Positions 1 to 64,000 of a stretch of DNA of 64,000 nt are shown here, one piece after another. The notes under the pieces were generated by a model that saw only the letters and a list, made by a program, of their open reading frames with translations, ran no database searches and was not told where the DNA came from. The translations under genes were made by a program, and so were the position numbers. The stretch's first letter is position 1. Every line of letters starts with the position of its first letter. This DNA is from Squalus acanthias (taxonomy: Eukaryota): contig CM059432.1 of NCBI GenBank assembly GCA_030390025.1, forward strand, positions 27,468,001 to 27,532,000, written 5' to 3'.

Positions 1-12
1 AGAAAAGACCCC

Positions 13-462
13 GTGAGTAAATTGGCTAAACAAGATGAAGTTAGACAAATGACTTTAAGAATAGAAGCAATTATGGGGCAGCATTCTGGAATGACCAAAG
101 AAAATTACCAGATTCCTTTAATTAAAGAACCATTGCCTTTAGTCTGCCTAGATTGGAGACATAAAACAACTCCTGAATTGACACAAATTCTGAAAGGAAT
201 TCAGGAGAGAAATAGGGACCAAAAGAATAAAGTTTCCCTCTTAATGAAGCAAGCAGCTTCCGCAACACCGGCGGCCCAGAATACTATTTATTCAATACAA
301 GCAGACAATTTCTCTGGCCAACATGCCTTTCTCCTATCAGACAATGCCCCTATGAACCTTTTAGGGAGAGATTTGCTATGCAAAATGCAAGCAACAATAA
401 TTTGTTCAGAAAAGGGACTACAGGTGTATGTAGAAGGAAAAGATCTAATTTACCGACATTGA
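13..462 (+). pseudogene. ERV gag/protease remnant (C-terminal half of a retropepsin fused to gag-like sequence)
   Basis: HAFLLSDNAPMNLLGRDLLCKMQATIIC matches the retroviral protease C-terminal (N)LLGRDLL motif. The ORF has no catalytic D[ST]GA and no NC zinc knuckle. Confidence 0.7.
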
Positions 463-715
463 AATCTGAAACTCAGCAAAAAAGAAGGGATTTGGAAAGC
501 CAGGAAAATCTGCTGAGACGCTTATGTAAAAAAAAAAGAGAGAAATTTAAAGTTTTATCGACATGGAAGTTATTAATGTCTGTGCCAAGACAAATAAAAT
601 CCAGGATTTGCTGAGTGAAAGGAATCTTAAAAGGAATACTGAGATCTCAGTTTGTGTGAAAGTGAGTGAAAATGTGCAAGTTTCCCTGACTGTGAATGTT
701 TAAGTCTGTTAAGTT

Positions 716-3119
716 TGTAGAATTCGCAATATAATCGCGATTTTATAAATAAGGAGAAAACACATAGTTTCGTTCAAACAGCTTTATTTCAGCAGAATGC
801 TGTCAGGTTTTCAAAGTGGACACAAGCAGCCTGTAAAATGGCCGCCATGCCTCGTGGCAGAACATTCTAGACTTTTCAATAAGCAGACAAGATGGCGTTC
901 CAATAAACATTTGTGCGAGATCGGACAAGACTCAGCACATTTGAGATAAATCACAAGACATAATGGGGGAAAAATTCAGCTGCTTGCGCCTCCCGTTAGC
1001 GCCTTAAGAGGGCGCTAATGGGGCGTAAAGCAGCTAACGCCCGGGCGCAGCGCCGCCCACGCCTCCCGAAAAATTTAGTGGGAGGTTAGCGGCGGCGGCA
1101 GCCGGTAGCGCCCTGTGGCGCTGCGCCGCCGGCGATGACGTCATCGCCGTGCGCAGCACCCCGCTCGCGCCCCGGCCGTGATCTTCAGTCACGCCCCCTG
1201 ATTTACCGCCAGACGCTATGTCCGACGGGTTCAGGGAGGCGTACGTGCGGCCGGGGCGGCGATATTTAAAGCGGAGGTGGCAGGCGGCCATTTTTGTTGC
1301 TGGCCGCCTGCCAGCACCTGCCCCCGGCCCCCGTGAAGCCCCCCCACCGTGAAGTGCCGGCTGCGCTCCAAGAGCCCGGCACTTCTCTTGAGTGCCGGGC
1401 TCTTTTGCCGGCACTCCCGATCCCTGGGGGCCCAGCTGGGCCCCGGTTCGCGCTGCGCAGGGTCCCTCCCCTTTAAGAAGGGGAGGAAGGCCTGCAATAC
1501 CGCGGCGCGACGTGCCGCAGCGCGTGGCGCTGCAGCACGTAGCGCCAGGATATTCACTCGCAGCGCCCCAAGAGGGATGCGGGCTGCTTCCAGTTGCGCC
1601 CCGCTTCCCTCTTGGGGCGCAACCACTGAAGTTCCGGCGCGGGGCCGCTAATTTTTTCGGGGCGCTAAAAGTCGCGCCCCGGCGAGGTTAGCGCCCCAAA
1701 TGGGGCGCGACTCAATTTTTACCCCAATGGGTTTGCATTTTACACATAAATACTGGAATCGGTCTCCCAGGTGCGAATAAGGGCTATTGTACCAAGCGAT
1801 CAAGAACCCATCCAAAGACATTAATATGCAAAATCCCCACGACTCTACGATGAGAGAGCCGTTTGCGGGTAGTTACAGAAAACATTTGGAAGCCCCAAAA
1901 GCCCTCCAGGGAGAATACTGACCGGTTACACAATGGGAGAAGTATTAACGGGTACTCAGGCAGTTACAAGTATCACCGAAACCCATTAAAACGGAGATCA
2001 CCCTATACAAGAAGTTTGAGCGCCAAAACCCTAACAAAAGAAAAGACATTGGGCGGGAAAAGAGGAATTGCAGCACTATAACTGTAAAGGTACAACCGTC
2101 CATCTCTCTCTTTCTTGACTCTTGGATCCTGACTCCTTACTGCTCGACTTGCTAGAAGACTATTGAACTTTCTGATCCGCCAGGATCAACCTCGTGGCTT
2201 GCCGCGAAGATCTGTGTGGAACCGGGCTGTGAAGCCTTGAAACGGGCACACCATCCCGAGAAGTCGGTAAACGGTGTTGGAACCGAAGGCCCGAGATGAG
2301 ATGAGATGAGATGAGATGAGATGAGAAGAAGACGACCATACGTATCGCCACGGTCAGTAAGCCCCGACCGCGCCTATAGGTCGAATAGACACTTTCCTTG
2401 CCCAGGAAGACTAGTTTTACAGAACTGGCATCGGAAGACCATTCTTCGAGTTTTATCGCATCGGGGCGAGGGCACAGGAAGACTATTTTTTCGAGTCGTG
2501 TCGGAACTCCGAGGACAACACAGATCTTCATGACAGCAGACGGTCCAGCCTGCTAGCCGGAGCAGAAACGAGTAAACAAGTGGGGTACAGAGACCCCTGA
2601 TCAACACGTGGGTGATCAGGTGCTGCGGTAAAAACATCCTAGCAGAGTTTTCGGAATTCTCCGAGTTATCACAAATGGTGAGCATGAGTCTCGATCCTAC
2701 AAATCTAGTTTAGAGCAGGTATTGATAGGGGAGGGTTTAGGTTTTAAGGATAACTGTAATGTGTGCCCCCATTTACGATGTGTCGTTCATTCCTCGTTTC
2801 CCTAAAATTAGTTACATAACTGCGTGTAAGATTGTACTGTCATTAATCTGTGCTTATGACATGTATTTCGTAATCTTGAATAATATGCAATAAAGATTTT
2901 CCATTTCGTACCATTCAACCGGGTCTACCTGAGTTTTCTCTCCATTATTGCTCTCGCATCTAAGTCCAGTGTCAGAACCATAAGGGCGAGTGGATCGAAC
3001 CACTCACAGGTGTCTAGTGCTCCCAGACTGGCTGGAGACCAGAACAGGCAACAAGGCCTAACCTCGCACTAGCACCCAGGCTGAGCACAGAGCCACAGGC
3101 GTGTTCAAAAACCCTTACA
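716..3119 (+). mobile_element. Solo LTR inserted into the ERV internal region (itself containing a MITE)
   Basis: Starts TGTAG (716), ends TTACA (3119). Flanked by 4-bp direct repeat AGTT (712-715 and 3120-3123). AATAAA at 2889-2894; (GAGAT)n tract at about 2293-2325. Confidence 0.7.
965..1725. mobile_element. GC-rich non-autonomous PIF/Harbinger-type MITE
   Basis: TIRs GGGGGAAAAATTCAG and reverse-complement GGGGTAAAAATTGAG (13/15 identical). 3-bp TSD AAT (962-964 and 1726-1728). CpG-rich interior. Confidence 0.75.
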
Positions 3120-4599
3120 AGTTACAGTATTTATTTTGTCTGAAAATCTGTCTAAAAAAAAGGTGTCTGTCATTTTTGTTTATGTTTTAGCTCCACCCAC
3201 TCTTTTGTACAGAGAGCTAAAAGCTGTTAAAATTGATCTGGATTGAATTGGAGTCATTGAGGTTAATTAATCTATTAAAAACCAGACTTTCATTGTGCAC
3301 GGTGAAATTCTGGTTGGTGTAAATTTGTGTAGACCGCATTGAATAAGATATTTAATGGTCTGAAACCAGACTTTGAAATATTTACAGTCTTGGATACAGA
3401 ACGGGTTCTGGTCCATACCATTGGCAGAGGAATCACACGATGTGTGGCTGCAATAGATTGTGCCCCAAGAATTGAAAAAAAACTTTGAACTACAATTTAA
3501 GTTAAGCTGGTGTGGAAAAACTGAGAAGAACAACAAAAAGTTTGTTTAACAAAAGATTAAGTTTCGGTCTAAGATTTAACCTTGGAGTCGCGGTTGCTAT
3601 GGTGAAATCTTCCAAAGCAGTTTGATTTGATTTGCTTAAATGTGAAAAACTAATTTTTCTCCAGTTATAAGAAATATGATGTGATTTATGGTTTTCTACA
3701 AGCATGTACTAGTTTGATTTGTTTTATCTGTTCTGTTCATGTTCAGTTAAAGTGTGAAAACACATCTGTCTTTTTCGATCGGAAAAAAAATGTTTTTAAT
3801 TTACGTGAAGTGACGCAATTGCGTGCGCCTGACAATGTTTCACTCCACCTTCTTAAAGACCTGCAAAGGAGTTAACCCTTTCCACTGACAGCTGTTTAAG
3901 TTCACTGAGCAACAACTTTAGCATGACATTTAAAGATATTGGACATTATTAAATTTAAGTTTCTTAATTTTAATTTAACATTTCCCAGAAGGAAAATTAT
4001 GATTTGCTAAATTAACCCCTTGGGCTCTAAGCAGAGTCACAATGGATTCTCTTCTTTCTTTTGTTATATGGAAGTTAACTTGTAAACTAATTGCAGCACT
4101 TCTGTCTCTAATGTTAAAACACTGTATAAGCCACCTAGCCTAGAAATCATTTGTTTCTGAAATTGGAAATGGAAGATAAATTGATAGGTTTTGTCAATGT
4201 TCAATTTCATTTCTATCAGTTCAACAGTACTGCTGTTTGGATTTTGGGATAATGTTGTAATAACAAAATGGACTCAGGCACTATATATATATTGGATTAC
4301 TTTTGGGAAAGTAAAAGATCCTCTAAAATAATGATAAATAAAAAGTGTTAATAACTTGGACCTAGTGAGAATGTTTGATCTATGTTTTCAATCTTAAATA
4401 TTGGACTGGACAGTAAAGTTACTCCAGGGCTCATGAATGAGATATGAATGGTAATTAATGGGATGTGTAAAATGGAGAGAGGAAGTGATTGAGGGTGTAA
4501 GATAGAAACAGGAGAATTATACCACCAATTGGGAATTTTCCAAACTTTCTAGTGAAAGTCAGGAAAGTGTAGTTAAGAATAGTAAATTGATAGCTTTCT

Positions 4600-5990
4600 C
4601 TTGGAGGCATTTGTGTCCCTGCCTATAATGAACTTTTAAGAAAACTGAATTTGATAGCCTGGCCACTATCCAAGACATCGGGACCATGCAGAGGAAGATG
4701 AACAAAGACAATCTTTTGATAAGATACCTGAAAGCCCGAGAAAGGCACATGTGGCATGATATTGAGATATCGGTATGAGTGTGCAAATGTGATTTGTTAC
4801 GTATGAAGCAATTACCATCTGGAAATGTATAGTGAATCTGCACTGAAGAACAGGTCTCAGACATGCTCAGTTACTTGACAACAGCAAGACATGAAATAGT
4901 TAATGTGGTTCAGGAGAGCGAGACAACTTTTAAAGCATTGACACATACTCCATCGAGAAACTATCTAATTAATGAAACAGAATAGAGTTAAACACACTGG
5001 TACCTGTTAGAGGGATTGGAAATTGAAGTTGAAGTGGAGAGTTACCTGGAATCTGGATTGGGACAATTGAGGGCTAAGGAGAAATCATGTTTAGTAAGAA
5101 CTATCCACAATATGGATACGAGTAAAAGAGCGATCTGGAGAATCTTTTAAGTCCATGATTTGTTGATTAGATGTTAAACTGTAATGTTGCTTGAAATGAT
5201 TGTAAGACTGAATTTAACTGTGACTGTAATAATTGTGTTTTGTAGGTAACAGAGCGTGGGAAAAACCAGTGCGAATCCAGTATGAGGTGGTTTTGGTGGT
5301 GCCTCCTGTGTCACTACTACCGCAACTACCATGCTTTACGGGTCTAACAGGACCTGTCCCATCAACCAACACATTTTACATAATATCGAAACCTATGCTC
5401 AAGTGAAACTGACAGTAAATGAGGTACTTAAGTATGAGCTGCACAATTATGTGGCACAATTCGGATACGACATTCCCCTGTTGTCTAAGGTTATCAGTGA
5501 GCTCATGATGCGACTGAACTCCTCCCTAAAGCATTTTTATGTTCTGAAGCAAGACAACTCGAGAATAGATATTGAAATTGACAGCATAGGGGACAACTCA
5601 CACTGGTGGGATATTGGACTATATATCAGCACACCCTTAGATTTGTATTATTTCACACGCTCTGGTAGTCTCCAACTTGTAATGATAGTGTATTTGATAT
5701 ATGTAACCTATGTAGTAAGACTTTGATACATAAGCCAATTGGGTACTCATGCCCATGACTAACCAGCACTAACAAATTAATTGAGCACACCGAAAGAGAA
5801 GATCCGAAGCAATGTAGAGGAGACCCCAGGCGGGGTAACATCAGGAAGATAGAAGGAACAGAGGATACCCCAGGCGGGGCAGAATTGGAACACCGGAATG
5901 GACTATTAGAAGGGAGAAATCTTCAAGACTCCCTATTAACTAATGCCCAAGTTGAGAGAGCAATAAGAACTAGCTAGATTAGTCAAGAGC
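4600..5990 (+). pseudogene. Possible degenerate second envelope-like or accessory ORF of the ERV
   Basis: Stop-interrupted frames (FDSLATIQDIGTMQRKMNKD...). ORF 5331-5726 ends in SHWWDIG followed by a hydrophobic stretch (LQLVMIVYLIYVTYVV). A PPT-like AAAGAAGGGAA plus TGTAAG follows at 6027-6044. Confidence 0.3.
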
Positions 5991-6260
5991 CGATTGTGAG
6001 AAGTCAATAAGGATTATTTCCTTCTCAAAGAAGGGAATTGTAAGAAATAGCTGTTAGATTCAAAGATGGGTTTTAATTCTTAGAACAAAAGCTGACAACA
6101 TGCAGCCAGGAACAGATAGCAGAAATGCCAGCAAGGTCGAATATCAAGCATCAAAAGACAAATAGAAGTGATAAGGGAATCGTAAAATGCAAAACAACAC
6201 ATGGTGGGGGATAATAGACAAAAATGGAGTCGAAAAATTAAATTTTGAAGGACTTACACA

Positions 6261-7311
6261 ATGAAGCTGTTACTTATATTTTGCATATTAATCGGATTGA
6301 TACGCATGACATGCCAAAGAGGTGGGGAAGGATCCCGAAAGAAACGAGAATTACACGTTAACACTTTCTTGTACATGTCTTACGAGCATGCTAAAACTAG
6401 TGGTAGATCTAGTTGTTGGGTCTGTGCCCATATACCTATTCACACCACGGGAGGGATCCTCCTCAGATCAATTCCCTTTAATACTTCCGAAACAGCAGAA
6501 TGGGTAATAAGAAGAAACAGTTCAAGGGACCTGGATAAGACCTCAGATGTAGTACAGTGGAGATGATGCAGGGTATAACCTAACCACCTTTCAGGGGTGG
6601 TATCAGCCCAATTATAATCATACTCGAACACCCCCGTTTCTTGTATTAACTAATACCTCAGGAGTCGGTAGACCACAAGGGGCATTATGTTTTAAAAAGC
6701 AGGCTGCAGTAAGCAGGATGCAGGATGAAAAGAAAGTTGGAGAGAGTTCCTGTAATCAAATAGTCATGTGGCAACCACCAATTCCTGGCCTGCTTGAGCA
6801 GGGATTTTTTCAGTTTGACTGGACTAAAGTAAATAATAAAACCAGTAGGTCCCCCTGGACAGGCGACCCTATCCGAAAATGGATGGGAGGAGAGGGTAAC
6901 TTGACGGCCTATAGTTGCACCTATTTTATATGTGGGAACAAGGCTTATCCATGGTTGCCACAAAACTGGACAGGGTCCTGCTATTTGGGTTATGTAGTAC
7001 CTTATATCCACATTTTAGACAATATAGGAGAACATTATGAATTCCAAAGAAGTAAAAGAGAGATAGCAACTTATGAAAGAGTCTTTGGAGTATTAATAGC
7101 CCCATACGGAATAGGGAAGTTAATGGGAGAAGTAAACGAGCTAGCAGATCTGATAGAAAAAGTGGCAAATGAAACTGAGGAAGGATTGTTCGAAATGAGT
7201 GCTGAAATGTTAGCTATAAGAGTAATGGTACAGAGGGAAGTAAATGAAGAAGAAGAGAAGAACAGTCCCCTAGGGGAAGAGCTAAGGCGATTGGGTAAGA
7301 TAATTTTTTAA
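6261..7311 (+). pseudogene. env: Gamma-type (class I ERV) env, interrupted and truncated in TM
   Basis: Signal peptide MKLLLIFCILIGLI, CWVC (CXXC) motif, YFICGNKAYPWLPQNWTGSCYLGYVVP, furin site RSKR, fusion peptide (VFGVLIAPYGIG) and heptad repeat. Stop at 6564-6566; the sequence diverges before the immunosuppressive domain. Confidence 0.85.
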
Positions 7312-7576
7312 GGATTAGATGACCAAGATGATGCCAGTTACAGTGGCCAAAATTAAGACTGGACAAATTAGAATTGAAAGAATTACATGCCCAACCCTAA
7401 GGATAGACAGAAAGGAGAGACGATCTTAAATAAGGTCAGCCATCAATACAGGTATAATCCCGAGGATGGTTAAAACAGAAAAGAAGTTGGCATCCCTGGC
7501 CAAAATCCAAATTTGGTACAGGAACCGACAGGAGAGACCAAAAAGGTTAAATTGAGCTATTTTGTCCTAGAAGGAC

Positions 7577-7589
7577 AAAAAGGGGGGAA
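7577..7589 (+). promoter_or_regulatory. Polypurine tract
   Basis: AAAAAGGGGGGAA directly before the TG of the LTR and downstream of env. Confidence 0.75.
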
Positions 7590-8129
7590 TGTGGAAGTGT
7601 ATTTTTGTCTCGGACACAAAATGGCTTCCTAGAGACAAAGAGTGATACAAAATGGCCAACTCTGACTTGTTTGAGAAAAGATAAAGATGTTTATGACTTC
7701 TCGTGGAGATGAATTTAAACTTTGCAGACTATGCTGTCTTCATAGTCTGCTAGTACAGAGAAAAAAAGGCTTCTTCTAATCAACTTGAGATAACCAAGGA
7801 CTAGTGAAGTAAACAGCCAGTCGCTTGGCCTTGGTGGGAGAAGAACAGATAGATAGACTCCATTTTGTAGAGATTAGCTAGTCTCATCGTAAGGCATTTC
7901 TTATGTTTTTTTTTACTTTTAACTTAGCTTACCTTAAACAACATGTCATGTGATATGGAAAGCTTATATTATCAGTGTATAAGAATGTTCCATTTTCTGT
8001 GATTTTTCAGTGTGTCATCGTAGCTATTTGACTACGGTTGCATTCTCCTTGCAAGCAAGTAAATAATAAAGCCTGCCTTGACGATACTTTATGTTTCAAG
8101 AGTCTTACTGGGAAGTCGAAACTTCGACA
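7590..8129 (+). mobile_element. ERV LTR
   Basis: Begins TGTGG after the PPT. TATA-like GTATAA at about 7977, AATAAA at 8065-8070, ends near CA at 8128-8129 (3' boundary approximate). Confidence 0.75.
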
Positions 8130-8137
8130 GTATTTCT

Positions 8138-8155
8138 TGGAGATCCCACCGAGAT
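8138..8155 (+). promoter_or_regulatory. Primer binding site, tRNA-Gln
   Basis: TGGAGATCCCACCGAGAT is a 17/18 match to the tRNA-Gln PBS TGGAGGTCCCACCGAGAT. Confidence 0.8.
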
Positions 8156-9169
8156 CGCTTGCTACCTTTCGGTAAGTCACGGACAAAAGACACCATGAAT
8201 TTCTAGTGACAAATCCTGAATGGCCACAGTGATGTTTTATCACATAAAAAGGATTTCTCATTAGATACTGATTGGTGTAGTCTGTTTCTTCCGACAGGAG
8301 TACTGCGATTGTTAAGACTCGTGTTTTAGATTTGAGTTGAATCTTGTAACTTTTGCTTCTTTTTTAACGTTAAAAAAAAAGGGAGGAGGATGTGACAGCT
8401 CAAGTTTCAAAACTATCGGGCAAAGGAGGCAAGGGAAAAGTCGACAGGGTTGTATCCCGGACTGATAAAGGTACCAGGTTATGAGAAAGCGCTAAAAGAT
8501 TAAAACTGCAGTATCAAGGGTGGGTCCCTTGAACCGTGAAAAGAAAAAAAACAAACTCGCGGCAGAAAGGTTTAGATAAGAAACCTTCGTATAGAGTATA
8601 AGTTAAATGTTAAGGACTCAGTTTGTAGTGGAGAACAACGCAAAACTGAGAATTGACTATTTGTTCAGTTTAAAGTATAAGGTTAAATGTTTGATTACTT
8701 GATTTGTTTGCCTGATTGGCCGCCCATGTTTTCCTACAGAATAACTGTCACTGTATTTCAAAGCAATCTATTGTCTGTGAAGCACTTTGGGATGTTTCTG
8801 AGAGGGGTCTCTGGGCTAGAAATTGAGTATCGCCCCGGTTGGGAAGCTAAATTTTAAAAAGTTGGAGAATTAGCGCCAGGTGCTAATCCTTCTGACCTCC
8901 CGCCAGATTGATTGTTAGTACTCCAAGAGAGAACTGGAGTGCAAAATCAAGCGCTAATCACCTAACTTAGGGTGCTACACACAGCGAGCAAGGCTCTACC
9001 CGCAGAGCGATAACCAATTTCAGGTGCAGTCCAATCGGGACTCATCATTCACACTGGCTCCTTCCAGTTCTTAAAGGGGAGGTTCAATCATTCAGCACAA
9101 CCTCATTCTCAACATTGCTGGCTCTGAAGGCGACCTCCAAGCAACTCAACAGCTACACCTCTTATCCTC

Positions 9170-11037
9170 ATGGCTGATCCCAGTCCCAGGGAGAGAGCTC
9201 GCCGTTTCAGCGACCAGGCATTGGAGGCATTGGTCGCGGCAGTCGAAAGAAGGAGGGCGGTGCTGTTCCCTGTCTTCAGGGGAATGTAGAGCAAAGTGGC
9301 CCAGGATGTCTGGGCCAGCAGTGTGGTCCTCAGGACCCTCACACAGTGTCGTAAAGAATTCAACGACCTCACTCGGGTGGTCAGGGTGAGTACATGCTTC
9401 AACAAGTCCCACATCCCAGCATCTGAACCTCAGTCTGTACACACTGCACAAACCACCACACCCCACCACTCACCCACCAAGCATCTGCACCTACTCAAAA
9501 TCACATCCACATGTCACGCCTTGCCTACAATCACAGCTATTCAACTATGGCAGGCACATCTCCCAAATACACAGCTGCACACTTACACACTTTCCTTTCT
9601 CTTGCAGGCCAAGCTGGCCCACAATAGGAGGAAGCAGCAACAAACAGGCGAGGGTGAAGCGGACATCCAACAGCTTACAGGCCTGGAGGAGCGAGTGCTG
9701 AGTGCTGAGAGTCATTGGGTGCCGTGGCCATCGGCGACATTGACCCCCTTGGGGGCAACAACGGTATGTTCATCCCCTCTCCTTCTCTCATCCCACTTCC
9801 CCCTCACCCCACAAGCATTTCGCACTTTCCAGCTAATCATGCTGTATGCATGCATTTCTCCCTTCCTGCTCCCCGCCCCTCACCTTAACCCGACTCTTGT
9901 GCTTTTATGCTTTCAGATAATCAGCAAACACCTGAGCAGCCTGTCCCTGAGGGCACCGCAGAGAGTGAGGTGAGAGAAGAGGAGGAGGAGGAGAAGGAAG
10001 AACACTCCGCGTCACTGCATGTCTCACCCGCAGGCACCAGCTCAGATACTGGCACCACGCATTCTTTCGAGGCTAGTATAGTAGCGGGATCTGCACAGGG
10101 TGAGCACCGGGGACGAGTGGGCTGCAGCAAGGCCAGGGGGAAAGGGTAGCTTGGGAGCCAGCTCCTCAGAGGGCGAGTTCCCGTGCGAGTTCTGCTGCAC
10201 AGGACTCAGATGAGGACCTCGATGGGGAGGCATTTAGAAGAAGGGTAATGGGCATGCACTCCGAGATGATAGGTGCAATGGCAAGGGTGCCCGAGAGTCT
10301 CTCAGCAATGATAAGGAGCGTGGAGGAGTCTGCATTCAACATTGCACAAGGCTCTGCGCACACCATGGAGTTCATCATTTCCAGTCTGCAAAGGATGGTA
10401 GACTCCCAGAGAGACCGTGGTGACCCAGACCTGATGTGTGATGGGCGATCTGGCAGCTTCCATTGCAGCACAGGCGGAAGCGACGCAACATCTTAGTGCT
10501 GTAATGCAGTCTATGCTTGGTGGCATCCAATCTCAGACTGCTCTCATGCAGTCTCAGCTTGATACCACGCAAGCTCTGACTGCTGCCATCGTGGCTGGGT
10601 CTACCACCGTCCACCGGGGCTTTCATGGTGTCGCAGCAGGCCAGCAATCTGTGCTCCAACAGATTGCTAGAAATGCTAAGTTGCTGTCCCGGGGAAGTGG
10701 CAGTGGGTCAGTGGAGCAGGAACCTGCTGTCCTCTCTCAGGATGATAGCATTCCTGTTCCCACCACTGCCACTCCACCATTGCCCATGTTGCTGCCTGTC
10801 ATCCAGCAAGCCCAGACTGCTGCCGCCCATGCTGAAGTAGTGCAGTCGACAGCCGGGCCTTCCAGGCCCAGAGCTGGTCGAGGGTGTCCTCCAAGGCCAT
10901 CTAAATTCTCCCATATGGACACTCAGCAGCCTTCCACCAGCCCTGCTGCAGCCACTGGGCCAACACTTTGTAGGAGCACTAGAGTAGGCAAAGGCACAGT
11001 AACGACAGGCACTAAGGGATTGCACAAGGGTGAATAG
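9170..11037 (+). pseudogene. Harbinger Myb/SANT-like DNA-binding protein, spliced and degenerate
   Basis: MADPSPRERARRFSDQALEALVAAVERRRAVLFP ... RTLTQCRKEFNDLTR, then GTGAGT donor (about 9386), CAG acceptor before AKLAHNRRKQQQTG, a second intron (about 9763-9916), and an acidic, low-complexity last exon with disablements. Confidence 0.75.
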
Positions 11038-11202
11038 TTAATATTTTTGGTGTAAATATGTGTGAACTGATTATTGATAAATTTATTAATTCAGTTTGGA
11101 TTCTTTTGTGGTGTCTTTCATTTCAGATTTGCGCTGTGATTTGGCCTGTGACACGGATGGAATGATGGGGATGTGGTGAGCAAAGGGGATCTGGGTTTTA
11201 AT

Positions 11203-12349
11203 TTATTGGAACCGCAGTTTGATGAGGTGGTCACGGACCGCCCTTCCGGAAGGCTGATTGAGTGGCTGCCTCCTGCCTCGCAGCTGTACCTCCTCCTCCT
11301 CATCCTTCTCCTCGTCCTCCTCCTCCTCTCCCTCTTCCTCCTCCTGAGGTGGTTCCGCAATCCCTGGTGGCAAGGGCTGAGCCCTGATGATGGCCAAGTT
11401 GTGGAGCATGCAGCAGACCACCACGAAATGGGACACCCACTCAGCCAAGTACTGGAGGGCTCCTCCCGATCGGTCAAGGCAGTGGAACTGATGCTTGAGC
11501 ACCCCGATGGTCTGCTCGATGATGTTCCTGGTGGCAGCATTGCTCACATTATATGAGTGCTGGGCAGGAGTGTTGGGGTTGTGGAGGGGAGTCATGAGCC
11601 AGGTGGAGAGTGGATAGCCCTTGTCTCTGAGCAGCCAGCCACGAGCTTGAAGTGGTGGCTGGAAGAGTGCTGGCACACCGTCTGGCACAGGATGAATGCA
11701 TCGTGGCTGCTGCCAGGATAGCGGGCATTCACATTGAGGATTCGCTGTCTGTGGTCGCACACCAACTGCACATTAAGTGAGTGGTAGCCTTTGCAGTTAC
11801 GGAAGATCTCAGGATTGTTACGGGGTGTCCGCAAAGCCACGTGGGTGCAGTCGATGGCGCCCTGCACCATGGGAAATCCCGCTATCCTGGCAAAGCCACA
11901 TGCACGCTCGTCCTGCTTCTCTCTGGTGATGGGGAAGGAAATGTAGTCCCTTCTCCTACTGTAGAGAGCCTCTGTGACCTCCCGGATGCAGCAATGTTAG
12001 CTATGTCTCCTGTTGCAGACTGGAATGATCCACTGGCGAAGAAATTGAGGGAGACGGTGACCTTGACTGCCACTGAGAGAGCCGTGGTCGCCCTGATCTG
12101 AGGTTGGAGATCTGGTTGCAGGAGGTGGCAGACTTGTGTGACCACCTCCTTGGTGAAGCGGAGCCTTCTAATACACTGCTCTTTGCTTAATTGGAGGTAG
12201 GAGACGTGCTCTCGGAATACCCTTGGTGGGTAAGGCCTCCTGTTGAGAGCCCTGATGGTCCTTCTCCTCCCTCTGGCCACATTTTCCATTCTTTCTCGTT
12301 GCCTCTGCTCCCTCTTCCGTAGATTCTGGAGGGCCAGGTCGACTACCAT
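11203..12349 (-). pseudogene. Harbinger DDE transposase (HARBI1-like, DDE_Tnp_4), frameshifted
   Basis: Motifs are split over three frames: [82 protein letters not shown]. Confidence 0.9.
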
Positions 12350-12409
12350 TAATGTAAGCCAAATGTAGCGGTTTGATTTTTTTAAGAATAAATGTAACTG
12401 TAAGAGCTT

Positions 12410-12645
12410 CTATAGGTATGTAAAAAGGAAAAGATTAGCTGAGACAAGAGAAATTATAATGGGGGATAAGGAAATGGCAGAGAAATTAAACAATACTTTG
12501 TGTCTGTCTTCACAGAAGAAGACACAAAAAACTTCTCGGAAATAGTGGAGATCCAAGGATCTAGCAAGAATGAGGAACTGAAAGAAATTAGTATTAGTAA
12601 AAATGGCCTACTCCGGCTCCTACAGTATTTCTTATGGTCTTATGT
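12410..12645 (+). mobile_element. CR1 LINE fragment inside the Harbinger element
   Basis: Similar to the YIKRKR..IMGNKEMA..LN..F.SVFT.ED region of the intact CR1 ORF2, followed by a CR1-type 3' tail (ATGGCCTACTCC...CTTATG). Confidence 0.65.
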
Positions 12646-13184
12646 AGCTACTTTTTAGTTCCCACAGCAGTCCTGATACAAAATAACCTTTAAATTACTG
12701 AATTAAACTGTTGCACAATGTGAAACTGAAAAGAAAGCAGTGAAACTGCACTAACCTACAGTTGCAACTCATTACTCATGATCCCTTTAAATAACGTCCC
12801 TGGAGCCGGCTTCCGGCTGCTTTACACCAGCTCTCCCTGTTGCTGTTTGGTCGAGGCGCTAAGGTAGGTGGCGACAATCAATTTTGCAGATCGGGTGGCC
12901 AGTGAGTATTGCACGCTTACAGATGTCACGATCTGCCTGGTGTTGACGACCCCGGCGGTAGCTCGTACTGGCAGCGCAACGTGGGGGGCCGGATTTTGCC
13001 ATGCGGCGCTGGATTCAGCTTGCCCTGGCGCGACTGCAAGAGCGGCCCATTACCACCATCTGCTGGCACTAACGAGAGGCGCTATGGTACCAAATTTTTC
13101 CCCCCAGGATGTAGAGAAGGCCCTCATGTGGGAGTTAGTCTTTCCCAGGGAACAAGAGAGTAGTGTGGTTGGGCTGAACAGGAT

Positions 13185-13760
13185 GATATGAAGCAGAAAG
13201 GGGATGAGGAAGTGGTCAGAGATGGCCACATCCATGATCCAGATCTGAAAAGTGACAACGCCTTAAGTGATGGCAAGATCAAGGGTTTGGCTTTGTGTGT
13301 GGGTGGTAGATTCGCTGTGGAAGGTGAAGTTGAGGGAACAGAAGACATAACAATCAGCAGAAATTGGACAGGATGAGTTCATGTGATGGTGAAAGTCAGC
13401 ACAGAGCTTGAGATGAGCCTTAGTGCAAAGACTTAGAGAGGATAGAAGGGAGGATATTTGATGAGCAATCCACTGGGGGCCTAGTAGGGAGAACAGTAGA
13501 TGATAAAGACATTGAAGGGGAGGTGTTAGAGTAGTAGAGGTTGATTTGCTCAAATGATAATAGACTAAGATAACTGCCATGACCCGTCCATGGCAGTGCG
13601 GATCAGGGGTGTGATATAAGGTGCAGGCAGGTGAGATGGCTTCAATGAGATGGAAGGAGTTGCCATGTCTCAGTTTGGCCTGGGATTTCAGTGTACTCCT
13701 CCAGTGCGAGATTATGGACAGGGTGTGCCTTGTTCATATAGAGAGGACATTTTGCCAGGT
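13185..13760 (-). mobile_element. Degenerate L2-like LINE endonuclease region
   Basis: Frames read ADFHHHMNSSCPISA...THTQSQTLDLAIT and DVAISDHFLI, paralleling the endonuclease region at 50.4-51.2 kb. Confidence 0.5.
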
Positions 13761-15163
13761 TATTAGTAGACTCAGCACTTGGAGACTCAGTGTGGAAGTC
13801 AGCTGAGACACGAACAGAGGAAACGGGGGGGGAGAAATGGGAAGAGGTTACAGAAATTGACTCTGAGGTAATGAGGTGACAAAAAGGAATGGGGCAATTT
13901 GGGTTGCTGTGTGGAGTCAGCCAGTGGAATGAGCTGCAGTGAGTAGAGGAATTGTGTCAATCCAGTTGAGACACAAATCTAGAGACAGGAACGCAACAGA
14001 TGGGAAGTAGCGGTTGGTAAGGAGGAAGATTGCCATGGGCTTGAGAACAATGAGGAGCAGGTGCTGCCCAGCAGAGGTGATAAGGGGGTGGGGGGAGTGC
14101 AGCTCTGTAGGGAGGAGATGGCTAGAAAGGCAGGGGAGCAGCCATCTAAACATATAAAGGATTGGACAAAGACCAGCTGCAATATTAGTTACAACTTGTA
14201 TCGTTGGGGTGAGTTGTGCCCCAGCTGTGTCACTGTTGCTCTCAGACTCAGTGATCAGTTAGACTTCCACGTGCTACGTCAGGGGTTCTCAACCTTTTTG
14301 TTTCTGAGCCCCCCCCCCACCCCCGCCCCCGCCCTCCGTATTTCCTACATTACAACAGTGACTGCACTTCAAAAGTACTTCATTGGCTGTAAAGCGCTTC
14401 GGGATGTCCTGAGGTCGTGAAAGGCGCTATAGAAATGTAAGTCTTTCTTTTCAACTGCTTGTAAAGTGCTGAAATACAATAAGGTTCTTTATAAATGCAA
14501 GTTCTTTCTTTCTACAATCCCTGACTCGAAAATGTAGCTGCGTCAAACCCTTCGTAGGAAACAGTCTAACAAAATTTAGACCTGGCACACTGGCACTTGA
14601 TAGAGTTAGTTCTGTTTTTCTATACTCCCAGTGGGGAAACTGCGTCTGCAGGCCAGAGACAGGGCCTCGTTCTCTTGGCCAGAATGACTTCATATGTTTT
14701 GAGATGTAGATGCTCCCACCCGTATTTTCAACATATTTATGATTTAACAGCTGGAAGAAGAGCTCTCTCCTGGCTGTGAGTATCTGAATCAGAGCCAGGC
14801 AGGACTCAGGCAGCATATGGCATATATCGCAAGATTACAGGAGCACAAAACTTACCCTTTTTAAACAGTGTTGTGGAGTATTTTAAACCAACACTCGACA
14901 CAAGGTTTTAGATCGTTATTCAAATGGTCTTTATTACACCGGTGGGGAGTAAATCTCTACTGGCGCACCTGGAGACTTCTCCAAATTGATACAGTAAGCG
15001 TTACATATTTATGCGTTCAAAAGTCATGGTAGCCTAGTGCACAATCCGCTCTCGCAACTTAATTGGATCTTGGCCCGCGTGCACCTTCACGGATTGGATT
15101 ACATATCTTAAGGTGTACATATGCAAACTGCTGAAATGCTGAGCAAAAATAACATATTATCAT

Positions 15164-15341
15164 TGTGACTCCAGGTTATAGTCCAACAAGCTTTCGGAGC
15201 GCTGCTCCTTCACCTGACGAAGGAGCAGCGCTCCGAAAGCTTGTGATTTCAGATAAAGCTGTTGGACTATAACCTGGTGTTGTGCGACTTCTCACATTTG
15301 TCCACCCCAGTCCAAGGTGCATCTCCACATCAATGTGACTC
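15164..15341 (+). mobile_element. Penelope-derived palindromic insertion (family B)
   Basis: Inverted CCAGGTTATAGTCCAAC...GTTGGACTATAACCTGG, terminal GTCCACCCCAGTCC, flanking direct repeat TGTGACTC. Confidence 0.7.
15210..15246 (+). ncRNA. Minimal type I hammerhead ribozyme motif (family B)
   Basis: TCAC-CTGACGA-A-GGAGC-AGC-GCTCC-GAAAG-CTT-GTGA: conserved core, stem II, and stem I TCAC/GTGA. Confidence 0.65.
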
Positions 15342-15807
15342 AGACAGCAAATCACAAACAAAGTTTTTCTTAGAACTAGTGTCTATCTAGATGGTCAGCT
15401 TTAATTGCACCTCACGAATGTGGTTTTCATATCTGCTACTGCCACTTGCACATCACTATGTGAGCTGTCAGTGCGCGTTCCCCACTTCAACAGGATATCC
15501 AGCCTGGCTGGAACCCAAACTGTAGCTCACAGTCTCCGATCAGCAGAGATACCACAAACCCACCTTCAGTGAAGTTTTTTGAGAAAGACCTCACATTTGC
15601 TTTTCAATTGAAATACATTGCATCAGACTAATCTCCCCAGTTCACTTCCAGTCTCCTCCTCACCCTCTTCTTCCTCACCCTCTTCCTCTACTGTACCGTG
15701 CAGAAACTCATTAAACGTGACTTGTGTGAAAGGTGAAAGGAAGCTCTAGGAATGATCTCCGATGATAAGAGGGAGTGGGTCAGATTCCAGCTCCACATTT
15801 TAGTGAA

Positions 15808-16212
15808 CGCTCGATTTCAAAATTCTCATCCTTGTTTTCAAATCTCTCCATGGCCTCGCCTCTCCCTATCTTGGTAATCTCCTTCAGCCCCACAACCCCC
15901 CAGAGATATCTGCGCTCCTCTAATTCTGCCCTCTTGAGCAACCCTGATTATAATCGCTCCACCATTGGTGGCCGTGCCTTCTGTTGCCTAGGCCCTGAGC
16001 TCTGGAATTCCCTGCCTAAACCTCTCCGCCTCGCTTTCTTCCTTTAAGACGCTCCTTAAAACCTACCTCTTTGACCAAGCTTTTGATAACCTGCCCTAAT
16101 TTCTCCTTATGTGGCTCGGTGTCAAATTCTTTGTTTTCAATACTCCTGTGAAGCGCCTTGGGATGTTTTACTACATTAAAGGCGCTATATAAATACAAGT
16201 TGTTGTTGTTGC
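15808..16212 (+). mobile_element. L2-like LINE 3' end
   Basis: Frame reads FKILILVFKSLHGLA...TIGGRAF...GPELWNSLP, and the tail AGGCGCTATATAAATACAAG(TTG)n recurs at 24.3-24.9, 26.3-26.7, 39.2-39.66 and 48.6-49.16 kb. Confidence 0.7.
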
Positions 16213-16587
16213 TTGAAGTGGAACAGTCCGTTAACAGTGCTGGCGTGAATTGAGGAAATAAATGATCCCACTGTTCCACTAGAGGGCACTCCACTCTCAC
16301 ACTTTATAACAAACGGTATCTAACCCTCTATTATCACAAGATAATTGCAGAGGAGGAAGGCCATTCAGCCCATCATAATATATCCATCCAGAGAGAACCC
16401 AATGCTCCCCTATTGTGACATCAAATTGTTTCTTAAACGATTCCAGGGTCTTTGCCTCCACCACTCTATTTGGAAATTTATTCCACACGTTGATCACATT
16501 TTTTGCAAAAAAAATATCCAGCTATCAGTCTTAAAATGACTTTTTTACTAGTTTGAATCTGTTACCCCTAGTTCTATTCTGACACAG

Positions 16588-17035
16588 CTGTAGCTCGGCT
16601 GGTAGCACCCTCGCTTACTGAGTCAGAAGGTTGTGGGTTCAAGTCCCACTCCGGAGACTTGAGCACAAAAATCTAGGCTTGATACTCCCAGTGCAGTGCT
16701 GAGGGAGTGCTGCACTGTCGGAGGTGCCGTCTTTCGGATGAGACGTTAAACCGAGGTCTCGGATGGATGGAAAAGATCCCATGGCACTATTTCGAAGAAG
16801 AGCAAGGGAGTTATCCCCGGTGTCCTGGCCAATATTTATCCCTCAATCAACATCATCAAAACAGATTATCTGGTCATTATCACATTGCTGTTTGTGGGAG
16901 TTTGCTGAGCGCAAATTGGCTGCCGCGTTTCCTACATTACAACAGTGACTACACTTGAAAAGTACTTAATTGGCTGTAAAGCATTTTGGAACGTCCGATG
17001 GTCGTGAAAGGTTCTACATAAATGTAAGTTTTTCT
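16588..17035 (+). mobile_element. tRNA-derived SINE with LINE-like tail
   Basis: A-box-like TAGCTCGGCTGG and B box GGTTCAAGTCC. The body recurs at about 38510-38935 (+), 48260-48460 (-), 56150-56450 (+), 61960-62550 (+) and 23915-24275 (-). Confidence 0.75.
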
Positions 17036-17414
17036 TTTTATTCCTAGAGTTTAATTTGAATGAATATTTTATATGCCTTGATAATCATCACCTCTCAGAC
17101 GCCTCTTTTCCAGGCTGAAATACCCAAGCCTGTCCAGTCCTTTCTCAGAGCTCAAGACTCCTAACATTGGGGATCAGCCTTGTGGCTCTCCTCTGCACTG
17201 CTTCCAGCACTTGCATGGCTTTCCCGTTTCTTGGAGTACCAGAACTGGACGCAATACTCAAGGTGCAGCCCAACCAGAGCACTAAACAACCTGAACAGAG
17301 GCCCAGTGACTCTTGCTGCAAAGTGTGTGGTTATCGGGTGATGACAGTTTGGGGAGCAGTAGTGGTGACACCGAGTGATTGAGCAGCCTGCTGGGACGTA
17401 CTGTCAAAGCTCAC

Positions 17415-18060
17415 ACATGGCACCACACTTTAGGGAGGGTGCCAAGGCCTTGGAAAGGGTGCAAAGGAGGTTTACTAGAATGATGAAAGGTCATCGACCT
17501 GAAACGTTAACTCTCTTTCTCTCTCCACGGATGCTGCCTGGCCTGCTGAGTTTTTCCAGCGTTTTCTGTTGTTATTTCGGATTTCCAGCATCCGCAGTAT
17601 TTTGCTATCGTTATTTTACTAGAATGGTACCAGGGATGTTATGTTGAGAGACTGCAGAAGCTGGGATTGTTCTCCTAAGAGCAGAGAAGTTTGATAGAGG
17701 TATTCAAAATTATGAGGGGTTTTGATAGAGTACATAGGGAAAAACTGTTTTCACTGGCAGGAGCGTCAGTAACCAGAAGACACAGATTGAAGGCAATTGG
17801 CAAAAGAACCAGGGGAGAGATGAAGATTTTTTTTTTATGCAGAGAGTTGTTGTGATCTGGAATGCACTGCCTGGTGGAAGCAGACTCAATGGTAACTTTC
17901 ACAAGGGAATTGGATAAATGCTTGAAAAGGGAAAAAGCTGCAGGGCTATGTGGAAAGAGCAGGGAAGTGGGTCTAATTGGATAGCTCTTTCAAAGAGCCG
18001 GCACAGGCACGATGGGCCAAATGGCCTCCTCCTGTGCTGTATGATGCTATGATTCTATGA
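17415..18060 (+). mobile_element. CR1 3' fragment with a nested Penelope-derived family A insertion (about 17483-17615)
   Basis: ALERVQRRFTRM is interrupted by an insert flanked by TTTACTAGAATG direct repeats. The insert begins with a 5'-clipped hammerhead core, TGATGAAAGGTCATCGACCTGAAACGTTA. Confidence 0.75.
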
Positions 18061-18817
18061 GTAACGGGTAAGGTGACAGAGGATGCCTCCAGTAAAACCT
18101 TCAGGAGAGGAGAGAAGATTCTTTTGAAGGACATCACACAGTTCGAATAAAATCTAAAAGTCGGGCCTTTCCTCTAGTCCACTTTTTAAGATTTGTTCTT
18201 GGAATGTGGGCAGCGCTGGCAAGGCCACATTTATTGCCCATCCCTAGTTACCCTGTGAAGGTGATGATGGACCTTCTCCTTGAGCCGCTGCGGTCATTGT
18301 GATGATGGCGTTCCCATAATGCTGTTAGCTAGGGAATTCATACTTGTCATACTGCAACCAGATGCATTGTATTGGGAGTTTCTGTTGTTGAGCTAGGAGA
18401 GTATCCAAACTGTAGTGTGTTGGCCCTGGGCCATCGCCTTCCGACCCTTGAAGCCTACACAACTCGGTTTACATGCCCTTATGGTTCTTATTTGCAGCTT
18501 CTTCCTGTTTACATTTTGTGGGCGGATGGAGATTTGGAAAGTGCATTTCCAAGCGCTGTTGCCTCATTGGTGCACACCAAGATCTGTTCGTATCAGCAGC
18601 TTGTGAATTGTTCAAATTAATGGTAACATGGATCTAAACTTTATACATGTGACTCCTCAATCTCTATTGTATTCGCCTGTGAGGCCCAATAAAACAAAAG
18701 GCTTAGATATCCAAGGGCTAGGGAATATTTCTTAGTAAGGCTGGGCACTATCACAGTGGGATACAATGAAAAAAATAAACCAGCAAGCAAATTAAGGTCG
18801 CATTTATTTCCAACACC

Positions 18818-19782
18818 AACTCTCTCTCCCCCCTCCGATCCCCTCTTCTCTCCCCCCGACTCCCCCTCTCTCTCCTCCCCCGACTCCCTCCTCTCTCTCC
18901 CCCTCTGATTCCCTCTCTCCCCCTCCGATCCCTCTCTCTCTCTCTCCCTCTCCTCCTCCTCTCTCCTCCCCCTCTCTCCCCCCTCCCATTCCCTCTCTCT
19001 CCCCCCTCCGACTCCCTCCTCTCTCTCCCCTTCCTCTCTCTCTTTCTCACTCTCTCTCCCCCCTCCGATCCGCTCTCCCTCCACCCTCCTCCCTTTCTCC
19101 CCCTCTCCCCCCTCCGATCCCCTCTCTTCCTCTCCTCTCCCCTCTCTCTTCCCTCCGATTCCCTCTCCCTCTCCTCCCTCCGATTCTCTCTCTCTCCCCC
19201 CTCCAATCTCCTCTCTCTCTCCCCCTCCTCTCTCTCTTTCCCCCTCCAATACCCTCTCCCCCCACTCCGATTCCCTCTCTCTCCCCCATCCGATTCTCTC
19301 CTCTCTCTTCCCCCCTCCGATCCCCTCTCTCTCTCTCTCTGCCCTGCCGATCCCCTCTCTCCCCCCCTCCGATCCCCTGTCTCCCCTTCCGAGTCCCTCT
19401 CTCTCTCTCCTCCCTCCTCCCTCTCTCTCCCCTCCCTGCTCCCTCTCTCTCCCCCCTCCGATCCGCTCTCTCTCCCCTCCAATCCCCTCTCTCCCCCCTC
19501 CAATCCCCTCTCCCCCCTCCGATCCCCTCTCTCTCTCCCCCTCCGATCCTCTCTCTCCCCCTCTGATCCCCCCTCTCTCTCTCCCCACTCCTCTCGATCT
19601 CTCCACCCTCTGATCCCCTCTTTCTCTCCCCACTCCTCTCTCTCTCTCCCCCACCGATTCCCTCCCTCGCTCTCTCCCCCTCCAATTCCCTCCCTCGCTC
19701 TCTCCCCCTCCGATTCCCTCTCTCTTTCCTCCCTCCGATTCCCTCTTTCTCATGCCCTTTCAATCCTCTCTCTTCCCCCCCG
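18818..19782. repeat. CT-rich polypyrimidine low-complexity tract with recurring CCCCCTCCGAT(C/T)CC
   Basis: About 960 bp almost entirely C/T on the + strand. Confidence 0.9.
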
Positions 19783-20169
19783 ACCACCAACAGATCCATT
19801 GACCATCTCCTTACGGAGCCGAGGAAAGCGTGGCCCACAGTGCAGGCCGCAACTGTTGGGTACTGCACATGTGCGGTTTCGGCATGCGCAGAAGGAGATC
19901 GGGTGCGCCTGCACGGCTCCGGGACACCGCGCGCATGCGTAGAAGGCCGCAAAGATGTTTGTGCAGATAATCACAGTGGCAAATTAAATCCTCTGCTGAA
20001 GGCGTTGACTCCTTATAGGAGTACAGTTCTAGAGGCAGCAGTGCCCCAGTGGTCTTTATCCATTTGTGAGCCTTGACAGTGAGTGTAAACAAGCTATTCT
20101 ACCACAAGTTGCATCGCAACCGTTCCTGATCCTGTCCTCATCCGGTAACCACACAGGTCCAGTCACGGT

Positions 20170-20960
20170 CATGGGAACATAGGTACAGGAGTAGGCCATT
20201 CAGACCCTCGAGCCTGTTCCGTCATTCTATTAGAACATTGCTGATGTGCACTTCAACTCCATTTACCCTCCTTTGATCCATATCCCTTGATACTCTTACC
20301 TAATGAAAATCTATTGAGCTCAGTCTTGAAAATTTCAATTGACCCAGCATCCACAGACTTTGAAAGAAAGAAAAGAAAGACTTGCATTTCTATAGCGCCT
20401 TTCACGACCTCAGGACGTCCCAAAGTGCTTTACAGCCAATGAAGTTCTTTTGAAGTGTAGTCACTGTTGTAATGTAGGAAACATTGTGGGGCGGGTTCTG
20501 GATTTCTACTACCCTTTGTGTGAAAAAGTGCTTCCTCATTTCACTCCTAAATGGCCCGGCTCTAATGTTAAGATTGTGCCCCCTTGTTCTGGATTCCACC
20601 ACCACCAGAGGAAAATGTTTCTCTGTATCGACCCTATTGATTCCCTTCATCATTTTAAACACCTTGGTTAGATAGATCACCACTCAACCATCAAAACTCA
20701 AGGGAATACAAACCAAGGTTATGTAAACTGTCCTCATAATTTAACCTTTTCAGCCTCAGTATCATTCTGGTGAATCTGCACTGCCCCCTTTCCAAGGCCA
20801 ATATATCCTTCCTGAGGTGCGATTTGCAAAATTGAACGCAATACTCCAGATGGGGTCTGGCCAAGGCTCTGTACAACTGAAGCATCAGTTCCTCACTTTT
20901 CTATTCCAACCACCTTGAGATACAGGCCACCATTCCATTAGCCTTTTAGATTACTTTTTG
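20170..20960 (-). mobile_element. CR1 3' fragment
   Basis: LQLYRALARPHLEYCVQF, RTRGHNLNIRAGPFRSEMRKHFFTQRVV. Confidence 0.8.
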
Positions 20961-23272
20961 TATCTGTCATTAGATAGTGATCAGGAGTCGGATCTCTTGT
21001 CCATTTTTCTGCTCCTTAATGACACTGAGACCAACTATAGCTCCTCGACGAGGTAATTCAACTTGGGCAGAACATCAAAGCTGGGAGCTTTTTGGTCAAC
21101 AATAGCAAAATACTGCGGATGCTGGAAATCTGAAGTAACAACAGAAAATGCTGGAAATACTCAGCAGGTCAGGCAGCATCGAGCAGAGAGAAACAGAGTC
21201 AACGTTTCGGGTCGAACCCTTCATCTTGGTCTATATGGCTAAGCTACTCGCTAAACTTGCTGAGACATCAGGGGCCCTTGGTTTGCCTGTTTACAACAGT
21301 AAGTGCATGGAGAAGGCAGATGAACAAAGGGAGAAAACCAACTTGAAGAGCTTCCCAATGGCTTGGTGGGTCATTGCACCGTTATGTTGATCCCCTGACT
21401 GTCTGTTCTGAGATAGCTGATCTCGCAGCCGAGGGAGTACGGGAAAATGCTGCAACTGGCCTCAGTGCCACAGAGTAGAGAGAGGAAGAATCTGCCAGGG
21501 TTACCCAGTCAACCTCTGGATGTGCGTGTACACGTCAGATAAGGACAAGATCGGGCTCGGCTGTGATGCCCTCCACAGCTGATCAGCAAGCCAGCACTCA
21601 CTGTCGAAGCTCATACATAAAGAATGGCCCCTTGGGTAAGGCACTGGAGGGGACGAGCATGTACCCCAGCATGCCTTCAGCAGAGATGGGGAAAGGAAAA
21701 TCAGCTGGGTGTCTGAAAGACGTGGAGACCCATCACCATACACACCAACATAGAGAACTAGCAAGCCCAGACCAACAGCTTCCCAAAAGATGATTACTCA
21801 AAAGTAGCCTTGAATAAAGACAAGTAAATGGACTGAAATCAGGTACAGTAGTGCAGTGGTTATATTACGGGACTAGTAAACCAGAGGCCTGGACTAATAA
21901 TCCAGAAGAATGCATTCAAATCCCACCCTAATATGAATTCAGTTCTTTAAAAATCTGTCAATAAAAAGCTGATATCAGTAAAAGTGACCATGAAGCTGTC
22001 AGATTGTTGTAAAAATCAAACTGGTTCACTAATGTCTTTTAGGGAAGGAAACCTGCTGTCTTTACCCAGTCTGGCCTATATGTGACTCCAGTCCCAGACC
22101 AACATGGCTGACTCTTAACTGGCCTAGCAAGTCACTTCATTGTATCCAGGGCAACCAAGGAAGGGACCTTGCCAGCTACACCCACATCCAAGACTGAATT
22201 ACAGAAAAGGAGTAAGAAAAGAGGGAAAAAAAATCTGCAGAGCATGAAAATGTATTTTGTAAACATTTCTGAAGAGTGTTTGAAATACATTTACTAATTT
22301 ATCCTCCTCCCTCTGAAAAGTTTAATTTGGACAATTTGGTGCATTTTGGTGCCTACTGTAATTCATTCATGTTAAATAATTACAACTTAAATAACAAATA
22401 AATCAAAATGATGCACAGAGACCACAGTGGGTTTGCAAAGCAGCTGGGGTCCAATAATAGGAGGGATGGCAGATGGGGCAGATTCAAATCAGACATCTCT
22501 GTGGAATAATTCACAGCCAGTAAGGCAACTCCACCAAAGAACATACCAGATCAGTTCCAGAAACTTTGATTAACTTGTTTTAAGCAATCACACTGCAAAG
22601 GAAAAACAAGCATCAGTATATTTAAACGTCAGCCATACCTCACTCCTTAGGGGACAAGCCTAGCGTTTCTTTGCCTCGCCATGACCACAGCATGGCTGCA
22701 GTTTGTACTATCTACAGGATGCACTGCAGCAGGTCACTAAGGTTACTTCAACAGCCCCTTCCAGCTTCACGACCTCTACCACCAAGAAGGACAAGAGCAG
22801 CAAGATCATGAGAACACCATTATCCAAGTTCCCCTTCAAACCTCAGACAATCTTGGTTTAAAGTTATATCACGCTTCCCAATCAAAACTCTGGAATTCAC
22901 TACCTAACACATCATTGTGGTCATTTTGACTTTGGGCGAGAGTGTAAAACAGGCGATATGGATCAGCCGCCCATTATACATCACTGCTGATTTTCATTTC
23001 CATTGAGGTCAAAATTACCTCCCATGGATGCACTATCAGCACAAGGACTACAGCAGTTTCAGGTCCACCACCCTTCTCAGGACAACTTGCCAGCATCACC
23101 CCGTCACAAGAACAAATTTAAAAAATCTTCTTTTTCATTTGGTTCCATATTCTTGTAAGTTATGTATTCCTGGAATATGCTGCAAGTAGGAATTTCCATC
23201 ATTGGAGCAACTGATTAGACCTGTAACATTCCACAAAGTTCTCCTCTTACAGCACATACTGTGATTTACTAC

Positions 23273-23332
23273 CTGCGTGGTGCGATTTCACTTAAAATGC
23301 CCCGGTTGTAGTCACCGAGATATAAATCCAGC
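23273..23332 (-). CDS. Candidate internal coding exon of an unidentified gene (LDLYLGDYNRGILSEIAPR)
   Basis: 60 nt, bounded by CAG| and |GTAGTA. Only one frame is open (phase 2-2), compatible with the 27806-27874 exon. Confidence 0.35.
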
Positions 23333-26300
23333 CTGGCATGCGAGAGTGTCAACATGCTCAGCACACAGCAGTCTGACTGGATAGAACAAGGGGGAACAAG
23401 GGATAGAGGGCATGGGAGAATAGTGAGTGGCGTTAGGGTGAGAAGAACATCAACACAGTGAGATCGGCCTCAAAGACTTCCCTTAGCATTTTTGACATTT
23501 TTTGCTGCAGCAGACCACTTACCCTATGCGTCAATGGTGGATTTTATCCAATCTACACTAGTTTTTCCTTCACAATCACATAGGCATCACACCAATTCAC
23601 TGAACATTACAGCAGTCATGAGGGAAGAGGCCAGGGGGATATCTTTCCAAATGAATGATTTCTTTCACTTTTAGAGCAAAGCTTCCAACGCCTTAAAAAA
23701 TCATTTTGAGGGTAACCAGATGGAAAACACAGAGTGCTGAGACAGAAAGCGACAAAATTGAATCATCGCAACAGCCGAGTTTAATTCTTTTGTGTAAAAA
23801 CAATTAAAAAGTTGTGCTGTGTTCATTGTTGGCGGATCACACACACAAACACACACACACAAATAGTTAAGTCCTTCTCCATGCATCAACAACAAAGTCC
23901 ATTTATATAAAAATAAATAACTTGCATTTATATAGCACCTTTCATGACCTCAGGATGTCCCAAAGTTCTTTACAGCCATTGGAGTACTTTTGAAGTGTAG
24001 TCATTGTTGTAATGTAGTAAACACAGCAGCTAATTTGCACACAGCAAGATCCCACAAACAGCAATGTCAGAACACCAAGATCTGTTCGTAACAGCAGCTT
24101 GAGATATGTTCAAAATAACCTGTTTTAGTGATGTTGGTTGAGGGATACATATTGGCCAGGACACCAGGGAGGATTCCCTTGCTCTTCTCTGAAATCGTGC
24201 CGTGGGATCTTTTACATCCACCTGAGAGGATAAACGGGGCTTTGGTTTAACGTCTTATCCAAAAAGACGGCACCCAAGACATTTCACAGAGAAGTGAGGG
24301 AAAATAAAATGGCCCCAGAGCCAAAGTAGGAAATAAAGGAAGGGTGATCAAAAGCTTGGTCATAGAGCTGGGCTTTAAGGAGGGTCTTAAAGGAGGAGAG
24401 GGAAGTGGATAGGCAGAAAGGTTTAGGGTGGGAATTCCAGAGATTGGAGCCTAAGATGGGTGATGGGATGGATGCACAAGATCCCAAACTTAGAGGAACA
24501 GACAACTTAGGGGGAGTTGCAGCACTGGATGAGGCTACAGAGCTGAAGAGGGGTGAGGCCATCAAAGGATTTTAAGCATGAGGGTGAGAATTTTAAATTG
24601 AGGCATTGGGAGATGGAGCCAAAGTAGGTCAGTGAGGACAGAGGTCCTGGATCTGGTGCAGGTTAGGATGCGGGCAGCAGAGTTTTGAATGAGCTTAAGT
24701 TTATGTCGGGTGGAGTTTGGCAAGCGGCCAGGAGAACATTGGAATAGTTGAAATAAAAACAGAAAATACTGGAAATACTCAGCAGGATTGCTCCACAAAT
24801 GCTGCCTGACCTGCTGAGTATTTCCAGCATTTTCTGTTTTTATTTCAGATTTCCAGCATCCGCAGAATTTTGCTTTTGTATTGGAATAGTTGAGTCTGGA
24901 GGTGACAATGAATGGATGAGGGTTTTTAGTGGCAGATAGAAGAAAGAACTTCAAATAGTGCCTTTCACATCCTCAGAATGTCCCAAAGCGCTTCATAGAC
25001 AAAGATGTACATTTGAAGTGTAGCTGCTGTTGCAATGTAGGGAAACGCAACAGCCAATTTGAACACAGCAAGCTCCCACAAACAAAAATAAGATCAATGA
25101 CCAGATAATCTGTTTTAGTGATCTTATTTTTTTTGTCTTAAAATACTCCTGTGCAGCGCCTTGGGACGTTTTACTACGTTAAAGGCGCTATATAAATACA
25201 AGTTGTTGTTGTTGTTGTTTGAGGGATCATTCTTGGCCAGATGGATTGAGATAAGGGCGGAAGCGAGCGATATTACGGAAGTGGAAGTAGGCAGAATTTT
25301 GAATGTAGAGGATATTGGGATGAAAGTCCAGCTCAGGGGCCGAGGATGTTAAGGTTACAAACAGACTAGATCCATAACTTCTTCAACCGAAGTCCCTCAA
25401 TCTTCCTATCCTACTGAGCACAAAAACCGCACGAGGCACCTTTGTGCAGGGAATGTGAATCGGTCAGCTCCGTGCCAATTCCTAACTACAAATGTGGACC
25501 AAGAGGTTACTGAAGCCAAGCGCTCATTGCTTACACGAGATGTGCATTCCAATAGGGCCGAGCCCCCACTATCCGGCTGCATGTGTCCTGATTTCACTGA
25601 TTACAGTTAATCCGCCTCTACTTTTTGTGAAGCTGCTTTGGTAGGAAAGAGCTAAAAGTGACAAATGGCAGTTGGAGATGGAATTTAATTAGAGGGCTGG
25701 TGTTAGATGCTTATTACATTCACTCGTCCAAGCTGCCCCCAATTACGAGGGAGAGCCTTCACCAGTGTAAAGGAAAGGTAAATAATGCCAGTGGAGTTTA
25801 ATCTCCCATTTTCAAAATGGATTATGTTCAGATAACCTGCTCATTTTCCTCGCACCACAGGCAGAGATTAATGTAGCTATTTGCCATGACACAGTAGGAC
25901 GATCAATGTTTACGCCACTTCTCCAGGGTTTCCGCGGATCTTCCGCTGAAATTATGGCAGACAATCGGGAGATTTCCCCAGTGAGAATTCAACCCCTTTT
26001 ATGTTGAACGGTATGATATAAAACCAGCAACTGCAGGTAAAACACAGCAAGTTGACCAACCTCTGAAAAGAGAAGGACCAGGTGTAAACCTATTGTCGGA
26101 ACTGCTGATTCTGACAAAGGGTTTCTGTGCAAAACATTAGCCTATTTCTTTCTATTTTCAGATGTTGATGCACTTGCTCTGAATTTCAACAACAACAACT
26201 TCCATTTATATAGCACCTTTAACGTAGTAAAATATCCCAAGGCTACATTACAACAGTGACTACCCTTCAAAAGTACTCCATTGGCTGTAAAGAGTTTTGG

Positions 26301-26689
26301 GACACCCTAAGGTCGTGAAAGGCACGATAGACAGCAACACTTTATTTTCTTTAAGGCGCTTCACAGGAGTGTAACCAAACAAAAATTGACACCAAGCCAA
26401 AGAAAAAAATATTAAGACAGACGACTTAAAGCTTAATCAAAGAAGTAGGTTTTAAGGAGCATCTTAAAGGAGGAGAGAGAGGTTTAGGGAGGGAATTCCA
26501 GAGCTTAGGGCATAGACGGCAGAAGGCACGGCCACCAACAGTGGGGCGAAGGAAGTGGGCAATGCGCAAGAGGCCAGAGTTGGAGGAACACTGAGTTCTC
26601 GGAGGGTTGTAGGGCTAGAGGAGGTTACAGAAATAGGGTGGGGCGAAGCCATGGAGGCATTCGAACACGAGGATGAGAATTTTAAAATC

Positions 26690-27245
26690 GAGGTCATAGA
26701 GTCATAACAACACAGAAAGAGGCCATTCGGCTCATCGAGTCCGTGCCAGCTCTCTGTAGAGCAATCCAGTCAGTCCCATTCCCCTGCTCTATCCCCGTAG
26801 CCCTGCAAGTTTATTTCCCTCAAGTGCCTATCCCCTTGAAAACATTGAGTGTCTCCGCTTCCACCACTTCCATCGGCAGTGAGTTCCAGGTCCTCAGCAG
26901 TCGCTGCGTAAAAAAGTTTTTCCTCACATCCCCCCTGTATCTCATGCCCAAAACCTTAAATCTGTGTCCCCTAGTCCTTGTACCATCAACTAGTGGGAAT
27001 AGCCTTTCCCCATCTTGCCTATCCAAACCCATCATAATCTTGTACGCCTCTATCAAATCACCCCTCAACCTCCTTTGCTCTAATGAAAACAAATCCAGCT
27101 TCTCCAACCTGCCCTTGTAGCGAAGATCCCCCATCCCCGGAACCATTCTGGTAAATCTCCTCTGCACCCTCTCAAGTGCCTTCACATCCTTCCTAAAGTG
27201 TGGTGACCAGAACTGGCCGCAATACTCCAGTTCTGGCCTAACCAG
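26690..27245 (-). mobile_element. CR1 3' fragment inserted in an L2-like fragment
   Basis: ALVRPELEYCGQFWSPHFRKDVKALERVQRRFTRM...RTRGHRFKV; L2-like sequence resumes on both sides. Confidence 0.8.
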
Positions 27246-27805
27246 CGCTGGAAGGAGACAATGTAGGTCAGCGAGCACAGGGGTGATGAGTGAACGAGAC
27301 TTGATGCAATTTAGGATACAGGCAGCAGAGTTTTGGATGAGCTCAAGTTTACAGTGAGTTGAAGATGGGAGGCCGGTCAGAAGAATATTGGAACAGTTGA
27401 GTCTGGAGGTAACAAAAGTAAGGATGAGAGTTTCAACACAGTTGGGCAGGGCGGAAACGGGCGATATTACGGACACTGACACCAGTACATAAAATGCTGG
27501 AACACTCAGCAGGCAGCATCTGTGGAGAGAGAAAGGTAGGGTTAACGCTTCAGGTCGATGATCCTTCATCAGATCTAGAAGATTTCCAATATTTTATGTT
27601 TTACTCCAGATTTCCAGCAACTGCAGTATTTTCCTTTTTGGTTTTACCATTATAAAAAGGCCTTTAACTTCAGACTTCCAGCATCTGCATGTTTTTCTCT
27701 TAAATTGCAAGGCATCAGTATGAGAAATAGCACAGGTGTGGCTGTTTCAAACACTGCACCGCTTTGACATCCAGGTGTGTAGTGCAATTAAAAATTAACT
27801 CAGAC

Positions 27806-27874
27806 CTGTCCTCAGGGTTTACACTGCTGCTGTTTTGGAACATGTCACTTAAAGGCTTGCTGATGTAAACCTTC
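27806..27874 (-). CDS. Candidate internal coding exon of an unidentified gene (KVYISKPLSDMFQNSSSVNPED)
   Basis: 69 nt, acceptor TCGCTCTGCCTCAG|, donor CAG|GTCTGA. Only one frame is open (phase 2-2). Confidence 0.35.
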
Positions 27875-29258
27875 CTGAGGCAGAGCGAATGCCTCATTTG
27901 CATGACAACACTGCAGCCAGCCCCTTTGTTAATCCTCAGCTTTTTCCCCAGAACTAAAGGCCGATTGTAGTAGGGTGAACAGCTCCTCCTGGAATATACA
28001 TCCTGTCTTGTTAATTACCTGCATTCAGGTGCAAACTGACTGAACTTCGGCTCCGCAATCAAAGACTCGTATAACAGCCGGGGGAAGCAGGTGAGAACAC
28101 TTGGGTTAAAGTGGCACCATCATCCTAGAAGTGGCCTCTCAGGACCATTTTGGCAATATCAGGATACTGTGTGCCTACCGCTACAGATTTGTTTCCATAA
28201 GATCAGAAGGTAATTACGGATAAGGAAGGCCATGTGGCCCATCATAGTTCACCCATCCATCGAGAGACAAAAGTTCCCCCATTGAAACATCCATTTGTTT
28301 CTCAAATAATCTTCAAGGTTTTTGCCTCCACTACTCTATCTGAAAGTTTATTCCACATGTTTTTTTTTACAGGTACATCAATAAAAAAAGGAAGGTCGGG
28401 ATGGGAATAGGGCCACTAAGGGATGGGCAGGATAATACCACAGGCAGTGATAAAGAGATGGCAGAAATATTAAATAATTACTTTGCCTCAGTATTTACCA
28501 GGGAGATAGAACAGGTGGACATGACATTGGATCATGAGATTAGTAATGAAATAACTGCATTTAAAATAAAAAGAGGAGATATATTAAATAAACTAATCAA
28601 ACTCAAAGAGGAAAAAAGCCCTGATGGATTACATTCGCGCATTTTAAAGGAATCTAGGGAAGAGATAGCAGAGGCATTACTGCACATATTTAATCATTCA
28701 TTAGAAAAAGGTGTAGTGCCAGAGGACTGGCGGATAGCTAACATAATTCCTATATTTAAGAAGGGAGATAGAACATGTCCAGGAAACTATAGACCAGTCA
28801 GCTTAACATCGGTGGTAGGAAAAATAATGGAATCCCTACTAAAGGAGAAAATAGAAGAACATCTAGAAGCCAAAAATATAATAATGAATAGTCAGCATGG
28901 ACTTCAAAAGGGAAAGTTTGACCAATCTTGACCAATTGCTTGACCAATCTCATTGAATTTTTTGAAGAGGTAACAGAGAGAATGCAGTAGATGTAATTTA
29001 TCTAGATTTTCAAAAGGCCTTCGATAAGGTACCACATAATCGACTAATGAATAAGGTTAGAGAATGCGGAGTCAGGGGACAAGTAGCAGAATGGATACGA
29101 TAGCAAAATACTGCGGATGCTGGAAATCCGAAATAATCTTCGACCTGAAAAGTTAACTCTGTTTCTCTCTCCACGGATGCTGCCTGGCCTGCTGAGTTTT
29201 TCCAGCGTTTTCTGTTGTTATTTAGCAGAATGGATAGCTAGCTGGCTTCAAGACAGAA

Positions 29259-29495
29259 ATGAGAAGTCGCACAACACCAGGTTATAGTCCAACAGATTTA
29301 TTTAATTTTACAAGCTTTCGGAGCGGTTCGCTCCTTCCTCAGGTAGGGTAGCAGTGATACTCTCACTGCTACCCTACCTGAGGAAGGAGCGAACCGCTCC
29401 GAAAGCTTGTAAAATTAAATAAATCTGTTGGACTATAACCTGGTGTTGTGCGACTTCTCATTTTTGTCCACCCCAGTCCAACGCCGGCATCTCCA
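29259..29495 (+). mobile_element. Penelope-derived long palindrome (family B) with a hammerhead motif on both strands
   Basis: About 100-bp perfect inverted arms around a loop near 29360. TSD CTTCAAGACAGAAA. Core TAC-CTGAGGA-A-GGAGCG-AAC-CGCTCC-GAAAG-CTT-GTA at 29375-29411. Confidence 0.8.
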
Positions 29496-29686
29496 CTTCA
29501 AGACAGAAAGCAGACAATAGGGGCAAAGGGTAGCTATTCACAGTGGCAGAAGGTGGGTAGTGGTGCTCCACAATGATCAGTGCTGGGACCACTGTTGTTC
29601 ACAATTTACATTAACGATTTAGACTTTGGAATCAAAAACACAATTTCTAAATTTGCGGATGACACCAAATTGTTAATACTGAGGAG

Positions 29687-29897
29687 AAGCATCCAGGAAG
29701 GCGCCGAACACCTCGAGTCTCTTTGCCGGAAGTTAGCGGAAGCCAAGCGCAAGCAGCGCAAGGAGCGCATGTCAACCCAAGCACCCCACCCACCCGCCCC
29801 TTCAACCACCGTCTGCCCCACCTATGACCGAGACTGTAGGTCTCGCATTGGACTCATCAGTCACCTGAGAACCGAGGGACTGCCTAAGAAGAAGACG
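29687..29897 (+). mobile_element. RTE-like LINE 3' fragment
   Basis: C-terminal TVCPTYDRDCRSRIGLISHLRT, tail GGGACTGCCTAAGAAGAAG, TSD AATACTGAGGAG. Confidence 0.75.
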
Positions 29898-31196
29898 AAT
29901 ACTGAGGAGGACTGCAACAAATTACAGGAAGACATTAATAAACTTCCAGAATGGGCATATAATTGGCAAATGAAATTCAACACAGATAAATGTGAGGTAT
30001 TACATTTTGGTAGGAAGAATAGGGAGGTCACTTATTACTTGGAGGGTGCAAGTCTGGGTGGGATAAAGGAGCAAAGGGATCTCGGAGTACAAATACACAA
30101 ACCACTAAAACTAGCGATACAGGTTAACAAGACCATAAAAAAAAAGCAAACCAGGCACTTGGGTTTATTTCTAGAGGGATAGAATTGAAAAGTAGTGAAG
30201 TTATGCTAAACTTGTATCGAACCTTGGTTAGACTATACTTGGAGTACTGCATACAATTCTGGTCACCATATTATAAAAAGGATATAGAGGCACTGGAGAG
30301 GGTGCAGAGAAGATTTACAAGGATGATACCAGAAATCCGAGAGTATACCTATCAGGAAAGGATGAACAGGCTGGGTCTCTTTTCACTTGAAATAGAAGGC
30401 TGACGGGTGACCTAATTGAGATCTTTAAAATTATGAAGGGTTTTGATATAGTGGATACAGAGAGAATGTTTCTACTTGTGGGGAAGAGCATAACTAGAGG
30501 CCATCAATATAATAGTCACCAAGAAATCCAATAGGGGATTCAGAAAAAACTTTATCCAGGGAGTGGAGAGAATGTGGAACTCGCTACCACAGGGAGTAGT
30601 TGAGGCGAATAGTATAGATGCATTTAAGGGGAGGCTAGATAAGCATATGAGGGGGAAGGGAATGCTGACAGAATTAGATGAGGAAAGACGGGAGGAGGCT
30701 CGAGTGGAGCATAAACGGCGGCATGGACTGGTTGGGCCGAATGTCCTGTTCTGTGCCGTATATCCTATGTAATCCTATGTTGATCACACTTTATGTGAAG
30801 AATTTCCAGATATCAATCCTAAAGTGACCTATTATTACTTTGAACCTGTGTCCCCCAGTTCTACTTCAACAGTTTCATTTAAAATAATATTCTAGGTTAA
30901 ACTTTTTCCATGCCATTAACAATCTTATATCCCTCTATAAGATCACTGCTCAGATGCCTCCTTTCCAGACTGACGGGCCAAAGTCTCTATAGTCCTTCCT
31001 CAGCCATGATCTTATTGAATGGCGGAGCAGGCTCGAGGGGCCAAATGGCCTGCTCCTGCTCCTGCTCCTATTTCTTATGTTCTTATGTTCTTATAGCTCA
31101 GAGTCCTGAGAGTAGGGACCAACCCCGTGGCTCTTCTCTGCACTGCCTCCAGTCACACTTAACGATGGAATCTGCATTAGTAATAAGTCACTTCAG

Positions 31197-32457
31197 GATT
31201 GATGCTCAGTTTGGGTTCTGCAAGGACCACTCGGCTCCAGACCTCATTACAGCCTTGGTCCAAACATGGACAAAAGAGCTAAATTCCAGAGGTGAGGTGA
31301 GAGTGACTGCCCTTGACATCAAGGCAGTATTTGACCGAGTGTGGCATCAAGGAGCCCTAGTAAAAGTGAATCGGGGGGAAATTCTCCACTGGCTAGATTC
31401 ATACCTAGCACAAAGGAAGATGGTTGTGGTTGTTGGAGGCCAATCATCTCAGCCCCAGGACATCGCTGCAGGAGTTCCTCAGGGCGGTGTCCTGGGCCCA
31501 ACCATCTTCATCACCTTCCCTCCATCATAAGGTCAGAAGTAGTGATGCTCACTGATGATTGCACAGTGTTCAGTTCCATTCGCAACTGCTCAGATAATGA
31601 GGCAACCTGTGCCCGCATGCAGCAAGCCCTGGACAACATTCAGGCTTGGGCTGATTAGTGGCAATTAACATTCACACTACACAAGTGCCAGGCAATGATT
31701 ACCTCCAACAAGAGAGAGTCTAACCACCTCCCCTTGACTATCGATGGCATTACTATCATAGAATCCCCCACCATCAACATCCTGGGGGTTACCATTGAGC
31801 AGAAACTTAACTGGACCAGCCACATAAATACTGTGGCTACAAGAGCAGGTCAGAGGATGGGTATTCTGCAGCGAATGACTCACTTCCTGACTCCCCAAAG
31901 CCTTTCCACCATCTACAAGGCACAAATCAGGAGTGTGATGGAAAACAATCCAATTGCCTGGATGAGTGCAGCTCCAACAACACTTAAGAAGCTCAAAACC
32001 ATCCGGGACAAAGCAGCCCATTTGATTGGCACCCCATCCACAACCTTAAACATTCACTCCCTCCACCACCGGCGCACTGTGGCTGCAGTGTGTACCATCT
32101 ACAAGATGCACTGCAACAACTCGCCAAGGCTTCTTCGACAGCACCTCCCAAACCCGCGACCTCTTCCACCTAGAAGGACAAGGGCAGCAGTCACATGGGA
32201 ACACCGGCACCTCCAAGTTCCCCTCCAAGTCACACACCATCCTGACTTAGAAGTATATCGTTGTTCCTTCATCGTTGCTGGGTCAAAATCCTGGAAGTCC
32301 CTCCCTAACAGCACTGTGGGAGTACCCTCACCACACGGTCTGCAGTGGTTCAAGAAGGCGGCTCACCACCACCTTCTCAAGGGCAATTAGGGATGGGCAG
32401 GCCATAAATGCTGGCCTTGCCAGCAATGGCCACATCCTGTGAATGAATAAAAAAAAT
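31197..32457 (+). mobile_element. Non-LTR retrotransposon RT and 3' end (CR1/L2/Crack group, exact clade unresolved), frameshifted
   Basis: QFGF, ALDIKAVFDRVWH, GVPQGGVLGP, LTDDCTV, ILGVTI...LNW..HI, A-rich tail. The same 3' end recurs at about 35.0, 62.8 and 63.95 kb. Confidence 0.85.
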
Positions 32458-33416
32458 CTCCACCAATGAGACGATAAAGCTCTTCCAAAACCTCCAGACC
32501 CTAATTTCAAACAAGACAAACCAGTGAGTAAGAAATAAGGCCTCAAATTTCCTCTGGTCCTGCTCTGTACCATAGGTGCTTTGGAGCAGGACTCCTGCCC
32601 AACCATCAGTTGCACCCCAGACTCGGTCCCACTCCTTGGGGTTAGGAGGACATTTAAATATTTCAGACGGGTGTCTGCACCATTAAACTGGGCTGCGTGC
32701 CTCAGTTGTGTGGGGGTTGGAAGCTCACTGCATACTTACACAGTTTACGATCGATGGCTGCAGGGAACCCAGCATTTAAAATGTCATATCACCCACCAGA
32801 GGCCCTTAACAATGCTGGAAGCCAGGACTCATTGCTCGGGCGCAAACGGCAGGAAATACGACGGTGTATGACGTACTTCTCTCATTTGCATGTTTTCATT
32901 ATATGCCAGTCCATAAGGCTAGGATTCAGTGGGATCTCTGTCCTGCTCATTATTAGCTACTTAGACACAACTGAATGATGGCTGAGGCCTACACAAGCCA
33001 TTATTTTGCTGAATCCTAAATCTGTTCTGCTACTGCTGCTGTTTTAGTTTACATTCTGTGAGACCAGTGTCCATGTGTCAGCTCCCACCTGGCCACCTTA
33101 TCCCTGTGACAGAATCAAGGACCCACGAAATAGGATAGGAGAGCTGGGTTTAACAGCATCACATAGGCACCGTTTCCCAAGTTGTATCCACTTGACAGCC
33201 TTTGCTGACAAATGTCAGTATCGGATTTGAACATCCTAGCCTAGAAATTAGTATGGGCCCGTTTTCGGGCTCAGACTTAGTCCTACGTGACCAGCACATA
33301 CCCGAACATAGAGGCCTGGGAATGATGGAATTCGTCCTCGGGCCTGTGGGATCGCAAATTAGGCCTGTGAAACGAAACCTATATCCCCTAGTCTTTAAAT
33401 ATATATTAACCAAGGC

Positions 33417-34217
33417 TGTAGGGCAGTAATATTAGAAATCATGTTTAAAGGATAGTTAATTCACTTATAGAGACATATCAATACGTACATATAGCTTTTA
33501 GATAGTTGCAAAGCATGATGGACTATTTGGTAATAATACTGAAAGAAGTGTTGCTACTTGCAGCCAGATTGTCGGAGTCCTACCTTATTTTCTAGGCATT
33601 TTAGAAGGTCATTATCAGTGCTACAGAAGCAGTGTTTATATGTAGTTGGCCTTCTGAAGAGATAAGGGAAACTGAACTGTACAGGGAGTCAGCCATTTCT
33701 CTCTTGGTCTCAAACACCTTATCTCCCTTTGGAGCGGACCTTGTTTATCATAATAAGCTTCTCTCGAGAATTAACGAAGTATTGGTTAGATACAACAATA
33801 TGGGAAAGGAAAGATAAGCGTGGTACGACCTTGTTTAAGAGACAAGATGGAGTCTGGTAGACCTCGCTCCCAGAGACTAGATGAAGGCCCCATGTATAAC
33901 AACTATGTGTTATGTTTAATGTCACAGAACATTTCAGGGCAGCTCCCAACATTGAGTGACTGATCATTAACCAATAAGGGAGCAATGGTAGCGACGCTGT
34001 TTGTATGTGTACGCCCACTTTTGTAACCTGTGGGTGTTGCCTATCGAAAGGTATATCAATGCTTGTATGTAGTTTTTCTTTTGAGAGTTGGGTTCGAGTC
34101 TGAGGAGATCAACCTCTCTCCCTTTGTGCACAAAGCCTTCTGGCTAGTTTCTAATAAACTTTTACTTTGTCTTCAGTTCCGTCTCCGTCTGGTTTTGCTC
34201 CAAAATTCGATGTAACA
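33417..34217 (+). mobile_element. Probable solo LTR
   Basis: TGTAG...TGTAACA termini, AATAAA at 34153-34158. No clean TSD seen. Confidence 0.45.
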
Positions 34218-34248
34218 GTAAGGCCCGTTGGTGAGTAATTGGGATGCC

Positions 34249-34451
34249 GGGAGCAGGGGTGACCTCTTAGGACTTTAATTAGTCCCGGTGGACTCGAATT
34301 GGGCCCCTGTGTAAAACCCGGAGCAGGGGTGACCTCTTCGGACTTTAATTAGTCCCGGTGGACTCGAATTGGGCCCCTGTGTAAAACCCGGAGCAGGGGT
34401 GACCTCTTCGGACTTTAATTAGTCCCGGTGGACTCGAATTGGGCCCCTGTG
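34249..34451. repeat. 70-bp tandem repeat, about 2.9 copies
   Basis: GAGCAGGGGT recurs at 34251, 34321 and 34391; units are near-identical. Confidence 0.95.
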
Positions 34452-36640
34452 AAAAAGTCCCAATTCTGATCTAACAGGCCTCATCAACATACTGGAAGCG
34501 TGACCAGCACCAGCAGCTCATCCAGGTGAAGATTTTAATGTCCTGCCGCCTGCCTCGCTGGCAATGGCCCTCAGTTAAGTGATGGGAGGGGGGCATTGGA
34601 GCGGCCTACTGGCATTAGGCTCCTAATTTACATATTTAAAGGGCCCGGGATGCCTATAAAAAAAGGGCCCATGAATTTATCAGTCGGACCAACGCCTGTG
34701 CAAATTAGGCGCAAGCCATCCCACTGCTAAATTGGTAAGCTGTGTGTCCTTTTACACCCAGAAAATGGGCACAACGCATACCAATTTCTAACCCCCTGTA
34801 TTGCCCTGTGCTCACCCCAGAACCCTTCAGGGCAAATGTCTTCTGTGCATGCTCAGATCTTGTGGGTGTGCTGGGTGTACAATCAGGTGGATCCACTGGG
34901 ATGAACCTAAGGTTGCCAACCCTCCATGATTGCCCTGGAGTCTCCAGGAATTTAGATTAACCTCCTGGACACTGCTGCAAACAACCTTCATCATCGCTGG
35001 GTCAAAATCCTGGAACTCCCTCCCTAACAGCACTGTGGGAGTACCTTCACCAGACGAACTGTAACAGTTCAAGAAGGCGACTCACCACCACCTTCTCAAG
35101 GGCAACTAGGAATGGACAATAAATGCTGGCCTTGCCAGCGACGCCCACATCCCAGGAACGTGTGTAAAAGAAAACCTGGGAGAAAAAGCATAGGGGCATT
35201 AAAAATGTAAAATATTGGAGATGGGGAAAAAAGGCTGTTTGACAGGGCAGGGAGGTTGGAAGCCTCATTGGAAATGAAAATCTGGAGAGACATATAGCAG
35301 GGTGCCGACTCGCTATCACCTGTTTTACACGAGCGCACAGAGTCAAATTCTACCCCATGTGTTTAAACCTCCAGGAATAAGTCCGACCAGAGTTGGCAAC
35401 CCAAGCCCAAGGCAGCCGTTGAGGTGGTCACAATTGACCTCAGCATCCCTGAGGTGACGGAGCATGAAAATCAGCCAGGGTGTCCTGCTGGATACCGTGC
35501 CTGTGTGGATGTTAGGTGGTGATGGAATGGGGCTTGGTTGTGACGCTCCTCAAGGTAAAATAGCTGACACTCACTGTCTGTTCTCACACATGAAGAAGGA
35601 CCTACTGGATGGTAGCTGATAGCTTTGAAACCATTGCGTAAGGTAGGTGAGGAGTAGATGGAACTTTGGAGGGGGGAAGGGAGAGCACTAAGCACGAGGG
35701 CTGGCATCTGTGTTTTTCCTGCTGCCGAGTCCTGTTGACCAGGACTTTCCTCAACGCTTTTCCCGCTCCGCCACCGTAACTTTAGGCAGAAGTTCGGTGG
35801 AAACCCCATCTAGGGAGCAGGAGAAGCTATGAGGAAATTCCTAGCTGTTAATTTTCTTTCTCCCCTAGCTTTTAATGTCACTTTTCAGCAGGGACCACTG
35901 ACCACTGTCTATTGATCAGGGGTCTGATCCCTGACTGATTGCCCCCTCCCTCCTCACTAGCATCCACCATTAAACTAAGATCTTGAGGCCCAAGGACAGA
36001 TCAGGGACTAAGCCAAAACCATCCTGATTAATAGAGCTCAGTATCCCACTGACACACCAGAGCATCGATGCAGTTTGACTCACAACCTTTAATTGAAGAT
36101 CAATTGTTAAATCGATTGTGATCTCCCTTGTTCACACTTCATCCCTTAAATCTAAATTGGCTGTTGATTAGAAGTTATCAATCTATTGGGGCTGACCTAT
36201 GAAAGTGGTGCAAAGGAGCAAATCGTTGCTGATTAGAAACAAACACACATTAGCTTAAAACCTTTAAGAAGAAAGATGAGAAAAGGCAATGGGGAATAAA
36301 CCGAAAATGAGACTACAGTAAGGTTGACAACCCTCCCGGATGGTTCAGGGGTTTCCCGGAATTGCCAGTCGATCTCCCGGACACTGCTACTGGCAATCCA
36401 GGAGAAAAGTAATGAAAACAGAAAATGCTGGAAATACTCAGCAGGTCAGGCAGCATCTGTGGAGAGAGAAACAGAGTTAACGTTTCAGGTCGATGACCTT
36501 TCATCAGGAGGAAAGGGGGGAAAAAGATTCGGTATCGACCATTTTGGGGCACTAACATCGCTTGGGCGCTAATTAGTGCTGGCAACCGCAAAATTGAGTT
36601 TTAGAGCCCCAAGAGGGAAGTGGAACACTAGACCAAGCGC

Positions 36641-37360
36641 AAATAACAACAGAAAACGCTGGAAAAACTCAGCAGGCCAGGCAGCATCCGTAGAGAGAGA
36701 AAGAGAGTTGACGTTTCAGGTCGATGACCTTTCATCAGAACTGGGAAGAGCTGGAAATCAAATAGATTTAAGGCCAGGGTAAAGCTGGGAAAAGGGGGAG
36801 GGGATAAAGGAACAAAGGAGGAGATGAAGAGACATTAAGAGACATTAAGAGATATGCAAGGCTAGAGGTGGTGTTAATGTGACAGATTAAGGCTGAATGA
36901 AGTGTGAAATCCACTGGCAGAATGAAGGACAGCTGCCAGCTTCTAGGAGGAAAAAAAAGGTGGGGGGGACAAATAAAAGGGTGGATAAAATAAAATATAA
37001 ATGTGATTGGAGCTGAGGTTATGATCTAAAATTGTTGAACTCGATATTGAGTCCAGAGGGCTGTAGCGTGCCTAAACGAAAGATGGGGTGCTGTTCCTCG
37101 AGCTTACGCTGAGCTTCCGTGGAACAGTGTAATAGGCCGAGGACGGTGAGGTCAGAGTGGGAGTGAAGCGGTGAATTAAAGTGACAGGCCACCGGGAGCT
37201 CGGGGTCCCCCTTATGGACTGAACGGAGGTGTTCCGCAAAGCGGTCACCCAATCTGCGTTTGGTCTCCCCAATGTAGAGGAGTCCACATCGTGAGCAGCG
37301 AATACAGTATACTAAATTGCAGGAAGTACAAGTAAATCGCTGTTTCACCTGGAAGGGGTG
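36641..37360 (-). mobile_element. Penelope-like element 3' fragment: GIY-YIG endonuclease, 3' UTR and terminal repeat (family A)
   Basis: FTCTSCNLVYCIRCSRCGLLYIGETKRRLGDRFAEHLRSV...PVACHFNSPLHS...LGTLQPSGLN, stop at 37019. Confidence 0.9.
36706..36742 (-). ncRNA. Minimal type I hammerhead ribozyme motif (family A)
   Basis: Minus strand reads AGTT-CTGATGA-A-AGGTC-ATC-GACCT-GAAAC-GTC-AACT: intact core, GUC cleavage triplet, stem I AGTT/AACT. Confidence 0.8.
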
Positions 37361-40300
37361 AAACCTAGACCAAGCGCACCGCTTCCTTCTTGGGGCGCTA
37401 ACGTTGGAGAGCGGGACGGAGACTTCAGCGGCGTTGCACACTGGGCCACCAAGGCAGCCGCGATCCCGCGCGATCAGCCCTGCACTCAAGCAGAGAGCCG
37501 GGCTGATCAATCGCTGGCAGGAACCCGTGAAAAAAACTAGAACAAGAAAGTTAGTTTTTTTTTTACTTACCTCGGCCACCTCGCCTTTAATCATCGCCCC
37601 CTAAGCAGCCGGCTGCCCGATACACGCCCCCTGCAGCTGTCGGTGTTTTCGCCCGGCGCTGCTGCAGGGGGTGGAAGTCAATTTCGGGACTGGGGCGCTA
37701 CCGGAGCGATGCGCACGGCGATGACGTCACGACCTCTGGGCGAAAGAGAGCGGGGAGCAACGCCGTAGCGCTGCCACAAAACTCCTGCCGAATATGGCGG
37801 GAGTCGATGTCAGCGCCGTGCCCGGTCACAAAGCCATTTGCGCCCCCTGTTAGCCCCCCCCTGGGTGGCGCTAACGGGGGCTACAAAGACATCCAATTTC
37901 ACCCCAAGGACTTTTCTTTGGGCAGTTCATGTTTACCTGCCTCTGTGAGTGAAAGCATTACGGTGAATACCAAAGGAAATAGTTTCTCTCTGTCTACTCT
38001 ACCCAGCGAGTGATTTCAATGTGGAACTTGCTACCACAAGGAGTAGTTGGGGCGAATAGCATAGATTCATTTACGAGGAAGCAAGATAAACACATGAGGG
38101 AGAATGGAATAGAGGGCTATGTTGATGGGGTGAGATGAAGAAGGGTGGGAGGAGGCTCGTGTGGAGCATAAACACCGGCATAGACCTGTTGGGCCGAATG
38201 ACCTGTCTCTCTGCTGTAAATACTATGTAATACCTCAATTAGATCACCCCTTAATCTTCTATACTCGAGGGAATACAAGCCTACTCTATGCAACCTGTCC
38301 TCATAATGTAACCCTTTTAGCCCTGGTATTGTTCTGGTGAATCTGCACTGCACCTCTTCAAAGGCATCATCTCACTTTCCCCCAAAGCTACTCCTTGCTT
38401 CAGCCAAGATCTCGACTCTTGCTCCCTCCCTCTGACAGTTCCTGCCCCCGCGCTGTTCTACCTCCCTCCGTGGAGCTGGAGGCGCTGTCTATCACCAGAG
38501 TGCCAGCCATGGTCCAGTAGCAGCACTCTCTCCTCTGAGTCAGAAGATTGTGGGTTCAAGTCCCACTCCAGAGACTTGAGCACAAAATCTTGACTGACAC
38601 CTCAGTGCACTGTTGGAGGTGCTGTCTTTCGGATAAGATGTTAATACGAGACCCCATCTGCTCTCTTAGTTGGACATAAAACATCCCGTGGCACTATTTC
38701 TAAGAAGAGCAGGGGAATTCTCCATGGTGTCCTGGCCGATATGTGTCCCTTAACCAATATCACTAAAACAGATTATCTGGTCCTTATCACATTGCTGTTT
38801 ATAGGACCTTGCTGTGCACAAATTGGCTGCTACATTATGACAGTGACTACACTTCAAAAGTACTCATTGGCTGTAGAGCACTTTGGGATGTCCTGTGTTT
38901 GTGAAAGGCGCTATATAAATGCAAGTTCTTTCTTTTTATTGAGCGATTCCCTGGTTGAATATCCCTCATGCCTGGTTGCTGGTTCCGCCTCCGCCGCCCT
39001 TGCATTCGCCAGAGATGTGGCTTGCCATATTTCCTGTGAAGTTATGGCAGTGGAGGGGGTGGACCAGCCACCACCACTCCAGAGAGCCCCGGAGACAAGA
39101 GCTCCGGCCTCTGAATACTGGGTTGATGGCCAGTGGAATACTTGTGTCCGATGGTCGTAAAGTGGTGACCACCCCCACCCCCACCCCCTCCCATTGATCT
39201 AGTCGGGCTAATAACCTGCCCTGTGCTCGCTGACCTACATTGGCTCCCGGTCTGGCAATGCCTTGATTTTAAATTGTCATCCTTATTTTCAAACCCCTCC
39301 ATGGCCTCGCCCCTTCCTATCTCTGTAACCTCCTCCTGCCTTACATTGCTCTGAGATCTCTGCATTCCTCCAAGTCCAGCCTCTTGCGCATCCCTGATTT
39401 TCTTCGCTCCACCAGGCTGTGCCTCAAGCTACCTAGGCCCTAAGCTGTGGAATTCCCTCCCTAAACCTCTCTGCCTCTCTCTCTCTCCCCCTTTAAGGTG
39501 TCCCTTAAAACCTACCTCTTTGACCAAGCTTTTGGTCCCCTGTCCTAATATCACCTTATGTGGCTCGGTGTCACATTTTGTTTGATAACACTCCTGTGAA
39601 GCTCCTTGGGATGTTTTACTATGTTAAAGGTGCTATATTAATGTAAGTTGTTGTTGTCCACGTAGAAAAGGGGGCTTTTGTTACGGAAACATAGGAACAG
39701 GAGTAAGCCGGTTCTGCCATTCAATTAGATCATGATGCGGAGATGCCGGTGTTGGACTGGGGTGGACAAAAATGAGAAGTCGCACAACACCAGGTGCTGA
39801 TCTGTAGCTTAACCATCTAGCCGCCTTGGATCCGTAACATCCCGCTATGCTGGATGTAATAGCAGCGGTTGCCTCAGGGAAGAGGAGAGAGTGTTGCTAT
39901 GACCTGGAGATGTGAAGGATTTCAACAGCAAAGCAAATCTCAAGAGCTCAGGCAACTCTCCTGGCCCAGCAAGAGGGAGCAATCCTACCCAGCGACCCAG
40001 CCCCCGCAACCCAGTGTTTTCACCTCACAGCTAACAAGTAAAACTTAAATTGAGCCTTGATAAGGGAAAGTTTAGAAGTTGCCTCATCAGACTGGCTCCA
40101 TCCTGTCCCAGTCTCTCCTTTTAACAAACACTACATTTGCAAATGCGCATGCTGGAACCCTGTGCTGATTGCAGTGTGAAGTTCAAAGCAAATGGAGGCA
40201 AGCGTGGGCTGGGCTTTCCAAAGTACAAGCAGACCAGTGTTACGACTGCCTTGAGGAGAAATGCAATATGCTGATCACCTTTTTCACCTCCCTTTAGACA

Positions 40301-40789
40301 AGGAGTGCATTGAAAAGTTCCCTGCTGATATCAAATTACTGGAACATTCTGGTCACAATCAGATCAAAGCATAATGAATTGGGTCTGCTTGTGCTTTTTT
40401 CATAGATAATGGAAGGTGTCCCATCAAGCGATTAACTACGTATTGTACAGCTCATTGTTAATGTCTGTCTCCCAATACAGAGTCATTTTATCTTTCCCTT
40501 AAGTGTAAAACAATAGGACCCATTTCTGACTACAAGTATTTAACAGTAGGTGGGTTTACTGCTGTGGAGTAGGCCATTGTATTTCAAAATGTAAGACAGC
40601 AGGAATTTGCGCCTGATACACTGATGAATAAGCAATAAACAAGGTGGAGAAGATCCCATCAAACTGGCTCCGACACGACAAGAACAGACCGTCAAGTAAA
40701 AGGAAGGCCTCCTCCCCCCCGCCCCCCACCCCTCCCTCCATTTTCTGGCACTAAGCCCATAAACCAAGGCGGCTACAGATCTCCAGTAC

Positions 40790-40834
40790 CTCATCCGCAC
40801 AGCCCTTCTTGGATTGAGCACAGCCCTGCCCCAT
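40790..40834 (-). CDS. Candidate first coding exon (MGQGCAQSKKGCADE)
   Basis: ATG at 40834 in AGAATGG context, 45 nt, donor GAG|GTACTG. The MG..C N-terminus resembles lipidated proteins. Confidence 0.25.
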
Positions 40835-42084
40835 TCTGTCCTGCCATTCACGCACGCGCACACACACACACGCACTTTCCAGCAGGATCTTTGGACAGTG
40901 CGATGGGGAGGGATTTTGATCAGAAATGAAAATAGAAAATGCTGGAAATACGCGACAGGTCCAGCCAGCATCCATAAAGAGGAGAGACAAGTTGTGACGT
41001 TTCAGTTGTTGACCTGAAGCGTTAGAATCGGTGTTTTCTCTGTACCGATGCTGACTGAGGCACCTTGGGATATTTTACTACGTTAAATATCAATGCATTT
41101 TCTGTTTTTACTTCAGTGTTTGCATATTTTTTTCCTTTTACTGATTGGGACCGAGGCGCACTGTGATGTTCCCCCTTCCACTCCCCTCACTGTCTAAACG
41201 CACTTATACAATGCAGTACTGATTTCAGGAGAGCAATGCCGGCGAGCCCATTGGCAGTTCACATAGACCCACAATACATTGCGTCTCTGGTGCTGCACGA
41301 ATGAGGCAAATCGGGGTCTTTGTATTACTCAACGCAGCCTATGACAAGACCGTGTGGGGGAGGGGGGTCGTTCTGGCTGCCTGCCCCTATTTCGTGGTCT
41401 TGTACGTGACCGGGTGGCCCTGGAGAGGGAGCACATACGCTCGGGGCCTTCGGCGACTGGTGGACACAGTGTCGTAGACACAAATAACAACATTTATGAT
41501 TTAGATTTGTAAGTCTCCCTTTTGGTTAAATTAGATTATAAGTATGAATTATTATATTAGTCATGCCTCCTCACGAGGGGACACTTGTAATTTGTTTTCC
41601 TGTTGATGTCACTCTTATAGGTCAATTAAAAAAAAGACATGTATTAATAAGGAAATGGCCCGGCACGGTTAGTACAGAGCCACTCAGAACTGCTCTCTGC
41701 CAACACCTTCAGCACCTCGATCTAATTCCTGTAGAGCGAGCATATCAGCTGGCTTGGGAGCCTTGCTCTGCACTGCCACTTTCCTCAGAAGGACTTTCCA
41801 ATTAAAACGTAGAGGTTTGCTTTGATTACGGTGTTGCTAATGCCGTAAAACTACGCTACCCAGCTCCTCACATGCTTAACCAAATGAATTGCTGAGCGAC
41901 TGCACTCCAGTAGAGTCCCAGGCCAGATCTGAAGCCTGTGCTGAGTTGACTGATCTCGCTGAGATGGTGGCAGTGCCACTCCAAATTGCTGCGGTGCTCT
42001 TGTGTTTGAGTTAGGAGAACCCGTCAGTGTGCCCTCTCCAGATTGTCATCCAGCGACCTCACATGGCTCTCACTGACAGAGGGA

Positions 42085-44178
42085 TACCTGCACATCACCC
42101 ACTGATGGGCAATACCCTCACATCACCCTCTGACGGGCAATACACTCACATCACCCACTGACAGGCAATACCCTGACATCACCCACTGATGGGCAATACC
42201 CTGACATCTCCCACTGATGGGCAATACCCTCACATCTCCCACTGATGGGCAATACCCTGACATCTCCCACTGATGGGCAATACCCTCACATCTCCCACTG
42301 ACGGGCAATACCCTGACATCTCCCACTGATGGACAATACACTCACATCACCCACTGATGGGCAATACCCTCACATCACCCACTGATGGGCAATACACTCA
42401 CATCACCCACTGATGGGCAATACCCTCACATCTCCCACTGGCGGGCAATACACTCACATCACCCACTGATGGGCAATACCCTCACATCTCCCACTGGCGG
42501 GCAATACACTCACATCACCCACTGATGGGCAATACCCTCACATCACCCACTGATGGGCAATACCCTCACATCACCCACTGATGGGCAATACCCTCACATC
42601 ACCCACTGATGGGCAATACCCTCACATCACCCACTGATGGGCAATACTCTCACATCACCCACTGACAGGCAATACCCTGACATCAGCCACTGATGGGCAA
42701 TACCCTGACATCAGCCACTGATGGGCAATACCCTCACATCTCCCACTGATGGACAGTACACTCACATCACCCACTGATGGGCAATACACTCACATCACCC
42801 ACTGATGGGCAATACCCTCACATCTCCCACTGATGGGCAATACACTCACATCTCCCACTGATGGGCAATACCCTCACATCACCCACTGATGGGCAATACT
42901 CTCACATCACCCACTGACAGGCAATACCCTGACATCAGCCACTGATGGGCAATACCCTCACATCACCCACTGACGGGCAATACACTCACATCACCCACTG
43001 ATGGGCAATACACTCACATCACCCACTGATGGGCAATACCCTCACATCTCCCACTGATGGGCAATACACTCACATCACCCACTGATGGGCAATACACTCA
43101 CATCACCCACTGATGGGCAATACCCTGACATCTCCCACTGACAGGCAATACTCTCACATCACCCACTGATGGGCAATACCCTCACATCTCCCACTGATGG
43201 GCAATAGACTCACATCACCCACTGATGGGCAATACACTCACATCACCCACTGATGGGCAATACCCTCACATCACCCACTGATGGGCAATACACTCACATC
43301 ACCCACTGATGGGCAATACACTCACATCACCCACTGATGGGCAATACCCTCACATCTCCCACTGATGGGCAATATCTTACATCACCCACTGATGGGCAAT
43401 ACCCTGACATCACCCACTGATGGGCAATACACTCACATCACCCACTGATGGGCAATACCCTCACATCACCCACTGACGGGCAATACCCTCACATCACCCA
43501 CTGACGGGCAATAGACTCACATCACCCACTGATGGACAATAGACTCACATCACCCACTGATGGACAATAGACTCACATCACCCACTGATGGACAATAGAC
43601 TCACATCACCCACTGATGGGCAATACACTCACATCACCCATTGACGGGCAATACCCTCACATCACCCATTGACGGGCAATACCCTCACATCACCCACTGA
43701 CAGGCAATACCCTGACATCACCCACTGATGGACAATAGACTCACATCACCCATTGATGGGCAATAGACTCACATCACCCACTGATGGACAATACACTCAC
43801 ATCACCCACTGACAGGCAATACACTCACATCACCCATTGACGGGCAATACCCTCACATCACCCACTGATGGGCAATACCCTCACATCACTCATTGACGGG
43901 CAATACCCTCACATCACCCATTGACGGGCAATACCCTCACATCACCCACTGATGGGCAATACCCTCACATCTCCCACTGATGGGCAATACCCTCACATCA
44001 CCCATTGACGGGCAATACCCTCACATCACCCATTGACGGGCAATACCCTCACATCACCCATTGACGGGCAATACCCTCACATCACCCATTGACGGGCAAT
44101 ACCCTCACATCACCCATTGATGGGCAATACCCTCACATCTCCCACTGACGGGCAATACACTCACATCTCCCATTGACA
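42085..44178. repeat. 28-bp minisatellite, about 75 copies
   Basis: Consensus CATCACCCACTGATGGGCAATACCCTCA, period 28 (for example 42121 and 42149), no spacers. Confidence 0.97.
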
Positions 44179-44567
44179 GCAACGCCCATGACTCCTCCGA
44201 TGTAATTCTGCGTGTCTCCTACTGATGGGCAATACCCACATATCGGCCAGTCACTGAAAATGCCCACCTGTTTCCTGCTGACGGAGGGAGACCCACGCGA
44301 CTTTTGGCACTGCCCTGCTATAATCCAATCCTTTAACAAGCCCTCCCGGCAGCACTCCTGCTGTTGAGTTTTACCTCAGTGTTCAAGCCAAACAAAAGCA
44401 TGTCAGGGTTAATCCAAACTCTCAGTAACTGTTTGTGATTTGTTTTTAAGGGGTCCTCTAATCGTCAGATTCACTCTCTAATCCCATCAAAAGATTTTGC
44501 ATATCACATTGCTGAGTTGTCTCAGTGTCCTGGCTCAACCTGTGCAAAGATGGAACTGATGTTCTCG

Positions 44568-47500
44568 GGGTAATTTTTGATAAAGCAGTTCGGGAGCATT
44601 TAAACTAGTATGGCAGGGGGCTAGAAACCTATGTAGTGAAATAGAGGAAAGTGAAAGGCAGACAGAAATAAATGGTAAAAGGGTGAGGAACAAAAAACAA
44701 AGGGCCAAACTAATTCATAAAAAATGTGAGCATAAAAAAAGCCTGAGGGTTTTATACCTTAATGCGAGAAGCATCAGGAACAAGGTAGATGAATTAGCTG
44801 TGGAAATAGAGGTTAATAATTATGATCTAATTGGGATTACGGAAACATGGTTGCAGGGTGAGCAGGGCTGGGAGCTTAACATACAGGGGTATTCAGTATT
44901 TAGGAAGGATCGACAAAAAAGAAAGGGAGGAGGGGTAGCATTGCTGGTAAAAGAGGGGATAAATGCAATTGAAAGGAAGGATATTAACTCAGTTAATACA
45001 GAATCTATATGGGTGGAGCTAAGAAATAGCGAGGGGCGAAAAACATTAATAGTAGTGGTATATAGGCCTCCAAATAGTAAAATAGAGGTTGGGGAGGGCA
45101 TCACGAGGGAAATTAGAGAAGCGTGCAATAAGAGCACAGCTGTCATCATAGTTGACTTTAACTTACATATAGATTGGAATAGCCTAATCAGTAAAAATAA
45201 TGAGGAGGAGGAATTCCTTGAGTGTTTAAGGGATGGTTATCTGGATCAATATGTCAAGGAACCAACTCGGGAACAGGCTATATTGGACTGGGTACTGTGC
45301 AATGAGAAGGGACTAATTAGTAATCTTGTTGTACGGGGACCCTTGGGTCAGAGTGATCATAACATGATCGATTTCTCACTCGAAATGGAGAGCGAAGAAA
45401 TTGACTCAGAGACTAAGGTCCTGAATTTAAACAAGGGGAATTATGATGCCATTAGACGGGAACTGAGTAGGTCTGATTGGACAACGTTCCTGGGAGGACT
45501 GGAGGTAGATAAACAATGGCAAGCATTTAAAGATAGAATGACAAAATTGCAAAAATTGTTTATACCAATCTGGCATAAAAGGAAATCTAAAAAGGTGACT
45601 CAACCGTGGATAACAGGGGAAATTAGAGACAGCATAAAATCCAAAGATAGGGCGTATAAAATAGCCAAAAAAAGCGCCAGAGCGGAAGATTGGGAACAGT
45701 TTAAGATAGAGCAAAGGAGGACAAAGGGCTTAATCAAGAGGGGCAAAATAGCTTACGAAAGCAAGCTGGCGGAAAATATAAAAACTAACTCCAAAAGCTT
45801 TTATAAGTATATCAAGAGGAAAAGACTGGTGAATACCAAAGTTGGCCCATTGCAGTCAGATACGGGGGAATATATAACGGGAAATAAGGAAATGGCAGAC
45901 CAACTAAATGCATACTTTGGGTCAGTCTTTACGAAGGAAGACACAAAAAACCTCCCTGGGATATCGGGAAAAATAGGGACATTGGCAAAGGAGGAACTGA
46001 CGCAAATCAATATCTCTAAGGATATGGTGTTAAGGAAGCTAAAGGGATTGAAGGCGGACAAATCCCCAGGGCCTGATAACATGCATCCTAGGGTACTGAA
46101 GGAGGTGGCCCTAGAGATAGCGGATGCACTAAGTATGATTTTTCAGAATTCATTAGACTCGGGAACAGTGCCCATGGATTGGAGGGTAGCTAACGTTACC
46201 CCACTATTCAAAAAGGGGGGTAGGGAAAAAGTAGGTAATTACAGACCTGTAAGCCTTACATCAGTTGTGGGCAAAATGCTGGAGTCCATCATTAAGGATG
46301 AAATAGCGGAGCACTTAGCAAATGGGGACAGGATAGGACAGAGTCAACATGGATTTACAGAGGGTAAATCGTGCTTGACTAATCTATTGGAATTTTTTGA
46401 GGGAGTAACTGGTAAAATAGATGGGGGAGAGCCAGTAGATGTGGTGTACCTGGACTTCCAAAAGGCCTTCGACAAGGTCCCACATAAAAGATTAGCATGG
46501 AAAATTGAAGCTCATGGGATAAAGGGGAAAGTATTGACGTGGATAGAGAACTGGCTGTCAGATAGAAAACAGAGAGTTGGAATAAACGGCTCATTTTCTG
46601 AATGGCGGGCAGTAACAAGTGGGGTACCACAGGGATCTGTCCTGGGTCCCCAGCTGTTCACAATTTACATTAATGACCTGGATCAGGGAGTCGGATGCAG
46701 CATTTCCAAATTTGCAGACGACACTAAACTAGGAGGGGGGGTGGGCTCAGAGGAGGAGACCAGGAAGCTCCAGAGCGATTTGGACAGACTGGGTGATTGG
46801 GCGGATAAATGGCAGATGCACTATAATGTGGACAAGTGCGAAGTTATCCACCTTGGGTGCAGGAACGGGAGGGCAAATTATTATTTAAATGGCAATAAAT
46901 TGGGAGAGGGGGAAGTACAGAGAGACCTGGGTGTTCTTGTACACCAGTCACTGAAGGCGAGCATGCAGGTGCAACAGGCGATCAAGAAGGCAAACGGTAT
47001 GCTGGCCTTCATAGCAAAAGGGTTGGAATACAGGAACAGGGATACCTTGCTGCAGCTGTACAGGGCACTGGTGAGACCACACCTCGAGTACTGTGTACAG
47101 TTTTGGTCGCCTCATCTGAGGAAAGATGTTCTTGCCATGGAGGGGGTGCAGCGGCGATTCACCAGGCTGATACCAGGAATGGCGGGATTGACCTATGAGG
47201 AGAGACTATGTAGTTTAGGGATGTACACACTGGAGTTTAGAAGATTGAGAGGGGACCTCATAGAAGTGTATAAAATTCTGACAGGTCTAGACAGACTAGA
47301 TGCAGAAGGAATGTTTCCCTTGGCGGGTGAGAACAGAACTAGAGGACATAATTTAAGGATAAGGGCTAAACCATTTAGGACAGAAATGAGGGGGAATTTC
47401 TTCACTCAGAGGGTGGTGAACCTGTGGAACTCATTGCCACAGAGGGCAGTGTACGCCAGCTCATTAAATATATTTAAGAGGGAATTAGATATATTTCTAC

Positions 47501-47654
47501 AGGCAAAAGGGGTTAAGGGTTACGGAGAGAAGGCGGGGACGGGATACTGAATTGGAGGATCAGCCATGATCTCATTAAATGGCGGAGCAGGCTCGAAGGG
47601 CCGGATGGCCTACTCCTGCTCCTATCTTCTATGTATCTATGTATCTATGTATGT
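44568..47654 (+). mobile_element. Young CR1 LINE, 5'-truncated at the end of ORF1
   Basis: ORF1-type tail (AVREHLN*, stop 44606-44608), complete ORF2, short 3' UTR and (ATGTATCT)n tail at 47631-47654. The 5' boundary is approximate. Confidence 0.9.
44683..47550 (+). CDS. CR1 ORF2: APE endonuclease plus reverse transcriptase, 955 aa, uninterrupted
   Basis: YLNARSI, GITETWL, DFN and SDHN (APE); NYRPVSLTS, LDFQKAFDKVPH, GVPQGSVLGP and FADDTKL (RT); CR1 C-terminal RTRGH...FFTQRVVNLWNSLP. Confidence 0.95.
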   Translation: MRNKKQRAKLIHKKCEHKKSLRVLYLNARSIRNKVDELAVEIEVNNYDLIGITETWLQGEQGWELNIQGYSVFRKDRQKRKGGGVALLVKEGINAIERKDINSVNTESIWVELRNSEGRKTLIVVVYRPPNSKIEVGEGITREIREACNKSTAVIIVDFNLHIDWNSLISKNNEEEEFLECLRDGYLDQYVKEPTREQAILDWVLCNEKGLISNLVVRGPLGQSDHNMIDFSLEMESEEIDSETKVLNLNKGNYDAIRRELSRSDWTTFLGGLEVDKQWQAFKDRMTKLQKLFIPIWHKRKSKKVTQPWITGEIRDSIKSKDRAYKIAKKSARAEDWEQFKIEQRRTKGLIKRGKIAYESKLAENIKTNSKSFYKYIKRKRLVNTKVGPLQSDTGEYITGNKEMADQLNAYFGSVFTKEDTKNLPGISGKIGTLAKEELTQINISKDMVLRKLKGLKADKSPGPDNMHPRVLKEVALEIADALSMIFQNSLDSGTVPMDWRVANVTPLFKKGGREKVGNYRPVSLTSVVGKMLESIIKDEIAEHLANGDRIGQSQHGFTEGKSCLTNLLEFFEGVTGKIDGGEPVDVVYLDFQKAFDKVPHKRLAWKIEAHGIKGKVLTWIENWLSDRKQRVGINGSFSEWRAVTSGVPQGSVLGPQLFTIYINDLDQGVGCSISKFADDTKLGGGVGSEEETRKLQSDLDRLGDWADKWQMHYNVDKCEVIHLGCRNGRANYYLNGNKLGEGEVQRDLGVLVHQSLKASMQVQQAIKKANGMLAFIAKGLEYRNRDTLLQLYRALVRPHLEYCVQFWSPHLRKDVLAMEGVQRRFTRLIPGMAGLTYEERLCSLGMYTLEFRRLRGDLIEVYKILTGLDRLDAEGMFPLAGENRTRGHNLRIRAKPFRTEMRGNFFTQRVVNLWNSLPQRAVYASSLNIFKRELDIFLQAKGVKGYGEKAGTGY

Positions 47655-47906
47655 AAAAGCACCAAAAAAATCAGATCAGCTTGTCATTCATTTTATTGGT
47701 GTTGTGGGACTTTGTTGGCCCAGAAAGGCTGCCGAATTTACCTGTATAACAACAATCAACAACTGCATTTATATAGTACCTTTGAAAACATCCTAAGATA
47801 CTTTGCAGAGGGACAAACAGATGCCAAGCAATGGTGTAAGAATTAGGGGGATGGCTAAAAGCATGATTAAAAAGATAGATTGCAAGGAGTGAAGCATGGC
47901 AAAAGG

Positions 47907-48046
47907 CGAAGTCGCACATCACCAGGTTATAGTCCAACAGTTTTATTTGAAATTACGAGCTTTCAAATAAAACTGTTGGACTATAACCTGGTGTTGTGCA
48001 ACTTCTCATTTTTGTCCACCCCAGTCCAACACCGGCATCTCCGCAT
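47907..48046 (+). mobile_element. Penelope-derived palindromic insertion (family B, hammerhead deleted)
   Basis: Inverted ACCAGGTTATAGTCCAACAGTTTTATTTGAAA arms; TSD CATGGCAAAAGG (47895-47906 and 48047-48058). Confidence 0.75.
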
Positions 48047-49979
48047 CATGGCAAAAGGGTTCAGGGAGGATGTTTCAGAGAGTGGGATCAATATGGCTAA
48101 AGGATCTGACATCAACTGTCCATCAGTGGGTGATGTGTAGGTTGTGGTTAGGAAATCAGATTTTTAAAATTTTTACCTATTCCCCCCCACCGCCCACCCA
48201 CTGTTGGGGGTTAAAATTCCCCCCCAAAGAATCAAAGGACACAGGCTGGAATGTAGCTACTTTACTTTATATCCTCATGAAGGGGCAGATGGGGCCTCAG
48301 TTTGTTTCCTCTGAAAGACAGCACCTCTTACAGTACTGCACTCCCTCAGCACTGCACTGAAGTGTCAGCCTAGATGATGTGTTCCAGTTTCTGGCGTGGG
48401 GTTTGAACCCACAACATTCTGACTCCGAGGCAGTATTGCTAGCTCTGAGCCAAGGCTGATACTATAGGGATGATATCATGATCCCATGTTTCCAGCTTGA
48501 AGGGAGCATAGGTCAGAGATGGGACTATAACTAGGAGCTTCTGACCCCATATCCTCTCCATCACAAAGACCATTTACTTTTACCTGCAAAACATCGTCCC
48601 TTTCTGCCCGTGCCTCAACCTATCTGCTCCCGAAAATATCTTTGTTACCTCCAGACTCGACTATTTTAATGCTCTCCTGGCTGGCCTCCCATATCCCACC
48701 ATCCCTAAACTTGAACTCATCCAAAACTCTGCTGCCCATATCCTAACTCGCACCAAGTCTCAATCATCCATCACGCTTGATCTCGCTGACCTACATCGAC
48801 TTCCAGCCCCAACACCTCAAATTTAACATTCTCAATCTCATATTTAAATTTCTTCATGCCCTCACTACTCTCTATTTCTGTAAACTTCTCCAGCTCAACT
48901 ACAATTCCAGAACTCCGGCCTCTTGTGCAACCCCCTGACCCATTGCCCCACCATTGGCTTCAGGCATCTAAGGCCTAAGAGCTGGAATTTCCTCCCTAAA
49001 CCTCTCCGCTTCCCACCTCCTTTAAGACCTCCCTTAATACCTACCTCTCTGACCAAGTTTTAGTCAACCCTCCCCTGGCTCAGTGTCCATTTTTGCTTGA
49101 TTACACTTCAGTGAGGCACCTTGATACACTTTTCTACATAAATGCAATTTGGTGTTGTTGTTGAGAGGGGAATTGCACCCAGGGATTCTTTCCCTTATCA
49201 TTTCCCTGAGCCCTGCTGGAAACTGTGTGCACACGGGAGTGCGGACCTCACTGGGGAGGAGGGTTTGGACTGGGCTCAAATGTGATGCCTGCCGGCAATC
49301 AAATAGCTTGCCAACTCTCATTGTCTGGGCTCACACGTATAACATGGGCACTGGGGCTGCTGCTGCTCCCTGACAATGAGCCACACCCGCAGGAGAAAAA
49401 TGTTTTGCTATATTTCTGCTTTTGTTGTAAAATATGATAATAAAACGCTAACCCGGACTTCAGTTGGATTAGATCTTCCCAAATGCCAAAATAGTGGATT
49501 TTGACCGTTCGAATTCTCACTCTGGTGGAAAGATTCTTTATCTATCTAATCCTTCCCCATCCCCCTGTTAAATAAAGCAACTCTTCCTTGCCGTTAAATT
49601 GGAATGGGACTGCTGCTGGGAGGATGGAGTCGGTGACCAAGACTCGATTAACATGTCTGAGTACTGCCCATCCTGTTGAGTGTTTTGTTTTCCTGTGGCT
49701 CTCTGTAAACAATGGGACTAACTTACTGAGTGTAAACACATATCGGGTCAGCTACTGATATTCAAGCATTCTTCCATTGAGGGAATGATGTTGATGCAGA
49801 TCCGTGGGGGGAGGAAATCACCTGTTTGAACTTTGTGTTGCGACATCCTAAATGCCTTTGTGGCACTTTCCTCAGTTTAGTGTTTGCAACATTTTTAAAT
49901 TGACATAAGATGATTATATATCCACTAGAGATACTGAACAGATGAAAATTAATTTGCTACACAGCAGCTAATGTAATCT

Positions 49980-50376
49980 TTCTTCTTCTTCTTAGGCAGT
50001 CCCTCGGAACCGAGGATGACTTGCTTCCACATTAATAATGAGTTCGCAGGTGACTGATGAGTCCAATGCGGGACCTACAGTCTCTGCCACAGGTGGGGCA
50101 GACGGTGGTTGAAGGGGCGGGTGGGTGGGGTGCTTGGATTGACGTGCACTCCTTGCGCTGCCTATGAGTCTCTTCGCCGGGAGCAAGCGGAAGCCAAGCG
50201 CAAGCAGCGCAAGGAGCGCACGTCAACCCAAGCACCCCACCCACCCGTCCCTTCAACCATCGTCTGCCCCACTTGTCACAGAGACTGTAGGTCCCGCATT
50301 GGACTCATCAGTCACCTGAGAACTCATTTTTAATGTGGAAGCAAGTCATCCTCGTGAGGGACTGCCTAAGAAGAAG
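49980..50376. mobile_element. Two RTE-like 3' ends joined head-to-head
   Basis: Minus copy (49980-~50160) and plus copy (~50165-50376) each encode CPTC.RDCRSRIGLISHLRTH and end in GGGACTGCCTAAGAAGAAG. Confidence 0.8.
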
Positions 50377-51590
50377 CTGCAGAAATGTTGTGGTGAATGG
50401 AAGGCCAAAGGATTTCGTAAGTGCAGTTGTAAGAGAATTGGGGGAGAGTTTTTTCCAGGGGCGGACGCAGAAGGAAGTAGGGTTGGGTGGGGAAGGGGGA
50501 TGTGGGTGGAGAGCAATACAAGGAAGGTCAGAGATGGCTTTATCTGCGATTGACACGGTGGGAGTAGCGAGGCCACGAAAGATGGCAAGGTCAAGGGGGT
50601 GGCCGTGACTATGAGTTGGGGAGTTCACATGGAGGGAGAGATTAAGGGAGGATAGGAGGCTAGTGAACTCAGAGGAGAGAGAGCATGATGAATTGAAATG
50701 GAGGTTGAAATCACCGAGGATGAGAAGTCGCTATGCAGAGGCTGAGGGAGGAAAGCAGTGAAGATAACTCGGCGATAAATTTTTTATTGTGGGCGGTAGA
50801 GAACGAGAATTTTAAATGAGGTGAGAGGCGTGGAACAAGGTGAGATGCTCAAAGGAGGAGAAAGTGCCAGGGGTAGGGGAACAGATTTGGTGTTGAGAGC
50901 CACACCGCCACCACGGCGGTCTGAGCGGGGCAAGTGGTGGAAGGCTATAGCCAGGTGGAGAGGCTTCATTTAAGGGTAAGGTGTCATCACCCCTGAACCA
51001 AGTTTCCATCAGGGCCATGATGTCGATGCAATCATTCACGATAAGCTCATGGATGGCAAGGGCCTTGTTCACAATTGATCGGACATTCTGGAGGGAGATG
51101 CGGAGAGGGTCGGTGATGGCTGCCCCACTGCCAGCGTCCACAGGGTCAGCGCTGGGAGGGATGAGTTGGACGGTGCGGGGATTGGCAAGATTAGCCTCCA
51201 GTGGGCGCGCTGGGTGGGAAGGTCGGTGAGAGAGTAGGATGGGACAGTTGGGGTTGCTACTCGCAAGGAGGCAGTCGACGAGTGCCACAATGGGCCCTTG
51301 GGAGGATAAGAGAGACACAGAGGGAAGCTGTAGGCTTATCTAAGAGGGAGTCAAGCCTGGGACGGCGGGTGGAGAGTAGGAAGGTCGAAGAGTAATGAAG
51401 AGTTGGGGTAGGGATTTGGGAGGGCAGAGTGTCCGAGAGAGGAGAGGTAAAAGGCAGCATGGCGACAGGAGAGAACGGTCAGGGAGGAATAGAGAGAAAA
51501 GAAAAAAGGGGAGAAAGAAGTGGAAATAGAAGTCTACGGCTCGGGTCCGGAGCAGCAGCCAAAGTGCGCACACGAATGGACACAGGGAAA
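50377..51590 (-). mobile_element. L2-like LINE 5' part with APE endonuclease
   Basis: LRISLQNVRSIVNKALAIHELIVNDCIDIMALMETWF, RGGGVAL, VLYRP, PTHSHGHPLDLAI, ISD; frameshifted. Confidence 0.8.
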
Positions 51591-52282
51591 AACTCAAGTT
51601 ACATAGGCCTGATTATGTAGCAATTATAGGGATGTATATTTCCTGGTAGTAGCAGAGAATTGGTTGGTGACAATAGGAGGGAGTCCAGAGTTAAAGTCGG
51701 AGTTCCCATGGAGGGAAAAAGTTGACAGAGGTAGGATGGAGTTGGCATGGAGCATCGACGAACTGTTGTCCAAGTTCGGAGACAGGTGAAGCAGGCGAGA
51801 GAAGTCCAGAAGCTATTTGAAGGGTAGAGAATTGAAGGATGGAGGTTATATATTTCCTCAGTTTGATCCCAGCCCTACCAGCCCCAGTGACAGACATGTA
51901 ACCACTAACAGTTCATCTTAGTGTTAAATGGCTTAAAATACTCTACTAAATTTCTTAGGACAAAATCTATAAATGGCACTGCTGGATATTTTTCCATATT
52001 TCAAGTTAACATAGTACAAACATGCCTACTATTGTGCTCACTAAAATCCAAGTAAAGACTGCCCATCCTGAATCATTCATCCTCAGGAACTCGAAACTGT
52101 TGGGACCCCCCCACAATCTATTGATAGTCCAGGAGCAACTCCCTGAAGGCTCAATGAGTATGCTAGGATAACCATATTTTCCAAACCGAATCCGGGGACA
52201 CACAGGGTGAGAGCACAGCAAAGTAGCCAGGATGGAAATTGTAGGTTGCGCAGCGTAGAGAGACAGGTTTTTTTTCAGCAGT

Positions 52283-52343
<61 letters not shown>

Positions 52344-52380
52344 CTGGATGTGACGTCACACTATTGAAGTGCATTCAGAC

Positions 52381-53025
52381 ACCTGAGGTCACACCTGACC
52401 CCTCCCCCAGTGACTGAGGTCACAATTGCCCCTCCCCCCAGTGAATGAGGTCACACCTCTCCTATCACTCCCCTTCCAGTGACTGAGGTCACACCTGACC
52501 CCTCCCCCACCCAGAGACTGAGGTCACACCTGACCCCTCCCCTAGTGACTGAGGTCACAATTGCCCCTCCCCCCAGTGAATGAGGTCACACCTCTCCTAT
52601 CACTCCCCTTCCAGTGACTGAGGTCACACCTGACCCCTCCCCCAGTGACTGAGGTCACAATTGCCCCTCCCCCCAGTGAATGAGGTCACACCTGTCCCAT
52701 CAGTCCCCTTCCAGTGACTGAGGTCCTACCTGACCCATCCCCCCCCCCCAGTGACTGAGGTCACACCTGACCCCTCCCCCACCCAGAGACTGAGGTCACA
52801 CCTGACCCCTCCCCCAGTGACTGAGGTCACACCTGCCCCTCCCCCCAGTGAATGAGGTCACACCTGTCCCATCACTCCCCTTCCAGTGACTGAGGTGCTA
52901 CCTGACCCCTCCCCCCCCAGTTACGAGGTCACACCTGACCCCAACTTCCCACCCCAGTGACTGAGGTTACACCTGACCCCGAACCTCCACCCCATGACTG
53001 AGGTCACACCTGCCCCTCCCCACAG
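52381..53025. repeat. Minisatellite with variable ~29-36-bp units, about 20 copies
   Basis: Recurrent (GAC/GAA)TGAGGTCACAC(C/A)TG(A)CCCCTCCCCCAGT. Confidence 0.92.
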
Positions 53026-56000
53026 TGTCTAGGATTAGCCGTCCGCTGGTGACTGTGACAGAGCCCTCCCTCAGTCGCTCCGGTTGCCCATGCTCCCAAG
53101 CACTTTCGGCGCTGACAATCCAGCAGCACGAGCCCGGCCAGAAACTCAGAAACAAAAACCAGCACAAGGGCAGAGAGACCACCCAGTCGCGCGTGCGCAG
53201 TGAGTCACTCCGGCCATTGTACAAGTTGTTGTTTAATTTAGTCTTAGAGCCGCAAGGTGGTACACTTCAGGATCGTGTTTTGGGAACCGGGAACTCTCCA
53301 GGGACATTGTTTGCCCTGGGACACAATACCTCATCCGCGGACTGTCCCTGGAAAACAGGGATACATGGTCACCCTAGTGTATGCAGTGAATAGCTGAGTC
53401 ATATAGACCAGGATAATCCGAGATTTGATCTCTAGTCCCTGCTGAGTTAGAATCGCCCCTTGGCTGCCTCCGTGTCTGTGTTTGGGAGGTGGGGAAGGAA
53501 AGGGTGCGGAAAGATCAGCTCGGGTTCTTTGTCCATACCGTCAGAGCATCGGATGAGGATAAAATCAAGTTATGTTTCTCGCTACAGTGGAATATCACTT
53601 ACTGTCTCAGTTCACAAAGAGAGAATGGTTACTTCTGCAAACTGCTAGCCGATCACCAGCATCTGTGGAACAAGAGTCAGAATCGGATCGAGTGTAAAAC
53701 AAGTGTAAAACGGACTGCCGATTCGCTATCGCTCGTTTTGCGCTACCGCCCAAGATCATTTCAGCCTCAGGTCCTTCAAGGAAGGATGGCGGGAGGGAAT
53801 AAATCCCAGTATCAGCAGGGAAAGGTCAGAGACATCGATAAAGGAATGATCTGTTCTGCACACAAGACATTCAATAGAATATTCTTGAATTAACATAGAT
53901 GGCACTATCTCCAAACCTATGTCTGTACACATCATCAGTACAGACACAGCAAAGAGGATACATTTTAACATAGCGCTGTATTTATTCAGCCCTAAGTATC
54001 CAAAGGGATTAATTTTAAATGTGAAAGGCTTGTTGGGTGTGGTCAGCAAACCCGCGACAACGGGTATCCCGCAGGCCCTGCTGAATTTAATGGCAGGACC
54101 TGATTTGCATGGGAAAATCTCTGTTTCCCACCCGCAGCCAGCCAGATTGAGAGGCCGCACTAGGCTGCAGAGAGGATGGAGGGGAGGGAGGGATCGGGTG
54201 GGTGCCGGGAGGTGCACGGAGAGGGCTGGAGGAGTGGGGTGGTGGGGGTCGGAGAAGGATTGGAGGCCGGAGAACCAGGTGGGGGGGCGGGGCGAATCAT
54301 AGACCGGGAAGAAATCGGAGGCCTTATGGGTGGGGGTTTGTCTGATCATGGGGGGGTGGGTTAGGTAGGGACACTGGATCCAGGAGGCAAGTGTAAAGTC
54401 ACTTACCTCCCTGATCCAGCAGTCATAGGAATCATAGAATGATTACAGCACAGTAGGAGGCCATTCGGCCCGTCGAGCCCATGCCGGCTCTCTGCAAGAG
54501 CACTTCAGCTAGTCCCACTCCCCCGCCCTTTCCCCGTAGTCCTGCAATTTTTTTTCCCTTCAGGTACTTATCCAATTCCCTTTTGAAGGCCACAATTGAG
54601 TCTGCCTCCACCACCCTTTCAGGCAGCGCATTCCAGATCCTAACCACTCGCTGCGTAAAAAAGTTTTTCCTCATGTCGCCTTTGATCCTTCTGTCAATTA
54701 CCCTCCATTCCGCCTCCGTTGAAACCGGAAGTTGACGGGTTGGAGGCGGTTTCTGGTCGGGATTCAAATTTTTTAACACTTAACTTCCCACATGACCCCA
54801 CCCCACTGTTTTTTTTTGAAAAGGTTAAAATTCCCCCCATACTTTTCCTTTTTTTTAAAAAAAAGAGAGTCTGGATATAACATTGGATAAAAAGTATTTT
54901 TATTTCAAAACAGTAAAAAATATAGACAAGGGCAATAATGATAGGCCTATAATTATTCTTGCCATTAAGCTTCAGTAAAGCATCATATCTAATGCTTACA
55001 CAGTGCCACAACTCCTCATAAAAAGAACTTTTAACCTTTTGGTTTATGGGAGGCTGAAAGCAGTTGGTCAGCAATGGCCCAATCACTGGAAGAGGCTAGA
55101 GGTAACTGTGTCATAGGCAGGAAAGCAGGTGTAGTGAGGTAGTCAATATTCAGCAGCATGCGTGCAATTAGAGATGGACTAGCTTGGATATTAACCTTCA
55201 ACAAGGCATGAGACGCAGAGACAAACAGAAAAGATATTTCAACATTAGGAAATGATTATGTAGCTCGCTCAGCTGCTGCGGGAGTCTCCGGTTCAATCCA
55301 TATTTTTTGCAGATCTCCATAGGTTAGTATTAGGGGGAGGGAAGAGGGAATAGAGAATTTACTTTACTGGGGCTCCCACAACAGAATCCGGAACTGCTCA
55401 GTTACACACCCCACGTCTTGTTATCACAGACATCACAGCACAGGAAGCAACTCATCACACCTCTGCTGCTGCGAGTTCTTCAGCTGAAGCCCATTTTCCT
55501 GCCCTTTCCCCTTTTAATATTCTTCACTGAAGCTCAGGACGGTCACAAGGAACAAAGAGCGGTACCATGGCAAGGGCTGTGGCAACCAATGCTACAGACT
55601 ATTTTTTTCTAAACTGAAAGATATTAGAGACTACCTCTCTCCCCTTCTCCCAAAAGCTGACAAAAAAGAAACTCCAGAGTGAAGTAATAAAATTCAAAAT
55701 GCCAATGACGGATTTACACCCATAATATCGGACAATTCCACTCGGGCTGAATTCACCTCATTTATACTGTAGGACGGATTTAGCGACAACACAGCGGCTG
55801 TGATACACACAGTTAATTCTCCATGAAGTGAGAGGGGAGTTGGGAGGGGCAGGAGGAAGAAGGGATGGTCCGTACAGGTTAGCATTTTGGTTGATCAAAT
55901 TGAAGACTTAATGCAATTTCCAATCGGTTTCAAGCCATTTACCTTTATTGGCAGTGGCACTCAAATTGAAGACATCTAGTAAAAATCAGCAACAATTCAC

Positions 56001-57560
56001 TCAACCAGCATGCACACTTTCCAGTAAAGGTAACAGAATAGCAATCTGAACCAGAACCCTGGGGGATCATTTCTTCCCCCATCCTTAGCCCAGGGCCACC
56101 GAGGCTAATTGTCGTACCCTGTTGCGATTAGTATTATTTTGTCTCAGTTAGTAGCCTTAGGGTCAGAAGGTTGTGGTTTCGATCCCCACACCAGTACTTA
56201 AGCACATCTTGGAGCCAGACGCACTAGTGGAGTACTGAAGAATGCTGCATTTATCTCCAGTCAAGAGGATGTTAAAATATCTTATGCCACTATTTGAAGA
56301 ATTCTCCCCATGTCCTGGACAACACTCCACTACAGATTAACCGGTCATTCATCGGAGTGCTGGTGCAGAATCACTCCTGCATTTGTTGACAGAACAGTCA
56401 TTGCACTTCAGAAATAATTCACTGCGGGAAATACTTCCGAGATGTTTCCAAGTGAAAATGCCTCTCTGATTGTTTTCCTGGGAGTTGCTCGTAGCAGTAG
56501 CCTAAAGTTTAATCTTAATTCCTAGAGACTCCAGGACAGTCCTTGAGGTTTGGCAACCCTAGGAGTACTGCGTTCAGTTCTGGCCACATCATCTCAGGAA
56601 GATATATTGACCGTGGAGTGGATTCACCAGAATGATACCAGGCCTTAAAGGGCTAAATTATGAAGACAGGTTGCAAAACTTAGATTGCATTCCCTTGAGT
56701 TTAGACGGTTATGGGGTGATAGATACAGAGAAATTATTTCCTCTGGTGGCGAATCCAAAACAAGGGGGAACAATCATAAAATTAGAGCTAGGCCATTCAG
56801 GAGTGAGATCAGGAAGCACTTCTACCACTCAAAAGCTAATGGAAGTATTGAACTTCTCCAAAAGGCTATGGGTGCTGGTTCAATTGACATTTTCAACAAC
56901 AAACTACTCACATTTATATAATGCCTTTAACATAGTAAAACATCCCATGGCACATTTCAAGACCTGAGATTGCTAGATTTTTGCATGGGAAAAAGATATG
57001 GATCAAAAGTCAGGCAAATGGAGTTGAAGTGCACATCAGTCATGATCTGCTCGAATGACAGAACGGCCTCCTGTTCCTATTTATTGGGGAAGCCCAAACA
57101 GATAATGCTTCTTTTTTTTTTAAAAAAACACTCAAGATTTATAGCAGTCATGCAGCTCAATTAAGATCCAGACTGTACAAGACATTACTGAGCAGAAACA
57201 CCATCTTAGCAACAGTCAATCTTGCTTAAGTTAGCAGTCTGAGACTAGATAGCAGGTAGGGTCAGAGGCATCGCTATGAGAGATTGTAAAGTCTTTTACT
57301 ACGTTAAAGGAGCTATACAAAATGCAAGTTGTTGTGGTCAGCCTGGTACCACATGACAACACTTACCTCTTAGAAAAGTGGAGGGGTTGTGAGCCCTTCT
57401 CGTCCCGCCCTCCCCTATACAAGCACTGTATTGCAACAAGTGACTGTCCATAAAGTACGTACACTAGTTGCAAAGGGGAGGGAGAGAGAAGAAATGAAGT
57501 TATGTCAAAAAGCAGACTTTTATCAATCTTTCATTTATACAGTTTAGCATGTTACTCTAA

Positions 57561-57566
57561 TTTATT
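57561..57566 (-). terminator. Candidate foxh1 polyadenylation signal
   Basis: TTTATT on + (AATAAA on minus) about 1.07 kb downstream of the stop, in AT-rich unique sequence. Confidence 0.4.
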
Positions 57567-58627
57567 GCATTTTTTAATCTTAATTGAAAGAAAAAAAGTT
57601 GTCTGAGGTCTAAATTATTTTGCAGGGGGTGGGTAGAAGAAAGCATACAAGACAATGGAAGGCTGCATAAACGTGTCCTGGCATTTGGGGTGTCATTTAT
57701 GGATGGCTCCCAAGTGGAAATAATTACATGTCACATCACTGGTGTATAGTCAGCAAACCAGCACACAGATGGCGACCTTTTAAGCTTCCCACAATGAATG
57801 CTTTTATAATCTTGGTCCAGGCTGAAGTTATATTGGAAATTAAAACCTGCAAATAATTTCTGACCATCTCACACATACATTGAGACTGACCACCATTCAT
57901 TTTACTTTGCAAGGCTGACTTCAGTACTGCTTTCGCCCACCCACCCCCAAATCTGATGTATTTTCACCCTTCTGAAGCGCTTGACTCCTTGCTGATCTTT
58001 GGCTGAATGTGTGCCAGTCACCCTCCAGCTCTCCACCAAACAATCGTCACACACATGTGCACACCAACAATGACTGCTGGAAGCTATTCAGCAGCAGAAG
58101 GCATCATAGCCAGGCCCAGTCCCATAGTTGCACTTTGTCCACCCACATGCACTTCCAGCAGTGGTGGTTGAATAGCAGCTGGGAGTGTGGAAATTGGGGC
58201 CAGTTTTCTCCTCCCTAATCCCACACACTGAGCAGAGGTTAATTGTACAATACTGCTATCCCAGTTGACATCATCCACGAGATCTTTCTGATCGATCGTA
58301 TCCCTGAATAAGTTTGCCGATACATGCAAACGTTATTCCCAACACATCCCTGATGTGGAGGGCTTTGCACGCTGGGAAAGGAGAGGGTGAAGTGGAAAAC
58401 ATTCGTTAATTAACATTTGCAGCCTCAAAACAGTGGACAGGGCAAAAGATTTCTTGGAAAATCAATCCCGGGATTTGCATACAATTTAATAAGAAGTTTT
58501 GAACGGTAGAGTCAAGTTGGACACAACGCTCCATGAATGTAAACAATTTCCATAAATCACTTTGAGGTTTGATGTTAAGAATTTAAAATTTTCTACGCAA
58601 CCCATTCTCTTCACGCGGATTGGGCGC

Positions 58628-59701
58628 TCAGTAATCAAATGGCATGTATTGAGCCCTCACCACATTGCTCGCACCAGGTGGCATTCCAGTGCCCATTGCA
58701 CCAACTGGGCAGAACTGGTGCAATATGGTATCAAAGACACTTTTGTTTGGTGGGACAACCTGCAACATTCTGTCCAAATCCAACACAGATGGTGGACGTA
58801 AAGATGGCAGAGGGCATGGGTCAGGTAGAAAGGGCCAGCTGGGTGGGCGCAAGAACTGCGTTGGTCTGTATGGATAGAACAACAAACTTGAGGGGTTGTT
58901 GTACTGGAAGAAAGCAGAATATGGTAGACTCATACTGGAAGGCGCGATTACATTTGGAGGGGGATATTTAGTGTAGGAAGTTGGTAACTCCCAGGACATG
59001 TAGGGCCTTATTGGAAGCTCTGGCTCTGGATAGTTGGTGCAGTGATTGTCCCATATGGAAAAAGGAGTAGACCTGCCATACTCCGCTGATAATCTCAGAC
59101 GTTTTGACTCTTGCTTATGAGGGGATTCTCTTTGGGAAACATTGGTGTCATCTTCAATGGAGGAAGGACTGGAAGTTGAAGTGCTTAGGGGTGAGGTAAA
59201 CTGAATCTTGTGAGGAGCACTCTGTGAGGAAGAGAATGAAGAGGAACACTGTGGGCTCTCGCATGCTACTGGATGAGGATGCCAAGAGTTTAAATCCAAT
59301 CTTCTTTGTTGGGTAGGCTCTTCATTTGATGACTTTCTTTGGAGACAACGTTTAGAGGCCACTGGATAGCTCTTCTCCCTTTCAGATGTAGAAGCTTCCA
59401 GACTATTCCACAATGTGTCAATGGAAAAGGCACCATCCGACCTGCTGCCACCTTGCTGCGGGAGTGCTGTTGCATGCCCAGAAGGGGATTCCGATACCTG
59501 CCGTGCTTTGCTGCTTTCTTCAGAAGCAGAGAGGCCGACAATCCCACCCTGGATATAGGCAGCCGAATTGGCCGCAAACCTTCTCCCATCTTGTCGTGAG
59601 ACAGACGTGTTTTGTCGTTTTAATGCTTCGGGTGGGATACGAGTAACGTCAACCGTCCAGTAGTTCCCCTTCCCTTGTGGCCGTTTTGGGTCATTCAATA
59701 C
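58628..59701 (-). CDS. foxh1: Forkhead box H1 (FAST-1), last coding exon
   Basis: Acceptor TTTGTTTGTTTTTTAG| then [32 protein letters not shown] (end of the FoxH1 forkhead domain), EH1-like FSIDTL, FM motif [16 protein letters not shown], and Smad-interaction motif VPPNKSVFD. Stop at 58628-58630. Upstream exons were not found in the window. Confidence 0.93.
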
Positions 59702-62700
59702 CTAAAAAACAAACAAACAATGTAACTTTAAAATCACCGGGACTCTTACTTGTATCTAGACCACATACTATTACTCAATGCCACGGCAACTTTCCACAGC
59801 ACTAGCCATCATAAGGTAGCTGGCCATTTGTCAGCCACAGCCAGCCAGCTTTGGCAGAAATTATAGGCTGGGAGACATTACAAGTGAGCCGCCACAGCCA
59901 AGCCTCATCCCAACTTCACGCAATATCTGCACTTGTCAGGAAGCATCTTTCAATAATAAGTGGGAGGAGGAATCCTGGTCAGTTCCCCCCCCCCCCTCCC
60001 CCCCCTCCTCCCCTCTTCAGCCCATGGGCACTGAAGCTCAGTTGTAGTTTCCCTATTACCACCCAATAAATCAGCGAGTTCAACACACCTCGGGGTAAAA
60101 TGTGGAACATACACAGACCGTTTGGCTCAGCTCATTAAGTAATGTATTTATCAACTGACCCAGACCGTGTACTCCATTGCACAATGACAAGATATTGCAG
60201 TTATTCAGCTCAGTGAAGCCGAGTCGTTATAAAGCCATATTCTTCCAATGGCTCGGTCAATTCAGCTCCCTGGCTATCTTCAGATATGATTGCTCTCCTT
60301 TCTCCACCTCCCTCCCCCCCCCCTCCCATTTCTACTCCGAGGCGTCCCCGGCCCCCAATTTTCAACTACTAGCCGCCCATCTTGCAGGCAAGAAGCAGGC
60401 GCTTGACAGTTGAAAATCATCCCCGGGGCCTCGAATTTCCTCTCGGATGTCGTTTATTTGTGCCCCTGTCTGAGGGATACCCACCTCAGGTGGGGTTGAA
60501 ACTTGCAGTGGGCACCTTGCCAGTGTAAATGGGCTGGCTATGCTGCTAAAGTAATTTCAAAAAGTGTCCCATTTTCAAATAGATCACTGCAAGGGTGCAC
60601 TCTGCAATCAATTGACCACCGTTTTAAATTTTAAATGCTCCGGTTATCTTTAGCATTGCTGGATTCCAGGGACTCGCCGGTACAAATGGCAAGAAATTGA
60701 CATCATATTTCCTTTATTCGCATGGCATCGTAATAAAACAATAGCCACCTACCCCCACTTGCAGATGGGTAGAAAAAGGGCCAGAGATCTGGCATAACCA
60801 GGTTCCAGCCCAATTTCCACCCTTGCCCACCCAGATTATTATTATTATTATTATTTTTTAAAACGCTGATTTACTGGAGAAAATTCTGAGTCAGAGGATT
60901 AGGGCTGGTGGGAGGAGGGGAAAGCAGAGAAAAGTGACAAGTTAAAAAAAGAATTTAATAAGTGAAGTGAAAAGTAAACTGCATCTGCCAACAGGTACAC
61001 AGCTAGGGGTGAATGCTAACATTTATCGCCAAGTGAAGAATGGACGATAGCGAGGCAGTAGCTTGTTTTATGTCTCAAGCCGATTTTATTTTCCATCAAT
61101 GGGAAAGAAATTCGGGCGAGGTGTAAAACGGGCGGCCAATTCACCATCACCCATTTGATTAAAGTAAAATCACCCCCATCTAGTCAGAGTTACCCGGGAA
61201 GTCACATACTCAGCAGAAATATGTGCTAATGGTTAAAGTTAAACCATTCCCCGGAGTACAATGATATTAATTAACACCTGTATACCAAGTCAGACCTGAG
61301 CTCAGGCCGTACAAGATTCTTAGTTAGCAGGTACTTTACACAAGTTCACATACTCCAGAATGAAAGGTTTTCAGACAGCTATAGCATGCGACAAGTAGTT
61401 TACATTTGCTTTAAATTAAAAAGATTATAAACATCTGTCAAGGAGACATTGAGATAGGTTCAGCGTTTACAATTCCCACGCTGTTGGTTTCTAAGTAGCT
61501 AGATAGAGAGAAATGATTTCATCTGGTGGAGGAGTCCAGAACAAGGGGGGCATAACCTTAAAATTAAAGCTAGGCTGGTCAGGGTTCGTTAATGTCAGAA
61601 AGCACTTCTTTAGGGTAGTGGAAATCTGGAACTCTCTCCCCCCAAGGACTGTTGAGGCTGCGTCAATTGAATAATTCAAAACTGAGATTGATAGATTTTG
61701 TGTTAGGTAAGGGTATTAAGGGTTATGGAACCAAGGCAGATAGATGAAGTTAAGATACAGATCAGCTATGATTTAATTGAACAGCAGAACAAGCTCGATG
61801 GGCTGAATGGCCATCCTATGAACTGTACAGACCAGGAGGGTTCCAAGTTCACTCCCCTAGTCTGTGCTGAGTTACCCGATCGCTGCTTTGGGGTGGAATG
61901 GTGTGGAGAAAAGCAATAGGGGTGCTAAAACTGCCAATTGACATTCACTATTTGGGCTTAAATCTGGGCGGACACTTCAATGCAATACTGAGGGAGTACT
62001 GCACTGTTGGAGGTGCCGTTTTTCAGAAGAGATGTTAAACCGAGGCCCCGTCTGCACTCTCAGGTAAAAGATCCCACGGCACTAATTCGGAGTTCTCCCC
62101 GATGTCCTGGCCAATACTTATCCCTCAACCAACATCATTAAAACAGTACAATAAAAGCAAAATACTGCAGATGCTGGAGATCTGAAATAAAAACAAAAAA
62201 TGCTGGAAATGCTCAGCAGGTCAGGCACTATCCGTGGAGAGATAACATTTATATTGCCGAGGCCATCTCTCATGTGTTTCTCTCTCCACAGATGCGGCCT
62301 GACCTGCTGAGTATTTCCAGTATTTCCTGTTTTTAGATCACTAAAACAGATGATCTCATTACTGTTTGTGGGACCTTGCTGTGCGAAAATAAGCTGCCAC
62401 GTTTCCTACATTGCAACAGATTTGATGGGCCAATTGGCCTCCTTCTGACCTGTACTATTCTATGATTCTATGAGTACACTTTAAAAGTTACTTCATTGGC
62501 TGTAAAGTAAGTGCTTTGGGGCGCCGAGGTCATGAAAGGCGCGCAAGTTCTTTCTTCTTATACAACACACATGGGCAAGGCAGCAGAGGGAACCCATGAC
62601 AGTGGAACCACATCCCAGCACCTTCAGGGAAGGAGACAACAAAATTTGGGTGCTCACTGTTTTAAATGTTAAAAGGGCACCAGGGAGTACATAGGGTTAT

Positions 62701-63049
62701 GACACTGTAGCCCTGATTCACCAACCAATGTTTGCTGTGAGTACAGCGCCCCACTGGAGAGCAGGGTCCAACCTCCGAAAATTTAACGATGTTCTGTTCT
62801 GGCGGTTTGATACAATGGCCGTCAAAATCCTGGAACTCCCTACTCAACAGCACTTTCACCACACAGACTGCAGCAGTTCAAGGCGGCGGCTCACCACTAA
62901 CTTCTCAAGGGCAACTGGGGATGGACAATAAATGCTGGCCTTGCCAGCGATGCCCACATCCCAAGAATTAATAAAAAGATGCTGGCCTGTGGACAGAAAA
63001 GAAGTGGTTGTGCGATGCATTAGCCCACTCGAGATGGCAATATAAATGC

Positions 63050-63510
63050 ATAGGAATAGGAGTAGACTATTCAGCCCCTTGAGCCTGCTCTGCCACTCAA
63101 TTAGATCATGGCTGATCGGTACCTCAACTTCAGTTATCTGCCTTTGATCCATATCCCTTGATCCTGTTTCTTTAACAAAAATCAATCTATCTCAGCCTTG
63201 AAAGCTCCAATTGATCCAGCATCCACAGGCTTTTGAAGGGGGGCTAGGAGAAAGAGTTTCAATTGCAGATTTCAACTACCCCTTGTGTGTGAAAAAATGC
63301 TTCTCGATTTCACTCCTGAATGGCTTGGCTCTAATTTTAAGATTATGTACCCCAGTTATCGACTACCTATATTATTTAAAACACCTCAATCAGATCATTC
63401 CTCAATCTTCTATACTCAAGGGAATACAAGCCGAGCTTATGCAACCTGTCCTCATAATTTAACCCTTTTAGCCCCGGTATCATTCTGGTGAATCTGCGCT
63501 GCACCCCCTC
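63050..63510 (-). mobile_element. CR1 3' fragment (similar fragments at about 38.0-38.35, 54.4-54.7, 56.56-57.08 and 61.5-61.8 kb)
   Basis: Similar to the C-terminus and 3' UTR of the intact CR1 at 47.1-47.65 kb. Confidence 0.7.
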
Positions 63511-64000
63511 CGTGGAGAATGTGTGTGCAGCCTACTCCTAATTCAAATGATCTGATATTCAACATTTTTTGGTGTAAATTCCCACTTTGCTTAATTCGAA
63601 TCACTGGATAATGTTATTTTATTTAGCATAAATAAACAACATGGAATCAGGAGTAGATGTACTATAAATGTAGCTAGATCACATTTTAGTACACCACAGA
63701 ACTTTACTAAACAAAGCAGCCAGCCACCACCATCATCATCCTTACTCTTAATAACCAACCCGAGAGATTACAGGGTGATGCAATCAAAGTATTTAAAATT
63801 ATGAAAGAACGAGACAGATTAGCTAGAAGTAGACTGCTTTCAGTAGTTGAGGGGTCAAGAACGAGGGGCTATAGATCGAAGATTAAAGGGAAAAGATTAA
63901 ATGGAAGAGATTTAGAACAGGGGGCAAGAGTTTTTTGTATTAGTTCCTGGGATGTGGGCGTCGCTGGCAAGGCCAACATTTATTGTCCATCCCTAATTGC

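What the first reader, a model, noticed from the sequence alone, without database searches (positions are those of the whole stretch)
36476..36742. Canonical minimal hammerhead downstream of a Penelope GIY-YIG ORF, with a second copy about 230 bp away
Seen: an intact core with GUC triplet at 36706-36742 and a second same-strand copy at about 36476-36506. Further partial or degenerate copies are at about 17481, 21200, 26110, 27541, 29140 and 40995. Established: Penelope-like elements carry minimal type I hammerheads whose palindromic stem III (here ACGT) favours dimeric cleavage. Inference: two nearby copies on one transcript could form an active dimer, and they lie sense to, and within an intron of, the candidate minus-strand gene.
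Basis: partly seen in the sequence, partly recalled or inferred. Interest (0 to 1): 0.7.

Follow-up and report, generated by a model that had tools for sequence, protein, structure and literature searches.

The report
Penelope retroelement hammerheads, two separate insertions
This is the known self-cutting RNA motif carried at the end of a very abundant jumping gene in a cartilaginous-fish genome; two separate, truncated insertions happen to lie 231 bases apart, the second is incomplete, and the site is ordinary.

Summary
The motif is real. A minimal type I hammerhead (36742-36706, minus strand; 4-bp stem I, 5-bp stem II, palindromic ACGU, GUC) ends a 5'-truncated Penelope-like element (37360-36641, last 113 codons of a Neptune-type GIY-YIG domain) with a 13-bp target-site duplication. 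The second copy (36507-36411) is a separate insertion of another subfamily with its own 11-bp duplication. It begins exactly at C3, lacks the 5' arm of stem I and has GUU. The family is very abundant (11 hits in 64 kb; tens of thousands of contigs per DNA run) and shows the known PLE signatures: AUG inside the core 26 nt before the cut, optional tail of about 34 nt, inverted 5' ends. I could not identify a host gene with an intron here. Known kind (Cervera and de la Pena 2014); low interest.

The parts
37365..37377 (-). 5' copy of the 13-bp target-site duplication of insertion 1 (14 bp with a shared T at 37378)
   Evidence: exact match to 36640-36628
37361..37364 (-). 4 bases between the duplication and the element, not part of the family sequence
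   Evidence: family contigs leave the window sequence behind 37360 (table 7); sequence
36641..37360 (-). Insertion 1: 5'-truncated Penelope-like element (end of ORF, pLTR, hammerhead, first 95 nt counted from the AUG), no tail
37019..37360 (-). Last 113 codons and stop of the GIY-YIG endonuclease domain, Neptune-type by homology
36743..37018 (-). Pyrimidine-rich pLTR / 3' untranslated part; ends in a 3'-splice-site-like CAG whose AG is the outer half of stem I
   Evidence: splice use not shown
36706..36742 (-). Hammerhead copy 1, complete minimal type I motif, predicted cut after C 36710
36733..36735 (-). AUG inside CUGAUGA, 26 nt before the cut; inferred start codon of the element's ORF
   Evidence: same spacing reported for PAc in PMC11167929; a protein search with the peptide found nothing
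36628..36640 (-). 3' copy of the target-site duplication of insertion 1
36508..36640 (-). 133-base spacer of another dispersed repeat (the host of insertion 1) and flank; not PLE sequence
   Evidence: weak match at 1674-1725; multi-copy depth
36505..36515 (-). 5' copy of the 11-bp (1 mismatch) duplication of insertion 2; its last 3 bases are the CUG of the core (microhomology)
   Evidence: 14 of 3000 random 18-mers score as high
36411..36507 (-). Insertion 2: 97-base solo fragment of another subfamily (90.7% identical to copy 1), starting at C3
36475..36507 (-). Hammerhead copy 2: core, stem II, ACGU, U17 (36479) and 3' arm present; stem I 5' arm missing
   Evidence: family contigs continue with the missing arm (table 7)
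36399..36409 (-). 3' copy of the duplication of insertion 2

Best explanation
Both motifs are passengers of a very abundant Neptune-type Penelope-like retrotransposon family. Reverse transcription starts about 95 nt (or about 130 nt, giving the tail) downstream of the AUG that sits in the hammerhead core and usually stops early, scattering short 5'-truncated copies with target-site duplications. One copy ran 720 nt and kept a whole hammerhead; another, inserted separately 133 bases away, stopped at C3. In the active element the hammerhead works as a double hammerhead between tandem repeats or two RNAs, probably weakly and with help from the element's protein, to trim precursor RNA. At this locus it has no selected function; if the region is transcribed, copy 1 can at most cut copy 2's GUU in cis or take part in trans pairing with other family RNAs. 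Shown: anatomy, duplications, truncation points, abundance, stem I geometry. Inferred: RT start sites, the AUG as start codon, clade, cleavage behaviour, lack of function.
For: Separate duplications and subfamily differences. Family contigs run on beyond 36507 with the missing arm (879, 595, 997 and 57 contigs in X1, X3, X6, X19) and beyond 37360 into more ORF (116, 61, 154, 7). 11 hits in 64 kb; 99,052, 65,848 and 116,694 contigs laid on the 2.4-kb stretch from three DNA-type runs (these include the host repeat). Optional tail in 4 of 11 hits and inverted 5' junctions, as described in PMC8557442, PMC3846280 and PMC11167929. AUG 26 nt before the cut as in PAc. Closest proteins are shark, ray and skate RT/GIY-YIG proteins with a C-x4-C-x2-C linker. 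Published minimal hammerheads cleave weakly even as dimers, and the PAc ribozyme cleaved only with its protein.
Against: No cleavage or RNA-end data for this family. The empty site was not seen in another individual or species (one search showed 15 joints; 458 more were not shown). The AUG is not confirmed by any protein hit. Covariation among the 8 window copies is weak: two A-U to G-C changes at pair 10.1-11.1, and 32 of 500 shuffles reach the covariation score. The Neptune linker itself lies outside the fragment. Copy 1 has the better triplet (GUC) and an intact motif, so some activity at this locus is not excluded.
Confidence: 0.86

Rival explanations
1. One reading: the two copies fold into a symmetric cis double hammerhead on a host pre-mRNA and cut after GUC 36710, affecting an intron.
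For: Same strand, 231 nt apart, identical ACGU palindromes and stems II; dimer cleavage is published for the class.
Against: The half that would cut 36710 needs copy 2's 5' arm, which pairs at 1 of 4 positions with a C-A mismatch next to the core. No spanning host gene was identified.
Confidence: 0.03
2. Accidental half-dimer: a transcript from insertion 1's own pLTR (or a host read-through) lets core 1 pair with copy 2's ACGU and 3' arm and cut after GUU 36479 at a low rate, without biological role.
For: Stem I 4 of 4 pairs and stem III 4 of 4 pairs form in this register. GUU is a cleavable NUH triplet (PMC3138052 passages) and common in PLE hammerheads (15 of 56 rows of Fig. S3 of PMC4209133 by my count). 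The D. virilis Penelope promoter lies in the pLTR region (PMC2377424 passages).
Against: Only 8 bp hold the two sites together across 231 nt; the nearest-neighbour ensemble puts this fold 12 kcal/mol above the unconstrained one (the model penalises every hammerhead core, so this is weak). Promoter activity of this pLTR is untested.
Confidence: 0.2
3. The pair is a non-LTR retrozyme dimer: cuts at both sites release a 231-nt unit that circularises and spreads.
For: 231 nt is inside the 170-400 nt range of retrozyme RNAs (PMC7229834 passages); retrozymes are proposed to derive from pLTRs (bioRxiv 2026.07.22.740005).
Against: No tandem repeat here; the spacer is unrelated repeat DNA between two separate duplications; the circle would carry copy 2's broken stem I.
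Confidence: 0.02

Closest known systems
Minimal hammerheads (min-HHR) in the pLTRs of metazoan Penelope-like elements (Cervera and de la Pena 2014, PMC4209133; Lunse, Weinberg and Breaker 2017, paper not held, seen only as cited in PMC6765202)
   Same: Type I, no helix III loop, palindromic 15.1-16.1 positions, extra nucleotide after A9, 4-bp helix I, position in the repeat after the GIY-YIG ORF, mass occurrence as single motifs in truncated copies.
   Different: A10.1-U11.1 instead of the consensus G-C (A-U also occurs in a few rows of their Fig. S3, e.g. Latimeria 2). No cartilaginous fish among their 56 listed examples.
PAc, Poseidon element of Anolis carolinensis (Frangieh et al. 2024, PMC11167929)
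   Same: Cut site 26 nt after the AUG; two alternative 3' ends that give the optional tail; palindromic minimal core.
   Different: Neptune-type rather than Poseidon endonuclease by homology; 3' ends at +95 and about +130 in a U/G-rich stretch rather than at +111-118 in an AC-rich stem loop; this copy is a fragment without RT.
Neptune clade of EN+ Penelope-like elements (described in PMC8557442 and PMC3846280)
   Same: C-terminal GIY-YIG with CCHH residues; relatives carry the C-x(2-5)-C-x2-C linker; 5' truncation, inverted 5' ends, 30-40 bp tail.
   Different: Linker and RT are missing from this copy; no tree was built.
Non-LTR retrozymes (PMC7229834; bioRxiv 2026.07.22.740005) and conserved intronic hammerheads of amniotes (RECK type, PMC6155905 passages)
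   Same: Type I hammerheads; spacing of retrozyme size; possible position in a transcription unit.
   Different: Not a tandem repeat of one unit; second motif incomplete; minimal rather than canonical helices; no evidence of conservation at the locus or of a host intron.

Membership tests
PLE minimal type I hammerhead | Core CUGANGA and GAAA with NUH triplet | tested here: met
   Both copies; GUC in copy 1, GUU in copy 2
PLE minimal type I hammerhead | Palindromic helix III positions, no loop | tested here: met
   ACGU in both copies
PLE minimal type I hammerhead | Helix II with an unpaired base after A9 | tested here: met
   5 bp, 3-nt loop, extra A at 36731; A-U/G-C change at the first pair in 2 of 8 window copies
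PLE minimal type I hammerhead | G10.1-C11.1 (consensus above 80%) | tested here: not met
   A-U in both copies; a listed minor variant in Fig. S3 of PMC4209133
PLE minimal type I hammerhead | Helix I of 4-5 bp, copy 1 | tested here: met
   AGUU/AACU, 4 of 4
PLE minimal type I hammerhead | Helix I of 4-5 bp, copy 2 | tested here: not met
   1 of 4, closing pair mismatched; truncated at C3
PLE minimal type I hammerhead | Self-cleavage as a dimer | not testable with these tools
   Needs a cleavage assay; the runs offered were contigs only
EN+ Penelope-like element | C-terminal GIY-YIG endonuclease with CCHH motif | tested here: met
EN+ Penelope-like element | Reverse transcriptase in the same ORF | tested here: inconclusive
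   Missing from this truncated copy; present in relatives P0003 and P0022
EN+ Penelope-like element | pLTR with hammerhead, optional 30-40 bp tail, inverted 5' ends, target-site duplications | tested here: met
Neptune clade | C-x(2-5)-C-x2-C linker between RT and EN | tested here: inconclusive
   Outside the fragment; intact in 7 of the 8 relatives aligned, last Cys changed in P0006
Neptune clade | Placement in an RT phylogeny | not tested
   No RT sequence in this copy
Non-LTR retrozyme | Tandem units, each with a complete type I hammerhead | tested here: not met
   No tandem array at the site; two separate insertions; copy 2 incomplete
Domesticated intronic hammerhead (RECK type) | Lies in a host intron and is conserved at the locus | tested here: inconclusive
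   No spanning gene identified; orthologous sites not resolved

The most novel reading that the evidence does not exclude
The start of the hammerhead core is a programmed 5' boundary of this family's RNA or cDNA: a 3' splice site lies inside stem I in two subfamilies, and short copies begin preferentially at C3-G5 (3 of 11 window hits; inverted joints at 36507/36741 in three runs). The family would then make, in huge numbers, 95-130-base 'substrate-only' copies that cannot cut but can be cut, and a chance neighbour with a whole hammerhead, as here, would form an asymmetric cis ribozyme that cleaves any transcript crossing the pair at the downstream GUU.
Probability: 0.1. Interest if true: 0.45.

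Novelty: new member of a known kind. Interest (0 to 1): 0.13.

Why it matters
As found, it matters little: it adds a cartilaginous-fish Neptune-type family to a class described in 2014, and it corrects the test (watch 36479, not 36710). If the family's hammerheads were active, their abundance would put very many potential cut sites into this genome's transcripts, and the natural core-plus-substrate pair here would be a ready construct for asking which half of a minimal double hammerhead cuts and whether the element's protein is needed, which is still open for PLEs.

Tried and rejected
No whole genome is held, so no genome-wide count of triplets or 5' ends was possible. Rfam gave three unrelated matches below their gathering scores and no hammerhead. 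The family pattern gave 2 stretches in metagenome contigs and 0 in viral contigs. No RNA holder is on record; the one RNA-guessed run laid (X19) had no cover on the unique flank 35600-36247: neither is evidence on expression. The triplet position 36710 was not among the 40 difference rows shown (281 more hidden), so family-wide GUC/GUU shares are unknown. Joints that skip or go back 230-240 bases are read as family contigs split between the two copies, not as a 231-bp tandem. Exon search: 203 of 203 minus-strand ORFs of 45 aa or more above 20 kb, 150 of 168 plus-strand ORFs and 62 of 93 minus-strand ORFs below 20 kb, listed after leaving out ORFs wholly inside large repeats, gave no host exon; the scan also missed the real foxh1 exon, so it is weak. 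The AIG2_2 hit at 22741-22926 (18 bits, cut-off 27) had no PDB match and was rejected. A protein search with the 43-aa peptide from the core AUG found nothing. Folding energies do not discriminate: even the symmetric trans dimer of copy 1 scores -11.1 against -23.9 kcal/mol for the best misfold. The C3-G5 cluster of 5' ends has P 0.004 for a fixed window but 0.22 for any 3-nt window, so it is only a lead. Earlier scan notes: nothing by place, sequence or specific words; 8 shown of 225 for 'hammerhead Penelope' concern other systems.

Full report
Observation. On the minus strand, 36742-36706 holds a complete minimal type I hammerhead: AGUU (36742-36739), CUGAUGA, one extra A, a 5-bp stem II with a 3-nt loop, GAA, ACGU, C17 at 36710 and AACU. 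A second core lies at 36507-36479, 231 bases on, identical except for U17. A fixed-spacing core pattern matches 3 times in the window against 0.06 by chance, with 0 of 100 shuffles reaching 3. Rfam finds no hammerhead up to E 1; I take that to reflect the missing helix III.

Insertion 1. Copy 1 ends an insert at 37360-36641 flanked by an exact 13-bp duplication (37377-37365 and 36640-36628). It holds the last 113 codons of a GIY-YIG domain (Pfam E 2.7e-4, just below cut-off), a stop, 276 bases of pyrimidine-rich pLTR, the hammerhead and 95 bases counted from the AUG in the core. The other 80 codons of the 193-aa ORF come from the repeat it landed in. Contigs of the family leave the window sequence behind 37360 and continue into more ORF (116, 61, 154 and 7 contigs in X1, X3, X6, X19), so the copy is 5'-truncated. 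The fragment's 25 protein hits are led by skate, ray and shark predictions at 64-76% identity, which is my basis for calling the host a cartilaginous fish. Seven of the 8 relatives aligned have an intact C-x4-C-x2-C linker before the endonuclease, the mark of Neptune and Nematis in PMC8557442 and PMC3846280 (passages). The linker lies outside this fragment and I built no tree, so 'Neptune-type' is by homology.

Insertion 2. Copy 2 is 97 bases, 90.7% identical to copy 1, and shares diagnostic letters with the copies at 21.2, 24.8 and 62 kb, whereas copy 1 is 97.9% identical to the 17.5 kb copy. It has its own 11-bp duplication with one mismatch (36515-36505 and 36409-36399), matched by 14 of 3000 random 18-mers; the last three bases of the 5' copy are the CUG of the core. 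The 133 bases between the two inserts are not PLE sequence. Family contigs run on behind 36507 with a consensus that supplies the missing arm (879, 595, 997 and 57 contigs; agreement only 0.41-0.47). So the pair is two independent events, not a partial tandem of one element.

What a cis dimer can do. In a double hammerhead the two palindromes pair, and each core, with its own 5' arm, acts on the triplet and 3' arm of the other copy (established knowledge; dimer described in the text and legend of PMC4209133; figure not seen). Core 1 with copy 2's 3' arm makes 4 of 4 stem I pairs; core 2 with copy 1's 3' arm makes 1 of 4, with C-A next to the core. The cis dimer can therefore cut only after U 36479. 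The GUC at 36710 can be cut only in trans by another RNA with a whole hammerhead. The predicted monomer fold pairs the core with the triplet region, which is inactive. The cis half-dimer lies 12 kcal/mol above the free ensemble (-82.8 against -95.0), but the intact trans dimer is penalised as much (-11.1 against -23.9), so these numbers do not separate the models.

Triplet. Of the 8 aligned window copies, 5 read GUU, 2 GUC and 1 AUU. The nearest relative of copy 1 (17.5 kb) differs at two places only: N17 and 36692, and at 36692 the other letter carries 93% of X1's depth. GUC may thus be a private change in copy 1 or a minor variant; position 36710 was not among the 40 rows shown. GUU is ordinary here: 15 of the 56 rows of Fig. 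S3 of PMC4209133 read ACGU-U by my count of the extracted text, and GUU is listed as cleavable in PMC3138052 (passages).

Family signatures. Four of the 11 hits carry a further tail of roughly 33-38 bases at the 3' end (17.5, 21.2, 24.8 and 62.2 kb), and inverted 5' junctions occur at 24.8, 27.6, 29.1 and 62.3 kb. PMC11167929 (parts 1-2 of 4 and supplement 1 read) explains the tail by two internal RT start sites, places the cut 26 nt after the start codon as here, and reports cleavage only in the presence of the element's protein, no need of it for insertion in vitro, and no RNA-seq ends at the cut. PMC4209133 (parts 1-2 of 4, supplement parts 1-2 of 3) reports no monomer activity and low dimer activity, and thousands of single motifs per genome. 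Abundance here fits: 99,052, 65,848 and 116,694 contigs were laid on 2.4 kb from three DNA-type runs, with summed depth in the millions over the inserts against 12-24 on the unique flank (the tool warns that this is no copy number, and the counts include the host repeat).

Host gene. The only host gene I identified is foxh1 (PDB match E 1.2e-14), on the minus strand with its stop at 58628 and AATAAA signals at 57566, 57085 and 55949, about 20 kb upstream of the hammerheads. Pfam scans of stop-free ORFs showed no other host exon, but they also missed the foxh1 exon, so a gene with short or non-coding exons is not excluded. The intron claim stays open.

A lead. The AG of stem I is also the end of a pyrimidine-rich CAG in copy 1 and in the consensus of the other subfamily (loose ends behind 36507 and 36744). 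An intron ending at helix I is described for D. virilis Penelope (PMC2377424 passages). Three of 11 hits start at C3, U4 or G5, which is unlikely for a fixed window (P 0.004) but not after choosing the window afterwards (P 0.22). This is the basis of the novel case and is untested.

Novelty. The class, its position in PLEs, its dimer requirement and its mass occurrence in truncated copies are in print. No cartilaginous fish is among the 56 examples of PMC4209133, and my searches (listings only) showed no paper on shark PLE hammerheads; the 2026 preprint (part 1 of 5 and passages; supplements closed) reports retrozymes in its one chondrichthyan. Lunse et al. 2017 was not held, I saw only its citation in PMC6765202, and its data may well include such families. 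Verdict: new member of a known kind, interest 0.13.

Noticed in passing
window 15210-15246 (+); 29312-29342 (-) and 29378-29408 (+); 47911-48003: A second family with a minimal hammerhead (palindrome AGCU, G10.1-C11.1). The 15.2 kb copy has a full 4-bp stem I and a CUU triplet; the 29.3 kb copies are a head-to-head inverted pair; the Rfam MIR8675 match at 47.9 kb (below gathering score) looks like inverted 3' ends of this family and shows CUC.
   Followed up: partly
window 37570 (-) and 36741 (-): A consensus splice donor (GAG/GTAAGT) lies in the repeat upstream of insertion 1; if joined to the CAG at 36741, the exon's AG would keep stem I of copy 1 intact. No RNA evidence.
   Followed up: no
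window 58628-59701 (-): Last coding exon of foxh1.
   Followed up: partly
window 19850-19950: CpG-rich stretch with repeated GCATGCG motifs, promoter-like (NRF1 label recalled); the gene it serves was not identified.
   Followed up: no
window 44584-47550 (+): Uninterrupted 988-aa frame of an endonuclease/RT LINE (CR1-like by eye), suggesting a young copy.
   Followed up: no
window 9290-12409: Decayed Harbinger-type DNA transposon: DDE_Tnp_4 fragment on the minus strand (E 3e-15) facing a second broken ORF on the plus strand.
   Followed up: no
window 1-7311 (+): Broken retrovirus-like region (protease-like and envelope-like frames by eye; Pfam gave no match for the two frames scanned).
   Followed up: no
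window 42084-44176: Minisatellite of 75 copies of a 28-bp unit, 92% matches.
   Followed up: no
L001 701-727 (+) and L002 118-145 (-): Two metagenome contigs hold similar minimal cores with GUC; L002 has G-C at the first pair of stem II where this family has A-U.
   Followed up: partly
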